Assembly: GCA_965261335.1 (NCBI GenBank)
Contig: OZ253450.1
Coordinates: 2,694,650 to 2,758,649 of the forward strand
Origin: Candidatus Spongiihabitans sp.
GTDB lineage: Bacteria > Pseudomonadota > Gammaproteobacteria > Arenicellales > Poriferihabitantaceae
Direction: 5' to 3'
DNA length: 64,000 nt
Shown: positions 1-64,000 of the stretch, piece after piece
Numbering within the stretch: the first letter of the stretch is position 1
Layout of the letters: each line of letters starts with the position of its first letter
The notes under the pieces: generated by a model
Told to the model about the DNA's origin: nothing
The model's database searches: none
Seen by the model: only the letters and a program-made list of their open reading frames with translations
Translations under genes and position numbers: made by a program

Positions 1-1
1 T

Positions 2-244
2 ATGCCGCTCAAGCAATGCGCCGACCAATCCCGTTTTTTGCTCTCACCTATGCCTGGCTTGCTGGTATCGCTGGCGGTCAAACCCGGACAAGCAGTGAAG
101 GCAGGGCAGGAACTTGCCGTGATTGAAGCGATGAAAATGGAAAATTCACTACGCGCAGAGCATGATAGCGTGGTTGCCAAAGTGTTGGTTGAAGTCGGCG
201 CAACAGTGGAAGTGGATCAGGCTGTACTCGAATTTGAGCAGTAA
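2..244 (+). CDS. 3' end of a biotin-dependent acyl-CoA carboxylase alpha subunit (biotinyl/BCCP domain), probably propionyl-CoA carboxylase; 5' partial at window edge
   Basis: ORF is open to the window start. It carries the canonical biotinylation motif in ...LAVIEAMKMENSL.... meaB, the usual methylmalonyl-pathway neighbour, follows directly. Confidence 0.8.
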   Translation: MPLKQCADQSRFLLSPMPGLLVSLAVKPGQAVKAGQELAVIEAMKMENSLRAEHDSVVAKVLVEVGATVEVDQAVLEFEQ

Positions 245-255
245 TTTACGTCATA

Positions 256-1236
256 ATGTGCGGGCGAGAGATAAACATTAAAGACTTGCGCCGTGCCAAC
301 CGCCGCACTCTGGCACGCGCCATTACCCTGTTGGAATCGACCCGCGAGGATCATCGGCAACAAGCCGAGGCGTTAATACACACCGCCATTCCGTATAGCG
401 GGAACTCGATTAGAATTGGCTTAACTGGTGTGCCGGGGGTGGGCAAATCAACCCTGATTGAAACGCTGGGCAATTATGTGATTGGCTTGGGGCATAAAAT
501 TGCCGTGCTGGCGGTCGATCCAAGCTCAACATTAAGCGGCGGTTCAATTCTGGGCGACAAAACCCGTATGCCAACGCTGGCGAATAATGAAAACGCCTTC
601 ATCCGACCGACTCCCGCTGGAGCAAACGTCGGTGGGATTGCCCGGAGAACCAGCGAGAGCATCGTCTTATGCGAAGCCGCTGGGTTTGATGTCATTATTG
701 TTGAGACTGTCGGGGTCGGGCAAGCGGAAACACGGGTCAGCGAAATGACCGATATATTTGTCTTGATGTTGCTGCCCGCTGGAGGTGATGAACTACAAGG
801 CATTAAACGCGGCATCATGGAATTAGCCGAGCTGGTGATTATCAACAAAGCCGATGGCGAACTACAACCAAAAGCAACTTTGGCGGCGGCAGATATTGGT
901 CAAGCACTCGGCTTGATTAAACCACGACACTCGGATTGGCAGGTGCCGATTATTACCTGCTCGGCACTGGAAAATAAAAACATCGAAAAAATCTGGGCAT
1001 CCATTAACGATTTTCGCACCATGTTAAGCCACGACAACAAACTCGCCCGACACCGCCAACAACAGGCGAAACATAATCTATGGAGCGAAACGCAAAATCT
1101 CCTGCTCACCTCACTCAAGAACAACCATGCGGTGCGTGCGTCATTAGCCGACCTACAACAAAGCGTTACCAACGGGGAAATCCCGCCCACCATCGCCGCT
1201 AGACAATTGGTTGCGAAGTTTTTGGGTGGTAAGTAA
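256..1236 (+). CDS. meaB: Methylmalonyl-CoA mutase-associated G-protein chaperone MeaB/ArgK
   Basis: 326 aa. P-loop GLTGVPGVGKSTLIE, DVIIVETVGVGQ switch region and NKAD guanine-specificity motif. Typical MeaB length and context. Confidence 0.85.
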   Translation: MCGREINIKDLRRANRRTLARAITLLESTREDHRQQAEALIHTAIPYSGNSIRIGLTGVPGVGKSTLIETLGNYVIGLGHKIAVLAVDPSSTLSGGSILGDKTRMPTLANNENAFIRPTPAGANVGGIARRTSESIVLCEAAGFDVIIVETVGVGQAETRVSEMTDIFVLMLLPAGGDELQGIKRGIMELAELVIINKADGELQPKATLAAADIGQALGLIKPRHSDWQVPIITCSALENKNIEKIWASINDFRTMLSHDNKLARHRQQQAKHNLWSETQNLLLTSLKNNHAVRASLADLQQSVTNGEIPPTIAARQLVAKFLGGK

Positions 1237-1317
1237 TGTCACATAACAAGACTTCGCGGTTGTTTTGCTACGGTTTTCCGGGTTCTTTTACAGGCTCTTT
1301 TACAGGCTCATGGTACA

Positions 1318-2181
1318 ATGCTAGATTGGCTGAAACGAATATATAAAATGGCAATTACAACAGATATTTACCTCGGCGATAGCAAAGAGAAATTAAAACT
1401 TATTCCAAATGATTCTGTTGATCTCATTGTTACATCGCCTCCCTATGCAGACCAACGCAAAAGCACATACGGCGGCATTCATCCGGATAAATATGTCGAT
1501 TGGTTCATGCCCATATCAGAGCAACTTTTGCGTGTTCTTAAACCGACTGGAACATTTGTCTTAAATATCAAGGAAAAAGTCGTGCATGGAGAGCGCAGTG
1601 TGTATGTGATAGATGTTATTTTAGAAATGCGTAAGCAAGGGTGGTTGTGGACCGAAGAGCTGATATGGCACAAAAAAAATTGCTATCCGGGTAAATGGCC
1701 TAATCGTTTTCGCGATGCGTGGGAGCGGTTACTTCAATTTAATAAAGATAGGAAGTTTAATATGTATCAGGAGGAAGTGATGGTTCCAATGGGAGATTGG
1801 GCAAATTCAAGATTAAAAAACCTTTCCGAAACAGATAAAACTCGTGATATTTCAAAAGTAGGTAGTGGTTTCGGCAAAAATATTTCAAATTGGCTTGAGC
1901 GAGACAAAGCGTATCCAACCAATGTGTTGCATTTAGCGACCGAATGCAACAACAAGCATCATAGTGCAACATTCCCGGCAGATTTGCCGCGCTGGTTTAT
2001 CAAGTTGTTCACGCAAGAAAATGATTTGGTGCTTGATCCTTTTATGGGTTCGGGGACAACATTAATTGTTGCTAATCAAATGAAACGAAATTCGATAGGT
2101 ATTGACATTGTTCCCGAATATTGTGAAATGGTAAAGAACCGACTAAATCCAATCGAAATGCATCAATGCGACCAAAGATAA
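1318..2181 (+). CDS. Beta-class DNA methyltransferase (N4-cytosine or N6-adenine), modification half of a type II R-M pair
   Basis: Catalytic motif IV DLIVTSPPYADQ lies upstream of SAM motif I LDPFMGSGTT, the beta-class permutation. An alternative start is at 1348 (MAITTDIY). Confidence 0.85.
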   Translation: MLDWLKRIYKMAITTDIYLGDSKEKLKLIPNDSVDLIVTSPPYADQRKSTYGGIHPDKYVDWFMPISEQLLRVLKPTGTFVLNIKEKVVHGERSVYVIDVILEMRKQGWLWTEELIWHKKNCYPGKWPNRFRDAWERLLQFNKDRKFNMYQEEVMVPMGDWANSRLKNLSETDKTRDISKVGSGFGKNISNWLERDKAYPTNVLHLATECNNKHHSATFPADLPRWFIKLFTQENDLVLDPFMGSGTTLIVANQMKRNSIGIDIVPEYCEMVKNRLNPIEMHQCDQR

Positions 2182-2184
2182 AAC

Positions 2185-2934
2185 ATGAATCCATTAAATA
2201 TTAGCGATGTGTCGGCTTATGTTGAAAATAACATCAGTGTTTTTCATCGAAAACGCATACGGAGTCTTGATACATTAAAACTGTCAAAGGTACTTAATCG
2301 GAAAAACCCATATTTGTTCAAAGCAAAATATGTTTTAACCACTGAGCAAATCATAAAAGGGTTAGTGAATGCACATATATCCTCAAATGAAGAAACTATT
2401 TTTGGAGATTGGCTGGAAGGGCTGGCTATTTTTGTCAACGATAAAGTTTATAGTGGTCGTAAATCGGGCATCACCGGCATTGACCTTGAGTTTGACGCTA
2501 GCAAAAAACGATACCTTGTTGCAATTAAATCTGGTCCGAATTGGGGCAATAGCTCGCAAATAATCAAAATGAAAAATGATTTCATCACGGCAAAGAAAGC
2601 ATTAAGAACCAGTAACTCACAGCTCAATATCGTTGCTGTCAATGGCTGTTGCTACGGCAAAGACAATAATCCAGACAAGGGCGGATATTTCAAATACTGC
2701 GGTCAGCAATTTTGGTGTTTTATTTCAGGTGACAACCAGTTATTCGCAAAAATTATTGAACCGATTGGTTATCAAGCCAAAGAAAGAAACGATGATTTTT
2801 TAACCGTGTATTCACAGATGATCAATAAATTTTCTAAAGAGTTTGCCGAGATGTTTTGTAATACTAATGGCGAGATTGATTGGGATGGGCTTGTTCGTTT
2901 CAATTCTGCGGCAGAAAAAACAAAACAGACTTGA
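2185..2934 (+). CDS. Putative type II restriction endonuclease partnered with the upstream methyltransferase (family not resolvable by eye)
   Basis: 249-aa ORF starts 3 nt after the MTase stop on the same strand and is similarly AT-rich. No other recognisable domain. Size is typical of small type II REases. The call rests mainly on context. Confidence 0.5.
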   Translation: MNPLNISDVSAYVENNISVFHRKRIRSLDTLKLSKVLNRKNPYLFKAKYVLTTEQIIKGLVNAHISSNEETIFGDWLEGLAIFVNDKVYSGRKSGITGIDLEFDASKKRYLVAIKSGPNWGNSSQIIKMKNDFITAKKALRTSNSQLNIVAVNGCCYGKDNNPDKGGYFKYCGQQFWCFISGDNQLFAKIIEPIGYQAKERNDDFLTVYSQMINKFSKEFAEMFCNTNGEIDWDGLVRFNSAAEKTKQT

Positions 2935-2948
2935 ACAATTACCCGATT

Positions 2949-3074
2949 AAGCCCTTTGCACGAGCCGGAGTTTTGTTTTCTAGAACAGGAAAAAGTGCGC
3001 GGAATGAGGGAACTTATACTTTGAATGACACGCTTTTGACACCACTAGAACAAAAGAACTATCGTGCGAAGCTC
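2949..3074. mobile_element. MITE1 copy A (about 126 bp, slightly degenerate termini)
   Basis: AAGCCCTTTGCACGAGCC...CTATCGTGCGAAGCTC inverted termini. The interior aligns by eye with copies at 13430, 3613 (inverted) and 59349 (inverted). Confidence 0.8.
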
Positions 3075-3113
3075 TTACCTTAAAACCTGTTCAAAAAAAC
3101 GAGTTAATTTCAA

Positions 3114-4795
3114 ATGAGAATAAAAACATTTTTGATAGCAAAAAAAATAGAAATTCTATTTTTCCTAATACTAATATTAGGAACTTTTTTGAGGTTTTAT
3201 GGGTTAAATATTCAATCTTTATGGTTAGACGAATTTGCTTCTACGAGAGTAGCTGGTAATAGTTTGCAACAGTTATTAACCCATAATTTTGACCCGTTTC
3301 ACCCACCTGCTTACGTTATTTTGTTGCATTTTACTATGCAGTTAATAGGAGATTCAGAAATTGCTCTTAGGCTACCTTCTGCGATAGTGGGTAGCTTATG
3401 TATTGTGGCAATATTTTTGCTTGGTAAGAAATTATACTCCGAAAAAGAAGCCCTTATTGCATCTGGTATTATGGCTTTTTCTTTTTACCCTATTTATTAC
3501 GCTCAAGAAGCCCGTTCTTATAGCCTATTACTTCTTTTTTCTATCATTAGCATTTATTTTTTATTAGATATATTTTGGTTATTCCGAGGAAAAACCAAAA
3601 ACAAATCAAAGAGAGACCTTTGCACGATGGTTCTTTTGTCCTCTAGCGGTCTCAATCGCCCATGTATAAGTACCCCCCCCCCCGCAACGCTGGACTTCCT
3701 GAGTTAGTAAACAAAATCCCGGCTCGTACAAAGGTCTCAAAGAGTATTTGTTTTTCATTCTTAGGATATATGGTGTCTGCAATTATGCTTGCTTATATTT
3801 CTTATATGGGAGTCTATTTTATTGTGTTACAGGGATTATTCTTGGGTTTATGTTTTATTAAAAAACCAAGAATTTTGTCTTGTATTCTTTTTATGTACTT
3901 AATTATTTTGCTGGGATACTCACCTTGGATAGGCTTTTATTTTGACGCTTTAATAAAACAAGGTCCAACTTGGATACCAACTCCCCATTATGCAATAATT
4001 CTGCAACACTATTATTCTTACCATATGCAGGTGTTTTTCCGATTTTTCCATTTTTTCCAGATGCAAGCAATTTTTTTGTTAATAATGGCGACCATGTTAT
4101 TTTGTGTTTTGTATTATAAATATTTTTTAAGTGCCAAGTATTATTTGGCGAATTCAAGTGGTGCGTTTATTATTCGAATCCAAGAATTCATAAAATCAAG
4201 TAATTTTCTCGATATTTCTTTTGCTACAAAATTTTTGATTTTATGGGCTGTTATACCTTATGCAGTAGTTTATTTTAAATCTATTGTTAGCCAGCCCATT
4301 TTAATAACGAGAGCAATGATCTTTATAATTTCAGCTATCTATCTTTTAGAGGCACGAGCTATAAGTAAAATAAAATTCAATAAGATAGAAAAACGGCTCA
4401 TTGTCTTTATAGTGTCTATCTTTTTATCTTTTCAGACGTATAACTATTACACCGCACCCAATAAAGAACAATATAGAGAAGCCGCATTTTATGTTGCAAA
4501 AGAAGACCAAGAATTAAATTCTATATTAACTTGCGGAGATAGTGCGTTTGGTTTGAATTATTACCTTAAAAAGTTTGATGTAGATAAAAAATGTTACAAA
4601 ATTCACCGAAAAAGCATCAACCAATTACAAGAAAAAATTCAAACAAACAATCCACAGTATCTTTGGCTTTTAAGTGCCCACAAACAACTATCGTCAGAAT
4701 TTTTAAATTCTTTGCAAAAAAAATTACACTTGAAATTTATTCGCCATAAAAAATTTATAGGGGCAGATGTCTATCTATACGAAAATTTAAATTGA
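3114..4795 (+). pseudogene. ArnT/PMT-like (GT39/GT83-type) membrane glycosyltransferase, split by a MITE1 insertion
   Basis: The N-terminus has the family hallmarks SLWLDEF, HPPAY and LRLPSAIVGS, plus many TM segments. ORFs 3114-3707 and 3662-4795 lie in different frames. Removing 131 bp (MITE plus duplication) fuses them as ...KNKSK|SICFSF.... Confidence 0.8.
3613..3738. mobile_element. MITE1 copy B, inserted inside the glycosyltransferase gene
   Basis: Perfect termini GAGACCTTTGCACGA / TCGTACAAAGGTCTC. Flanked by direct repeat AAAGA (3608-3612 and 3739-3743). Contains a C11 run at 3673-3683. Confidence 0.9.
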
Positions 4796-4824
4796 GACCT
4801 TTGCATCTATGGGTTGAATTCACC
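4794..4824. repeat. IS-end scar: IS5-type terminus (GAGACCTTTGCAT) fused to an IS30-type terminus (CTATGGGTTGAATTCACC)
   Basis: The first 13 nt match the termini of the IS5-group element (26585, 37881, 29057). The next 18 nt match the IS30 right end seen at 30210-30227 and 39098-39115. Confidence 0.6.
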
Positions 4825-4833
4825 GTATGTAAA

Positions 4834-5559
4834 ATGAAAGAGCTAAATTATATCCGAGTCGTGCTGATTGAGCCTACCCATCCAGGAAATATAGGTGCTA
4901 CTGCCAGAGCGATGGCAAATATGGGAGTCGAGCAGCTGATACTAATCAAACCCAAAGTGTTCCCCAGTCCAATCGCGAATGCAAGGGCGGCGGGTGCTGA
5001 GCATATTCTGGAGAATGCACAGGTTTTTGATGATCTGGATCAAGCAATAGCCGATTGTACTTTAGTGTTGGGAACCACCTCAAGACACCGTGCTTTGGAG
5101 TGGCAGCCACTTGACCCGAAAACCGCAATGGAAAAAGCTGCCCGACATGTGACCGATTCCCAAGTCGGGATTCTATTTGGTCGAGAAAGTAGCGGTTTAA
5201 CCAATGACGAATTGGATCGCTGCCATCATTTGGTGCGTATTCCTGTGGACGATGAATTTGCTTCTCTGAATCTAGGTGCGGCAGTGATGATTATGCTTTA
5301 TGAGCTAAGACGCAGTGTGTGCGACCGGGCAGATATTGAGTCATCTGCCGTGAACGAACGGTTGGCGAGCGTAGCAGAGATGCAATATTTTTACACCCAT
5401 CTCCAACATGTTCTGGAAGTAGTTGCGTTCAGCGATGGTCGGTCAACAAAACTACAACGAAAACTAATTCGCTTGTTCAATCGAGCGCGTCCTTATGAGC
5501 AGGAGATAAAAATGTTGCGCGGGATTTTGACTGCTATTGAGAGCAGTTGTAAACCATGA
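4834..5559 (+). CDS. trmJ: tRNA (cytidine/uridine-2'-O)-methyltransferase TrmJ (SpoU/TrmH family)
   Basis: N-terminus IRVVLIEPTHPGNIGATARAMANMG, then FGRESSGLTNDEL and SLNLGAAVMIMLYE. The ATG at 4834 is preferred over the upstream TTG that lies inside the IS scar. Confidence 0.85.
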   Translation: MKELNYIRVVLIEPTHPGNIGATARAMANMGVEQLILIKPKVFPSPIANARAAGAEHILENAQVFDDLDQAIADCTLVLGTTSRHRALEWQPLDPKTAMEKAARHVTDSQVGILFGRESSGLTNDELDRCHHLVRIPVDDEFASLNLGAAVMIMLYELRRSVCDRADIESSAVNERLASVAEMQYFYTHLQHVLEVVAFSDGRSTKLQRKLIRLFNRARPYEQEIKMLRGILTAIESSCKP

Positions 5560-5599
5560 AAGCACCATGAAAACACCATGAAAACACCATGAACACACC
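5553..5599. repeat. Tandem 11-bp repeat (ACCATGAAAAC-like), about 4.2 copies, overlapping the trmJ stop codon
   Basis: accatgaaagc accatgaaaac accatgaaaac accatgaacac acc, read directly. Confidence 0.9.
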
Positions 5600-5854
5600 T
5601 AATGAATGCAAACGGAAAACGGGCAGAAGGGATAAAAACCCAAAGCCCCACCTACATCGATTTCATTCAGGTATTTGATTCGTAATGCATCGACAAAGGT
5701 ATTGAACATAACTTGACAATACAGTACCATCGCCGTTCATTGTTTGCGGTGGATCTGTTGCCTAATATTAGGCGTGGAATGAGAATATCGGGTAACAGAG
5801 GTTGCCTACCCCCGCTACCATCTATTTGTCGGCGATTTTGATCGACGTGGTATG

Positions 5855-5880
5855 ACCCCGCAATTTGCGGGGTTTTGTTT
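5855..5880 (+). terminator. Rho-independent terminator candidate
   Basis: Stem CCCCGC / GCGGGG with a 5-nt loop, followed by TTTTGTTT. Confidence 0.5.
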
Positions 5881-5995
5881 ATGGGACGATGCAATCTTGA
5901 AGGTTCAGATTGAACATTCAAGTGATGGTGCATCTTGCTTGATTGTTTATGGTCCGATGGCTCATTATTTTATGGGTTTATAATTTGAATAGGTC

Positions 5996-6460
5996 ATGCG
6001 TGGTGCAACCGAAAAATTGAAGACATTGCTTGAATCCCCAGTGGAAAATCTCGGCTATGAGTTTTTGCATTTGGAGATGGATAGGCAAGGCAAACATACC
6101 GTGTTGCGTGTTTATATTGATGCGCTGGGCGGTATTCAGGTGGATGATTGCGCCTTAGTCAGTCGGCAAATAAGTGCGTTGTTGGATATTGAAGACCCTT
6201 TAAGTGGAACGTATTTGCTTGAAGTGTCCTCGCCGGGATTGGAGCGACCTTTGATAAAGCCGGGTCATTTTAAGCGGTTTGTGGGTGATATAGCTAAAAT
6301 CGTCATGACGACCCATGTTTTAGGAAGGCGACGATTTACCGGCAAAATGGTGCTGGCAGGGGATGAGGCTGTTGTGCTGGATGTGGATGGTGAGAGTTAT
6401 GAGCTACTTTATAGCGATATGGAATCGGCTCAATTGCAACCGTATTTTTCTAAGTGTTAA
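5996..6460 (+). CDS. rimP: Ribosome maturation factor RimP
   Basis: 154 aa with ...LEVSSPGLERPL.... First gene of the conserved rimP-nusA-infB operon. Confidence 0.9.
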   Translation: MRGATEKLKTLLESPVENLGYEFLHLEMDRQGKHTVLRVYIDALGGIQVDDCALVSRQISALLDIEDPLSGTYLLEVSSPGLERPLIKPGHFKRFVGDIAKIVMTTHVLGRRRFTGKMVLAGDEAVVLDVDGESYELLYSDMESAQLQPYFSKC

Positions 6461-6466
6461 CAAATT

Positions 6467-7948
6467 ATGGCGATTACAAATAAAGAGATTTTGTTGGCGG
6501 CGGACTCTTATTCTAAAGAGAAAGACCTCGATAAAGAAATTATTTTTACGATTATTGAAGCGGCCTTGGCTACGGCGACTAAGAAGTGGCATCGTGATGA
6601 TATTGATGCACGAGTGAGTATCACACGGGATACCGGGCATTATGATTCTTATCGGGTTTGGGAGGTGATTGCTGACGATGTCGAGGCGGAGTTTCCGGAT
6701 CGACAAATTCAATTAACCGAAGCACGAGAAAGCGACCCAGAGATTAATATCGGGGATATAATAGAGGAAGTGGTGGAGCGAGTACAGTTTGGGAGAATCG
6801 CGGCTCAAGCAGCCAAACAGGTGATCAATCAAAAAGTACGGGAGGCAAAAAGAAGTCAAGTTGCGGAGCGTTATAAGGACAAATTTGGAACCTTGATATC
6901 GGGAACCATAAAACGCCTTGAACATGGTAATGCGATTGTAGATTTGGGCGATACTGAAGCATCGTTGCCGAAAAGCGAGATGATTCCCCGAGAAGGACTA
7001 CGACCGAATGACCGCATCCGCGTCTTGTTAAAGGAAATAGACATAGAAACACGTGGTCCGCAGTTGATTCTGACTCGGTTGTCGCCACAGTTTTTGATTG
7101 AGTTATTTAAGCTCGAAGTACCCGAAGCAGGCGAGGGGCTAGTTGAGATTTTGGGAGCAGCACGCGATCCTGGTTCGCGCGCAAAAATATCAGTTAGAAG
7201 CAATAATACGAATATTGATCCAGTGGGTGCCTGTGTCGGCATTCGTGGTTCGCGGGTGCAGAGTGTGTCTAATGAAATCGCTGGCGAACGGGTTGATATT
7301 ATAATTTGGTCAGAAGATATTGCCGAGTTTGTTATTCAGGCATTAGCTCCAGCGGAGGTCGAATCAATTTTTATCGATGAGGATGCCAAAGCAATGGATG
7401 TGGTGGTCACTGAGGAGAATTTATCTCGCGCTATTGGACGTGGCGGGCAAAATGTACGGCTGGCATCTGAATTGACCGGCTGGGAGCTTAATCTGATGAC
7501 TGATAAGGATGCGTTGGAAAAACAAAATACCGAACATCAGGAGTTAGTGCAAAAGTTTATGGGACAACTGGATATCGATGAAAATATTGCTAAGATTCTG
7601 GTGCAGGAAGGATTTAGCTCGCTGGAAGAAGTCGCTTATGTGCCACAACAGGAATTGATGGATATTGAAGAGTTTGACGAAACATTGATCAATGAGTTGA
7701 GAAACCGTGCTCAGGATAATTTGCTTACCCATGCCATTGCCAGCCAAGAGCAAAAAGAACCTAGTGAGGATTTACTAGGCATGGCGGGTATGGACGAAGA
7801 AACTGCTCGGGTATTAGCACTGAGTGCGGTACGCACGATGGAAGATCTGGCGAATTGTTCTTGGGATGAGGTGCTGGAAATTATTGATATGGAGGAACAG
7901 CGTGCGAAGGATTTGATAATGACCGCACGTGCCCCGTGGTTTGATTAA
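6467..7948 (+). CDS. nusA: Transcription termination/antitermination factor NusA
   Basis: 493 aa. S1/KH region (GRIAAQAAKQVI, PVGACVGIRGSRVQ, IGRGGQNVRLAS) plus C-terminal acidic repeats. Confidence 0.95.
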   Translation: MAITNKEILLAADSYSKEKDLDKEIIFTIIEAALATATKKWHRDDIDARVSITRDTGHYDSYRVWEVIADDVEAEFPDRQIQLTEARESDPEINIGDIIEEVVERVQFGRIAAQAAKQVINQKVREAKRSQVAERYKDKFGTLISGTIKRLEHGNAIVDLGDTEASLPKSEMIPREGLRPNDRIRVLLKEIDIETRGPQLILTRLSPQFLIELFKLEVPEAGEGLVEILGAARDPGSRAKISVRSNNTNIDPVGACVGIRGSRVQSVSNEIAGERVDIIIWSEDIAEFVIQALAPAEVESIFIDEDAKAMDVVVTEENLSRAIGRGGQNVRLASELTGWELNLMTDKDALEKQNTEHQELVQKFMGQLDIDENIAKILVQEGFSSLEEVAYVPQQELMDIEEFDETLINELRNRAQDNLLTHAIASQEQKEPSEDLLGMAGMDEETARVLALSAVRTMEDLANCSWDEVLEIIDMEEQRAKDLIMTARAPWFD

Positions 7949-7985
7949 CAAAAACTCCATTTAATATCAACGGTTAATAGTTAAT

Positions 7986-10583
7986 ATGTCTAAAACAACA
8001 TTAAGTGATTTTGCGAAGCAGATTGGTGTCAGTCTTGATAAACTGACTCGCCAACTCAAAGAGGCAGGAATCGCTGAACGGGGCGAGACAGAGGTCATCG
8101 AAAATGATGAGAAAATGAAACTACTTCAATATCTAAAGGGTAATGAAAACGAGAAGTCGGTTTCCAAAGAGCGTATCTCATTAAAAAGAAAAACCACTAA
8201 TCAGATTAAACAGACTTCCAAAACGGGAGCTGCTCGGACAATACATGTTGAGGTCAAAAAACGCCGCACCTTTGTAAAACGCAGTGTATTGGAGGCAGAA
8301 AAGGTAGCAGCAGAAGAGAAGGCGATGGACCTAGAAGCGCAACAAAAGCGCGTTCATGAAGAAGAGTGCGAAAAAGTAGCAGAAAAAACTAGAGAAGCCG
8401 AACAACAACTAGAAGAGGCGAATAAAAAGGCTCATCAGGAACGGTTACAGACCGAATCTCATGCACAACAAAAATCTGACACACAGTCGCAGCCAGATGC
8501 GCATGTCGATGTGTTGATTGACCCCGAGCAGGCATCAATGTCTGCTAATGTGGCTAATAAGGAGAGAACCACAACAACGAAACCCGTTGCGAAGCAAGCG
8601 AAAACGGATAAGTCGAGTGCAAAAAAAGCCACCTTTGAGCCGCCAAAACCTGAAAGCACAGTTAAAAATAAAGACGATAAACCGAAAAAAGGCAAAAAAG
8701 GCAAGCGCAATGACCGCTCCAAGCGCACTGAACTTCACGCGCTTAAACGCAGAAAAGACAAGTTTCGTCGTCAGCCGAAGCCGAGCAATATCACCTCATC
8801 CATAGCCGACCAACATGCGTTTGAAAAGCCAACCGAACCGACGACTCATGAAGTGGCAGTCCCTGAAGCGATTACTGTAAGTGAATTAGCGCAGGCGATG
8901 TCGGTCAAGGCGGTGGAGGTGATTAAGGTGATGATGGGTATGGGTTCGATGGTAACGATAAATCAGTCTCTCGATCAGGACACCGCGATATTATTGATTG
9001 AGGAAATGGGGCATATTGCTAAAATTGCCGATGCGGATGATCCTGAAGCTTTTATCGGTCAAGATGATAATGCCGAACAGCTACCGCGTTCACCTGTGGT
9101 TACCGTGATGGGGCATGTCGATCATGGTAAAACCTCGCTGTTAGATTATCTTCGCAAAAGTACAGTTGCTAGTGGTGAAGCAGGGGGGATTACCCAACGT
9201 ATCGGGGCTTATAAAGTACCAGTGAACGAGCAGGATATTTGCTTTTTGGATACACCTGGACATGAAGCATTTTCAGCAATGCGAGTCAGAGGTGCTAAAG
9301 CGACCGACTTGGTGATACTGGTGGTTGCCGCAGATGATGGGGTCAAACCACAAACGATTGAAGCAATCAATCACGCTAAGGCAGCAAACGTGCCGATTAT
9401 TGTGGCAATCAATAAAATAGATAAAGAGGATGCCGATGCAAAGCGGGTAAAGCAAGAATTATCCAATTATGAGGTTGTTCCAGAAGAGTGGGGCGGAGAT
9501 GTCTTGATGACTGAAGTATCGGCAATCACGGGTGAAGGAATAACGGCGTTGTTGGAATCGGTGTTACTACAAGCCGAAGTTGCCGACTTAAAAGCACGTT
9601 CGAGTGGCAATGCTACTGGATTGATTATTGAAGCATGGCTGGATCGGGGCAGAGGTTCGGTTGCAACGGTGTTAGTACAGCAAGGTACGCTCAAACAGGG
9701 AGATATTGTGCTTGTCGGTCAGGCAACTGGTCGGGTGCGTGTCTTAACCGATGATCAAGGCAGAAAAATAAATCGAGCAGGTCCTTCCACACCAGTCGAA
9801 ATTCAGGGTTTAACGGGCGTTCCGATTGCTGGAGATGATTTGGTGGTGGTCAGCAATGACAAAAAGGCGCGTGAAATCGCGCTTAATCGTCAAAGTAAGG
9901 TTAAGGAAATCAAGCTCGCACAGCAACAAAAATCAAAAATGGAAAGCATGTTTAATCGCATGGAGGGCGGTGTCATCAAGACATTGAATGTGTTAATTAA
10001 GGCAGATGTGCAGGGATCGGTAGAAGCGTTACGGGATTCACTAGAAAAGCTGTCGATGGACGAGGTTAATGTCAATACCATTCATGGTATGGTGGGAGGC
10101 ATCAACGAGTCGGACGTGAATCTCGCTTTAGCAGCGGATGCCATCATCATTGGCTTTAATGTTCGGGCAGATTCGACAGCGCGCAAATTAATCCAAAATG
10201 AAAGAGTACACGTTTTCTATCACAATGTTATCTACGATGTCATCGATGCGGTTAAGGAGACTATGACTGGAATGCTGTCTAAAGTTTCCAAAGAGGAGCA
10301 TGTTGGATTGGTTGAAGTGCGAGATGTATTCCGAGCCCCTAAAATTGGTGCAATTGCTGGATGTTTTGTTGCCGAAGGCATGGTAAAGCGTCATCTTCCA
10401 GTGCGTGTGTTGCGTGATAATATCGTTATTTTTGACGGTGCTATTGATTCGCTTCGACGATTCAAAGATGATGTGTCTGAAGTCAAAAATGGCTATGAAT
10501 GTGGTATCGGCATTAAGGACTACAACGATATTAAAATTGGTGATCAAATCGAAGTGTTTAAAATTAGTGATGGTACGAGATAA
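7986..10583 (+). CDS. infB: Translation initiation factor IF-2
   Basis: 865 aa. Lys/Glu-rich N-domain, G-domain [24 protein letters not shown] and NKID. Confidence 0.95.
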
Positions 10584-10853
10584 TATTGTATGGCTGATTC
10601 AACAGTCTGAATGGCATTGTCGAGGTATTCCAAAGGTGCGTTTGATCTGTTTTTGAAGGAATGTGGTGCTAATAACAGCACCTAAAACATACATTATTTC
10701 ACTTCAAACAATAGATTATATTGTATTGTAAATAAATTGTTTAGAATATCTCCTAAAATTATTCAAACCGATTAGAAAGGATAAGCAAATAGTCGATGTC
10801 TTGTATGAGATGCCGACACATTAGTCACGGGTTGGATTATTATTGAATGAATC

Positions 10854-11210
10854 ATGTTTGAAACAGATCGAACTCGACGGGTTGCGGCACTTATAAAACG
10901 CCAACTTGCACAGCTAATTGCTAGAGAACTGAATGATAGCCGTATCAAGTCTGTTTCGATAATTGCCGTGACAGTCAGTCGGGATTTGAAGAAATCCACC
11001 ATCTATTTTTCAAGCATTGACGAAACGCTACAAGCCCACCAAATAGAAAAATTATTGAACAATTCCTCTAAATATTTACGCCATTTATTGAGTCAACACA
11101 TTGATTTACGTGTAACCCCTCAATTGCTGTTTAAATATGATGATAGCATTCAGCGTGGTGTTGAACTGACCCAGCTCATCGATAAATTGAGCAATAAAAA
11201 TGCCTCCTAA
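10854..11210 (+). CDS. rbfA: Ribosome-binding factor A
   Basis: 118 aa with RVAALIKRQLAQLI.... Conserved position after infB. Confidence 0.9.
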   Translation: MFETDRTRRVAALIKRQLAQLIARELNDSRIKSVSIIAVTVSRDLKKSTIYFSSIDETLQAHQIEKLLNNSSKYLRHLLSQHIDLRVTPQLLFKYDDSIQRGVELTQLIDKLSNKNAS

Positions 11211-12111
11211 GCGAGGACGATATGGGGACGTTGTCAATGGAATGTTATTACTCGACAAGCCAAGCGGGCTTTCTTCAAATCAGGCATTGCAACAGGCGAA
11301 ACGACTCATCAATGCACAAAAAGCCGGTCACACTGGAAGCCTTGACCCGATAGCGACCGGGTTGTTGCCGCTTTGTTTCGGTCAAGCGACCAAAATTTCT
11401 GCATGGTTCCTGAATGCGGACAAATGTTATGAGGTTGAGGTTCAATTCGGTATAAAAACAGATAGCGGTGATTGTGCTGGGGCGGTTATCGAGCAACCTG
11501 ATACGAATATTTCCCTGCCCAATTTGACCCAACTCGACAATGTTCTGCAACAATTTTGCGGTCAAATTGAACAAGTTCCACCCATGTATTCCGCACTTAA
11601 ACGCAATGGCGAACCGCTCTATAAACTCGCTAGACAGGGCATTGAGGTGGCTCGGAAAGCACGGCAGGTTACTGTTTATGCTTTGTCGATTATCGATTTT
11701 CGAAGTAGCTCTGTGGTGTTGCGGGTATTCTGTTCCAAGGGGTTTTATATTCGCAGTTTAGCGATGGATATTGGCGATGCTTTGGGATGTGGCGGACATG
11801 TGATTGCGTTAAGGCGGGTTGCCGCCGGCAATTTTACTATCGAGCAGGCTGTGACCCTCGAGCAACTGGCCGCATTGCAATCACCCGCACATAGACAACA
11901 GCTTTTGATTCCGGCCGACCATGCCCTCGATGACATGCCAAAAGTAACATTGAGCGAAAAAACGGCTTATTATTTTTGTCAAGGTCAAACGGTGCAAGCA
12001 TTAACGCAGCCCAAACTTGGAATGGCGAGGGTCTATGTTGGTCAGACGTTTCTCGGTTTAGGCGAAGCAACCACAGAAAGGACGATTTTGCCGAAACGAT
12101 TATTTGTTTAA
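11200..12111 (+). CDS. truB: tRNA pseudouridine(55) synthase TruB
   Basis: 303 aa with GMLLLDKPSGLSSN and the catalytic GHTGSLDP motif. Overlaps the rbfA end by 11 nt. Confidence 0.9.
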   Translation: MPPKRGRYGDVVNGMLLLDKPSGLSSNQALQQAKRLINAQKAGHTGSLDPIATGLLPLCFGQATKISAWFLNADKCYEVEVQFGIKTDSGDCAGAVIEQPDTNISLPNLTQLDNVLQQFCGQIEQVPPMYSALKRNGEPLYKLARQGIEVARKARQVTVYALSIIDFRSSSVVLRVFCSKGFYIRSLAMDIGDALGCGGHVIALRRVAAGNFTIEQAVTLEQLAALQSPAHRQQLLIPADHALDDMPKVTLSEKTAYYFCQGQTVQALTQPKLGMARVYVGQTFLGLGEATTERTILPKRLFV

Positions 12112-12145
12112 GCACAACGTGTCGCAGGAAAACACGAGAGAAATT

Positions 12146-12221
12146 TGGCTCCCCAGGACAGACTCGAACTGCCGACAAGGTGATTAACAGTCACCTGCTC
12201 TACCAACTGAGCTACTGGGGA
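12146..12221 (-). tRNA. tRNA-Asn (anticodon GTT), CCA encoded
   Basis: The reverse complement tccccagtagctcagttggtagagcaggtgactgttaatcaccttgtcggcagttcgagtctgtcctggggagcca folds by hand into a cloverleaf. It has a 7-bp acceptor stem, GTT in the anticodon loop CTGTTAA, a TTCGAGT T-loop and a 3' CCA. Confidence 0.9.
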
Positions 12222-12628
12222 ACGGAGGGCGAATACTAATTGCAGAGCGTGTTTTGGTCAAGTCATTCTATCAAAATTTAGCGGAAAAACCGCACCTGAA
12301 TCCGATGCAAGGAGAAATCAGATTGTAATTTCCGCTAGGCTACTGCAAAAGCGTTGTACTATAATCGTATGAGGGCGCATCATTTCGGAAGTGCGTATAA
12401 TGCACAGGTCTAGTTATGACGAAAATTTATTATATTCGGATATTGTGCGTTAGGGACTGAGCAAGAAACCATCGTTAGTATGTGTTAAATCCTTGCGGGT
12501 TTAGCTATTTTACTGGGTTCCTGCTTTCGCAGGAACGAAGAATGCTGGGTTTTTGCACTGTCTCGTTAATGGTGTTGTTTCGAGGTAACCTATTGTGGGT
12601 TGCCCATTTATTTTTAGGAAATATTCTG

Positions 12629-13426
12629 ATGCTACAAGTTATTAAACGCTTGTTCGTTCCGATTGTTATGATCGGGTTAATGATTAGTCCATCAAATGCA
12701 CAAGAGGTTGAACTGGACTTGATCCGGCAACTCGTGCGCGAGGAAATTGAACGTCAGCTGAATACCGAGGTGCTGGATTCGGCTATCGAGAAGGGTATTG
12801 AACGCTTTATTCTCAAACAACAAACCCGCGTAGATCAGGAAAGAATCGAACAACAAAAAGCGCAAGTTAATAATTTACGTCCGGTTAATCCATATCGTGA
12901 TCATATTTTCGGTAATCCTGATGCACCAGTCACGATGGTCGAGTATTCGGACTTTGAATGTCCGTTCTGCAAACTTTTTCATTTGACTGCGATTCAGTTA
13001 GTCAAAAACAATCCGCATACACTACGCTGGGTGTATCGTCATTTTCCGCTCGAGTTTCATAATCCCGGGGCACAGCAGCAGGCAGAGGCATCTGAATGTG
13101 TCGCCGAACTCAATGGCAATGATACGTTTTGGGCGTATTCGAACCGCATCTATCAACGTACCCGATCTAATGGCAAAGGCTTCCCATCCGAAAAATTGCG
13201 TCCGTTGGCGGAAGAAGTGGGTGTCAATGGTGATACTTTCAGCGAATGTATGAGTAGTGGCAGGATGACTAACCGTGTTGAGGAAGATTATGAAAATGGT
13301 GTTAAAGTGGGCGTGTCTGGAACGCCTGCCAATATTTTTACCAATCAAAAAGGTGAGATGCGTGTTAGTAACGGTGCAGTGTCGCTAGAGAAGCTACAAG
13401 CTCTAGTTGATGAGCTTTCTCAATAG
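12629..13426 (+). CDS. Periplasmic DsbA-family thiol:disulfide oxidoreductase
   Basis: Signal peptide MLQVIKRLFVPIVMIGLMISPSNAQE. Thioredoxin-fold active site CPFC in YSDFECPFCKLFH. The ATG at 12629 is preferred over the longer TTG-initiated ORF. Confidence 0.75.
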   Translation: MLQVIKRLFVPIVMIGLMISPSNAQEVELDLIRQLVREEIERQLNTEVLDSAIEKGIERFILKQQTRVDQERIEQQKAQVNNLRPVNPYRDHIFGNPDAPVTMVEYSDFECPFCKLFHLTAIQLVKNNPHTLRWVYRHFPLEFHNPGAQQQAEASECVAELNGNDTFWAYSNRIYQRTRSNGKGFPSEKLRPLAEEVGVNGDTFSECMSSGRMTNRVEEDYENGVKVGVSGTPANIFTNQKGEMRVSNGAVSLEKLQALVDELSQ

Positions 13427-13429
13427 TGA

Positions 13430-13567
13430 GAGAACTTTGCACGAGCATTTTTTGTTAGCTAGCAAGGAAAAAGCACACGGAATGAGGGAGTTTATACTTA
13501 TAAATGAGCAATTGAGACCGCTTTTGACACCGCTAGAAGGCAAAAGAACTATCGTGCAAAGCTTCTC
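13430..13567. mobile_element. MITE1 copy C (138 bp)
   Basis: Termini GAGAACTTTGCACGA / TCGTGCAAAGCTTCTC. The interior is collinear with copy A. It starts 3 nt after the DsbA-like stop. Confidence 0.85.
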
Positions 13568-13615
13568 AGTATAGCGATTCGTTAATTATGTTATAGCCGT
13601 TCTCAATGAATTGTT

Positions 13616-14326
13616 ATGATACGTTTGGATGAGATTCAACGATTAGCACAACAACATGGTTTGGTTGTTCGTGGCGGATTTGTGGTGGACGAGGCGGATA
13701 ATGTGCCGTGTATTGAATACGGGGTTGCAGCACTAACACTGGTTTTATTTGGCAATGCTGGTTCTTCGTTATGGGCGTGTTTTTCGGACTCCAATGAATA
13801 CGCTGATGGGTTGCCAGACCCTTTGAATCGTTGGAGCAAAAGAATCGGACAGCAAATGGCTGCTCAGTTGTCGGGGCAGGCGTTGTTTCCGTTTGACAGT
13901 ATGCCGTATCACCCATTCATAGATTGGGCAAAAAAAGCCGAGTCGTTACGATGTTCTAAACTGGGTATGCTCATCCATCCACGATATGGATTGTGGCATG
14001 CCTATCGATTTGCGATTGCTTTGCCCGATGTAATTTCAGAATTAAACGCACAGCATACAGATGATGATATTTGCCAACGCTGTGTTGGGCAACCTTGTTT
14101 AACGGCATGTCCAGTGGGGGCGTTTACGACATCAGGTTATGATGTTGCCGCTTGTTATGATTTTCTCAAACAAAATTCGAATGTGAAATCAGGGTCGTGC
14201 CAACAAAGTGGCTGTAAATCACGACATGCTTGCCCAGAAGGACATGAATTTCGTTACCCTACGGAACAGACGCGATTTCACATGGACACTTTATTGGATG
14301 ACTTGTCGAATCGGTTAGAAAATTGA
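13616..14326 (+). CDS. 4Fe-4S ferredoxin-domain protein of unknown function
   Basis: 236 aa. Single cluster motif CQRCVGQPCLTACP, plus a C-terminal Cys-rich stretch (CQQSGCKSRHACP). Confidence 0.5.
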   Translation: MIRLDEIQRLAQQHGLVVRGGFVVDEADNVPCIEYGVAALTLVLFGNAGSSLWACFSDSNEYADGLPDPLNRWSKRIGQQMAAQLSGQALFPFDSMPYHPFIDWAKKAESLRCSKLGMLIHPRYGLWHAYRFAIALPDVISELNAQHTDDDICQRCVGQPCLTACPVGAFTTSGYDVAACYDFLKQNSNVKSGSCQQSGCKSRHACPEGHEFRYPTEQTRFHMDTLLDDLSNRLEN

Positions 14327-14454
14327 CGCTATGTTGTTCAATTAGGACGCATTAGTGTAAATTGAACGGGCACGATGTGAATAATTTAAATTAAGATTCA
14401 ACGGTCACAATCTGACTATCTTGATGCTAATTAAATCAAAACATAGATTAAACA

Positions 14455-16461
14455 ATGTCTTATCAGTTGGGTATTGATACCGGGGGCACCTACACCGATG
14501 CGGTCATCATTAATGAACAGCAGGAGGTTGTTGCCAAAAACAAAAGTTTGACCACTCGTTTTGACCTAACTATTGGTATCGGCAATGCGATTGCGAGTTT
14601 GCCACAAAACTTATTAAGCGAGATCAATTTGGTGGCGTTATCCACCACGTTGTCAACCAATTCGGTTGTTGAGGGACGGGGTGCGCCAGTGGCTATTTTG
14701 CTTCCCGGCTATAACGAGCAACAAGTCATTAAAAGCGGATTAAACGATATTCTCGACCGTGAGTTGATTATTACGCTGGCAGGCGGACACAGTGCCACGG
14801 GTGTTGAGTTACAACCGCTGGATATCGAGTATGCGACACATAAAATACGCACACAGAATGAGCATGTCTCGGCGTTTTCAATTTCCAGCATATTTGGAAC
14901 ACGAAACTCAGCCCACGAAAAAAGACTACGGGATTTAGTGCATGAACTGACCGATAAGCCGGTCGCCTGTGGGCATGAATTGGTTTCGCGTTTAGGTGCA
15001 CCCAAGCGGGCACTGACTGCAGCACTCAATGCGCGTATGATTTTGTATATCCGCGTATTGATTGATTCGGTGGAATTAATTTTAGCGCAGAACAATATTA
15101 CTGCCCCGTTAATGATCGTAAAAGGCGATGGTTCGCTGGTCAATGCGAAAACTGCATTACAACAACCAGTGGCGACCGTGCTGTCGGGACCTGCTGCCAG
15201 CGTGATTGGAGCCTGTGCGCTGAGCGGACAAAAAAATGCTATTGTGGTGGATATGGGTGGCACAACCACGGATATTGCGATTGTGACCGATGGACAGCCT
15301 GAGTTATGCGATGACGGAGCAAGCATCGGAAATTGGCAGCCGATGGTTGAGGCAATTCGGGTGTTTTCTATTGGCTTGGGCGGGGATAGTGAGGTTCGCT
15401 ACAAAGCGAAATTGGATATTTCCCAGCGGCGAGTTGTGCCAATGAGTTTGTTGGCTCACCAATTTCCTCATGTCATATCGGCAATGAAGCGACAGTTTAA
15501 TGGCTCGCCAACGCCACGAAATAACAAGTTTGCACTCCCCTTGCAGGAAAATGAGGTGTTAATATGCCAACTCAACGAGGTCGAGAGCAAAACGTGGGAT
15601 ATATTGCAACAAGGTCCCATTGAACTCGAACCATTGATTGATAGCGATCGTCCGATGTTGCGAGCGATTGCCCGAATGGAACGCCTCGGGCTAGTTATAT
15701 ATAGCGGGTTCACGCCGTCCGATGCGACCCATGTTTTGGGTATGAGCAATCATTGGAACAAACGGGCCGCGGAGCTAGGAGCAAAAATTTGGGGACGACA
15801 AATGCGTCATCTGTATGGTTATGGCGATTGGCAGGTGGGCGATGCGGTTGCGCCATGCCGTGCGGTGTTTGATTTGGTCAGCCGAAATATTAGCCAAAAA
15901 CTCATCGAAGCGGGCTTGAATAAACAGGGAAAACTGGCAAATGCTCATTCGCGGTACCTAACACAATTATTGGTTGATATTGTGCTTAACCGTGAATCGG
16001 CAAGGAATATCAAGCCATTATTTCAATTACAGTTTGCTAAAGACTATCCGATTGTCGCAGTGGGCGGTCCTGTGGCAGATTATTTTCCTGAAGTGGCCCG
16101 ACTATTGTCGGTCGATTTGCATATCCCCAAACATGCCGATACCGCCAACGCCATTGGTGCAGTATTGGGCGTGGTGGTGCAGATAGCCCATATCACGATT
16201 ACACAACCCGAATTTGGCATATTTTATCTATTCCATAATGATGAGCCAATCCAGTTTGAACAATTGGATATTGCCATTGAACGCGCGATTAAAATTGCCA
16301 AACAGGAGGCGTATGACCGAGCCGTTGCCGCTGGTGCGGTGTCTATTGAAACGCACATAAAACAATCCGCCAATCACGTTAGGCATGACATTGACGGCGA
16401 ATTATTTGTCAGCACGACGATAACGGCAGTCGCATCGGGTCGCCCGAATTGTCTAGTTTAG
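14455..16461 (+). CDS. Hydantoinase/oxoprolinase-family (ASKHA-fold) protein
   Basis: 668 aa. N-terminal GIDTGGTYTDAV phosphate-binding loop and a second VVDMGGTTTDIA loop, typical of the HyuA/OplA family. No HyuB partner is adjacent. Confidence 0.7.
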   Translation: MSYQLGIDTGGTYTDAVIINEQQEVVAKNKSLTTRFDLTIGIGNAIASLPQNLLSEINLVALSTTLSTNSVVEGRGAPVAILLPGYNEQQVIKSGLNDILDRELIITLAGGHSATGVELQPLDIEYATHKIRTQNEHVSAFSISSIFGTRNSAHEKRLRDLVHELTDKPVACGHELVSRLGAPKRALTAALNARMILYIRVLIDSVELILAQNNITAPLMIVKGDGSLVNAKTALQQPVATVLSGPAASVIGACALSGQKNAIVVDMGGTTTDIAIVTDGQPELCDDGASIGNWQPMVEAIRVFSIGLGGDSEVRYKAKLDISQRRVVPMSLLAHQFPHVISAMKRQFNGSPTPRNNKFALPLQENEVLICQLNEVESKTWDILQQGPIELEPLIDSDRPMLRAIARMERLGLVIYSGFTPSDATHVLGMSNHWNKRAAELGAKIWGRQMRHLYGYGDWQVGDAVAPCRAVFDLVSRNISQKLIEAGLNKQGKLANAHSRYLTQLLVDIVLNRESARNIKPLFQLQFAKDYPIVAVGGPVADYFPEVARLLSVDLHIPKHADTANAIGAVLGVVVQIAHITITQPEFGIFYLFHNDEPIQFEQLDIAIERAIKIAKQEAYDRAVAAGAVSIETHIKQSANHVRHDIDGELFVSTTITAVASGRPNCLV

Positions 16462-16551
16462 TCGTGCTTTACGAATGGCATCGATTTGCTTACATCTTGC
16501 AAACGCATTATCAGAATAAGTGGGAATATCGACCGATTATTTTTCCAATAA

Positions 16552-16660
16552 GGGCTTGTCGAAAAATGGCGTTTTTAGCTTGTTATGAATATTTAAGTCC
16601 TTGTTATTAAACATTTTATTTTCTTAAAATTGGATTGATTTTGAATTAACCGACAAGCCC
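16552..16660. mobile_element. MITE2 copy 1 (109 bp)
   Basis: Termini GGGCTTGTCG.../...CCGACAAGCCC. Near-identical to copies at 26646, 28889 and 43434. Flanks are AATAA/AACAA. Confidence 0.9.
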
Positions 16661-16998
16661 AACAAACAATTTCACTGCGACGGTTCCAAGATGAGCAAAT
16701 GCTTGTCTAACAGTACAACGCACATTGACAATGACGGGACTATCCGTCTGACTCGATTGTATGAGACAAACTCCGGTGTTGGCGAGAAAGTATTATTGGG
16801 TCGTAAGTTGGCTGAAAATTGCCTTAGATTAGTTCCGATTGTGTCCATATAAAGGTACAATCGAGATAGGATTAATTTTATTTTTATCGTTTTTGTATCA
16901 TTCATGCCCATTTCCAAGATTGGCAGGTTAGACCGAGCTGTTGGCACGATGCAAAAATTTCTTTGAGTTTTAGTAATATTTTTATATTGGAGTTTTAT

Positions 16999-17430
16999 AT
17001 GGCTGTTGAACGTACTTTTTCCATCGTCAAACCAGATGCGGTTGCTGATAATAATATCGGCAGTATTTATCAACGCCTTGAAGGTGCTGGTTTGCGTGTT
17101 GTGGCAGCACGCATGTTGCATATGAGCCGTGAGCAAGCACAACAGTTTTATGCAGTGCATAGCGAGCGTCCGTTTTATGGTGATTTGGTCGATTTTATGA
17201 CCTCTGGACCTGTGTTGGTGCAGGTTCTGGAAGGTGAAGATGCGATTGCCAAAAACCGTGCCGTGATGGGGGCAACCAATCCAGCAGAAGCGGCAACGGG
17301 GACGATACGTGCAGATTTTGCACATTCGGTTGAACAAAATGCGGTGCATGGCTCTGATGCACCAGAAACCGCGATGACCGAGATTGCTTTTTTCTTTGAT
17401 GACACCGACATGTGTCCACGAACGCGCTAA
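16999..17430 (+). CDS. ndk: Nucleoside diphosphate kinase
   Basis: [15 protein letters not shown]... and [12 protein letters not shown] (active-site His). Confidence 0.95.
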
Positions 17431-17457
17431 ATAGCAGACGAGAATTGGGAATATAAA

Positions 17458-18615
17458 ATGCCAGTATCTATCAATCTGCTCTCATTAGACCGTGTTGCTA
17501 TGGAAAATTATTTCCTCAATATGGGGGAGAAACGGTTTCGTGCCAAACAGGTTTTACAGTGGGTTTATCAAAGAAAGGTGACCCGCTTTCCGGATATGAC
17601 GGATTTGAGCAAAACCTTGCGTCAAATGCTGCAACAGAACACCAATCTGAATTTGCCCGAAATCGTCAGCCAGCAGCGTTCGACCGATGGCACCTACAAA
17701 TGGTTGCTCAAGCTCAAAGATGGCAATTGTATTGAAAGCGTGTATATTCCAGAACCAGATCGTGGTACGCTTTGCGTTTCTTCTCAGGTTGGCTGTGGTT
17801 TGAATTGTACCTTTTGCTCCACCGCACGACAGGGCTTTAACCGAAATCTTGAAGTCGATGAAATCATTGCTCAGGTGTGGTTGGCGAATCATATTCTCGA
17901 GCGTGTTGGTGACTCAGATGAAGAACAACCAGCAGATTGTGCTGTTAAAAGGCATTCTTTTGTTACCGATGAGAATGATCAACGCCGACCGGTGACCAAT
18001 GTGGTGATGATGGGCATGGGAGAACCGTTACTCAATTTTGACCATGTTGTATCTGCGATGCGATTGATGATGGACGATTATTCGTTTGGATTATCGAGAC
18101 GACGAGTGACCTTGAGTACGGCTGGAATGGTGCCCGTTATTGACCAGCTACGGCAACAATGTCCGGTCAGCCTTGCGGTCTCATTGCATGCTGCCGACAA
18201 TGCGTTACGTGACAAGCTCGTCCCGTTAAACAAGAAATATCCGATTGAACAACTGCTTGATTGTTGTCGTCGATATGTTGACAATAACCGCCGGCGGGTC
18301 ACCTTTGAATATGTTATGTTGAAGGATGTTAATGATAGTCCGCAACAAGCCAGAATGCTGGCGAAAATCCTGCAAGATGTGCCGGCTAAAGTCAACTTGA
18401 TTCCGTTCAATCCGTTCCCCCAAACCCAGTTCGAAAGATCGGATACAGCAACCATCAATCGTTTTCGTGATCTGTTGTTGGCGCAAGATATTTTCACGGT
18501 AACACGCAGAACGCGGGGTGATGATATTGATGCGGCTTGTGGACAGCTCGCAGGTGATTTTACAGATCGCACTAGCCGATCAAGACGGACGCAACAACGA
18601 GTGACGTTATCGTGA
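17458..18615 (+). CDS. rlmN: 23S rRNA/tRNA (adenine-C2)-methyltransferase RlmN (radical SAM)
   Basis: 385 aa with the [10 protein letters not shown] radical-SAM motif, GMGEPLLN and a C-terminal DIDAACGQL. Confidence 0.9.
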
Positions 18616-18655
18616 GCAATGACCCGAGATGAGCAGAGAATTATATTAGTGGAGA

Positions 18656-19780
18656 ATGATGATGTCAGAATCAGTATCAGATGACAGTTTAGTACCGAAT
18701 TCGGAGTCGGAGTCGGATTCGAAGTCCTATGTTCCGTTGGGGACACTATTTAAGCAAAAGCGAGAAGAGCATGGGTGGACTAGCGAAGATGCGGCCAAGT
18801 CCTTGCGGCTATCGGTGCAAAAGATTGAGGCATTGGAAAATGATGAATACGATAAATTGCCGAGTACCACTTATATTATCGGGTATTGGCGTAGCTATGC
18901 CCATTTGCTGGAATTAGACATTTCCGAATCCATCGAATTCCACAAAAGTAATCTGACATCCTCCCCGTCTGCTATTGCTTTAAATCCCGGTCAGCGTCAG
19001 GAAATTTCAGGTAATCAATCAGGGTTAATTTCCCTCGTGTCGTCGGTGGTGATCCTGTTCGCAATATGGTATTGGCAAAGTCCGGATAACGACTTTGTCG
19101 GTGACCAAGCAGACCGAAAATTACTGCAAGACTCAACCAATGAGAGCAATCAAATCGGGTTGGCGAGCAGAGATGCCACGACTCTAATACCGAATCAGCC
19201 CGATTCTCTCATATTACCAGTGCCCAATTTCTCTGACGATACAAAGAATACCGCAGTGGACAAGAGTGCGACGGTTACCATAGTGAGTGAGGATGCGGAT
19301 TCGTTGCCCTTGGGTTCATCGGATGCATCGACTCAAGCGGGTAGCGATGAGTATTCGGATACGGATGCCATTTCCCCGACACCACCACCGATACAGCCAC
19401 AACAAGTCGAAGAAACGTCAGTTATGTCCACGCAACCAATCGACAGAGCCAATGAGCCATTGCCTACACCGTCGCCCGAACTAGCGGATGATATCGAAGC
19501 TGAAATGCCAGTAATCGATTCCCCGAACTGGATATTCTTTAGCGTCGAAAAGCGTGGCTGGTTAGATGTGCGGGATGTTAACGGTGAAAAACTGATTTAT
19601 CGTATCGTGAATACAGGTGAATCCATCGCGTTACGAGGACAACCACCATTTTATGTGTTTGTAGGGGTTGTTGATGGGGTCAATATTGAATATTTGAATA
19701 AGCCGGTTCATTTTGAAGCCGATGCCGATAGTATTTTTGCACGTTTTAGAGTGGGTCGAGCAGTCAACACAAACCAATGA
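18656..19780 (+). CDS. rodZ: Cytoskeleton/cell-shape protein RodZ-like (XRE HTH + TM + DUF4115)
   Basis: N-terminal HTH (LGTLFKQKREEHGWTSEDAAKSLRL), one TM segment, a Pro/Ser-rich linker and a C-terminal WIFFSVEKRGWLDVRD... domain. Confidence 0.8.
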   Translation: MMMSESVSDDSLVPNSESESDSKSYVPLGTLFKQKREEHGWTSEDAAKSLRLSVQKIEALENDEYDKLPSTTYIIGYWRSYAHLLELDISESIEFHKSNLTSSPSAIALNPGQRQEISGNQSGLISLVSSVVILFAIWYWQSPDNDFVGDQADRKLLQDSTNESNQIGLASRDATTLIPNQPDSLILPVPNFSDDTKNTAVDKSATVTIVSEDADSLPLGSSDASTQAGSDEYSDTDAISPTPPPIQPQQVEETSVMSTQPIDRANEPLPTPSPELADDIEAEMPVIDSPNWIFFSVEKRGWLDVRDVNGEKLIYRIVNTGESIALRGQPPFYVFVGVVDGVNIEYLNKPVHFEADADSIFARFRVGRAVNTNQ

Positions 19781-21039
19781 GCAGTAAAATTCAAGCCGTT
19801 CGAGGAATGAACGACTTACTGCCAGACCAGATTGAAATATGGCATCATGTAGAATCGGTGTTACGCGAGATTGGCTGGCAATATGGGTATCAGGAAATGC
19901 GTACCCCGATGTTGGAGAAAACAGCGTTGTTTAAGCAATCCATTGGCGACCAGACCGACATCGTCGAAAAAGAAATGTACACCTTTACCGATAACGGTGA
20001 AGAGAGTCTTTCTTTACGACCGGAGGCGACTGCCAGCACGGTACGTGCTGCTATTCAGCATGGCATATTGCACAATCAGCAAAGACGCATTTGGTACATG
20101 GGTCCGATGTTTCGTCGTGAACGTCCGCAAAAAGGACGCTATCGGCAATTTCATCAATTTGGCATCGAGGCGTTTGGCTGGGCTGGACCGGATATTGATG
20201 TCGAGGTAATTCGGGTCGGTGCGCGTATCTGGAAAAAGTTAAACGTTGACGGAATGACGCTACAAATCAATACATTAGGATCAAATAAATCACGTCAAGC
20301 CTATCGCGTTGCGTTACAACATTTTTTACGCGACCATGTTGAGCAGCTTGATGAGGATAGTACGCGCAGACTGGAGAACAATCCGTTGCGTATTCTGGAC
20401 AGTAAAATACCAGAAACCCAGAGTATTTTGCTTAATGCGCCGCATATTCTCGAGTATTTGGAAGATGTAGAAAGAAACCATTTCGACGGCTTATGCGAAT
20501 CGCTGGAATATGCTGGCATCGGCTATACCATCAATTCAAAGCTGGTGCGTGGGCTAGATTACTATACCAGCACGGTTTTTGAGTGGACGACCGATCAGCT
20601 TGGAACACAAAACGCAGTGTGTGCTGGTGGCAGATATAATTCTTTGGTCGAGCATCGTGGCGGTAAACCAGTGGATGCTATTGGCTTTGCGGTGGGTATG
20701 GAAAGGTTAATTGAGCTGGTTACCAAACAAAATACTGAACATCACCATGCAAACGTCATATACTTTATCGATGTTATAGAATCGGCTGATGCGGGTTGTG
20801 CCACTATCGCGGAACGATTGCGGGATAATGGGTATCGGGTTATTAGTCACTGTGGCGGGGGAAAACTGAAAACACAGTTGAAACGTGCCGATCAATCAGG
20901 GGCTGAAATTGCGTTTATTGTTGGTCAATCGGAGCGACAAGAAGACGTTGTTTTAGTGAAACATCTGCGTACCAATGTCGAGCAACAAAAAATTCCTGTG
21001 GCGGACTTGGTTGCATGGTGTCATAACAACATATTGTAA
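19777..21039 (+). CDS. hisS: Histidine--tRNA ligase
   Basis: 420 aa with class II motifs (MRTPMLE, FRRERPQKGRYRQFHQFG, GGGRYNSL). Confidence 0.95.
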   Translation: MSSKIQAVRGMNDLLPDQIEIWHHVESVLREIGWQYGYQEMRTPMLEKTALFKQSIGDQTDIVEKEMYTFTDNGEESLSLRPEATASTVRAAIQHGILHNQQRRIWYMGPMFRRERPQKGRYRQFHQFGIEAFGWAGPDIDVEVIRVGARIWKKLNVDGMTLQINTLGSNKSRQAYRVALQHFLRDHVEQLDEDSTRRLENNPLRILDSKIPETQSILLNAPHILEYLEDVERNHFDGLCESLEYAGIGYTINSKLVRGLDYYTSTVFEWTTDQLGTQNAVCAGGRYNSLVEHRGGKPVDAIGFAVGMERLIELVTKQNTEHHHANVIYFIDVIESADAGCATIAERLRDNGYRVISHCGGGKLKTQLKRADQSGAEIAFIVGQSERQEDVVLVKHLRTNVEQQKIPVADLVAWCHNNIL

Positions 21040-21056
21040 ATTTTTGAGAGATTATA

Positions 21057-21704
21057 ATGGAGCAAGATAAATTACCACAACTCATCGAAAACGATGATTC
21101 TGCCCGAGCTAGAGCGTTTTGGAATGCCAATGGAACATCCATCATCGTTGGTATTATTGTTGTGCTGGGGGGAATAGCTGGATTCAATTATTGGAAAAGT
21201 TACCAACAAGATGAGGGGGAAAACGCCTCGTTTTTATTTGCTCGACTGGGGTCGGGACAAGCGGATATTGATACGGATTTGTTGGTTGATGAGTTACAGG
21301 AAAAATACACATCCACAGCCTATGCGGAATTAGCTACCTTTGCGAAGGCAAAGCAATTGGTCGAAAAGAATAATCTCGAATCGGCAGCACAGGAACTGAC
21401 ATGGGTAATCAATAATTCAACAAATTTCGGTTTCCAGCAAATTGCACGATTAAGATTGGCATCGGTATTGTTAGCTCAAAATAATCCCGAACAGGCTTTA
21501 GAGATGTTAAAGCTGGCGGATAACAGCAGTTTCGAGTCGCGCTATTATGAGTTAATCGGCGATGCTTATGCACAACGCAATCAGGAGGGGGATCGGGAGC
21601 AGGCAAAAAACGAATATCGCAAAAGTCTGGAAACAATGTCGCCGGGGACTGCCAATGCTAAGTGGGTGCAGCTTAAACTCGATAATATTGGAAATACGCA
21701 ATGA
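21057..21704 (+). CDS. YfgM-like TPR membrane protein (ancillary SecYEG translocon subunit family)
   Basis: 215 aa with one N-terminal TM and TPR-like repeats. It occupies the conserved slot between hisS and bamB. Confidence 0.7.
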   Translation: MEQDKLPQLIENDDSARARAFWNANGTSIIVGIIVVLGGIAGFNYWKSYQQDEGENASFLFARLGSGQADIDTDLLVDELQEKYTSTAYAELATFAKAKQLVEKNNLESAAQELTWVINNSTNFGFQQIARLRLASVLLAQNNPEQALEMLKLADNSSFESRYYELIGDAYAQRNQEGDREQAKNEYRKSLETMSPGTANAKWVQLKLDNIGNTQ

Positions 21705-22855
21705 ATAAATATCTGTTACTGGTGATTGCCTTAGCACTGTTGTCGGGTTGTACGAGCCGAGATAATGACTCTATTTGGGGGACTTATCAGGAGCCAATTC
21801 AAGCACAAACGCTACCACAAGACAGCGGTGCCAATGAATTAAAAACCGCATGGCGTAAAGATATTGGTAGCGGTGCTTCGGTCGGTTTCGCGTTACTAAA
21901 ACCAGCTTATTACAATGGCAGAATATTGGTTGCCAGCCGCACTGGTATGGTGTTTAGTTTTGATGCCGAAACGGGTGTTGAACAATGGCAGCAAGATCTC
22001 AAGATACCGATTTTTGCAGCCATTGGGGTGAATGATAATTTTGCCATCGTGACCCATGATAACGGCAATGTTAGCGCATTAAACGCAACTGATGGCACGG
22101 TCGCTTGGACGACATCAATCAAGCGTCAAATATCAGCGATTCCAGCGGTTGGCGGAGAACGGGTTATTATTCGTACTGCTGATGGCTTGCTTATCGGTCT
22201 TGATATGCGTGATGGTAACATTGTCTGGCAGATTGAAAAAGCGACACCCGGATTGAGTGTGCATGGCGACTCCACATCGATAATCACCGGTGATGCGGTG
22301 TTGACCGGTTTAGCGAGTGGTAAATTGATTGCTAATAACATACTTACTGGTCGGGATTATTGGGAAGTCGAAATTTCCTTTGCTCGTGGTCAGAATGAAT
22401 TGGAAAGACTAACCGATTCGGATACGTCTCCGATTGTTCGGGGGGCGACAGTGTATGCAGCCACTTATCAAGGTAGCGTCATCGCCTTGCAATTACAAGA
22501 TGTTGTGGTCAAGTGGCGTACAAAAATCTCCACTCGATTGTCGATGGCGATTGCGCAAAATCGTCTTTTCGTGATTGGTGAGCTAGGAGATGTGATTGCA
22601 TTAAACAGCGATGACGGTAGCATCGTTTGGCAACAGCAAGCATTTCGAGGGCATGGAATCAGTCAACCGGTGGTACTTAATAACCGTGTTATTGTGGGTG
22701 ACTCAAGCGGCAGAGTGCATACGCTGGATAGCGAAACTGGAATGCTGATAGAAAGCAAAAAAGTGGTGTCTGGCGCAGTGCTGAGTCTGATTACCGAAAA
22801 TTCACAATTCGCAGTATTATCGTCCACAGGCAAGCTCGTTGCACTCACCCTATAA
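21701..22855 (+). CDS. bamB: Outer membrane protein assembly factor BamB (PQQ-like beta-propeller lipoprotein)
   Basis: Lipobox LLSGC, repeated beta-propeller blades, and the conserved position before der. Confidence 0.85.
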   Translation: MNKYLLLVIALALLSGCTSRDNDSIWGTYQEPIQAQTLPQDSGANELKTAWRKDIGSGASVGFALLKPAYYNGRILVASRTGMVFSFDAETGVEQWQQDLKIPIFAAIGVNDNFAIVTHDNGNVSALNATDGTVAWTTSIKRQISAIPAVGGERVIIRTADGLLIGLDMRDGNIVWQIEKATPGLSVHGDSTSIITGDAVLTGLASGKLIANNILTGRDYWEVEISFARGQNELERLTDSDTSPIVRGATVYAATYQGSVIALQLQDVVVKWRTKISTRLSMAIAQNRLFVIGELGDVIALNSDDGSIVWQQQAFRGHGISQPVVLNNRVIVGDSSGRVHTLDSETGMLIESKKVVSGAVLSLITENSQFAVLSSTGKLVALTL

Positions 22856-22926
22856 CACGGCGTTGACGGCTCAACCATGCCGTCTGACAAGCACAAATTC
22901 AGCTCTAATGAGTGCCTGAATAAATA

Positions 22927-24297
22927 ATGATGCTTCCTGTCCTCGCCCTAGTGGGGCGCCCGAATGTTGGTAAATCCACTTTATTTAACAAACTGACTCG
23001 CACCAGAGATGCCTTGGTTGATGACCGACCCGGAGTGACCCGAGACAGATTATATGGGCGTGGTCGAATCGGAAATAAACCTTATCTGGTGGTTGATACG
23101 GGTGGCATTGAGGGAGAGGAGGGAGACTTTAGCGTACTGATAAAACAGCAGGTGGAGCAGGTCATCGAAGAAGCGGAAGTGGTTTTGTTTGTGGTTGATA
23201 GCAGTGACGGAATGGTGCCTCATGATAAGGAAATTGCTAGGCAGTTGCGACACAGTGGCAGACAGATTTATTTGCTCGTCAATAAAACAGAAGGCATCGC
23301 TGCCAATCTAGCCACTTCAGAATTTCAGGAGTTGGCATTAGGCAGTCCGATTGCAATATCGGCAAAGCGCGGGGATGGCATAGCCAGGTTAATCGGCGAG
23401 GCAATGAAGTCATATCCCGATATAGAGGATGAAGAAGATACGCAGACACCCAAAATTGCTATTATAGGCAGACCGAATGTCGGCAAGTCAACATTAACCA
23501 ATAAACTGGTAGGCGAGCATCGAGTCATTGTCAGCGATATACCCGGAACAACCCGAGATAGCGTTCATATTCCGCTCGTTGCTGGGCACAATAAATACAT
23601 CTTGATTGATACTGCTGGGGTCAGAAAAAAATCGAAAGTCGATGAAACCATCGAGAAGTTCTCGGTTATAAAAACGCTACAAGCGATTGAAACTTGTCAT
23701 GTGGTATTGCTGGTTGTGGACGCTTCAACCGAAATCGGCGCCCAAGATGCAGCCATAGCCGGCATGGTGCGTGATTTTGGACGCTCCATCGTGGTGATTG
23801 TCAATAAATGGGATGGGTTGGGAGAGCGACAGCGGAAAAAAATTAAACAGGACATAAAAAGCAAGCTGGCATTTTTAGCATACCCAGAAATAATTTGCAT
23901 ATCAGCCCTGCATGGCTCTAATATCGTAGCAGTGATGCCAGCAGCGCGACGAGCCTATGATTCGGCGATGGTGAGCATTGCCACTTCCAGCTTAAATAGA
24001 ACGCTCGCGAATGCGCTAACCAAAACCCCGCCACCGATGCATAACCAGCGACCAGTACGGTTAAAATTTGCTCATCAAGCTGGAAAAAATCCACCGCTAG
24101 TGGTCATACATGGCAATCAGGCAAACACCATACCCGATTCGTATCGGCGATATTTGTCCCGATATTTTGCCCAAGCCTATAATCTGACCGGTACACCCGT
24201 ACAGATTATTCCCCGCGTGACTGAAAACCCATTCAAATTGCGCAATCCGGCAAATACAGTGTTTAAGAAGCGCATCGGCAGGAACAAAAAACTGTAA
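22927..24297 (+). CDS. der: Ribosome-biogenesis GTPase Der (EngA)
   Basis: Two tandem G-domains (GRPNVGKSTLFN and GRPNVGKSTLTN) plus a KH-like C-terminus. Confidence 0.95.
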   Translation: MMLPVLALVGRPNVGKSTLFNKLTRTRDALVDDRPGVTRDRLYGRGRIGNKPYLVVDTGGIEGEEGDFSVLIKQQVEQVIEEAEVVLFVVDSSDGMVPHDKEIARQLRHSGRQIYLLVNKTEGIAANLATSEFQELALGSPIAISAKRGDGIARLIGEAMKSYPDIEDEEDTQTPKIAIIGRPNVGKSTLTNKLVGEHRVIVSDIPGTTRDSVHIPLVAGHNKYILIDTAGVRKKSKVDETIEKFSVIKTLQAIETCHVVLLVVDASTEIGAQDAAIAGMVRDFGRSIVVIVNKWDGLGERQRKKIKQDIKSKLAFLAYPEIICISALHGSNIVAVMPAARRAYDSAMVSIATSSLNRTLANALTKTPPPMHNQRPVRLKFAHQAGKNPPLVVIHGNQANTIPDSYRRYLSRYFAQAYNLTGTPVQIIPRVTENPFKLRNPANTVFKKRIGRNKKL

Positions 24298-24377
24298 GAG
24301 ACCTTGATATAAACTTCCTCATACCACACGATTTTTCCTGATCTAGCAAACAAAATCTCGGTTCGTGCATAGGTCTC
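24298..24377. mobile_element. MITE1 copy D (80 bp, internally deleted)
   Basis: Starts GAGACCTTG immediately after the der stop and ends TCGTGCATAGGTCTC. It lacks about 45 bp of the left arm. Confidence 0.7.
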
Positions 24378-24382
24378 TTTCC

Positions 24383-25510
24383 TTGAATTCCCACAATAAG
24401 TGCAACACTCCTAAGTCAGTCAAAGGGTACACTCGTACTCTTTTAACTGAACGGAAAAAAGGAGTAAAACATGACGAGATATACCCATTTGACTGAACAC
24501 GAAAGATACCACATTTACCTCATGAATCAGCAAAACTGTACACTGACAGAAATGCTAAAACCATGGGCAGAAGTAGGTCAACCATCAGCCGTGAAATTAA
24601 ACGCAATACCGGGGGCAACGGCTATCGCTACAAACAAGCCCACCGCTTTGCCCAAACGAGGCATCAGCAAAAGCCCAAGCACATCAGGCTCAATGACGAG
24701 TTAAATATTCATATTCAACAAAAGCTTGCGCTGTACTGGAGTCCTGAACAAATTAGCGGTCGGCAAGAAAATGGAGGAAAATATCAGTATTAGCACCGAA
24801 TCCATCTATCATCTCATTTTGAAAGACAAAGTAGCGGATGGGTCGTTATATCGATACTTGCGCCATCAGGGTAAGAAATATCGCAAGCGTTATGGGCAGA
24901 ACGATTACCGCGGACGCATCCCCAATCGGGTTGATATTACTAATAGACCCAGTATAGTGGACAATCGTTCGCGTATAGGCGTAGTGATAGAGGGGGGAGA
25001 AGCTGATTGTGTTATCGGTAAGGGTCGTCAAGGGGTGTTTGCCACCCTTGCTGAACGCAAAAGTAGGCTTTATCTCGCACTTCGGACTAAGAACAAAACC
25101 GCAAAAGAAACCAACGCGGCTATACTCAGGTTGTTAAAGCATATGAAACAACATGTAATGACACTAACCTTTGATAACGACAGGGAATTTTGTTGGCATA
25201 GTGAGCTTGCCAAACAACTCGAGTGTGAAACTTATTTTGCTAAACCGTATCACTCTTGGGAGCGTGGCTTGAATGCCAAATAATCATCTGGCACAATGGC
25301 TTGCTCATACTTTTTGCTCCGGCAGTTTTTTCCAAAGAAAATGCCTTTGCATAAAGTCACCGAAAAAGAGCGGTTCAAAGCTACCGATTTAATGAACAAC
25401 CGACCTAGAAAATGTTTGGGGTATAAAACCCCTTGGGAGGTCTTTTCCCGCACAATGGGAATAGATCATAATATAAACCCGAGTGTTGCACTTATGAGTT
25501 GCAATTCGCC
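24383..25510 (+). mobile_element. IS30-family element, copy A (transposase broken into at least 4 frames)
   Basis: Ends TTGAATTCCCACAATAAGTGCAACACTCC and GAGTGTTGCACTTATGAGTTGCAATTCGCC. ORF pieces read MTRYTHLTEHERYHIYL..., ...STISREIKRN... and ...PYHSWERGLN.... Confidence 0.85.
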
Positions 25511-25514
25511 CCTT

Positions 25515-25563
25515 TTTCATTGTGGAAAACTTAATCTATACCCATAGGGTTGCCAGAAGAACC
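25515..25563 (+). mobile_element. ISL3-family right-end fragment
   Basis: Matches the terminal approximately 50 bp of the ISL3 fragment at 44745-44795 (..FHCGKLNLYP* plus end). Confidence 0.6.
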
Positions 25564-25968
25564 CAATTTATATTCTCTCATGCGTCAGCTACTGCCGGGG
25601 GAGTTGTCCCTGCATCGTGCGATAACACTGCACTGGCGACTGCACGCCATCTCGACAAAAGCAGTTAGAACGGGATGTCAACTCTTGGTCAAAATGCGGG
25701 AAAACCACAGAATACTCCTAGAACAAGTCTTACTAGCACTGAATAGGTTTGAAGTGCCACCCGCCCATCTAACCCAATATCGGACAAGAGGGACATCTTA
25801 TGCAGAAGGTTACTCCAAAACAACCAATTTAGCACTGACAATGCACTGATCAACGGTTTTTTGAGTAAACTTCTCGGTAATATCTGTTGTAATGACCAAC
25901 CATAAGGCTTGAAAGAGAAATTTACAGATCATTGAAGTGCTGGCACTACTCTATCTGGGGATTTGGGA
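25564..25968 (+). mobile_element. IS1380-family 3' fragment
   Basis: Collinear with 44005-44410. Encodes ...AVRTGCQLLVKMRENHRILLEQV... and ends in CTATCTGGGGATTTGGGA. Confidence 0.75.
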
Positions 25969-25998
25969 TGTCCGAAAACATGGCACACTATTTCCAAA

Positions 25999-26445
25999 CT
26001 AACCTGAATTTCCGAGATATTTTTTATCGGATTCTTCGACCGGACCAACTGTCCATGCACCCCGTGTTCTGGCATGTTTAATCGCCGCATCTATCTCGCT
26101 TTGCCGAGCGTTTCTTGGTATCGTCAATATCTGTCCCGGATAAATCAAATCAGCGTCTTTAATTTGATCGAGATTAGCTTTGTAAATCAACGGCCAATTC
26201 TCTGGCACATTGTAAACCTCTTCTTCACTCGAAATAGTCCACAGACTATCACCTGTTATCACTGGCCAAGTAGACCCAGACCTAGACCCAACAACCGTAT
26301 CCACAACTGCATCTACAGGTTCTGCTGGCACCGCCACATCCGTCGGTTTGCTCTTCGCACTGATACAGCCAGTCGTCAGAATCGCAATAAACAAAGTGGT
26401 GATGAGTTTCAGTATTGATTTGTTATTTTGATGTATTCTTTGCAT
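25999..26445 (-). CDS. LysM-domain lipoprotein
   Basis: Lipobox ILTTGC and a C-terminal LysM (GDSLWTIS...ADLIYPGQILTIP). The start at 26445 is preferred over 26490. Confidence 0.7.
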   Translation of the reverse strand: MQRIHQNNKSILKLITTLFIAILTTGCISAKSKPTDVAVPAEPVDAVVDTVVGSRSGSTWPVITGDSLWTISSEEEVYNVPENWPLIYKANLDQIKDADLIYPGQILTIPRNARQSEIDAAIKHARTRGAWTVGPVEESDKKYLGNSG

Positions 26446-26584
26446 ACTAGGATGTCTCCTGTTTCTTAAATATTGAAGTAAATGTCGCAAAAAGCATGTA
26501 ACAAGCTCATGCTTCCTACCTGACGTAGTTTAACGCCCAATACCTTTTGTATGCAAGCAATAATTATAGATAATTTTCATAATA

Positions 26585-26940
26585 AGAGACATTTGCATAA
26601 ACCCACCCAGCGGCACCACTAAAATGGTAAAATAGCGTTCATTAAGGGCTTGTCGGTTAATTCAAAATCAGTCCAATTTTAAGAAAAGAAAATATTTAAT
26701 AACAAGGGCTTAAATATTCACAACAAACTAAAAACCCCATTTTCCGACAAGCCCATTAAATAAACCTTGAGGATACCGTCAAATGTCTTGGAAACAAACC
26801 GCCCAATACTCGTTCGCAGATGCCCTTTTAATTATTGAGCGTAAATCATTGTCCAAACTAGATGATATGCATGAAATTATCGATTGGAAACAGACAGAAA
26901 CCACGTTCAGCCATCTTTAATGCCTCCAAGTGCGGTGTGC
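26585..26940 (+). mobile_element. IS5-group element (same type as 37881-39097), 5' fragment carrying a MITE2 insertion
   Basis: Terminus GAGACATTTGCATAAACCCACC, then the leader and first approximately 50 codons (MSWKQTAQYSFADALL...). Homology to the intact copy stops at 26940. Confidence 0.75.
26646..26754. mobile_element. MITE2 copy 2
   Basis: GGGCTTGTCGG...CCGACAAGCCC flanked by the direct repeat ATTAA/ATTAA. Confidence 0.9.
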
Positions 26941-26959
26941 AGTTCAGGAAGCCCTATAA

Positions 26960-28168
26960 GGGCTTGTCGGTTAATAGATCGAAAGCATGAGATAATAACC
27001 GCGAAATTCAAAGCGGGTCTTATTTATGAACAAACGCCAACAAAACACGCTGTTTATAGCACTAGACGATCTGGTGCTAGCAAACCATCCCTATCGTAAG
27101 CTTGATGCTTTATTGTCATTCGATGAACTATCCAAACCTTACGTTAATCTCTAATTCGGCTAAAGGTCGCAAAGAAAAAGGGGTTGCCTTTGGCTTGCGC
27201 ACACTGGTTTTACCATTCATGGAATATATGAGCGACCGTGAAATGGAACGTTTTTTGCAAGAGAACAATTCTGGAAAATGGTTTTGCGAATTGAATTTAG
27301 GAGAGAAGTCCCCCGGATCACAGTTACTTTGGTGATTTTCGGAAACGACTGGGTACAAAAAACTTAATGACGATTTTTAACCGTGTTCGTAAAAGACTGA
27401 AGTCTATGGATTTAATTCGTGAAGTTTTTACCTTTGTTGATGCTAAGTCACTCGGGTGAGTAAGCTGACCACTTGGGACGATAGAGATCGTGCTATTAAG
27501 GACTGTTTAGAGAAGTTTAATAATAAGACGGCTGAAAAAATAGCAGTTGATAATGGGGGCTTTGGTTGTAAGGGCGTAACCAGTTTTGGTATGGTTATAA
27601 AAAACACGCATCGGTTGATATGCAGAGTGGTTTAATCAATAAGATTGCTGCCATATCGGTGGCAATAACCGATGCTGAAGGTGTTGCTCACGTTTGCCCC
27701 ACAGGAGGTGCTGTTTTTGGCGATAAGGGGACTGTGTGAACCCAGCCAAAACCACCCTCAAACGCAAAGGCTGTCATGATGCAACGATTAAGAAAGCCAA
27801 CATGAAAGGCAAAGATGCTAAAAAAGATGGTTGGCTTTCAGCGATGCGTTCACCTTATGAACGTGTCTTTGCTCACCGTAACCGGCGTGTTCGTTATCGT
27901 GGTTTGAAGAAGGTGCAATTTCAGGTAGGCATCCAGCACTGACTTTCAACCTCAAAAGAGTAATTACGCTGGGTTTTGAAAACATCAATTTGGTGCCTGA
28001 CTAGGGTCAATACTAGGATAAATTCGTCTTAAATTTATCTAAAGAACATGATTTAAGGCACCCATAGCCTAAAATAGCCCATTGGGACTTAAATAAAGCG
28101 GACTATTGTCCGTTTATTTGAACAAATATGTGAATTTTGACATTATTTTTTAATTAACCGACAAGCCC
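26960..28168 (+). mobile_element. Degraded IS5-family element with GGGCTTGTCGG termini (putative autonomous parent of MITE2)
   Basis: 1209 bp with the same 11-bp termini as MITE2. Transposase remnants lie in several frames (MNKRQQNTLF..LANHPYRKLD.., ..RVRYRGLKKVQFQ..). Flanks are TATAA/TATAC. Confidence 0.75.
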
Positions 28169-28181
28169 TATACGCTTGACA

Positions 28182-29057
28182 ATGTTCAAACTCCTGTGAA
28201 TCATGCAATGAATCATGCACATTGCTAGGCGTATAGGTCATTTTCTTGATAACCATATTCATCGGTATTGGCGTGCAGCTTAAATCCGTAGGTACTTTTA
28301 CGCCTGCCATCGGATGCCGTTTTCACGTTCCATGCCGCTTCTGGGTCTTGGGTATTGTCGCCTTGTTTGTTCTTTTTAGAACGGCATTGCTTCGCCTCAA
28401 TCACAGTCGCATCGATAATATTGACCGAGCCTGTGGCAACAATAAGACTGTTTTTAGCGAGATGATGATTGATCTGCACCAATAAAGAATCAAGCAGATT
28501 TTCGGTGTGTAATAAGTTCCTAAACCGCCAAATGGTGGAATGATCGGGTACTGCATCACTGAGGCTCAAACCAATAAACCGGCGGAACATTAAATCTTGG
28601 GCTATCTGTTCTTCTAAGGCTTCATCGCTTAAGTTATACCACGCCTGTAAAATCAGTATCTTAAACATCATCAAAGGTGGGCATACCCAAAGGGCACAAG
28701 TGCTGGCACACCGCACTTGGAGGCATAAAGATGGCTGAGCGTGGTTTCGATCTGTTTCCAATCGATAATTTCATGCACATCATCTAGTTTGGACAATGAC
28801 TTATGCTCAATTAAAAGGGCATCTGCGAACGAGTATTGGGCGGTTTGTTTCCAAGACATTTGACGGTATCCTCAAGGGTTTATTTAATGGGCTTGTCGGA
28901 AAATGGGATTTTTAGTTTGTTGTGAATATTTAAGCCCTTGTTATTAAACATTTTATTTTCTTAAAATTGGACTGATTTTGAATTAACCGACAAGCCCTTA
29001 ATGAACGCTATTTTACCATTTTAGTGGTGCCACTGGGTGGATTTATGCAAAGGTCTC
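28182..29057 (-). mobile_element. IS5-group element, partial inverted copy (lacks about 115 C-terminal codons) carrying MITE2 at the same site as the 26585 fragment
   Basis: Collinear with 38402-39097. Has small indels (an 11-bp duplication near 28205 and a 16-bp insertion near 28690). Ends ...GGATTTATGCAAAGGTCTC. Confidence 0.8.
28889..28997. mobile_element. MITE2 copy 3
   Basis: Same termini, flanked by TTAAT/TTAAT, the reverse complement of the copy 2 duplication. Confidence 0.9.
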
Positions 29058-29070
29058 AATATAATGATCC

Positions 29071-30227
29071 TTGAATTCACATAATAAGTGCAACACTCCT
29101 AAGTCAGTCAAAGGGTACACTCGTACTCTTTTAACTGAACGGAAAAAAGGAGTAAAACATGACGAGATATACCCATTTGACTGAACACGAAAGATACCAC
29201 ATTTACCTCATGAATCAGCAGCATTGTACACTGACAGAAATCGCTAAAACCATGGGCAGAAGTTAAGTCAACCATCAGCCGTGAAATTAAACGCAATACC
29301 AGGGGCAACGGCTATCACTACAAACAAGCCCACCGCTTTGCCCAAACGCGGCATAAGCAAAAGCACATCAGGCTCAATGACGAGTTAAAGATTCATATTC
29401 AACAAAAGATCGCACTGTATTGGAGTCCTGAACAAATTAGCGGTCGGCAAGAAAATGGAGGAAAACATCAGTATTAGCACCGAATCCATCTATCGTCTCA
29501 TTTTGAAAGACAAAGTAGCTGGTGGGTCGTTATATCGATACTTGCGCCATCAGGGTAAGAAATATCGCAAGTGTTATGGACAGAACGATTACCGCGGACG
29601 CATCCCCAATCGGGTTGATATTGCTGATAGACCCAGTATAGTGGACAGTCGCTCGCGTATAGGCGTAGTGATAGAGGGGGGAGGCTGATTGTGTTATCGG
29701 TAAAGGTCGTCAAGGGGTGTTTGCCACCCTTGCTGAACGCAAAAGTAGGCTTTATCTCGCACTTCGGACTAAGAACAAAACCGCAAAAGAAACCAACGCG
29801 GCTATACTCAGGTTGTTAAAGTATATGAAACAACATGTAATGACACTAACCTTTGATAACGACAGGGAATTTTGTTGGCATAGTGAGCAGTTCGGCGAAC
29901 TCACCGACCCGTTGCCAAACAACTCGAGTGTGAAACTTACTTCGCTAAACCGTATCACTCTTGGGAGCGTGGCTTGAATGCCAAATAATCATCTGGCACA
30001 ATGGCTTGCTCATATTTTTTGCTCAGGCTTTTTGCTCAGGCCGTTTTTTCCAAAGAAAATGCCTTTGCATAAAGTCACCGAAAAAGAGTTGTTCAAAGCG
30101 ACCGATTTAATGAATAACCGACCTAGAAAATGTTTGGGGTATAAAACCCCTTGGGAGGTCTTTTCCCACGCAATGGGAATAGATCATAATATAAACCCGA
30201 GTGTTGCACTTATGGGTTGAATTCGCC
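29071..30227 (+). mobile_element. IS30-family element, copy B (multiple frameshifts and small insertions)
   Basis: Ends TTGAATTCACATAATAAGTGCAACACTCC and GAGTGTTGCACTTATGGGTTGAATTCGCC. ORF pieces are at 29455-29688, 29717-29977 and 29978-30220. Confidence 0.85.
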
Positions 30228-30299
30228 TTATGTTTTTAATGAAAAAATCGAAAACTTTGGTTCTAAACCTGATTTATGCAAAATGCCCATTCATGCATG

Positions 30300-30934
30300 T
30301 TATTGTTTTATATGTAATCGCTGACTAATGTGTTCTTTGAACAGTTCCATTTCCGAATGGGAAAATAATGCGGCAACCAATAGCATATAATACGCAGAGA
30401 TTTCTGACAGTTCTTCATAAAAAGCCTGATGCTCGACCACAACCCATTTTCGATCAAATGCATGGCTGAATACCAACAGTAAAAAGGCAGCAATCGACAA
30501 ATACATGAAGAAATTAGAACGCAAATAAATATCCTTATAAGACCAATAGTGATGATACTCTTTCGCTAACATCGCTATGAGGGCAAAATAGGCAACAAAG
30601 AAAATCACTCGCCCTTCTTCAGCTAGTAAAAAAATGATAAATTGGGGGACATCAAACTTATCAACATCTACCTCACGAAACACAAAGATAAAACAGAAAA
30701 AGATGCACACATAATGCGGGACTGCCCCCCCCCCAGTCGTAATGACGAAATAAAAAATATCAGGCATGATAGAAGCAACATCACCACTTGAATGTTTTCT
30801 ATCCAACTGTTTTCCTTATAAATAAACTCATCATTATTAACCAATACCATAAACGCTAAGGTAAGATTAAGGACAATCAATATAGCCATGACAACGGCAT
30901 TTCTGGGTGTCATAAAATGTTTGATAATATCCAT
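30300..30934 (-). pseudogene. Multi-pass membrane protein of unknown function, reading frame broken at a G10 (plus-strand C10) tract
   Basis: ORFs 30668-30949 and 30300-30806 overlap in different frames, and both read GGG through the homopolymer at 30725-30734. One extra G would fuse them. Both halves are strongly hydrophobic. Confidence 0.55.
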
Positions 30935-30992
30935 CAAGCCCTCAAACAATCCCAGACACCCAGGTAGAAAACACTAAAACGTAGGAAGCCTA

Positions 30993-31385
30993 CTAAAATT
31001 TCTTATAGGCTTGCATCAAATCAACCATCGGATGGGTTTTTGCCATTTGGAATTTAACCAGCAATTCCCGTGCAATCATATCTCGGTCTTGTTGGTTATC
31101 CGGTAGTTTCAGGTCTTCTGGAACCTGTACCCAACCATTGATGTTGCGGTCGAATACCGCCGGTCGGCTTTCTTCATAGCCCATGTGGACATCTTCAAGC
31201 CAGTTCAAATCATCCCAGCCCATTATGTTCATGTACTTTTGCAGAAATTCCGGACAGCGATCCATATCGGGTACTAGATTCACATCATAGCGATAGCCGA
31301 TGTGTTGACCGATGTCTTTTTCTCTACCGGTATCCAATCCATCTGAGTCGATAAATTTATCGACATCTGTTGTGTTTGTAGTCAT
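30993..31385 (-). CDS. 130-aa acidic, Trp-rich protein of unknown function; last gene of the GS-like/GltS-like operon
   Basis: A good AGGAG sits 7 nt upstream of the ATG. There is only a 10-nt gap after the FMN-subunit gene. No motif recognised. Confidence 0.65.
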   Translation of the reverse strand: MTTNTTDVDKFIDSDGLDTGREKDIGQHIGYRYDVNLVPDMDRCPEFLQKYMNIMGWDDLNWLEDVHMGYEESRPAVFDRNINGWVQVPEDLKLPDNQQDRDMIARELLVKFQMAKTHPMVDLMQAYKKF

Positions 31386-31395
31386 TTTATAGCTC

Positions 31396-32736
31396 CTAAA
31401 ATCGGGTCAAATCAGGTCGCCCAACAGTATGTTGGGTGCCTGCCAGAGGAACTTGTGCGAGCGCAGAAGCCTCCATCGTTAATGCGGATAAATCTTCTGG
31501 CTCGAGCGAATGGATATTGGTCTTACCACAAGCCCGCGCCAAAAGCTGCGCTTCAATCGTCAGTGTATGCAGAAAGTTATAGACCCTTTCTGCGGCTTGG
31601 TCAGGATTAAGACGCTTACGCAGAATCGGGTCCTGAGTTGCCACACCTACCGGACAACGACCAGTATGGCAATGGTAACAGTGACCGGCTTCAACACCCA
31701 TTTCATTCTCGAAATCGGCTTCTGGAATATCTTTGTTGCAGTTCAACGCCATCAAAGCCGAATGACCGATGGCAACTGCATCCGCACCCAGGGCCAAGGC
31801 TTTCGCCAAATCACCGCCATTACGAATGCCGCCCGCATATACCAGCGATATTTCCCCTGATTTACCGACATCTTCAATCGCTCTTCGCGCTTGGCGGATA
31901 GCGGCAATGCCGGGCACACCGGTTTCTTCGGTGGCAAGGTGAGGTCCAGCACCAGTGCCGCCTTCCATACCATCGATATAAATCGAATCAGGTCCAGTTT
32001 TCGCTGCCATCCGCACATCATCATAAACCCGCGCAGCACCCAGTTTTAACTGAATCGGAATTTCGCCATTGGTCGCTTCACGAATTTCATTGATTTTCAA
32101 CGCCAAATCATCGGGTCCCAACCAGTCCGGGTGACGCGCTGGTGAACGTTGATCAATTCCAGCGGGTAGCGAGCGCATTTCTGCCACCTGATCGGTTACT
32201 TTTTGTCCCATCAAGTGTCCGCCAAGCCCGACCTTACAGCCTTGACCGATAAAAAACTCCACACAATCAGCAAGACGTAAATGGTTGGGATTGAAGCCAT
32301 AGCGGGATTGGATACATTGATACATCCACTTTTCGGAATAACGGCGTTCATCAGGAATCATACCCCCTTCGCCCGAACAGGTTGCCGTCCCCGCCATAGT
32401 CGCACCTCGTGCCAATGCGGTTTTAGCTTCATAGGACAATGCACCAAAACTCATACCGGTAATATAAACCGGAATGTCTAGTACCATCGGGCGCTTTGCC
32501 TTTGGCCCGATAATGGTTTGGGTGAGACACTTTTCCCGATAACCCTCAATGACAAAACGGGTTAGTGTGCCCGGCATAAAGGTTAAGTCATCCCAAGTCG
32601 GGATTTTTTTGAATAATGAGAAACCCCGCATACGGTAGCGTCCCAATTCGGCTTTGATATGAATATCATCCATCACCTCTGGCGGGAACATGAAACTTTG
32701 CCCTAGGTGACTGGTATCTCTCTTTGTTTTTAACAT
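31396..32736 (-). CDS. Glutamate-synthase-like FMN subunit (GltB central-domain homologue; MgsC/GlxD-like)
   Basis: GMSFGALS, the FMN-binding ISLVYAGGIRNGGDLAKALALGADAVAIG, and a Cys cluster CYHCHTGRCP. The start at 32736 (AAGGGGA RBS) is preferred over 32766. Confidence 0.85.
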   Translation of the reverse strand: MLKTKRDTSHLGQSFMFPPEVMDDIHIKAELGRYRMRGFSLFKKIPTWDDLTFMPGTLTRFVIEGYREKCLTQTIIGPKAKRPMVLDIPVYITGMSFGALSYEAKTALARGATMAGTATCSGEGGMIPDERRYSEKWMYQCIQSRYGFNPNHLRLADCVEFFIGQGCKVGLGGHLMGQKVTDQVAEMRSLPAGIDQRSPARHPDWLGPDDLALKINEIREATNGEIPIQLKLGAARVYDDVRMAAKTGPDSIYIDGMEGGTGAGPHLATEETGVPGIAAIRQARRAIEDVGKSGEISLVYAGGIRNGGDLAKALALGADAVAIGHSALMALNCNKDIPEADFENEMGVEAGHCYHCHTGRCPVGVATQDPILRKRLNPDQAAERVYNFLHTLTIEAQLLARACGKTNIHSLEPEDLSALTMEASALAQVPLAGTQHTVGRPDLTRF

Positions 32737-32772
32737 AATTAGTTTCCCCTTAATTATTGATAGCACTCACAT

Positions 32773-33612
32773 TTATAGTACCAATTTCTTCTCGGTCGGC
32801 TCAAGGTTATCGTAATTCCATAACTGCTTGCCGGCGACAAATTTCTTTAAGTTTTCGATACCACAAGCGGGCTCGATACCATATAGACCTAACTTTGTTT
32901 TTAACCATTTCATGTCGATGTCGTTCATTTCACCGGGCACACAATCAACCCCTAAATCTTCGACTTCACCACCAACAAAAATGGTGCCGTCATACATGGA
33001 ATCACCCAGATTTTTACCCGCATCACCGCAAATCACCATGCGTCCGCGTTGCATCATAAATCCAGTGAAGGCTCCCGTACGACCGCCGACGATGATGGTG
33101 CCACCTTTTTGGTCGATACCAGTTCGCGAACCGACATCGCCACGGCAGACCAAATCACCACCCCGAATCGCCGCCCCAAAGGTTGAACCAGCATTTTTAT
33201 CGATGACTACTTTACCTGCCATCATGTTTTCTGCACACGACCAGCCGACTCGACCAGTAATATGAATGTTCGGTCCATCAATCAATCCGCATCCGAAATA
33301 CCCCAGACTACCCTCAAACTTCAGGTTTAAGCGATTCAGGATGCCCACTCCGACACCGTGTTTGGCGCGCGGGTTTTTTACCGTAATGGAGCCATGACCA
33401 GATTGCATCAATGCACGAATTTTTAAGTTGATTGCGGATGGATCCATTGCTTCAGCGTCAAACTCCGCGGTTTTGTCAAAATCAACTTCATGTGCCCAAG
33501 GGTAGGTGAAATTCTCATCCTCAGTCGCACTAAAAAACCGCTGTTGCGTTCTGCCGGTCAACTGCTCGGCATGCAGACCCATGTCATGGGATTTGTGTTC
33601 TACACCTGCCAT
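32773..33612 (-). CDS. GXGXG-motif subunit (glutamate synthase alpha C-terminal-domain homologue; MgsB/GlxC-like)
   Basis: Repeated G-x-G-x-G beta-helix motifs (GSLGYFGCGL, GDVGSRTGI, GGRTGAFTGF, GDAGKNLGD). The start at 33612 has a GGAGG RBS. Confidence 0.85.
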   Translation of the reverse strand: MAGVEHKSHDMGLHAEQLTGRTQQRFFSATEDENFTYPWAHEVDFDKTAEFDAEAMDPSAINLKIRALMQSGHGSITVKNPRAKHGVGVGILNRLNLKFEGSLGYFGCGLIDGPNIHITGRVGWSCAENMMAGKVVIDKNAGSTFGAAIRGGDLVCRGDVGSRTGIDQKGGTIIVGGRTGAFTGFMMQRGRMVICGDAGKNLGDSMYDGTIFVGGEVEDLGVDCVPGEMNDIDMKWLKTKLGLYGIEPACGIENLKKFVAGKQLWNYDNLEPTEKKLVL

Positions 33613-34532
33613 ACTTTTACCTCCCCGTGATACGGATCCCAAGTTTCAATTTCATTCGGAAATATGCTACGGATAGCGACCTCTTCGGAAGCCAAACCAA
33701 CAAATTCCTCGCTTTCGTATAACACCATCGGCTTCGCTGCCATCACATCTTTTGCCATTCCTAGTTTGTCGCTGGTTGCAACCAGATAGGTGAAAACACC
33801 GTCTAGTTCATCGATAGAGCGATTCATGGCGGACTCGAGGTTATCGCCTTCGCTCATGCGGTCGGCGATATAAACGGCAATCAATTCCGAATCGCAATTA
33901 GACATAAAACGATGCCCACGGCGTTCCATGTTGCGGCGAAAGCTCCAGTAGTTGGTAAGCTGTCCATTATGCACCACCGAAACATCATTAAACGGATACG
34001 CCCAATAAGGATGCGCCGAACGAATATCCACATCCGATTCGGTCGCCATGCGCGTATGCCCGATGCCATGCGTCCCCTGAAAGGAGTTCAAGCCATATTG
34101 ATTAGAGACCACACCGGCATCGCCCAAGTCTTTGACCAATTCCAAGCCCTGCCCAATGGACAGAATTTCTACATTTTCTATATCTTCGACATAATCAGCG
34201 AGTTTTCTCATATCACCATCAAATGAAAACGTATAGCGATGGGAATATTCGGTTGCCCCATCGCGGCGGCTCACTGTTACACCCAATTTTTCCAGTCGGT
34301 CGTCAACTACTTTTTGGCGTTCGATCACTTTCTGATGTATGTCAAAACCTTTCATGTCATCCTGTTCGGCAACATTAAAGCGCATTACATACTGATTTTC
34401 AGTCGGATGTCCGTAAAGCGCGAAGCCAGTGGAATCCGGACCCCGATGCTTCAAAGATTGGAGCATCGATGTCATTTCGGCTCCCACATCAGAGATTTTT
34501 CCTCGATGTATTAGTCCTGCTATACCGCACAT
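33600..34532 (-). CDS. Class II (Ntn) glutamine amidotransferase-like subunit (MgsA/GlxB-like)
   Basis: Begins MCGIAGL with the catalytic Cys directly after Met. 310 aa, with GIGHTRMATES and VVHNGQLTNY. Confidence 0.85.
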   Translation of the reverse strand: MCGIAGLIHRGKISDVGAEMTSMLQSLKHRGPDSTGFALYGHPTENQYVMRFNVAEQDDMKGFDIHQKVIERQKVVDDRLEKLGVTVSRRDGATEYSHRYTFSFDGDMRKLADYVEDIENVEILSIGQGLELVKDLGDAGVVSNQYGLNSFQGTHGIGHTRMATESDVDIRSAHPYWAYPFNDVSVVHNGQLTNYWSFRRNMERRGHRFMSNCDSELIAVYIADRMSEGDNLESAMNRSIDELDGVFTYLVATSDKLGMAKDVMAAKPMVLYESEEFVGLASEEVAIRSIFPNEIETWDPYHGEVKVWQV

Positions 34533-34684
34533 TTTGCAAGTCCTCGTTAAGTTATTTGAAAAACATTAAAGCAAACTAAGATCGCTCGGCATTACCCCGA
34601 GCAGTCTAGCCACAATAAACCGTGATTAAACAAGCCGTATTAACGGCAGCGAAAAGTCCTGATTACCGCAAGGTACTCTATAAA

Positions 34685-36205
34685 CTAAGGCAAACAATCG
34701 AGATAATTTTCCAAGTCCCAATCGGAAACCGCATGATTAAATCGCTCCCATTCATCATTTTTATAGTGATGGTAAACCCGATACATTTCATCAGGCATGG
34801 ACGAGCGCACCACATCATCGTTTGCTAACTCTTTTAAGGCATCACCCAAATTCATCGGCAATTTCTTAACCTGCTTGCCCGCTTCCATCGCCGCATAGAT
34901 GTTACGCTCTTCAGGTTCACCCGGATCAAGGTTTCGCGATATGCCATCATCAAACACCTTGAGTAGTGCGCCTCCCATCAAGTAGGGGTTGACCATTGAG
35001 TCCACCGAGCGATACTCAAACCGCCCGGGGGCAGAAACGCGCAATGCACAGGTTCTGTTTTGGAAGCCCCAGTCAGCAAAAACAGGAGCCCAGAAACCAG
35101 TGTCCCATAAACGGCGATAGGAATTCACCGTGGAAGAGCCAATAGCGGTCAATGCACTGAGGTGATCAATGACCCCGCCGATTGATTTAAGACCAACAGG
35201 TCCGGGTTTGACCGCATCAATTCCCGGGTCTGGCATAAAATGGTTGGTGCCGCCTTCACGATAGGAAAAGACATCATTCATACCCGGAATACTTTTCTGG
35301 TGCAGTTTATTGACCACATCTTTACCGCCCGACCATAACGAAACATTATGGTGGCAACCCGATGCAGAGACATTCATAAACGGCTTGGACATGAAGCAGG
35401 CATGTAGCCCCTTCTCTCGTGCAACCTGTGCACAAATTTGACGATAGGTTGTCAATCGGTCAGCATTTCTCAATACATCATCAAACATCCAGTTCAATTC
35501 AAGTTGTCCGGGTGCGTCCTCGTGGTCGCCCTGAATCATATCGAATCCCATCTTTTCACCATATTCGATAACCTGCATAAACGCGGGGCGAAGCTCTTCG
35601 AATTGATCGATGTGATAACAGTTGGGTTTAGTAACCCCACCTTGTAATTGTTTATTTTCATCTAACTTGAGCCACATCATTTCTGGTTCGGTGCCGGCAC
35701 GCATGTGCATGTCGTATTTATTCTCAAACTCCTTATGAATCAGCTCCAAGTTGCCCCGACAGTCGGAAGTTAGGTGGGCACCAGGATTAACCCGTTCTTC
35801 ACGATTGCGGTAGCAGGTACAAAATACTCGCGCAATCCGTTTATCCCAAGGTAACTGCACAAAGGTCTCAGGGTCTGGAATACCGACCAGCTCCGATGCT
35901 TCCGGTCCATAGCCAATATAATCACCATGCCGGTCAATAAACAGGTTGGCGGTTGAGCCATAAACCAATTGGAAGCCTTTATCTGCGACACGTTCCCAAT
36001 GATCAGCAGGAATCCCTTTGCCGACAATTCGACCGGTGACGGAAACAAACTGGAAGTAAATATAGGTGACTCCAGTTTCTTTGATTTTGTCGCGTACTTG
36101 CTTGATTAAGTCCGCTCGTCCCGAGGCATTAACCCGTCGCTCCAAATCGGTTGATGTTTGCACCTTGCTGGTGGATTGTTTTGTCGTTACTTTCTTTTTA
36201 GCCAT
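34685..36205 (-). CDS. Glutamine-synthetase-family enzyme (gamma-glutamylmethylamide synthetase GmaS / GlnT-like)
   Basis: GS catalytic-domain motifs GTEPEMMW, GDHEDAPGQLELNW and NSYRRL. Lys-rich N-terminal extension. The start at 36205 has a GGAGAG RBS. Confidence 0.8.
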   Translation of the reverse strand: MAKKKVTTKQSTSKVQTSTDLERRVNASGRADLIKQVRDKIKETGVTYIYFQFVSVTGRIVGKGIPADHWERVADKGFQLVYGSTANLFIDRHGDYIGYGPEASELVGIPDPETFVQLPWDKRIARVFCTCYRNREERVNPGAHLTSDCRGNLELIHKEFENKYDMHMRAGTEPEMMWLKLDENKQLQGGVTKPNCYHIDQFEELRPAFMQVIEYGEKMGFDMIQGDHEDAPGQLELNWMFDDVLRNADRLTTYRQICAQVAREKGLHACFMSKPFMNVSASGCHHNVSLWSGGKDVVNKLHQKSIPGMNDVFSYREGGTNHFMPDPGIDAVKPGPVGLKSIGGVIDHLSALTAIGSSTVNSYRRLWDTGFWAPVFADWGFQNRTCALRVSAPGRFEYRSVDSMVNPYLMGGALLKVFDDGISRNLDPGEPEERNIYAAMEAGKQVKKLPMNLGDALKELANDDVVRSSMPDEMYRVYHHYKNDEWERFNHAVSDWDLENYLDCLP

Positions 36206-36292
36206 TTTTCTCTCCAATAATATATCGTTTAGTTAGTGGTTAAAATCGTGTGGTTGTTAGCCCAGTTACCGCTTTGTCCAGAAAGACGAATA

Positions 36293-37633
36293 TTAACTCC
36301 AAGGAAACGGGCTGTTGGATACCGGGTGTAACTTACCTTCAATATAGCGCGAAAAGCGAAATGGTTCCAATAGTTTGCTTTTTGAACCAACCAGTTCTGA
36401 GGCAACCAATTTACCAACCCCCAGCATTTTGTAACCATGATTAGAATCAGCAATGAAATAACAGTTGTCTCTAAATCGATCAAAAATCGGAAAACTATCG
36501 GGGGTAAACGCGCCTATTCCGCCAGACGGTTCATTATTGTATTTAGCCATCTGTCCCTCAAAACGCTTCTGACAATGGGCTAACGCCGACACCCACATAT
36601 GCGCAAACTCATCGCCCACAATAAACTCCGGCGAATCCACACCATAAGGATCAACATCAACCTGCTCGGGGTCGGTTTTCACCTTGAATGGTGCCGCCCC
36701 GCCCTGTATGCCATTGAAATGAAAGTCAGGCTTATAATAAATGCCCCACATTTCATCGGTAATCAACGAGCCATCCTCATCAGAGTACAGCGGCGCATTG
36801 GAATCAACATGAATCACCGGCGGCAATTGCCCATCATTGGTTTTTTGCATCTCCGGATCAACGCCGAGCGTGCCTTCTTGCAATGACCAGTAAACCCACA
36901 TCGGTATGTCTTTATGTATCTCGTTAGCGGATTTAATATCCACTGACTTGGGTAATTCGAGCATATCCCAGACTGTCTTTGCCCATGGTCCAGGTGCCAC
37001 AACCAATTGCTCGCAGGCAATGTTGCCCTTGTCGGTAACCACCGTTTTGATTGTGCCACTGGCATTGTCGCTTTCGAAGCCTGTCACCGTCACCCCGGTT
37101 AATATACGCACGCCCTGTGCTTCCGCCTTGCTGGCAAGCCCATACAATGACTTGGTATTATTCGCAAAACCACCCTTTTTTTCATGCAACACAGAGGTAA
37201 TGCCTTGCGCCTGCCAGTCATGGAACAAGCCTTTCATATAATTCGTCGATGCCTGCTCGCCTTCGATAAAGACCGATTCATATCCAATCTCTTTTTGCTG
37301 CTCGGCAATTGCTGCCACATCATCAAACATCGAATCAGGACTAATCTGCATATAACCGACCGGATGATAACTATAAGCAGTCGTGTCGCTTTCCCATACT
37401 TCAACACATTGTGCCATAAGTTCGCGCATCGCCGGTTGGAAATAATTATTTCTGACAACGCCACAGGCGATGCCTGAAGCACCCGCACCAATAGACGTTT
37501 TATCAACGATCAGTATATCACTCCCATCACCCTTGCCTTTGGCTTTGAGTTCTAACGCTAAATGGTATGCCGTGCTTAATCCGTGAATGCCGGCACCAAT
37601 AATCAGGTAATTACTGTGCTGAGGGAATGCCAT
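36293..37633 (-). CDS. FAD-dependent oxidoreductase of the DAO/sarcosine-oxidase-beta (SoxB/MgdA-like) family
   Basis: N-terminal Rossmann NYLIIGAGIHGLSTAYHLA, then GASGIACGVVRNNY as in SoxB-type enzymes. 446 aa. First gene of the operon. Confidence 0.75.
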   Translation of the reverse strand: MAFPQHSNYLIIGAGIHGLSTAYHLALELKAKGKGDGSDILIVDKTSIGAGASGIACGVVRNNYFQPAMRELMAQCVEVWESDTTAYSYHPVGYMQISPDSMFDDVAAIAEQQKEIGYESVFIEGEQASTNYMKGLFHDWQAQGITSVLHEKKGGFANNTKSLYGLASKAEAQGVRILTGVTVTGFESDNASGTIKTVVTDKGNIACEQLVVAPGPWAKTVWDMLELPKSVDIKSANEIHKDIPMWVYWSLQEGTLGVDPEMQKTNDGQLPPVIHVDSNAPLYSDEDGSLITDEMWGIYYKPDFHFNGIQGGAAPFKVKTDPEQVDVDPYGVDSPEFIVGDEFAHMWVSALAHCQKRFEGQMAKYNNEPSGGIGAFTPDSFPIFDRFRDNCYFIADSNHGYKMLGVGKLVASELVGSKSKLLEPFRFSRYIEGKLHPVSNSPFPWS

Positions 37634-37809
37634 GATTGATTTCTAGTATTAGTTAAAAATTTATGGTATATTTTTAGTACATTTATTTTGAATAGATTCT
37701 ATACCATTCTCTAAATAAATGTAACAAAGACTATTTAACCACTAACTCTGCCCAGTTTACAATACCTAATCGACCAATATTTGAGTTATTGTATATACCA
37801 TTTATAAAC

Positions 37810-37880
37810 CATTTTACAGGAGCCTAGTTTTTGTCTGCTAGCAAGGAGAAAGTGCGCGAAATGAGGGAGTTTATACTTAT
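37810..37880. mobile_element. MITE1 half-copy (degenerate), abutting the IS5-group terminus
   Basis: CTAGCAAGGAGAAAGTGCGCGAAATGAGGGAGTTTATACTTAT matches the left arm of copies A and C. The left terminus is degenerate. Confidence 0.55.
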
Positions 37881-39097
37881 GAGACTTTTGCATAATCCAC
37901 AAAACACCCCTCGCAACTCACAAACAACGTGATTTTTTATAAATTTGCCTCATTTTTTCGCCCATGTTCTCTCAATCATCAATACGACACCAAAAAAGCC
38001 GCTATTTCGGCACTTTTAACCACTTTTAGTGGGTTTTTATCTGTTTTATTGCCCATTTAGGCACAACTCTCCTTTAAACGTTGCAGTTCTTTGAAAATAT
38101 TCATCCCAGTTTTAAGGTTATGGCTCATGGCAATCAGATGTGCGCGGGTTTTGTTTCTGGCTAACCCCATGTATCTTGCCTTGCCTAATCCGTGATGCAG
38201 TTTGAGCAAACCAAAGGTGCGTTCAACCACATAGCGGACACTGCTATACATTTTATTCAGTGCTTTTTGTTGCTCCGTTAATGGTGTGTTGCGATAAGCT
38301 CGGTGCAGGATTCTATTGTTTTCTTTACCCAGTTTCTCGTCATTGTCTTTGTTGGCATAGGCACTGTCTGCGTAAACTTGTCCGTGCCTATCGCCTAACA
38401 GATGTTCAAACTCCTGTGAATCATGCACATTGCCAGGCGTATAGGTCATTTTCTTGATAAAACCATCTTCATCGGTATTGGCGTGCATCTTAAATCCGTA
38501 GGTGCTTTTACGCCTGCCATCGGATGCCGTTTTCACGTTCCATGCCGCTTCTGGGTCTTGGGTATTGTCGCCTTGTTTGTTCTTTTTAGAACGGCATTGC
38601 TTCGCCTCAATCACAGTCGCATCGATAATATTGACCGAGCCTGTGGCAACAATAAGACTGTTTTTAGCGAGATGGTTATTGATCTGCACCAATAAAGAAT
38701 CAAGCAGATTTTCGGTGTGTAATAAGTTCCTAAACCGCCAAATAGTGGAATGATCGGGTACTGCATCACTGAGACTCAAACCAATAAACCGGCGGAACAT
38801 TAAATCCCGGGCTATCTGTTCTTCTAAGGCTTCATCGCTTAAGTTATACCACGCCTGTAAAATCAGTATCTTAAACATCATCAAAGGTGGGTATGCTGGC
38901 ACACCGCGCTTGGAGGCATAAAGATGGCTGAGCGTTTTTTCGATCTGTTTCCAATCGATAATTTCATGCACATCATCTAGTTTGGACAATGACTTATGCT
39001 CAATTAAAAGGGCATCTGCGAACGAGTATTGGGCGGTTTGTTTCCAAGACATTTGACGGTATCCTCAAGGGTTTATTGAATGAACGCTATTTTACCA
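37881..39097 (-). mobile_element. IS5-group insertion sequence, most complete copy; the transposase-proximal terminus is cut off by an IS30 insertion
   Basis: Terminus GAGACTTTTGCATAATCCAC at 37881 is the inverted match of GAGACATTTGCATAAACCCAC at 26585. The leader sequence is interrupted at 39097/39098 by the IS30 end GGCGAATTCAACCC. Confidence 0.8.
38057..39052 (-). CDS. IS5-family (IS5-group) DDE transposase, apparently intact
   Basis: 331-aa uninterrupted ORF, collinear by eye with E. coli IS5 InsH (..WYNLSD.A.E.., ..DATIIEA.., ..ARY.GL.KN..). Confidence 0.85.
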   Translation of the reverse strand: MSWKQTAQYSFADALLIEHKSLSKLDDVHEIIDWKQIEKTLSHLYASKRGVPAYPPLMMFKILILQAWYNLSDEALEEQIARDLMFRRFIGLSLSDAVPDHSTIWRFRNLLHTENLLDSLLVQINNHLAKNSLIVATGSVNIIDATVIEAKQCRSKKNKQGDNTQDPEAAWNVKTASDGRRKSTYGFKMHANTDEDGFIKKMTYTPGNVHDSQEFEHLLGDRHGQVYADSAYANKDNDEKLGKENNRILHRAYRNTPLTEQQKALNKMYSSVRYVVERTFGLLKLHHGLGKARYMGLARNKTRAHLIAMSHNLKTGMNIFKELQRLKESCA

Positions 39098-40200
39098 GGC
39101 GAATTCAACCCATAAGTGCAACACTCGGGTTTATATTATGATCTATTCCCATTGCGTGGGAAAAGACCTCCCAAGGGGTTTTATACCCCAAACATTTTCT
39201 AGGTCGGTTATTCATTAAATCGGTCGCTTTGAACAGCTCTTTTTCGGTGACTTTATGCAAAGGCATTTTCTTTGGAAAAAACTGCCTGAGCAAGCCATTG
39301 TGGTTTTCATTCAAGCCACGCTCCCAAGAGTGATACGGTTTAGCAAAATAAGTTTCACACTCGAGTTGTTTGGCAAGCTCACTATGCCAACAAAATTCTC
39401 TGCCGTTATCAAAGGTTAGTGTCATTACATGTTGTTTCATATGCTTTAACAACCTGAGTATAGCCGCGTTGGTTTCTTTTGCGGTTTTGTTCTTAGTCCG
39501 AAGTGCGAGATAAAGCCTACTTTTGCGTTCAGCAAGGGTGGCAAACGCCCCTTGACGACCCTTACCGATAACACAATCAGCCTCCCAATCGCCTATACGC
39601 GAACGATTGTCCACTATACTGGGTCTATCAGCAATATCAACCCGATTGGGGATGCGTCCGCGGTAATCGTTCTTGCCATAACGCTTGCGATATTTCTTAC
39701 CCTGATGGCGCAAGTATCGATATAACGACCCACCAGCTACTTTGTCTTTCAAAATGAGACGATAGATGGATTCGGTGCTAATACTGATGTTTTCCTCCAT
39801 TCTCAAACGACCGCTAATTTGTTCAGGACTCCAATACAGCGCGATCTTTTGTTGAATATGAAGCTTTAACTCGTCATTGAGTTTGATGTGCTTGGGCTTT
39901 TGCTGATGCCTCCGTTTGGGCAAAGCGGTGGGCTTGTTTGTAGCGATAGCCGTTGCCCCCGGTATTGCGTTTAATTTCACGGCTGATGGTTGACTTAACT
40001 TCTGTCCATGGTTTTAGCGATTCCTGTCAGTGTACAGTTTTGCTGATTCATGAGGCAAATGTGGTCTCTTTCGTGTTCAGTCAAATGGGTATATCTCGTC
40101 ATGTTTTACTCCTTTTTTCCGTTCAGTTAAAAGAGTACGAGCGTACCCTTTGACTGACTTAGGAGTGTTGCACTTTGACTGACTTAGGAGTGTTGCACTT
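39098..40200 (-). mobile_element. IS30-family element, copy C (longest ORF 291 aa, but the N-terminal HTH is out of frame and the left IR is truncated)
   Basis: Right end GGCGAATTCAACCCATAAGTGCAACACTC at 39098. ORF 39105-39980 contains the DDE core. The N-terminus MTRYTHLTEHERDHICL... stops at TAA after 35 codons. The last approximately 15 bp of the left IR are missing. Confidence 0.8.
40151..40200. repeat. 25-bp perfect tandem duplication (TGACTGACTTAGGAGTGTTGCACTT x2) of the inner part of the IS30 left IR
   Basis: Read directly. The units are 40151-40175 and 40176-40200. Confidence 0.9.
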
Positions 40201-40212
40201 AAAAATGATACG

Positions 40213-41760
40213 TAGTCAGCCCTTAAAAACATCTAAACAGTTTGATTTATATCAATAAAACAAACAAAACCATTAACCAAATCAACCGCTTTATGTTAGA
40301 ATAACCGTTGTTTTCTGGTCGTTTTAGTTAAAAAATTATGCTGACTCCATCTACCCCAAACACAGGGCAACAAAATCTGTTTCATACCGAATTGTTCTCT
40401 CAATTAGACCCACGAGACCCTTTAATCCAATTAGCCAACGTCATCGACTGGAAGGTCTTCGAGGATGCATTTAGCAAACACTATTGCCACGATAACGGCA
40501 GACCCTCAAAACCAATACGCTTAATGGTCGGGTTGCTGATGCTCAAACAACTGGAAAACCTGTCCGATGAGAATGTGGTCTTACAGTTCAAGCGTAATCC
40601 GTATTATCAATACTTCTGCGGTTATCCAACCTACACCCCAAACGTGCCTTGCAATGCAACCGAACTGGTGCATTTTAGAAACAGAATCGGTGTCGCAGGT
40701 TTTGAACTCATTTTTAAGATGAGTGTGATGTTGCACGGCAAAAAAGCTAATGAAAACACTGTTTTGATTGACACCCCTGTTAAAGAAGTTAAAAACAGGA
40801 AAAAAACATCACCTATCCGACTGATTCTAAACTAGCCATCAAAATTATCAACCGTCTCAACAAATTGGCGAAAAAACATGGCATCAAACAGCGCAGAACC
40901 TTTGTAAAAGAAGTTAAAAACTGTCGCTTACGCATTCGCCACTTCCGCCATGTTAAAAAGCGTACATCCGCTAAAAAGGCATTGAAACGATTGCGAACCA
41001 TTGCTCATATTTTAATCCGAGAACTACAAAGGAAACTACCCCAACACGGACTGCTTGAAACCTATCAACCAGACTTCTTGCTCTATCAACGGGTGTTGGC
41101 ACAACAACCCAAAGACAAAAACAAAATTTATTCCCTGCACGAACCCCATGCTTATGTGATTTCTAAAGGCAAAGACCACAAACGCTATGAATACGGCAAC
41201 AAAGTATCCATCGTCTCGGGCAAAGACAGTAACATCATTGTCGGCGTTGTCAGCCATAAGAAAAACCAGCATGATGCAAAAACCCTACCCGATGCGATAA
41301 AACAAGCCAATAGCAACAGAACAAAACCCATCAAACAAGCGGTCTGCGACAGAGGCTATTGTGGGGTTAAACAAGTAGGCGATACGGCCATCATCCTGCC
41401 GAGCAAAGCCCTGAAAAAAGACAATCGTTATCAAAGAGATAAAAAACGCAAATTGTGTAGGCGACGGGCTGCCATAGAACCCATTATTGGGCATTTGAAA
41501 TCTGATTTTAGGTTATCCAGAAACAGGCTTAAAGGACAAGTTGGCGATGAAATCAATGTTTTAATGGCTGCTTGTGCCTGGAATTTGAGAAAGTGGCTGG
41601 TTTTTTGTCACGTCTGCTATTTATGGCTTAAAAAAGCGCGTTTTGTCCATATTTTTGGTAAAAAGCCCTTGGTCCATTTGATTCAAGGTTGATTCACGTT
41701 CGCTGAGCGGCAGCTTGAAATATATTTTTACTTGTTAGATCGGTTTTTAAGGGCTGACTA
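40213..41760 (+). mobile_element. IS5/IS1182-superfamily element (1548 bp), with the transposase in two frames
   Basis: 18-bp perfect termini TAGTCAGCCCTTAAAAAC / GTTTTTAAGGGCTGACTA. ORF 40338-40835 has the InsH-N-like ..GRPSKPIRLMVGLLMLKQLENLSDE... ORF 40865-41692 continues the DDE domain. The frames switch at an A7 run (40800-40806). Confidence 0.8.
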
Positions 41761-41813
41761 AATAGATATGCTGTGATGATATACAGGATAGAGACGCTTA
41801 GCTGTAGTGGTAA

Positions 41814-42559
41814 TTAGGTAGAATTAAGGATAGCCATGACGAAAAACAGAGAAATAAACGCTATTGAAAAAATAGATATTCTGACCCATCCAGAAGGTTT
41901 TGCGTAAACCCTGAATCCCGTTGATTCATCGTAACTCGTTTGTTTTCCCTTCCCGAGTCGACTTGATTGATTTGCGAGGGTAAAGAGATGTATCAATGGT
42001 AGGCCAAATGCAAGCCCACTTGCCCATAAAGAAAGATTGCGACCCAGATATTGTCCAAAGCCTAATGCTTTTCCATTTAGCGTTGTAACTTTCAGGCCAA
42101 GTATCGCTTTTCCAAGTGTATTACCTGCGACCTCGTAGATTAAGGCATCAAGCACTAATGCCACAGGCAAACAAGCGAATCCAAACAGTTGGGCTACACC
42201 TGGGACGTTAATCCATTCAATAAAACTCGCAGAGTAAATTGCGAGCGTATAGCTGCTACAATCGAAACAGCCAAGAGTTGCTACCATACGTTAAATGTTT
42301 GAGCGAAAAACCTTGGCCATTTTTTGTCCAACGGAAAATTCAACACTTCAGGCTCATACTTCGGAGGGAGAGGCGGCGGAAGAGTTACCTTTAGAGACTC
42401 AAGCACATCTACATATTCAAGAGGTTTCCATTCGGGCATTCCTTCTTGCCACACCATTGTATTCGGAGTGATTTTCCCATTTTGAAATAATTTTGAAAGC
42501 TATTCTGTTCGGATTGGCCCGACATTTTTACTCTTTTCTGAGTACCACCATTCGCTCAT
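41814..42559 (-). pseudogene. GYF_2 (DUF4339)-RDD family membrane protein, inactivated
   Basis: N-terminus MSEWWYSEKSKNVGPIRTE-TAG-LSKLFQNGKITPNTMVWQEGMPEWKPL has an in-frame TAG at 42500-42502. There is a frameshift near 42290 before the RDD-type TM region (ORF 41814-42287). Confidence 0.65.
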
Positions 42560-42646
42560 GTGTGCGCCTTGTTTATTCGTCTGTGTTTTCAGGTTAAAAC
42601 CCCCGTCTTTAGACGGGTAGCTTTAAGATGGCAGTTGTCTTTATGA

Positions 42647-44410
42647 CCCCAATCCGCAGATAGAAACCCCTAAAACGTAAGGAGCCTTGGGGTATAATGG
42701 TTTGCACTAAAACCTTCCATCACCTAATGGGTGTGCAACTCAAGGCTTATGACTGTGCTATCATACAAACTCGATACAACGAACGATTTACTCACATCTC
42801 GTGCCAGTTTATTGGCTATCTCTCAAGTAATGGACTCCCTGAACATGTCTGAGCGAATCGATAAGCACTTCCCTCTGCCAAAAAGTAATCGTGGGTACCC
42901 GCCCTCTAAATTCACCAAGATATTCATCCTGATGCGGCATGAAGGCAGTTTTCACTTGGATGAGGTTCGCCATATTCAAGATGATGAGGCGTTGTGTACT
43001 GTGTTGGATATGAATAAACTTCCCCAAGCGACCACGCTTGGAGGTTGGATCAGGCGGATTGGAATAGATCCGCAAATCCATGTTGCCCATGGTGGCTTGG
43101 GCGAAGGTCAATAACGCCGTATTGAAGGCAGCCTTGCATCGCTGTAAGAAAGTGACGCTGGACATTGATGCCGCTGAAATTGTTGCCCATAAAGCCCAAG
43201 CACAGTGGATTTACAACAAACGCAAAGGCTTTATGCCGATGGTCGGGCATGTTGCGGAAACCGGGCAGATTGTGGACGTAGATTTCCGTCAAAGCATGTG
43301 CCGCCAGCGAAAGGTAATCTGGCGTTTATCAAGCAATGCCAGCAGTCATTACCCGAAGGTTGTGCCGTGAGTGCCCTGCGTATTGATGCTGCAGGCTACC
43401 AAACAAAAATCATTGAATATTGCGATACGGAAGGGGCTTGTCGGAAAATGGCGTTTTTAGCTTGTTGTGAATATTTAAGTCCTTGTTATTAAATATTTTA
43501 TTTTCTTAAAATTGGACTGGTTTTGAATTAACCGACAAGCCCGGAAGGTATCGAGTATGCCATTTGAGCCAAGACCAGTGCGGCTATGCACGCGCAGATA
43601 GCAGTGGTAAGTGCTTCGGACTGGATACCCTTCCTCGATAAAAAAGGCAAAGCGGTCAGGATACCTACCGCACCAGCTTCTGTATCGGTGACTATGCAAA
43701 AGCCTTCACCTCGATCATTCAGAGAACAGCCGTTATAGGTCAAACGAGTCTGGATTTAGGTTCACCCGATAATTCAGATGAAATAAACTCGGGTGCTTAT
43801 ATTTATCGTGCGATTGCCACTAATCGGCCACCAATCAGGATGGACTAAGCGATAGCGAGATTGTCCGCTGGCCAATTATGACTAATATGGCAACGTGGCG
43901 AGGACAGCGAGCACCGAATCAAGGAACTGAATCTGGATTTTGGCGACACCCTGCCGTGTTCAGATTTTGCTGCCAATGCACTGTACTTTTTAATTTCCGC
44001 ACTTTCCTACAATTTATTTGCCCTCATGCGTCAGTTACTGCCGGGGGAGTTGTCCCAGCATTGCCATGACTCTGCGCTGGCGTTTGTACGCCATCGCGGC
44101 AAAAGTGGTTAGAACGGGATGTCAACTCTTGGTCAAAATGCGGGAAAATCACCGAATACTCCTAGAACAAGTGCGGCTGGCACTGAATAGGTTTGAAGCA
44201 CCGCCTATTTAACCCGATACAGAACAAGCGTAACGGCTTCTGCAGGATAGGTGCATCCAAAACAACCAATTTTAGCACTGACAATCCGCTGATCAACGGT
44301 TTTTGAGTAAAACTCTCGGCAATATCTGCGGTAATTGCCAGCCATAAGACTTGAAAGAGAGATTCATAGGCTCTTGAAGCACTAGTGCTACTCTATCTGG
44401 GGATTTGGGA
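42647..44410 (+). mobile_element. IS1380-family element, transposase heavily frameshifted and interrupted by MITE2
   Basis: Imperfect termini CCCCAATCCGCAGATAG / CTATCTGGGGATTTGGGA. Pieces read MTVLSYKLDTTNDLLTSRA... and ...AAKVVRTGCQLLVKMRENH.... About 1650 bp without the MITE. Confidence 0.8.
43434..43542. mobile_element. MITE2 copy 4, inside the IS1380 transposase gene
   Basis: Same termini, with a perfect 5-bp duplication GGAAG (43429-43433 and 43543-43547). Confidence 0.9.
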
Positions 44411-44795
44411 GAAAGATAAAGACACTTTTTACGCACTTCAATCAAAAGGGTTGAAGGTCGCCCGAGCTTGGGCAATCAAAGAGACGCTGCTTGATCTGTG
44501 GACTTACTGCGACGATAAACTAGCCCGATCGTTTTTTAAGAAATGGTACTGGTGGGCGACACATTCACGTCTAAAGCCGGTCATATCAGTCGCCAAGATG
44601 CTAAAAAACCATCTCGACAACATAATGACTTACCTGAAACATCGCATCACCAATGCGACCGCAGAATATTTAATTCAAAGATTCAGCCCATAAAATCGGC
44701 TGCCAGAGGATTTAGAAACTTCGAAAACTATCGCGGTTCAATTCTGTTCCACTGCGGAAAACTTAATCTCTACCCATAGGGTTGCTAGAATAACC
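44411..44795 (+). mobile_element. ISL3-family 3' fragment
   Basis: Encodes ..ARAWAIKETLLDLW..WYWWATHSRLKPV..MLKNHLDNIMTYL.. and ..GFRNFENYR..ILFHCGKLNLYP, the typical ISL3 transposase C-terminus. Confidence 0.7.
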
Positions 44796-46129
44796 TTTAA
44801 ATACGGGTTAATGGTCGCCGCCAAGTATGGGCTGGTGCGGGTTTCCATGTGGATTTTTGTTGTCGGTGAAGTGCTTGATCGACTTGGTTGAGAACGGTCT
44901 TATCATCGGCAATGATAACGGCTGGCACTCCTTGTGCAGTGTCCGGTACGTTAGTACGTTGCCTTTGTGTAGCAAGGTTACCGAACCGTTAAAGCCCTGG
45001 CAGATAGTAATAGTCGCTCCACGCAGACGATAACCTTTACCGTAGCCGGTCAACTGATATTCGGTTGTTGCGAAATTGAATGGTCAGGTTCTTGGACAGT
45101 TTACGCTGATGGTGCGGACTAATAATGAGTTTAAGTTATTCTTTATCATGCAATACCGCACGGTGCATTATCAGGGTTAAGTGGAACGATGGAAGTTGTG
45201 CCCTGCGGGTAAAACGCCGATTGTAGTATCCATAAACTGGGACAAAAAAGCGTTGGTTTGTTCAATAGAATTGATGTTCTGTAAGTGCATCTCTTTGACC
45301 AGTCGGTCTTGCAGGGTTTTATTGGCACGTTCTACACGCCCTTTTGCTTACGGAGTATTGGCATGAATAGGCTCAATATCCAGCGTCTTGAGTACACGGG
45401 TAAATTGGGTGAGTTCACCCTCTTGCCGTTACTCTTTCTATGGGGTGATTGACCTGAAAAATGCTGTGTTTATCGCTGTATATGGCAACTGGGCGAGCAT
45501 TCTTGTCAAGCTGCTGATTGAGTGTCTCCATATAAGCCCGAGTGGTCCTGTGGGCGAGAAATGCAAATCTAGTAGCCGACGGGTGGCATCATCAATAAAG
45601 ACAATCAAATTGCAGCGCAGAGCGTACCCTTCAAACCAATCATGGGGTGATCCATCAATCCGTACCAACTCGCCCAGCCGCAGCCGGCGTGGTCGACTTT
45701 GCTGTATAACATGCCTTCTTACGCTGTTTTACCAGCCACAATCCATCCTCAATCATCCACTTACGCAATCTCTCCACCGAGAAATGGAAATCATTAAGTT
45801 CGGTGAGCTTCTCATGAGAAAAGGTCGGACCGAAGTCGCTAGTGCCTGCTGGCGAACCTCATCACCAATCAGGTTGCCCGTACATCGCCCGCGCCGCTTA
45901 GAGGCGGTGCCGATAGCACCACAAGCCCGATAAGCACGGGTTAAACGCTTGACCTGCCTGATGCCCAGTTTTAGTTGCTGTGCCGCCCGTGCTTGTGTCA
46001 GCCGGCGACCGATGATGGATTGAATAACAGATATGCGGTCAAGTTCTGTTTTGCTCAATGTAATAATCTCCTCTGTCATAACCCCTCCTAAACAAGTCAA
46101 AAGGGGACATTACTGCTTTGGGCTAACAG
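44796..46129 (-). mobile_element. ISNCY-like (HTH + rve/DDE integrase-core) element, transposase degraded into at least 4 frames
   Basis: N-terminus MTEEIITLSKTELDRISVIQSIIGRRLTQARAAQQL..., core ..IDGSPHDWFEGYALRCNLIVFIDDATRRLL.. and further pieces at 45146-45328 and 44808-45053. Boundaries are approximate. Confidence 0.6.
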
Positions 46130-46283
46130 GATGTGAGTAAATCGTTCGTTGTATCGAGTTTGTATGGTAGGATAGTCATAAGCCTTGAGTTGTGCATCCA
46201 TTGGGGGATGGAGAGTTTAAGTGCAAACTATTATACCGCCAAGGCTTCTTACGTTTTAGGAGTTTCTATCTGGGGGTTTGGGG
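46130..46283 (-). mobile_element. IS1380-family 5'-end fragment (inverted)
   Basis: Reverse complement of 42647-42800 (terminus plus the first approximately 25 codons), with about 90% identity by eye. Confidence 0.75.
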
Positions 46284-46347
46284 ACATGGTTTCGCTTGAC
46301 ATTGTAACGTACATTACGACTGATGGGTTCTGACCCCGTCGGAAGGT

Positions 46348-46380
46348 GCAGAAGTTACTAAAACAACTTCTGCGTTTTTG
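46348..46380 (+). terminator. Orphan Rho-independent terminator
   Basis: 9-bp stem GCAGAAGTT/AACTTCTGC with an 8-nt loop, followed by GTTTTTG. Only IS debris lies upstream. Confidence 0.55.
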
Positions 46381-46426
46381 TATCGTGCTAAAAGAGATGC
46401 AAGTCATGGATGTTGTTCGGATAGTA

Positions 46427-47305
46427 TTAAGACACCATTTTAAGTAATTGGAATTCAAGGATGCCTTCCGCACCGGCTGCTTTTAATGTCGGTATGATTT
46501 TTCTAACTTCTCGCTTGCTTACAACGGTTTCAACTGCCAGCCAATCATCGCCATAAAGCTGGTTGATGGTTGGTGCATGTAAACTCGGTAGTTGTTTGAC
46601 CAGTTCATCAATACGGCTATTGGGGACGTTCATTTTTAACATTACTTTTTCTCTGCCTGTTAAGGCACTCTTCAACAACAAGGCAATTTGCTCAATTTTG
46701 CGTTTTTTCCAAGCGTCTTGTAATGCTGTTTTGTTGGCGACAAAAACGGTATGCGTTTCCAGTAGGTCGCAAACGATACGCAGTCCGTGAGCTTTTATCG
46801 TGCTACCAGTTTCGGTAATTTCGACGGCGGCATCTGCGAGCCCTTCTACGACCTTTGCTTCTGTCGCGCCCCATGAGAATTCTACGCTGGCGTTGATGTG
46901 CCGATCTTTAAGATATTGACGGGTAAAATTAACCAGTTCAGTGGAAATTCTTTTGCCTTCCAAATCTGTCACTGACTGTATGTCAGAGTCATTTTTAACC
47001 ACCAATACCCAGCGGCATTTTCGATCAGATGTTTTAGAATAGACCAAATCTGCCATAACAGTCACATCTGCGTTGGTTTCTGCCAGCCAATCCTGTCCAG
47101 TCAAGCCAGCATCCAGAACGCCATCGGTAATATAGTGTCCCATTTCTTGTGAACGAACTAATGAACAACGAATCTCCGAGTCATCAATGGATGGAAAATA
47201 GTTGCGTGAGCGGGTATTGATCGACCATCCAGCTTGTGCGAAAAGCTCTTTCGTAGCTTCTTCCAGACTCCCTTTAGGAACACCTAGCTTAAGTATATTT
47301 GACAT
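46427..47305 (-). CDS. hisG: ATP phosphoribosyltransferase, long form
   Basis: MSNILKLGVPKGSLEE..., and DGVLDAGLTGQDWL. The C-terminal regulatory domain is present. The upstream in-frame extension uses a non-ATG codon and was discarded. Confidence 0.85.
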   Translation of the reverse strand: MSNILKLGVPKGSLEEATKELFAQAGWSINTRSRNYFPSIDDSEIRCSLVRSQEMGHYITDGVLDAGLTGQDWLAETNADVTVMADLVYSKTSDRKCRWVLVVKNDSDIQSVTDLEGKRISTELVNFTRQYLKDRHINASVEFSWGATEAKVVEGLADAAVEITETGSTIKAHGLRIVCDLLETHTVFVANKTALQDAWKKRKIEQIALLLKSALTGREKVMLKMNVPNSRIDELVKQLPSLHAPTINQLYGDDWLAVETVVSKREVRKIIPTLKAAGAEGILEFQLLKMVS

Positions 47306-47401
47306 GAGTTGTAGCGGAAAAAAAATTAACAATAAGTGAAAGAAGGATACGATACCGATTATAACAACAATTGCCAATTACAATGTCAAAGAGATTGCTA
47401 T

Positions 47402-48784
47402 TCAAAGCGTTCCAAGTATTTGGTCGATGCTTTCTTTGGCATCTCCGAACAGCATTCGGGTATTCTCTTTGTAGAATAAAGGGTTTTCAACACCCGCATA
47501 GCCACTTGCCATACTGCGTTTTAAGACGATGACATGTTGTGCCTTCCAAACTTCGATAACCGGCATTCCAGCAATCGGGCTATTGGGAGATTCTATGGCT
47601 GAAGGATTAACAATATCGTTTGCACCGATGACCAGCACAACATCGGTATCGGCAAGTTGTGTGTTTATTTCGTCCATTTCAAACACGATGTCGTAAGGGA
47701 CTTTAGCTTCTGCAAGCAACACATTCATGTGTCCGGGCATTCGCCCTGCGACCGGATGAATGGCAAAACTGATTTTGACACCACGTCCCTGCAGTTTTTT
47801 GGTTAATTCAGACACCAAATGTTGTGCATGAGCAACCGCCATGCCATATCCCGGAACAATGACGAGCGAGTTGATATGGCTCAATAGTTCGCATGTCTCA
47901 TGGATGCTGATGGGCAATGACTCGCCATCAATTTTATCGCTACTGCCACTGTTAGTTGCACCAAAACCGCCCATGATGACGCTCAAAAAAGCACGGTTCA
48001 TAGCCCGACACATGATGTAACTGAGTATCGCGCCACTTGAGCCGACCAATGCACCAGTCACAATCAGTAAATCATTGGACAGCATGAACCCGGTTGCCGC
48101 CGCCGCCCAACCAGAATAACTGTTCAGCATCGATATCACCACTGGCATGTCTGCGCCGCCGATAGCCATGACCATGTGCATACCAAATAGACCGGCGAGC
48201 ATGGTCATAATCAGCAATATATTGAGTCCAGCATCAATATCGCCAGCATACACAAACTGGTATCCTAGATAGAGACAGGTAATGAGAATGATCAAATTAA
48301 GCCAATGCCGAGCGGGTAGTGTGAGAGGTTTGCTACGAATGATGGCGTGTAATTTCCCAAAAGCAATGACCGATCCAGTGAAGGTAATCGCACCAATCAA
48401 GACCCCTAAATAAATTTCAATGTCGTGAATAATTTTAGTTACGCCAGTGTAATCAGCGGGGTTGTCGAGATAGGTTGAGAAGCCCACCAATACGGCTGCC
48501 AGCCCGACGAAACTATGCAAAATTGCGACCAGTTCCGGCATCGATGTCATTTGTACTCGTGCTGCTAGAATGCCACCAATCAGCGCGCCAGATGTCATGG
48601 CGATAGCAATGACGCTGTAGTCTGGTACGCTACCCCATAGTGTGGCCGCGATTGCCAGACCCATGCCAACCATGCCATACAGGTTGCCGCGTTGCGCACT
48701 TTGTTGACTGCTTAATCCGCCCAGACTGATGATAAAGAAAATGCTGGCAACGATGTACGCGCCAAGGGTAATGCCACTGACCAT
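47402..48784 (-). CDS. pntB: NAD(P) transhydrogenase subunit beta
   Basis: 460 aa with N-terminal TM helices and a C-terminal NADP(H) domain ([40 protein letters not shown]). Confidence 0.95.
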
Positions 48785-48797
48785 AAATGATTCCCAA

Positions 48798-50357
48798 TTA
48801 TTTTCTAAACATGTTTAACATGCGCTGCGTGACTAAAAAGCCACCAGCAATATTGATAGAAGCAATAACGACCGCTACAATGGCTAGTATTGTGCCCATT
48901 GCCGATGAAGAGCTAATTTGCAACAACGCACCAATCACAATGATGCCGCTGATTGCATTGGTCACGCTCATCAAAGGCGTATGCAATGCCGGGGTCACAT
49001 TCCAAACCACCTGCCAGCCCACGAAACAGGCTAACACAAAAACAATAAAGTGATTCATAAAGTCCTGAGGAGCCACCGCGCCTACGCCAAGAATAGCCAG
49101 CACCCCTATAGTTATGCCAATTAATGTTTTAAAAACAGCGTTTTTCGGTTGTGTTTCTGCAACGGCAGGGGGGGGGCTCTTCGCTGTTTTCTTCGTAGGG
49201 GGAGCGACACTCAGCAGGGGTGCTGGCGGAGGCCATGTTATTTTTCCGTTATGTACCACAGTGGTTCCTCTAATCACATCATCGTTCATATCGATATTTG
49301 CGACCCCGTCTTTCTCTGCTGTCAGGTCGCTGAGCAAGTGTCGAACGTTTGCGGCATAAAGTTGACTCGCCTGTGTTGCCATTCGGCTGAGTAAATCGGT
49401 ATAACCAATGATGCTGACCCCGCTTTGTTTGAGTACGCACCCGGGCTCGGTATATTCGCAATTTCCACCCTGTTCCGCCGCTAGATCTACGATGACACTG
49501 CCCGATTTCATGCTATCCACCATCTCTTTGGTGATCAACTTGGGTGCTGGTTTGCCGGGAATCAATGCGGTCGTAATAATGATGTCAATCTCCCGTGCCT
49601 GCTTCGCAAATAGTGCCATTTCAGCGTCAATAAATTCTTGGCTCATTACTTTGGCATAACCACCTTCGCCGCTGCCATCTTCTTTGAAATCGAGTTCAAG
49701 AAATTCAGCGTTCATGCTTTCAATTTGCTCTTTAACTTCAAGGCGGGTGTCAAATGCACGGACTATCGCGCCAAGACTGACTGCTGTGCCAATTGCCGAT
49801 AATCCGGCTACGCCAGCACCTACAACCATGACCTTTGCGGGTGGAATCCTGCCAGCAGCAGTAATTTGACCAGTGAAGAAGCGACTAAAATGTTGGCCAG
49901 CCTCAATGACCGCACGATAGCCAGCAATGTGTGACATCGAAGACAGTGCATCCATTTTCTGTGCTCGGGATATTCTTGGCACCGAATCCATCGCCAGAAC
50001 GGTTGCTTGTGACTGTTCAAGCTGCTGCATCAACGCCGTGTTCTGACTCGGCCAAATAAAACTAATCAAAATTTTATTGGCGGTCAGCCAATCTGCTTCA
50101 TGGATACCAAGCGATTTATGTTGTTCTGGTGGGCGGACTTTGCAAATTAAATCGGCTTGTTGCCATAATTCAGGTGTATCATTGATGATAGTGGCGCCAG
50201 CATCCTGATAATCTTGGTCGCGATATTCGGATACTAATCCAGCCCCTTTTTCGACCATAATGTCATAACCGAGCACGATGATATTTTCAATTTCGGCTGG
50301 TGTGCAAGCAACACGACCTTCGTTGATGTGGATTTCTTTTGGGATACCTATTTTCAT
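48798..50357 (-). CDS. pntA: NAD(P) transhydrogenase subunit alpha
   Basis: [17 protein letters not shown]..., the NAD-binding [15 protein letters not shown], and C-terminal TM helices. Start set at 50357. Confidence 0.9.
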
Positions 50358-50709
50358 GTTCCGATTATAAATTGTTTCAATTTGCATTAGTTATCTTTCA
50401 TGGTCGGATTATAACGAATATTGGGTAAATTATTTCTGTGATATGTGTTGTTATCGTTACGGTTTTTGAGCGGGTGTTATGTGATCGGTTTTGGTAGAAT
50501 CAACGGATTATGGGGCATGGAATACATGCATCTGTTGGTTTTGCTGTCAGATTCGAGGTTGCATACTGATACTGGTTGTTTGGGTTGATGTTGGCGGAGC
50601 GAGTTCGGATGATAACCGATTTCGGAATTATTTTTAGTAAATATGTGATTGTGTTTTGCTTTAATCTGATTGAGAATGTCGGATTGTTGTGGAGCGGAAA
50701 AATTAAGCA

Positions 50710-53076
50710 ATGCGAGAAATAACAGACAAGAGCGAGACTCATGTTGGATATAGGGTAGCAGACTCCAGCGGGGTTCCTGTTGCGTCAAGGTTGCAGATAC
50801 TGGAGTATCTGTCCGACAGCAATCGACCGGTTGTGTTTGAGGCGATTTGTGAACACTTTGCTATATCAGAAGTGGACGGAATCAATGCCCTAGCAGCACG
50901 CTTAAAGCGAATGCGTAAAAACGGTTATGTCTTGTTTGACCGCAAAAATCGATACGGCTTGCCCGAAAAAATGGATATTGTGGTTGGTAGGGTGGTCGGA
51001 CATGCAAGAGGGTTCGGGTTTGTCGTGCCCGATAAGTCCAGTGTGCGAGCGGGCGACGATTTGTATTTGCATCACAACCAAATGCGAAAAGTATTGCATG
51101 GCGATCGTGTATTGGCAAAAACAAAAGGTGTTGACAAGCGGGGACGAAAAGAGGGCGTGATTATTGAGGTGTTGATTGAACAACATCGAGAAATTGTCGG
51201 GCATTTTCACCTAAAAAATGGTATGGGATTTGTCGAGCCGGATGATATACGCTTTGCCCGAGACATTAGTATTCCTGTCCATTGCTTTAACGGCGCAAAG
51301 AATGGAGCCATTGTGGTTGCTCGAATATGCGAACACCCCATTGAACGCAAACATACTGTTGGCGAGATTATCGAGGTTGTCGGACGCGACTTGGAGCCGG
51401 GTATGGAAACCGAGATTGCATTGCGAAAACACGAAATACCGCATAGCTGGCCAGACGAAGTGACTATCCATCTGAATCGTATGGCAGTCGGCGATGTGTT
51501 GATTAAGGCGAAGCCTGAGCCGAGTCGTAAAGATATTCGGGATTTGCCATTGGTGACGATTGACGGCAGTGATGCCAAAGATTTCGATGATGCGGTTTAC
51601 TGCGAGCCACTTATTTCTGGACAGCCGTTAGCGGGCTGGCGGTTGCTAGTTGCCATTGCCGATGTAAGTCATTATGTTAAGGCAGATAGTGCAGTGGATA
51701 ACGAGGCATATATGCGTGGTAACTCGGTGTATTTTCCCAATCGGGTTATTCCAATGTTACCCGAGCAGCTATCAAACGGGATTTGCTCGCTTAACCCTGA
51801 TGAAGATCGACACTGTATGGTTTGTGATATGCACATCACAAATCAAGGTGACGTGACAAGTTTTGAATTTTATCCAGCCCTGATGCACTCACAGGCGAGA
51901 CTCACCTATGAAGTGGTCAATGCCATCGTGGTGGACAAAGACGATGCTCAACGGCAGGCATGGACAGCGGTAACACCACATCTTGATCACCTCTATCGAA
52001 TGAGCCTGTGTTTGCGGAAAAAACGTGATATACGCGGCACGATTGAGTTTGAATTTCCAGAGCCATACATCGAATTTAATGCTCAAAAACGTATTAGCCA
52101 CATCTCCGTCCGACAAAGAAATGATGCACACAAACTAATCGAAGAATGTATGCTGGCTGCCAATGTATGTGCGGCAGAATTTCTGCAAGCACACAGAGGC
52201 GACAATGCCATTTATAGAAACCACGATGGACCAAAGGTTGGCTCGCTTGTTGACCTGCGACAGTTTATCAGCGGATTAGGATTTGTGCTGGGCGGAGGCA
52301 ATCAACCTACGGCTAAAGATTATGCCCGTTTAGTCGCTAGTGTTGCTCATCGAGATGATATTGCGGGTGTCGTGCAAACGGTTTTGTTGTATAGTTTGAG
52401 TCAAGCGGTGTATAGCACTGACCAAATAGGTCATTTCGCGCTCGCCTTTCCAGTGTATTGCCACTTCACGTCGCCAATTCGGCGTTATTGTGATTTGGTG
52501 GTACATCGACAAATCAAGCAAATTTTAAGTGAACTTTCAGGTGTTGATACGGTTTCGGGTAAAGATAATCGAAAAACGATGCCACAGGGCAACAGCATAC
52601 ATCAAGTCGGTGAACATTGTTCGTTTACCGAACGCCGTGCTGATGACGCGACTCGAGATGTGATTGCTTGGTTAAAAGCGGAGTTTATGCAGGGAAAAGT
52701 TGGACAGGAATTTGACGGTATTATTTCTGGGGTAAAAGAATTTGGAATATTTGTTCAATTAGATGAGATATTTGTGACTGGTTTGGTGCATGTTACTGGT
52801 CTTGGTAATGATTATTACCATTTTGATCCGGCCTGCTATCAATTGCGAGGTGAGCGTGGCGGTCAGTGTTTCCGACTTGGAGATAGGATCAGGGTGCGAG
52901 TGGTTCGGGTTGAACTCAGTGAAGCAAACGTTGATTTTGACTTGGTTTCGGTCGTCGCTTGCTCGCCGAGTGAAGGTATGACATTTCGCGGAAAGGATAA
53001 AAAGCGTGTCATCAGAGCAACCACCAAAGCCAGTAAACGAACCACAAACAAGCCCAAAAAAAGCAATCGAAAATGA
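50710..53076 (+). CDS. rnr: Ribonuclease R
   Basis: 788 aa with an RNB domain (TIDGSDAKDFDDAVY, HFALAFPVYCHFTSPIRRYCDLVVHR), an S1 domain and a Lys-rich tail. Confidence 0.95.
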   Translation: MREITDKSETHVGYRVADSSGVPVASRLQILEYLSDSNRPVVFEAICEHFAISEVDGINALAARLKRMRKNGYVLFDRKNRYGLPEKMDIVVGRVVGHARGFGFVVPDKSSVRAGDDLYLHHNQMRKVLHGDRVLAKTKGVDKRGRKEGVIIEVLIEQHREIVGHFHLKNGMGFVEPDDIRFARDISIPVHCFNGAKNGAIVVARICEHPIERKHTVGEIIEVVGRDLEPGMETEIALRKHEIPHSWPDEVTIHLNRMAVGDVLIKAKPEPSRKDIRDLPLVTIDGSDAKDFDDAVYCEPLISGQPLAGWRLLVAIADVSHYVKADSAVDNEAYMRGNSVYFPNRVIPMLPEQLSNGICSLNPDEDRHCMVCDMHITNQGDVTSFEFYPALMHSQARLTYEVVNAIVVDKDDAQRQAWTAVTPHLDHLYRMSLCLRKKRDIRGTIEFEFPEPYIEFNAQKRISHISVRQRNDAHKLIEECMLAANVCAAEFLQAHRGDNAIYRNHDGPKVGSLVDLRQFISGLGFVLGGGNQPTAKDYARLVASVAHRDDIAGVVQTVLLYSLSQAVYSTDQIGHFALAFPVYCHFTSPIRRYCDLVVHRQIKQILSELSGVDTVSGKDNRKTMPQGNSIHQVGEHCSFTERRADDATRDVIAWLKAEFMQGKVGQEFDGIISGVKEFGIFVQLDEIFVTGLVHVTGLGNDYYHFDPACYQLRGERGGQCFRLGDRIRVRVVRVELSEANVDFDLVSVVACSPSEGMTFRGKDKKRVIRATTKASKRTTNKPKKSNRK

Positions 53077-53103
53077 CTCCAATTCGCAACGAGTGCCACT
53101 AAA

Positions 53104-53874
53104 ATGGCAATAAAACGTCGGCATAATACCAACCTAGCATATGGGTTCCACGCTGTAGAGGCAGTAATTAGGCAAAGTTGTGAGCAGGTGGTTGAGGTGA
53201 TTATAGCTCGGCAGAGAACAGACCAGAGAACAAAAAATATTATCGCAGTGCTGAATAAAGCTAAAGTCTCCTTTCGGTTTTCCAATAAGGAAGAGGCGGA
53301 CATTACCAGTGATGGTGTCAATAATCAGGGTATTGTTGCCGTTTTGAAGGTGCAATCGCCCATCAAAGGCGAGAAACTAGAACGTGTTTTACAGGGGATT
53401 ACACACGGATTAGTGTTGGTACTTGATCATATTCAGGATCCGCATAATCTGGGAGCTTGCATCAGATCCGCAGAATGTGCTGGTGTTGATGCAGTTATCG
53501 TGCCGCGTGATGGAGCTAGTCCGGTGAATGACACGGTGCGGAAAGTAGCTTCAGGTGCAGTCGAAAATGTCAGTATTGTGTCGGTGACTAATTTAGTCCA
53601 AACCCTAAAAAAACTTCAACAGCTGGAATATTGGATAATTGGAGCTACCGATCAGGGCGATATGACGTTGTATGACTGCGATTTCACAGGCAACATCGCC
53701 TTGGTCATGGGTTCGGAGGGTAAAGGGTTGCGAAGATTAACGGCACAACACTGCGACTATCTAGCACGGATTCCAATGCAGGGTGCCGTATCCAATTTGA
53801 ACGCATCGGTTGCGACCGGCATTTTCTTATTTGAAGCTAGGCGACAAAGGCGGGTAGTTAGAAAGCGCAAATGA
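53104..53874 (+). CDS. rlmB: 23S rRNA (guanosine-2'-O)-methyltransferase RlmB
   Basis: SpoU family (DHIQDPHNLGACIRSAE, VMGSEGKGLR, SLNASVATGIFLFE). Conserved position after rnr. Confidence 0.9.
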   Translation: MAIKRRHNTNLAYGFHAVEAVIRQSCEQVVEVIIARQRTDQRTKNIIAVLNKAKVSFRFSNKEEADITSDGVNNQGIVAVLKVQSPIKGEKLERVLQGITHGLVLVLDHIQDPHNLGACIRSAECAGVDAVIVPRDGASPVNDTVRKVASGAVENVSIVSVTNLVQTLKKLQQLEYWIIGATDQGDMTLYDCDFTGNIALVMGSEGKGLRRLTAQHCDYLARIPMQGAVSNLNASVATGIFLFEARRQRRVVRKRK

Positions 53875-53927
53875 GAATTGGGCAGGATAGCTTGGACAGT
53901 TGGCTTCTCTGTATGTTCGCAACCATA

Positions 53928-55115
53928 TTATTTGGCAAATAACGCCAAATAATTAGCATAGCCTTGAGCGTGTAAATCTTCTTTTTTGATGAATTTTAGA
54001 GCCGCAGAATTGATACAGTAGCGCAGTCCGGTAGGCGGTGGTCCGTCATTAAAAATATGTCCCAAATGAGAGCTGGCGTATTTGCTTTTGACTTCTGTTC
54101 TTGGACGCAATAATTTGAAATCAATGCTTTCGACAATAAAGCCCTTATCAATCGGTTCCCAGAAACTCGGCCAGCCGGTGCCGGAGCGAAATTTAGTGGT
54201 TGATGAAAACAGCGGTTCGCCAGAGACAATATCGACATAGATGCCATGTTCTTTGTTGTCCCAGTATTTGTTCTGAAAAGGCGGTTCTGTGTATTCGTGT
54301 TGTGTGACCTGATATTGCATTTTTGTCAGACTCGTTTTGAGCGTATCATCATCAGGTTTTTTATAGGTTTCATAACGGTGCTGTGTTGGCGAGGATGGAC
54401 TCAATGATGTTTTTTTGGATGACGCTTTTTTGTCCTTGTTAAGCGGGAATTCATCACCCCATATTTTTTCAAGATATTGATCTCGACCGGAGCCATGACG
54501 GTAAATTTTGTACCGTAAGGAGTTATTCTTGTGGTAGTCCTGATGATAATATTCAGCTTCGTAAAACGTATCCACGGGTATGATTTCTATGGATATTGGT
54601 TTGCTATAGCGTTTAGATGCTTGCAATTCATTACGCGATTTTAGCGCGATTTTCTTTTCCGTCTCATTGCCATAGAAAATGACCGGTCGGTATTGGCTGC
54701 CGCGATCGACAAATTGACCATTGGCATCAGTGGGATCAATATCTTTCCAGAATCGATACAGCAAAGCTTCGTAAGAAACTATAGTCGGGTCGTAGAAAAC
54801 TTGTACGGCTTCAGTATGCCCAGTATTCCCCGTGCCGACTTCACGGTAGGTAGGGTTGTGCGTATGACCGCCACTATAACCAGATACCGCTTCGCTGACA
54901 CCCTCCATCTTCTCGAATATGGATTCGATGCACCAAAAGCAACCACCAGCAAAAGTGGCTACGCTTAAGCCCGAAAGATCTGTGTTTTTTGTTGTCGCAG
55001 GGCTGGTTTTGTGCTGCTCGGTACTGGACACGGAACTCACCGCCAATTTGACCAATCCCAGGACAACGGCACCGCAAGCAAGCACTATCAGAGTTCGTTT
55101 TATGGTGTTTTTCAT
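53928..55115 (-). CDS. msrAB: Exported bifunctional methionine sulfoxide reductase MsrA-MsrB
   Basis: Signal peptide, the MsrA active site GGCFWC, and a C-terminal MsrB domain ([16 protein letters not shown]). Confidence 0.9.
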
Positions 55116-55261
55116 GGTATCTATGTATTATGAGTGATGTTAAATAGGTAGAAAATATACAGGGGCAATAGTTCAATATCAAAGCAATTTACAGAGCGGC
55201 ACTAGACTATGGCGATAATGGAATATAGTGGCATTGTCGTCCAAGTGTAGTGCTTTATTAG

Positions 55262-55712
55262 TTGAATTCACATAAGTACAACCACTCGTACTCTTTTAAC
55301 CGACAGAAAAAAGGCGTAAAACATGACGAGATATACCCGTTTGGCTGAACAAGAAAGATACCACATTTACCTCATAAATAAGCAAAATTATACGCAGACA
55401 GAAATCGCTCACCATGGGCAGAAGCAAGTCAACCATCAGCCGTGAAATTAAACGCAATACGAGGAGCATTTCTCTGCCGACCGCAAGTGCGGCTGATACC
55501 ACGCAAAACGAATGCAGAGACGGCGGGACTGAAGTCCCACTTCCGATCCAAACCGTAATTCATGGGAGCGTGGGTTGAATGAAAACCACAACGTTTGCTC
55601 ATGCAATTTTTGTTAAGGCATTTTTTCCAAAGCAACTTATTCTGTACACCAAGCCATCGATTGCAACACAAGGGTTGTATTCGTGAGGTTCTGATAAGTT
55701 GAATTTATACGG
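55262..55712 (+). mobile_element. IS30-like remnant with a large internal deletion
   Basis: Left end TTGAATTCACATAAGTACAACCACTCG, then MTRYTRLAEQERYHIYL..STISREIKRN.. joined directly to ..PYNSWERGLNENHN... The right end is approximate and abuts the Rieske gene stop. Confidence 0.7.
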
Positions 55713-56925
55713 AATTCGCCATATCAGATTGCTCCTCGTGACAGTAACCGGAGCGATATTTTCGCGCTAACCATTGATGGAAATGTAGGGTGAGGGCATC
55801 TTGTACTGGTGAAAATGTGCCGCCGCTGTAACCTGATGAGTATCGCCCTCGTTGCATGCCTTCTACCGATGTAACGTCTTCGCTAAATACTTTTTTCCAA
55901 GCAGTATGGTTGGCGATTCTGGCAGATTCAAATTTGTCATCATTGGCAGATTCGTAGTCGACATAAACGAGTCGTAGGTCCTCGTCTGTTTGGTCGATAT
56001 CGATGGGTTTGATAATCGTCAGGAACAAGTGATTTTCCTGAAAACCAAGAAACAGGTTAGGATAGAATATAGGATATTCTGCACATCCGGTTTGTTCCTT
56101 CGGCCAGTTCTCAAAGTACGAAAAACTCTCGCCTTCGGTTAAGTTTAGATTGAATTTAGTTGTGCGCTGTCCAGCAAAATTTTTGTTAATAACCAGATTA
56201 TAATGATTCTCTAAGGGTGAATATGTATTCAAGCTTGGATGAATCCAAGGCAAATGATACGCCTCGCAAAAATTTTCCATGGCGAGTTTCCAGTTGCAGT
56301 TGACAGACATGGAAACACCACCATGGCTCCCTGCGTATTCGATGTGGTCAAAGCCATGTTCACCGACGAAGCCATGATAGCGATCTAGTAATGGTTTTGT
56401 GTAGTCGTCAAATGCTTCAGCATCGGCGGATAGATTGATAAACAAAACCCCGAGCCAAATATGCGATCGAACCGTTTTTAGTCCGTTGTCTTGCGGGCAA
56501 AATCCGTCGACTTTATGGTTGCCAATACCTCCAATATGTGGTGTTGCACGGAGTTTGCCAGTAAAATCGTAGGTCCAGCTATGGTATGGGCAAATCAACG
56601 TGCCGTTGGTTTTCTTTTGTTCGGTGACCAATATTCTGCCTCGATGACTACACACATTGTGAAAAACGCTAATCTCTCCTTGATCGTCTTTGGCAATGAT
56701 CAGGGGCAGTCCCATAAATTCAATCGGGGTGACCGTATTGTTTGCTTCATAATCGACGCAAAATACTAATGCTGTCCAGCTCGTTCCCAGAACATGGTCA
56801 CGCTCAAAGGTAAAAAATGCCGAGTCGGTGTAAGCGGGGTTGGGCATGCCCGTTGCTGACTCAATATTTTGATCAATAACATCTAACTGCTGAAGGGTGA
56901 TTTTATGAGAGAGCGGTTTGTTCAT
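55705..56925 (-). CDS. Rieske [2Fe-2S] non-heme-iron oxygenase, alpha-subunit type
   Basis: Rieske motif CSHRGRIL...CPYHSW and a mononuclear iron region NFCEAYHLPWIH. 406 aa. No reductase or beta subunit is adjacent. Confidence 0.8.
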   Translation of the reverse strand: MNKPLSHKITLQQLDVIDQNIESATGMPNPAYTDSAFFTFERDHVLGTSWTALVFCVDYEANNTVTPIEFMGLPLIIAKDDQGEISVFHNVCSHRGRILVTEQKKTNGTLICPYHSWTYDFTGKLRATPHIGGIGNHKVDGFCPQDNGLKTVRSHIWLGVLFINLSADAEAFDDYTKPLLDRYHGFVGEHGFDHIEYAGSHGGVSMSVNCNWKLAMENFCEAYHLPWIHPSLNTYSPLENHYNLVINKNFAGQRTTKFNLNLTEGESFSYFENWPKEQTGCAEYPIFYPNLFLGFQENHLFLTIIKPIDIDQTDEDLRLVYVDYESANDDKFESARIANHTAWKKVFSEDVTSVEGMQRGRYSSGYSGGTFSPVQDALTLHFHQWLARKYRSGYCHEEQSDMANSV

Positions 56926-57050
56926 TGCGATCCCGATGGGTTAGGGGAATGTAATCAACAGTTGGGACACAGTAGTCACGTCGTATCAGTGGGCGGATTG
57001 GTCGTATTCGGCAAGACTGCGGGGCAGATATTAAAACGCCTATATTCTCC

Positions 57051-59114
57051 TTATCCGACAATGGTGTTCCAGCCTTCAGCAGGTTTGAAACGAGTGCCGT
57101 AGGTGTCGTGCAATTGTTTTAATCGTTGTAATATCATCGCCGGTTGTTGCTCGGTTATGTAATGAATAGGACCACCTCTAAATGGAGCGAATCCAGTGCC
57201 AAATATCAGTGCTGCATCCAGTTGGGCAGCGTCTTTTGTGATGCCTTCATGCAGACAAGCAATACATTCGTTCAAATAACGAAAAATCAACCGTGCCTCA
57301 ATATCGCGGACTCGGTTATTGCTTGTCCGACTTGATTGCTGTTGATCTTGTTTAGGTTGCCCCTTGTCCCAAGTATAAAATCCACGGCCACTTTTTTTAC
57401 CTAAACATCCGTCATTGACTTTTTGTTTTAGCAATTGGGGAAGTACGCCACCAAAACTCTGGGTCAGATTTTCGCCCACATGAGCGCAAATATCCAAGCC
57501 TACTGTATCCGCCAGTGTAATCGGACCCATGGGCATACCGAAATTAGTGGCGACCTCATCGATGCGCGATGCCGCAACGCCTTCGGTTAGCAATTCTACC
57601 GCTTCCAGAATATAGGGCATCAATACCCGATTAACCAAAAAACCCGGACTACTTTTCACCATAACGGGCAGTCGTCCAATTCGGTTAGCAAACATGGCTG
57701 CACGATTCGCAATTTGAGTCTCGGTGTCTTTGCTGCGGACAATTTCGATGAGTTGCATTTTTGCCACAGGATTGAAAAAATGTAATCCTACCAATCGGCT
57801 CCGCTGTTTCGCATCAATATCCAAAGCGGCACTGATGGTTTCAATCGGAATGCTCGATGTATTGGTCGCCAGCAACGCATCGGGGCGGGCTACTTTTATC
57901 AGCTCCGAAAACACATCAATTTTAGCCGCTACATTTTCGAATATTGCTTCGATGATGACATCTGCACTGCGTGCGCCATTGCCTGCGGGGTCTTGTTGCA
58001 ACCTATCCATGGCACTTTCAATGAGTAATGGCTGCTTTAATTCTCTGGAAAATAGCCGATGGGCACGTTTTGTTGCACGCGCAAGCGCGTCGGTACTGCG
58101 GTCGTGCAATGTTACAGTCAAACCACGCACTACACACCATGCGGCAATGTCACCACCCATTACGCCAGCACCGATGACATGGACATGCTGAAATGTCTCT
58201 GGGCATTTTACTTCGGATTTAGGTCGGTTAATCTTCTTGAGTTGTTGTTGGAGAAAGAAAACCCGGACCAGATTCTTTGATTGGGTTGATGTGATTAATT
58301 TTGCTACGGAGCGCTGTTCGGCATCAAGCATGGCACTACGATTATTGCCATGCGCTTCCCATAATTCGATGGCTGCGTAAGGTGCGGGATAATGTGCTTG
58401 TTTTGCTTTGGCACGCATTTGTTTTTTCAGATACTGTGCCATGATGTATCTAAACGGACGAAAATGGATAACTCGGTTCACCACACTAGCACGTTTTAAC
58501 GGTGGTTTTTTATTGATGATGAACGCTGCCGTACGTTGCAGTTGTCGTTCGGGCACACAAAAATCAATCAACCCCATTTTTCGGGCAACATGAGGAATAA
58601 CCGAGCGTCCACTGAGTATCAAGCTCATCGCAGACGATACCCCGATGGTTTCGATGAGTCTTACGGTGCCACCAAAGCCGGGGTGAATGCCAAGCTTTAC
58701 CTCCGGCAATCCGAGTCTTATTGTCGGCTGATCCATTGCCACACGGTAGTCACAAGCCAGTGCAAGCTCTAATCCGCCACCGAGACAAACGCCGTTTATC
58801 ATTGCCACTGATGGCATGGCTAATGATTCAATTCGGTTTAGAACTTGATGACCAAAATGTATGAATTCGCTTGCTTGTTGTTCGGTTTTCAGCTCTTGAA
58901 ATTCGCTAACATCGGCACCTGCTATAAAACCGTTTGCCTTAGCCGATTTTATAATCAATCCTTTCGGATTATGTTTTTCAATTTCATCTAATGCTTGATC
59001 AAGCTCGGCAATAACCGCATAAGAGAGTACGTTTTGATGCTTTTTTGGAACATCTAGGGTTAGAATACATAGATTGTCAGGCTGTTCAATAATCCAGTTT
59101 TTTAATGTTATCAC
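57051..59114 (-). CDS. Fatty-acid oxidation multifunctional protein (enoyl-CoA hydratase + 3-hydroxyacyl-CoA dehydrogenase; FadB/FadJ-like)
   Basis: 687 aa with an N-terminal crotonase fold (GFIAGADVSEF, GGGLELALACD) and a central NAD Rossmann VHVIGAGVMGGDIA. Confidence 0.9.
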   Translation of the reverse strand: MITLKNWIIEQPDNLCILTLDVPKKHQNVLSYAVIAELDQALDEIEKHNPKGLIIKSAKANGFIAGADVSEFQELKTEQQASEFIHFGHQVLNRIESLAMPSVAMINGVCLGGGLELALACDYRVAMDQPTIRLGLPEVKLGIHPGFGGTVRLIETIGVSSAMSLILSGRSVIPHVARKMGLIDFCVPERQLQRTAAFIINKKPPLKRASVVNRVIHFRPFRYIMAQYLKKQMRAKAKQAHYPAPYAAIELWEAHGNNRSAMLDAEQRSVAKLITSTQSKNLVRVFFLQQQLKKINRPKSEVKCPETFQHVHVIGAGVMGGDIAAWCVVRGLTVTLHDRSTDALARATKRAHRLFSRELKQPLLIESAMDRLQQDPAGNGARSADVIIEAIFENVAAKIDVFSELIKVARPDALLATNTSSIPIETISAALDIDAKQRSRLVGLHFFNPVAKMQLIEIVRSKDTETQIANRAAMFANRIGRLPVMVKSSPGFLVNRVLMPYILEAVELLTEGVAASRIDEVATNFGMPMGPITLADTVGLDICAHVGENLTQSFGGVLPQLLKQKVNDGCLGKKSGRGFYTWDKGQPKQDQQQSSRTSNNRVRDIEARLIFRYLNECIACLHEGITKDAAQLDAALIFGTGFAPFRGGPIHYITEQQPAMILQRLKQLHDTYGTRFKPAEGWNTIVG

Positions 59115-59348
59115 GGCTTATTCTCGTTTTGATGAATAAAAAATGCTCTCCACCGAGACGATATAATTATCCGAATGATAATACAATATTGCCTTGTCAG
59201 AGTACTTTTGTCCGCATTCTATACCGATGAGACAAATCGGGTTGTCTGTGCGAGGTTCTGATGATACTCATAAGGTGTTGCCAAGTCCAATGAATTATGC
59301 CTGTATTCGTTGTAAATGAGACTGACGGGCACCTCTATTAACTATAAT

Positions 59349-59474
59349 GAGAGTTTTGCACGAGAGTTCTTTTGGCTTCTAGTGGTCTTAATTGCTCATT
59401 GATAAGTATAAACTGCCTCATTCCAAGTGCTTTCCTTAGCTAGAAAACAAAATATTGGCTCGTGCAAGGTGAGC
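59349..59474. mobile_element. MITE1 copy F (126 bp)
   Basis: GAGAGTTTTGCACGAGAG...GGCTCGTGCAAGGTGAGC. The interior is collinear with copy B. Confidence 0.8.
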
Positions 59475-59556
59475 ATAGTAAAAGTCTCATGTCTTTCTAA
59501 GCCTAGACAAAACTTGTTCATTGTGTCAAGTGTCCCAAAACGTCCAACGTCCAGAC

Positions 59557-59585
59557 AAAAAAAGGCTCCCAAAGGAGCCTTTTTA
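59557..59585 (-). terminator. Bidirectional Rho-independent terminator serving groEL
   Basis: AAAAAAA-GGCTCC-caaa-GGAGCC-TTTTT, 20 nt downstream of the groEL stop. Confidence 0.75.
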
Positions 59586-59604
59586 GTGCTTTTGAAAGCA
59601 AGGG

Positions 59605-61260
<1,656 letters not shown>

Positions 61261-61282
61261 TCAATAGGTATGTGTAAATAAA

Positions 61283-61573
61283 TTAACTTTCGATAACGCC
61301 CATGATGTCGTCTTCACGCATCACCAGCACTTCTTCGCCTTCAACTTTGACTTCTGTGCCGGAATACTTTCCAAATAGCACTTTATCGCCAACTTTGACA
61401 TCAAGACCACGTTGTTCGCCATTATCGAGCACCTTGCCGTTACCAACTGCCAAGATTTCGCCTTGCATTGGTTTCTCGGTTGCGGAATCGGGAATGACAA
61501 TGCCTCCCGGGCTCGTTCGTTCGTCTTCAACTCTTCGCACGACCACACGATCATGCAACGGACGGATATTCAT
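61283..61573 (-). CDS. groES: Co-chaperonin GroES
   Basis: 96 aa, [14 protein letters not shown].... Confidence 0.98.
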
Positions 61574-61669
61574 ACGCTAGTTTCTCCTAGTAAATAATTG
61601 AAATAAAACAGAATTCGAGTGCATTCAGCGCATATCAAATGAGCGAATTAAACGCCTATATGCCATTTT

Positions 61670-61696
61670 GCTAGCACTCAACATTGGTGAGTGCTA
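61670..61696. promoter_or_regulatory. CIRCE operator (HrcA binding site) upstream of groES
   Basis: CTAGCACTC-N9-GAGTGCTAA matches the consensus TTAGCACTC-N9-GAGTGCTAA at 17 of 18 defined positions. It lies 97 nt upstream of the groES ATG. A minus-strand TTGACA at 61703-61708 sits just upstream. Confidence 0.85.
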
Positions 61697-61847
61697 ATCA
61701 TAGTGTCAAAGAAAAAAAAATCAATGGTAAAGGGCTAATTTTTTTTGAATACCCACTAAAATCAATCACAATGTTGTCGCAATCGGCCAGTGACAAATCA
61801 CTTTCCCTTACCCGTGTATGCGTTGTAGTTATCCTGTGGGGGAATGA

Positions 61848-62555
61848 CTAAAGGTGTGTTTTTGCGATTGCCCATACACTGACACGTTTGACACCAGCAT
61901 CAAGTAGGGCTTTGGCAGCCGCATTAACAGTGCTACCAGTAGTGACCACATCATCGAGTAAGGCGACATGTGGATGAGAACGGGTGGCTCTTCCAGTAAA
62001 GGCTTTTATCATATTCTGGCGACGCATTTTTTCGTTCAAACCAGTTTGTGGCAGGGTGTTTTTTACTCTTTTGAGTAGCGTATGGTTGATGGGGATGCCG
62101 AGCTGTTTATTGAGTACACGGGCAATTTCGGTCGCTTGATTGAATCCGCGCTGGGTGATTCTTCTGCGATGGAGCGGCATGGGGACGATAATGTCTGGTG
62201 GTTGTTGCCATTGAGCCGGGTTTTTTGTAAGCCACAACGAGAACATTTTGCCCATGGCGACCGCATACGACAAATGCTCCGCATATTTTAATGCTTGAAT
62301 ACAGTCGGAAACAGGGGATTGGTACCGAAAAGGGATGATCGAGTCATGATAGGCGGGGGGCTGCGTCTGGCAATGCCCACAAATGCCGGGGTGCGGTAAA
62401 TGAATAGCGCAAATCTCACAGGCACATTCTATCCACGGCAGTAGTTTTTGGCAGTTTATACAGAATCCCAAATCACTAATGCAACGGCAAAGCACACATT
62501 TACTGGGTAATAGGGTATTGAGGGTGGCAAATAATATTGATCTTAATGCTTTCAT
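61848..62555 (-). CDS. comF: ComF-family phosphoribosyltransferase-like protein
   Basis: N-terminal Cys-rich zinc-finger-like region and the PRTase motif VALLDDVVTTGSTV. Confidence 0.8.
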   Translation of the reverse strand: MKALRSILFATLNTLLPSKCVLCRCISDLGFCINCQKLLPWIECACEICAIHLPHPGICGHCQTQPPAYHDSIIPFRYQSPVSDCIQALKYAEHLSYAVAMGKMFSLWLTKNPAQWQQPPDIIVPMPLHRRRITQRGFNQATEIARVLNKQLGIPINHTLLKRVKNTLPQTGLNEKMRRQNMIKAFTGRATRSHPHVALLDDVVTTGSTVNAAAKALLDAGVKRVSVWAIAKTHL

Positions 62556-62644
62556 TCAGTACCTCCGTGTACTTGATATGTTTAATTTTGTATCCAAAAT
62601 CTGTTTATAATCGAGCCTCTATGACAGAACGATAACGGAATCTA

Positions 62645-63433
62645 TTGGAACTCGATCTACAAAAAATCGCAAGCATTCGAAAAAGAAATGTTGCCCAGAA
62701 TAATGCGATGGATTACTTGTTATCTCCGATTCGAAGGGAACTGGAGCAGCGTGTCGATAATGCAATCGATGCCTTTACGGATGGTTTGATTATTGATTTT
62801 GAAAACAGTGATTTGATGCCAAAAAAAATAGCCCATAAACAGCGTTGCTCACTCTTGGAATCGAACGAGTTACAATCGCATGGTCAGTCCGCTGATGTGC
62901 TGGCGCACTACGCAGCGCAATCGTTTGATTGCATCATCGTCAATCTGCATATTTCATGGCTGGATTTCGAGCAACTGTTCGTCAAATTACATCGTCTGTT
63001 GCGTCCAGAAGGGGTGCTGTATTTCTCTGCTTTTGGACCAGATACGCTTAGCGAAGTGTATGATGGATGGGCAAAAACGGATACCTTGCCACATGTGCAT
63101 CCATTTGTTGATATGCACCATCTTGGGGACGCATTGTTACATTCGGGTTTCGTGGAACCGATTGTTGATGTTGATTGGATTTATGTTGACTATCCAAGCA
63201 TCGAATTATTATTCGCGGATCTCAAGCACGAGGGGTTTACCAATATACATTCACAGCGGCGTAAAACATTAACTGGCACACGACGATTTAGCCGTTTCAA
63301 AACAGCCGTGACAGACGCAATTCGTGATGAAACGAATCAGAATATTCGCATTTCTTTTGAGGTCATTTACGGCGTTGCTGTCAATCCGAATCCATCTACT
63401 GCGATTCATGTTCTGCCACCGAGTTTGGATTAG
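62645..63433 (+). CDS. BioC-like class I methyltransferase-fold protein with a degenerate SAM-binding motif I
   Basis: The C-terminal two thirds align by eye with BioC (FDCIIVNLHISW, LLRPEGVLYFSAFGPDTLSEV, FVDMHHLGDALLHSGF). Where VLDxGCGxG is expected, the sequence reads LIIDFENSD. Confidence 0.55.
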   Translation: MELDLQKIASIRKRNVAQNNAMDYLLSPIRRELEQRVDNAIDAFTDGLIIDFENSDLMPKKIAHKQRCSLLESNELQSHGQSADVLAHYAAQSFDCIIVNLHISWLDFEQLFVKLHRLLRPEGVLYFSAFGPDTLSEVYDGWAKTDTLPHVHPFVDMHHLGDALLHSGFVEPIVDVDWIYVDYPSIELLFADLKHEGFTNIHSQRRKTLTGTRRFSRFKTAVTDAIRDETNQNIRISFEVIYGVAVNPNPSTAIHVLPPSLD

Positions 63434-63440
63434 TGCCTAT

Positions 63441-64000
63441 TCATTGTCGCAGACTCGGCACTTTTAGGGGAATGCCACTATTCATAATCGCCTGATAAAC
63501 TTCTAATGCGATGTATGTCGGACTTTGTGCCTCTTGTGGTACCGCACCCGCCTGAATGTTGCAGCTTGCGTAGCGGCGGTGAATCGTACCCCAAGGGTGT
63601 GTGCTGTTGTCATTGTCATTGTCATCATTCGGGATTGACCACTTGATGCGATAAACTGGAAATCCGCTGGTTTGCCCCAACCCAGCACTTAACACATCAC
63701 CGCGCAATCTGTTGCCGGCATTGTTGACATGACAGCTGGCACACGAGAAATTATTTTGTCCCCGTCTTGACCAATAGTATTGCCGACCTGTTTCATAAAT
63801 CTTACGCATACCTAGATCGCGGTAATCAATATTGATTACCGCACCGTTAGATTGTGCTTTAAATACAGAGACCAGCCTTGCCAGCTTGGCAGAATCGAGT
63901 TTCAATGTTTCTTTGGTTTGTGCCAGCAGGCATTCGTTTATTGCACCAACAATCGTTAATACCTGACCATTTCTGAAATAAGGAAACTCATTTGCTGGCG
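63441..64000 (-). CDS. soxA: Sulfur-oxidation c-type cytochrome SoxA (N-terminus beyond window edge)
   Basis: Heme motif CASCH in ..NNFSCASCHVNNAGNRLRGD.., plus FPVYR and HRRYASC. Hand translation shows the frame stays open from 63905 to position 64000, so the gene is 5' partial. Confidence 0.75.
   Translation of the reverse strand, partial: PANEFPYFRNGQVLTIVGAINECLLAQTKETLKLDSAKLARLVSVFKAQSNGAVINIDYRDLGMRKIYETGRQYYWSRRGQNNFSCASCHVNNAGNRLRGDVLSAGLGQTSGFPVYRIKWSIPNDDNDNDNSTHPWGTIHRRYASCNIQAGAVPQEAQSPTYIALEVYQAIMNSGIPLKVPSLRQ

Follow-up and report, generated by a model that had tools for sequence, protein, structure and literature searches.

A widespread six-gene operon of Candidatus Spongiihabitans resembling the glutamate-mediated methylamine pathway

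The operon and its flanks

The window, i.e. the whole stretch of 64,000 nucleotides of Candidatus Spongiihabitans sp. that we analysed, contains a six-gene operon on the minus strand. All open reading frames have the limits given by the initial annotation, and the Pfam matches of the five larger proteins are far beyond chance. Gene callers on sister contigs begin the GS-like gene four codons later, at 36205, which gives 506 aa. The locus comprises the following features:

37633-36293, minus strand: first gene of the operon, a divergent FAD flavoprotein of the DAO superfamily (446 aa; Pfam DAO, 9e-34)
36217-34685, minus strand: GS-like protein, a GmaS-like gamma-glutamyl-amine synthetase (510 aa; PF00120 Gln-synt_C, 6e-76)
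34532-33600, minus strand: MgsA-like Ntn (class II) amidotransferase subunit (310 aa; MCGIAG start; GATase_6/7, with GATase_6 at 1e-15)
33642-32773, minus strand: MgsB-like GXGXG subunit (PF01493, 5.5e-16; likely start 33612, giving 279 aa)
32766-31396, minus strand: MgsC-like FMN glutamate-synthase-domain subunit (PF01645 Glu_synthase, 7e-89; likely start 32736, giving 446 aa)
31385-30993, minus strand: S130, a 130-aa protein with a fold without known match, a probable accessory subunit
37634-37880, minus strand: retained region upstream of the operon, with a promoter-like site at 37725-37696; sister-strain homology stops at 37880
30303-30934, minus strand: gene of a 213-aa membrane protein downstream of the operon, split into two frames in the window (tblastn)
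29068-30227, plus strand: IS30-like copy of the downstream flank with degenerate transposase ORFs, 92-93% identical to the other two copies in the window
38057-39052, minus strand: IS5-family transposase upstream of the operon, at the former site of the GntR gene
39098-40175, minus strand: inverted IS30-like copy upstream of the operon, likewise at the former site of the GntR gene

The insertion sequences (IS) noted initially on both sides of the operon are real. There are three IS30-like copies in the window (24380-25510, 29068-30227 and, inverted, 39098-40175) and IS5-like copies at 28209-28889 and 38417-39082. Two inverted IS30-like copies enclose the six genes, and the operon might accordingly be the cargo of an IS30/IS5 composite transposon that the host acquired recently. 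This is very improbable. As the window contains three IS30 copies and a number of further IS, such flanking is expected by chance. Moreover, the GC and GC3 contents of the operon are those of the housekeeping genes in the window, positions 3505-11372 of sister contig L082 match window positions 37880-30019 at 99.5% identity, with the downstream flank collinear with der/bamB/hisS, and in further sister strains the IS copies on either side of this operon differ. Its closest relatives in sequence belong to genomes of related Arenicellales and sponge symbionts. A copy was found on none of 72,556 plasmids, whereas canonical gmaS occurs on 245 plasmids, and the operon is chromosomal in hundreds of species. 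Hence, the operon is native to the chromosome, and the suggestion of mobile cargo is not supported.

The IS pile has removed the GntR regulator gene in this strain. The sister loci (L081-L085) have a GntR/FCD gene past position 37880, as do at least 54 further loci, but the window lacks it. In relatives, this divergently transcribed regulator would control the operon. On the downstream side, the intact membrane protein of L082 aligns with its residues 1-87 at 30934-30674 and 89-213 at 30677-30303; it is clade-specific and has no match in Pfam or NCBIfam. The host, which is related to sponge-symbiont Arenicellales and rich in IS, has kept its amine-assimilation operon intact and has lost the GntR gene of that operon.

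The encoded proteins

The GS-like protein belongs to the glutamine synthetase family, as proposed initially, while its Lys-rich N-terminus is restricted to the Arenicellales and the sponge-symbiont lineage. It is 31% identical to GmaS. Against TIGR03105, the GmaS/GlnT equivalog model, it scores 297.3 bits, under the cutoff of 469.6, whereas the canonical GmaS of locus L053, used as control, scores 671.3 bits. Its match to PDB entry 7cql is 175 bits, versus 607 bits for the same GmaS. The cutoffs were not reached either for glutamine synthetase type I (TIGR00653; 242.7 bits, cutoff 429) or for PuuA (NF045547; 209 bits, cutoff 650). In a neighbour-joining tree with 100 bootstraps and few references, the GS-like family forms its own clade, separate from a GmaS clade (7cql, 9qur and loci L052, L053 and L080; 100%) and a GS clade (100%). 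It thus stands apart from ordinary GS, but does not fall within GmaS.

The position of Asp50' in Bacillus subtilis GS (D53') aligns to Tyr86 (or Val85) of the GS-like protein, and that of the flap Glu (E304) to Trp376. Because both residues are replaced, the protein is not an ammonium glutamine synthetase. Instead, it has the complete amine pocket of GmaS. The methylamine-site and catalytic residues with roles described for RhGmaS (PMC7948447), Y147, Q175, D177, E179, E186, N188, K30', W300, R312 and R317 (numbering checked on 18 residues), are all identical in the GS-like protein, where their equivalents include Y201, Q229, D231, E233, E240, N242, K67, R388 and W376. The pocket residues are invariant across 48 family members, save one gapped sequence at K30'. 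The triad Q175/D177/N188 is common only to the GS-like family and the two GmaS proteins with crystal structures, and is missing from true GS and from a third paralogue.

The next three genes encode separate subunits in the order A-B-C: an Ntn amidotransferase with N-terminal Cys, a GXGXG subunit and an FMN domain. The motifs HTRMAT, HNG and CDSE of the amidotransferase subunit were found by eye in the translation, and the GXGXG subunit is annotated as 279 aa on sister contigs. The three proteins are ~35, 43 and 53% identical to the MgsA/B/C-type proteins of Rhizobium pPR2, versus 51-80% for canonical sets, and the FMN subunit is 85-96% identical across all related loci. The initial annotation likened the middle four genes to gmaS and mgsABC. 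In line with this, their domains, gene order, amine pocket and the methylated-amine islands of their relatives support the view that they would work in the same way.

S130 had been regarded as an unrelated orphan, but it has more than 8000 homologues, at 70-100% identity, with 64 invariant alignment columns. Its gene starts 10 bp past that of the FMN subunit, and this gene order recurs in all related loci with both in view. S130 is the best-conserved and most constant marker of the module. A search of 1.84 billion representatives gave only 260 matches and no remote relatives, and zero matches were found in Pfam and NCBIfam. The AF2 model has a pLDDT of 75-92 over residues 40-127, and a Foldseek search of this model against the PDB found nothing below E = 0.6. 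For S130 by itself, disorder is predicted in the invariant N-terminal arm.

The DAO flavoprotein resembles known enzymes over part of its length. PF01266 covers only residues 9-225 of its 446 aa, and TIGR01373 (SoxB/MgdA) gives 66.3 bits over residues 8-214 only, so that the cutoff of 529 is not reached. A PDB profile search found PDH-beta, SoxB, DMGO and L-amino acid deaminase, all of them matching the N-terminal ~230 aa alone, and identity to the Mgd-like SoxB of related loci is 26-29% over ~230 aa. There are more than 8000 homologues, the best 120 listed being 76-100% identical. The flavoprotein adjoins the core in ~40% of loci, occurs together with Mgd-like SoxB/SoxA genes in six loci, and in one case stands alone. 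Because of this limited adjacency and the co-occurrence with Mgd-like genes, together with the failed SoxB model, the earlier idea that a single SoxB-like flavoprotein replaces MgdABCD is unsupported. Besides this flavoprotein, no SoxA/D/G-like or MgdA-like gene was found in the 64-kb window.

Distribution and gene neighbourhoods

At least 588 species-level genomes have the core GS-GAT-GXGXG-FMN-S130, which is kept in every locus with enough flank; Arenicellales, sponge symbionts, SAR324 and Dongiaceae are among the carriers. The full six-gene order occurs in ~23 of 80 species-level loci of Alpha- and Gammaproteobacteria, which argues against a speciality of sulfur oxidisers. The sox genes attributed to the host were not found either among the 30 non-operon, non-IS window ORFs of at least 150 aa. 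We regard the six genes as a deeply divergent version of the glutamate-mediated methylamine pathway that is not special to this host.

Neighbours were counted over 47 loci of at least 18 kb. GntR was found in 42 of these loci, Tdm and Amt in 20 each, Tmm in 11 and MgdA/C-like genes in 10, and 39 loci had any methylated-amine-type neighbour; folD and GcvT-domain proteins are further neighbours. One island reads tmm-SDR-tdm-GntR / DAO-GS-GAT-GXGXG-FMN-S130, and that of SAR324 tdm-GS-GAT-GXGXG-FMN-S130, with DAO convergent. Seven loci hold the module and canonical mgsABC in one island (in L053 with gmaS too), which argues against plain redundancy and hence against an identical substrate. In the 64-kb window itself, tdm, tmm, amt and mgd genes are lacking. 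Full-text literature searches found no paper characterising the six-gene arrangement, and no expression or genetic data for the module family. The module is very widespread and apparently unstudied.

The canonical N-methylglutamate pathway consists of gmaS, mgsABC and mgdABCD, as in Methyloversatilis, Methylocella, Ruegeria, Paracoccus and Rhizobium (glnT-glxBCD). The module shares with it a ligase without the ammonium residues and with the full GmaS pocket, a trio in A-B-C order, and relatives that sit beside tdm, tmm, amt, folD and mgd-like genes. It differs in its ligase, which falls in a clade of its own and does not reach the TIGR03105 cutoff, in the position of the ligase gene (first in the module, last in the canonical order), and in an additional invariant 130-aa gene. 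In addition, the regulator is GntR/FCD, versus GlxA/XRE-cupin in the canonical Rhizobium pPR2 arrangement, the module often comes with a divergent single DAO flavoprotein, and neither adjacent dmmABC nor plasmid copies were found.

Proposed pathway and its alternatives

On balance, our results lean slightly towards the operon as a paralogous 'second type' of glutamate-mediated methylated-amine pathway. Judging from the active-site residues, the GS-like protein would use ATP to ligate a small methylated amine, most probably monomethylamine, to the gamma-carboxyl of glutamate. By homology with MgsABC and GltS, the Ntn-amidotransferase subunit would then hydrolyse the gamma-glutamyl amide and pass the amine to the FMN subunit, with the GXGXG subunit as scaffold, and the amine would be placed onto the 2-oxoglutarate/iminoglutarate carbon to yield N-methylglutamate. 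S130 may be a dedicated accessory subunit of this synthase, as its invariant adjacency and extreme conservation suggest. Finally, and this is the weakest part of the scheme, the DAO flavoprotein might act as a putative N-methylglutamate oxidase, demethylating N-methylated glutamate oxidatively to glutamate and a C1 unit. Against this role, six loci have Mgd-like genes alongside and one homologue is solitary. The distance of the GS-like protein from GmaS, the islands shared with canonical mgsABC and the lack of tdm, tmm, amt and mgd in the window also weigh against the scheme.

An alternative explanation might be that the module handles dimethylamine (DMA), standing in for the DmmDABC monooxygenase missing from these islands. 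We consider this unlikely, though far from negligible. Ligase and synthase could convert DMA to N,N-dimethylglutamate, which the DAO flavoprotein would demethylate to N-methylglutamate for Mgd, in analogy to dimethylglycine oxidase/dehydrogenase followed by heterotetrameric sarcosine oxidase. The presence of the DAO flavoprotein with a SoxBDAG-type enzyme in six loci is as expected for two such successive N-demethylations. The flavoprotein of the window, however, resembles dimethylglycine oxidase in the FAD-binding half only and lacks the GcvT/folate domain. Alternatively, the flavoprotein could oxidise DMA to methylamine, which would then enter the module.

Several observations are consistent with DMA as substrate. 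Tdm, of which DMA is the product, adjoins the core in 30 loci and is co-directional with it in SAR324. Homologues of DmmA, DmmB and DmmC were found in 0 of ~90 loci, although this absence is established only within about 10 kb of the core. On plasmids with canonical islands, the organisms carrying tdm (139 records) are nearly the same as those carrying dmmC (147 records). In related loci the module fills the canonical DmmDABC position by tdm/tmm, yet it has no sequence relationship with DmmDABC, and none of the loci has a protein of the DmmA family, a PDR/VanB reductase or a DUF3445 protein. The occurrence of the module beside canonical mgsABC-gmaS, and of DAO beside Mgd-like genes, suggests non-redundant roles. 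Furthermore, Lidbury et al. 2017 (PMC5520151) reported that abundant marine Gammaproteobacteria lack dmmDABC, and RhGmaS takes DMA weakly (PMC7948447).

Other observations argue against DMA. The amine pocket equals, residue for residue, that of methylamine-specific GmaS. In R. pomeroyi, tdm (Spo1562) and dmmDABC (Spo1579-1582) lie 17 locus tags apart (PMC5520151), and an isolate of UBA868 (Arenicellales) was reported with DMA oxidation genes (bioRxiv 10.64898/2026.04.01.715867). Tdm was present in 8 of 20 DAO-positive and 12 of 27 DAO-negative loci, so DAO is no commoner with Tdm, and the window has no tdm. Only tentatively can the module plus DAO be read as a separate, so far unrecognised pathway of methylated-amine catabolism rather than a redundant methylamine route, most plausibly the missing DMA-consuming step where tdm is present and dmmABC absent. 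This would apply to SAR324, Arenicellales/UBA868, sponge symbionts, Woeseia and Dongiaceae, and would make S130 a new type of synthase subunit.

A GS-like ligase beside a DAO-family oxidase is also the signature of PuuA/PuuB in the gamma-glutamylputrescine pathway. The module might therefore assimilate another primary amine (ethylamine, ethanolamine, polyamine or taurine-derived) via a gamma-glutamyl intermediate, in a Puu/Ipu-like manner. The closest hosts include sponge symbionts using host-derived amines, and the GntR/FCD effector is not tied to any particular amine. However, this is improbable: the PuuA model failed, the neighbour families that recur include no PuuC/PuuD-type aldehyde dehydrogenase or hydrolase, the module has a GltS-like trio, its pocket is that of GmaS, and the genes around it in related loci are of the C1/methylated-amine type (tdm, tmm, folD, GcvT-domain).

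Least probable of all is an atypical GS/GOGAT pair that assimilates ammonium in the usual way, despite the databases' label 'glutamine synthetase', a best PDB sequence match to an archaeal GS (207 bits), a frequent Amt-family neighbour, and the shared folds and chemistry (an ATP-dependent gamma-glutamyl amide, with its amide-N passed to 2-oxoglutarate on an FMN/Fe-S domain): this reading appears largely refuted already by the replaced Asp50' and flap Glu, and is further contradicted by the TIGR00653 score, the clade apart from GS, the split GltS domains without central domain or NAD(P)H small subunit, and the methylated-amine context.

For this host itself, the finding is more modest than for the family. 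In public databases, the module carries only the labels "glutamine synthetase", "FAD-dependent oxidoreductase" and "hypothetical protein", while adjoining tdm and tmm in many carriers. gmaS serves as the marker for oceanic methylamine users, and the scarcity of dmmDABC underlies the proposed "dimethylamine bottleneck" (PMC5520151, PMC7948447). S130, with 64 invariant positions and without remote relatives or fold match, offers a clean target for structural and biochemical study. If the module assimilates methylamine, marker-based surveys underestimate the number of methylamine users. If DMA is its substrate, the dimethylamine bottleneck needs rethinking, and a separate DMA-type pathway would escape current gmaS/dmm surveys, because its ligase goes under the plain name 'glutamine synthetase'.

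Operon and insertion-sequence surroundings

The six co-directional ORFs proposed in the initial annotation are present on the minus strand, exactly at 30993-37633. Five of them have strong Pfam matches, including DAO (9e-34) for the FAD flavoprotein and Glu_synthase (7e-89) for the FMN subunit, while the sixth, the 130-aa S130, has no match in Pfam or NCBIfam. Gene calls on contigs of sister strains are slightly shorter (GS 506, GXGXG 279 and FMN 446 aa). Rfam revealed no RNA family near the operon, and promoter and terminator scans of the operon were not informatively above shuffles.

Features of the window
1318-2934, plus strand: type II restriction-modification pair, in which an EcoO109I-family endonuclease gene (Pfam 2e-87) comes after a gene resembling adenine-specific DNA methyltransferases
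24380-30227 and 37881-45000: heavy insertion sequence (IS) load, with further transposase ORFs at 40338-41692
30303-30934, minus strand: 213-aa membrane-protein gene, found after S130 in sister contigs and here in two frames
30993-37633, minus strand: operon, in the order DAO flavoprotein, GS-like ligase, amidotransferase (GAT), GXGXG subunit, FMN glutamate-synthase-domain subunit, S130
37634-38056: GntR/FCD gene missing, with ~247 bp of DNA upstream of the operon and a promoter-like site kept
55705-56925, minus strand: alpha subunit of a Rieske/ring-hydroxylating oxygenase, 406 aa

The IS copies flanking the operon are real: from 24.4 to 40.2 kb there are three IS30-like copies (mutually 92–93% identical) and two IS5-like ones. 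Sister contigs additionally carry IS1595 and IS630-like genes. This IS-rich pattern fits that of a recently host-restricted symbiont, and the pile belongs to an expansion of IS elements across the genome.

The suggestion that the operon is mobile cargo is not supported, because its setting, composition, collinearity and flanks, as well as its absence from plasmids, all speak for a resident locus. The operon is chromosomal, surrounded by genes for NusA, IF-2, TruB, RlmN, HisS, BamB, Der, PntAB, RNase R, FadJ and GroEL, and its GC and GC3 agree with those of the surrounding housekeeping genes. Over 20519-37880 the window is collinear, save for small IS differences, with a 99.5% identical contig of a sister strain in this sample, and further strains of the sample have the same operon flanked by different IS copies. 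Among 72,556 plasmids there was no match to S130, against 245 with a canonical gmaS.

Homology to the sister contig breaks at 37880, where that contig continues into a GntR/FCD gene (L082 2746-3504) and the window into the IS5/IS30 pile. Sister strains and at least 54 other species have this gene divergently upstream of the operon. In this assembly the pile has removed it, which may leave the operon of this strain deregulated; alternatively, the join at 37880 may have arisen through misassembly of a repeat.

The membrane-protein gene is split by a frameshift or by an error in sequencing; its family has no Pfam or NCBIfam match and seems limited to this clade. Homologues of tdm, tmm, amt and mgd were not found in the window. 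The host had been described as carrying sox genes, but none turned up in a scan of 30 other window ORFs with 150 aa or more. The Rieske protein, which we take to resemble the glycine-betaine or carnitine monooxygenase type, could feed methylated-amine metabolism.

A GS-like ligase with a conserved methylamine pocket

Whole-sequence scores place the GS-like ligase, labelled only "glutamine synthetase" in public sources, in none of the curated families. It reaches 297 bits on TIGR03105 (GlnT/GmaS; cutoff 469.6), 243 bits on TIGR00653 (GlnA; cutoff 429) and 209 bits on NF045547 (PuuA; cutoff 650). Its match to crystallised Rhodovulum GmaS (RhGmaS, 7cql) scores 175 bits, and that to an archaeal GS 207 bits. 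As a control, the canonical GmaS of the related locus L053 passed TIGR03105 with 671 bits and matched 7cql with 607 bits. Overall identity is 31% to RhGmaS and 35% to Bacillus subtilis GS, and in a neighbour-joining tree the family forms a clade apart.

The active-site residues point to an amine substrate. Inspection of the ammonium-binding residues by phmmer alignment to B. subtilis GS showed that they have been replaced: Asp53' (Asp50' loop) corresponds to Tyr86, and the flap residue Glu304 to Trp376. The methylamine site of GmaS consists of seven residues, Y147, Q175, D177, E179, E186, N188 and K30' (PMC7948447). The 7cql sequence was reconstructed from the alignment as printed, and 18 named residues bore out the numbering used in the paper; it was then aligned with the window ligase and with 48 members of the family. 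Each of the seven residues is identical in the GS-like ligase, as are W300, R312 and R317, and these ten positions are invariant across the 48 members except for one sequence with a gap at K30'. The Q175/D177/N188 triad is common to the GS-like ligase and both crystallised GmaS proteins, and is missing from true GS and from a third GS-like paralogue. This paralogue (L028 15631-17046) shares an island with the core genes and a canonical mgsA, scores 351 bits on TIGR03105, which is under the cutoff, and has D/V/D instead of Q/D/N as its amine-pocket triad.

The initial annotation recognised the gmaS + mgsABC signature in the four middle genes. This reading holds for the predicted mode of action: with its kept amine pocket the ligase would work like GmaS, and the module like gmaS + mgsABC. 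By its low identity, sub-cutoff model score and separate clade the ligase is outside the GmaS equivalog.

Putative synthase subunits, DAO and S130

Translation shows that the GAT subunit retains the N-terminal Cys of class II amidotransferases as well as the Arg, Asn-Gly and Asp-Ser-Glu motifs. The three synthase subunits are about 35, 43 and 53% identical to the MgsA-, MgsB- and MgsC-type proteins of the canonical Rhizobium island, to which canonical sets in related loci are 51–80% identical. We dropped the idea that the trio is DmmABC itself, since Dmm consists of DmmA-family, PDR/VanB and DUF3445 proteins. The DAO flavoprotein fails the SoxB/MgdA model; its AlphaFold2 model (26-sequence alignment; mean pLDDT 48) was too poor for a fold search.

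Some cores have a third GltS-like system nearby (L050 16934-19800, L059 401-3264, also L030 and L044), in which an XRE-cupin regulator precedes an amidotransferase gene and the GXGXG and FMN parts are fused in one protein of ~650 aa. Its proteins are 37–45% identical to the window subunits. On a sister contig of 3x coverage (L086 1766-4426) the GS-like and amidotransferase genes are in fragments, reflecting either operon decay in one strain or low-coverage error.

S130 has over 8000 homologues at 70–100% identity. An alignment spanning Gammaproteobacteria, Alphaproteobacteria, Acidimicrobiia and a single genome of Eremiobacterota (Candidatus Cybelea) has 64 invariant columns. Scanning 1.84 billion representatives with phmmer detected no remote relatives; the 260 matches are nearly all fragments, 60–80% identical. 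Three apparent fusions were rejected, two of them (P0333 and P0373) resembling gene calls with a frameshift and the third (P0247) a chimeric call. Sequence comparison with the PDB gave nothing meaningful. The AlphaFold2 model is confident at residues 40-127, and its best Foldseek E-value against the PDB was 0.6, hence no fold was assigned. The invariant first 35 residues come out as disordered in the prediction (invariant arm IGQHIGYRYDVNL). Wherever a locus shows both genes, S130 comes after that of the FMN subunit. From this position and the strong conservation we infer that S130 may be a dedicated subunit, with the N-terminal arm folding onto a partner.

In the SAR324 locus L090 (8672-9022), a plant-type 2Fe-2S ferredoxin gene lies immediately after S130, which hints that the synthase may draw electrons from ferredoxin in some lineages.

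Methylated-amine neighbourhood and the dimethylamine question

A genome scan found S130 in at least 588 species-level genomes, and locus L038 is that of a cultivable carrier, Virgifigura deserti SYSU D60014. The GS-GAT-GXGXG-FMN-S130 order is kept in all 80 fetched loci, as far as the flanks allow; the DAO gene is immediately upstream of this core in about 23 of them, and a divergent upstream GntR/FCD regulator occurs in at least 54 loci. Of the 47 loci spanning 18 kb or more, 39 have one or more methylated-amine-type neighbours.

Neighbours of the core (loci out of 47)
GntR: 42
c7 (192-aa protein): 32
DAO: 20
Amt-family transporter: 20
Tdm (DUF1989+GcvT): 20
Tmm-like FMO: 11
SoxB/SoxA (Mgd-like): 10

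In the related locus L088 the order is tmm-SDR-tdm-GntR, then DAO-GS-GAT-GXGXG-FMN-S130, and SAR324 loci have tdm-GS-GAT-GXGXG-FMN-S130-(ferredoxin) plus a convergent DAO-c7 pair. Canonical mgsABC shares an island with the core in seven loci, adjoined by gmaS in L053; in L052 and L080, too, a canonical gmaS is close to the core. DAO and Mgd-like genes occur together in six loci, and one solitary DAO homologue lies close to a SoxBDAG cluster.

The c7 family (~192 aa; L006 10448-11026, L090 9057-9653 and 45 other loci) often directly follows S130 or the DAO gene. Its sole domain match, to a bacterial PH domain, is below threshold, and the family is absent from the window. A role as DmmA analogue was rejected, because c7 has no NCBIfam match whereas true DmmA scores 114 bits.

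Compared to canonical gmaS + mgsABC, the module has an additional invariant subunit, another regulator and another gene order. No account of it came up in our full-text literature searches. For a UBA868 isolate, a 2026 preprint inferred an N-methylglutamate route from annotation (bioRxiv 10.64898/2026.04.01.715867).

An alternative to methylamine is that the module, or its DAO partner, acts on dimethylamine (DMA). Our canonical reference island, the annotated Rhizobium pPR2, reads mgdDCBA, glxA, HTH regulator, mgsABC, glnT, purU, dmmD, DmmA, PDR/VanB, DUF3445, tmm ... tdm, and among plasmids bearing such islands, the organism distributions of tdm (139 records) and dmmC (147 records) are near-identical. 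The amine pocket of the GS-like ligase is identical to that of GmaS, however, and loci with Tdm are not enriched in DAO. Homologues of DmmA, DmmB and DmmC occur in none of ~90 loci, of which 30 have Tdm and 16 Tmm, although this absence holds for ~10 kb around the core only. According to Lidbury et al. (PMC5520151), dmmDABC is not found in abundant marine Gammaproteobacteria. Together with the absence of dmm near the core, this leaves room for a role of the module or its DAO partner in DMA metabolism.
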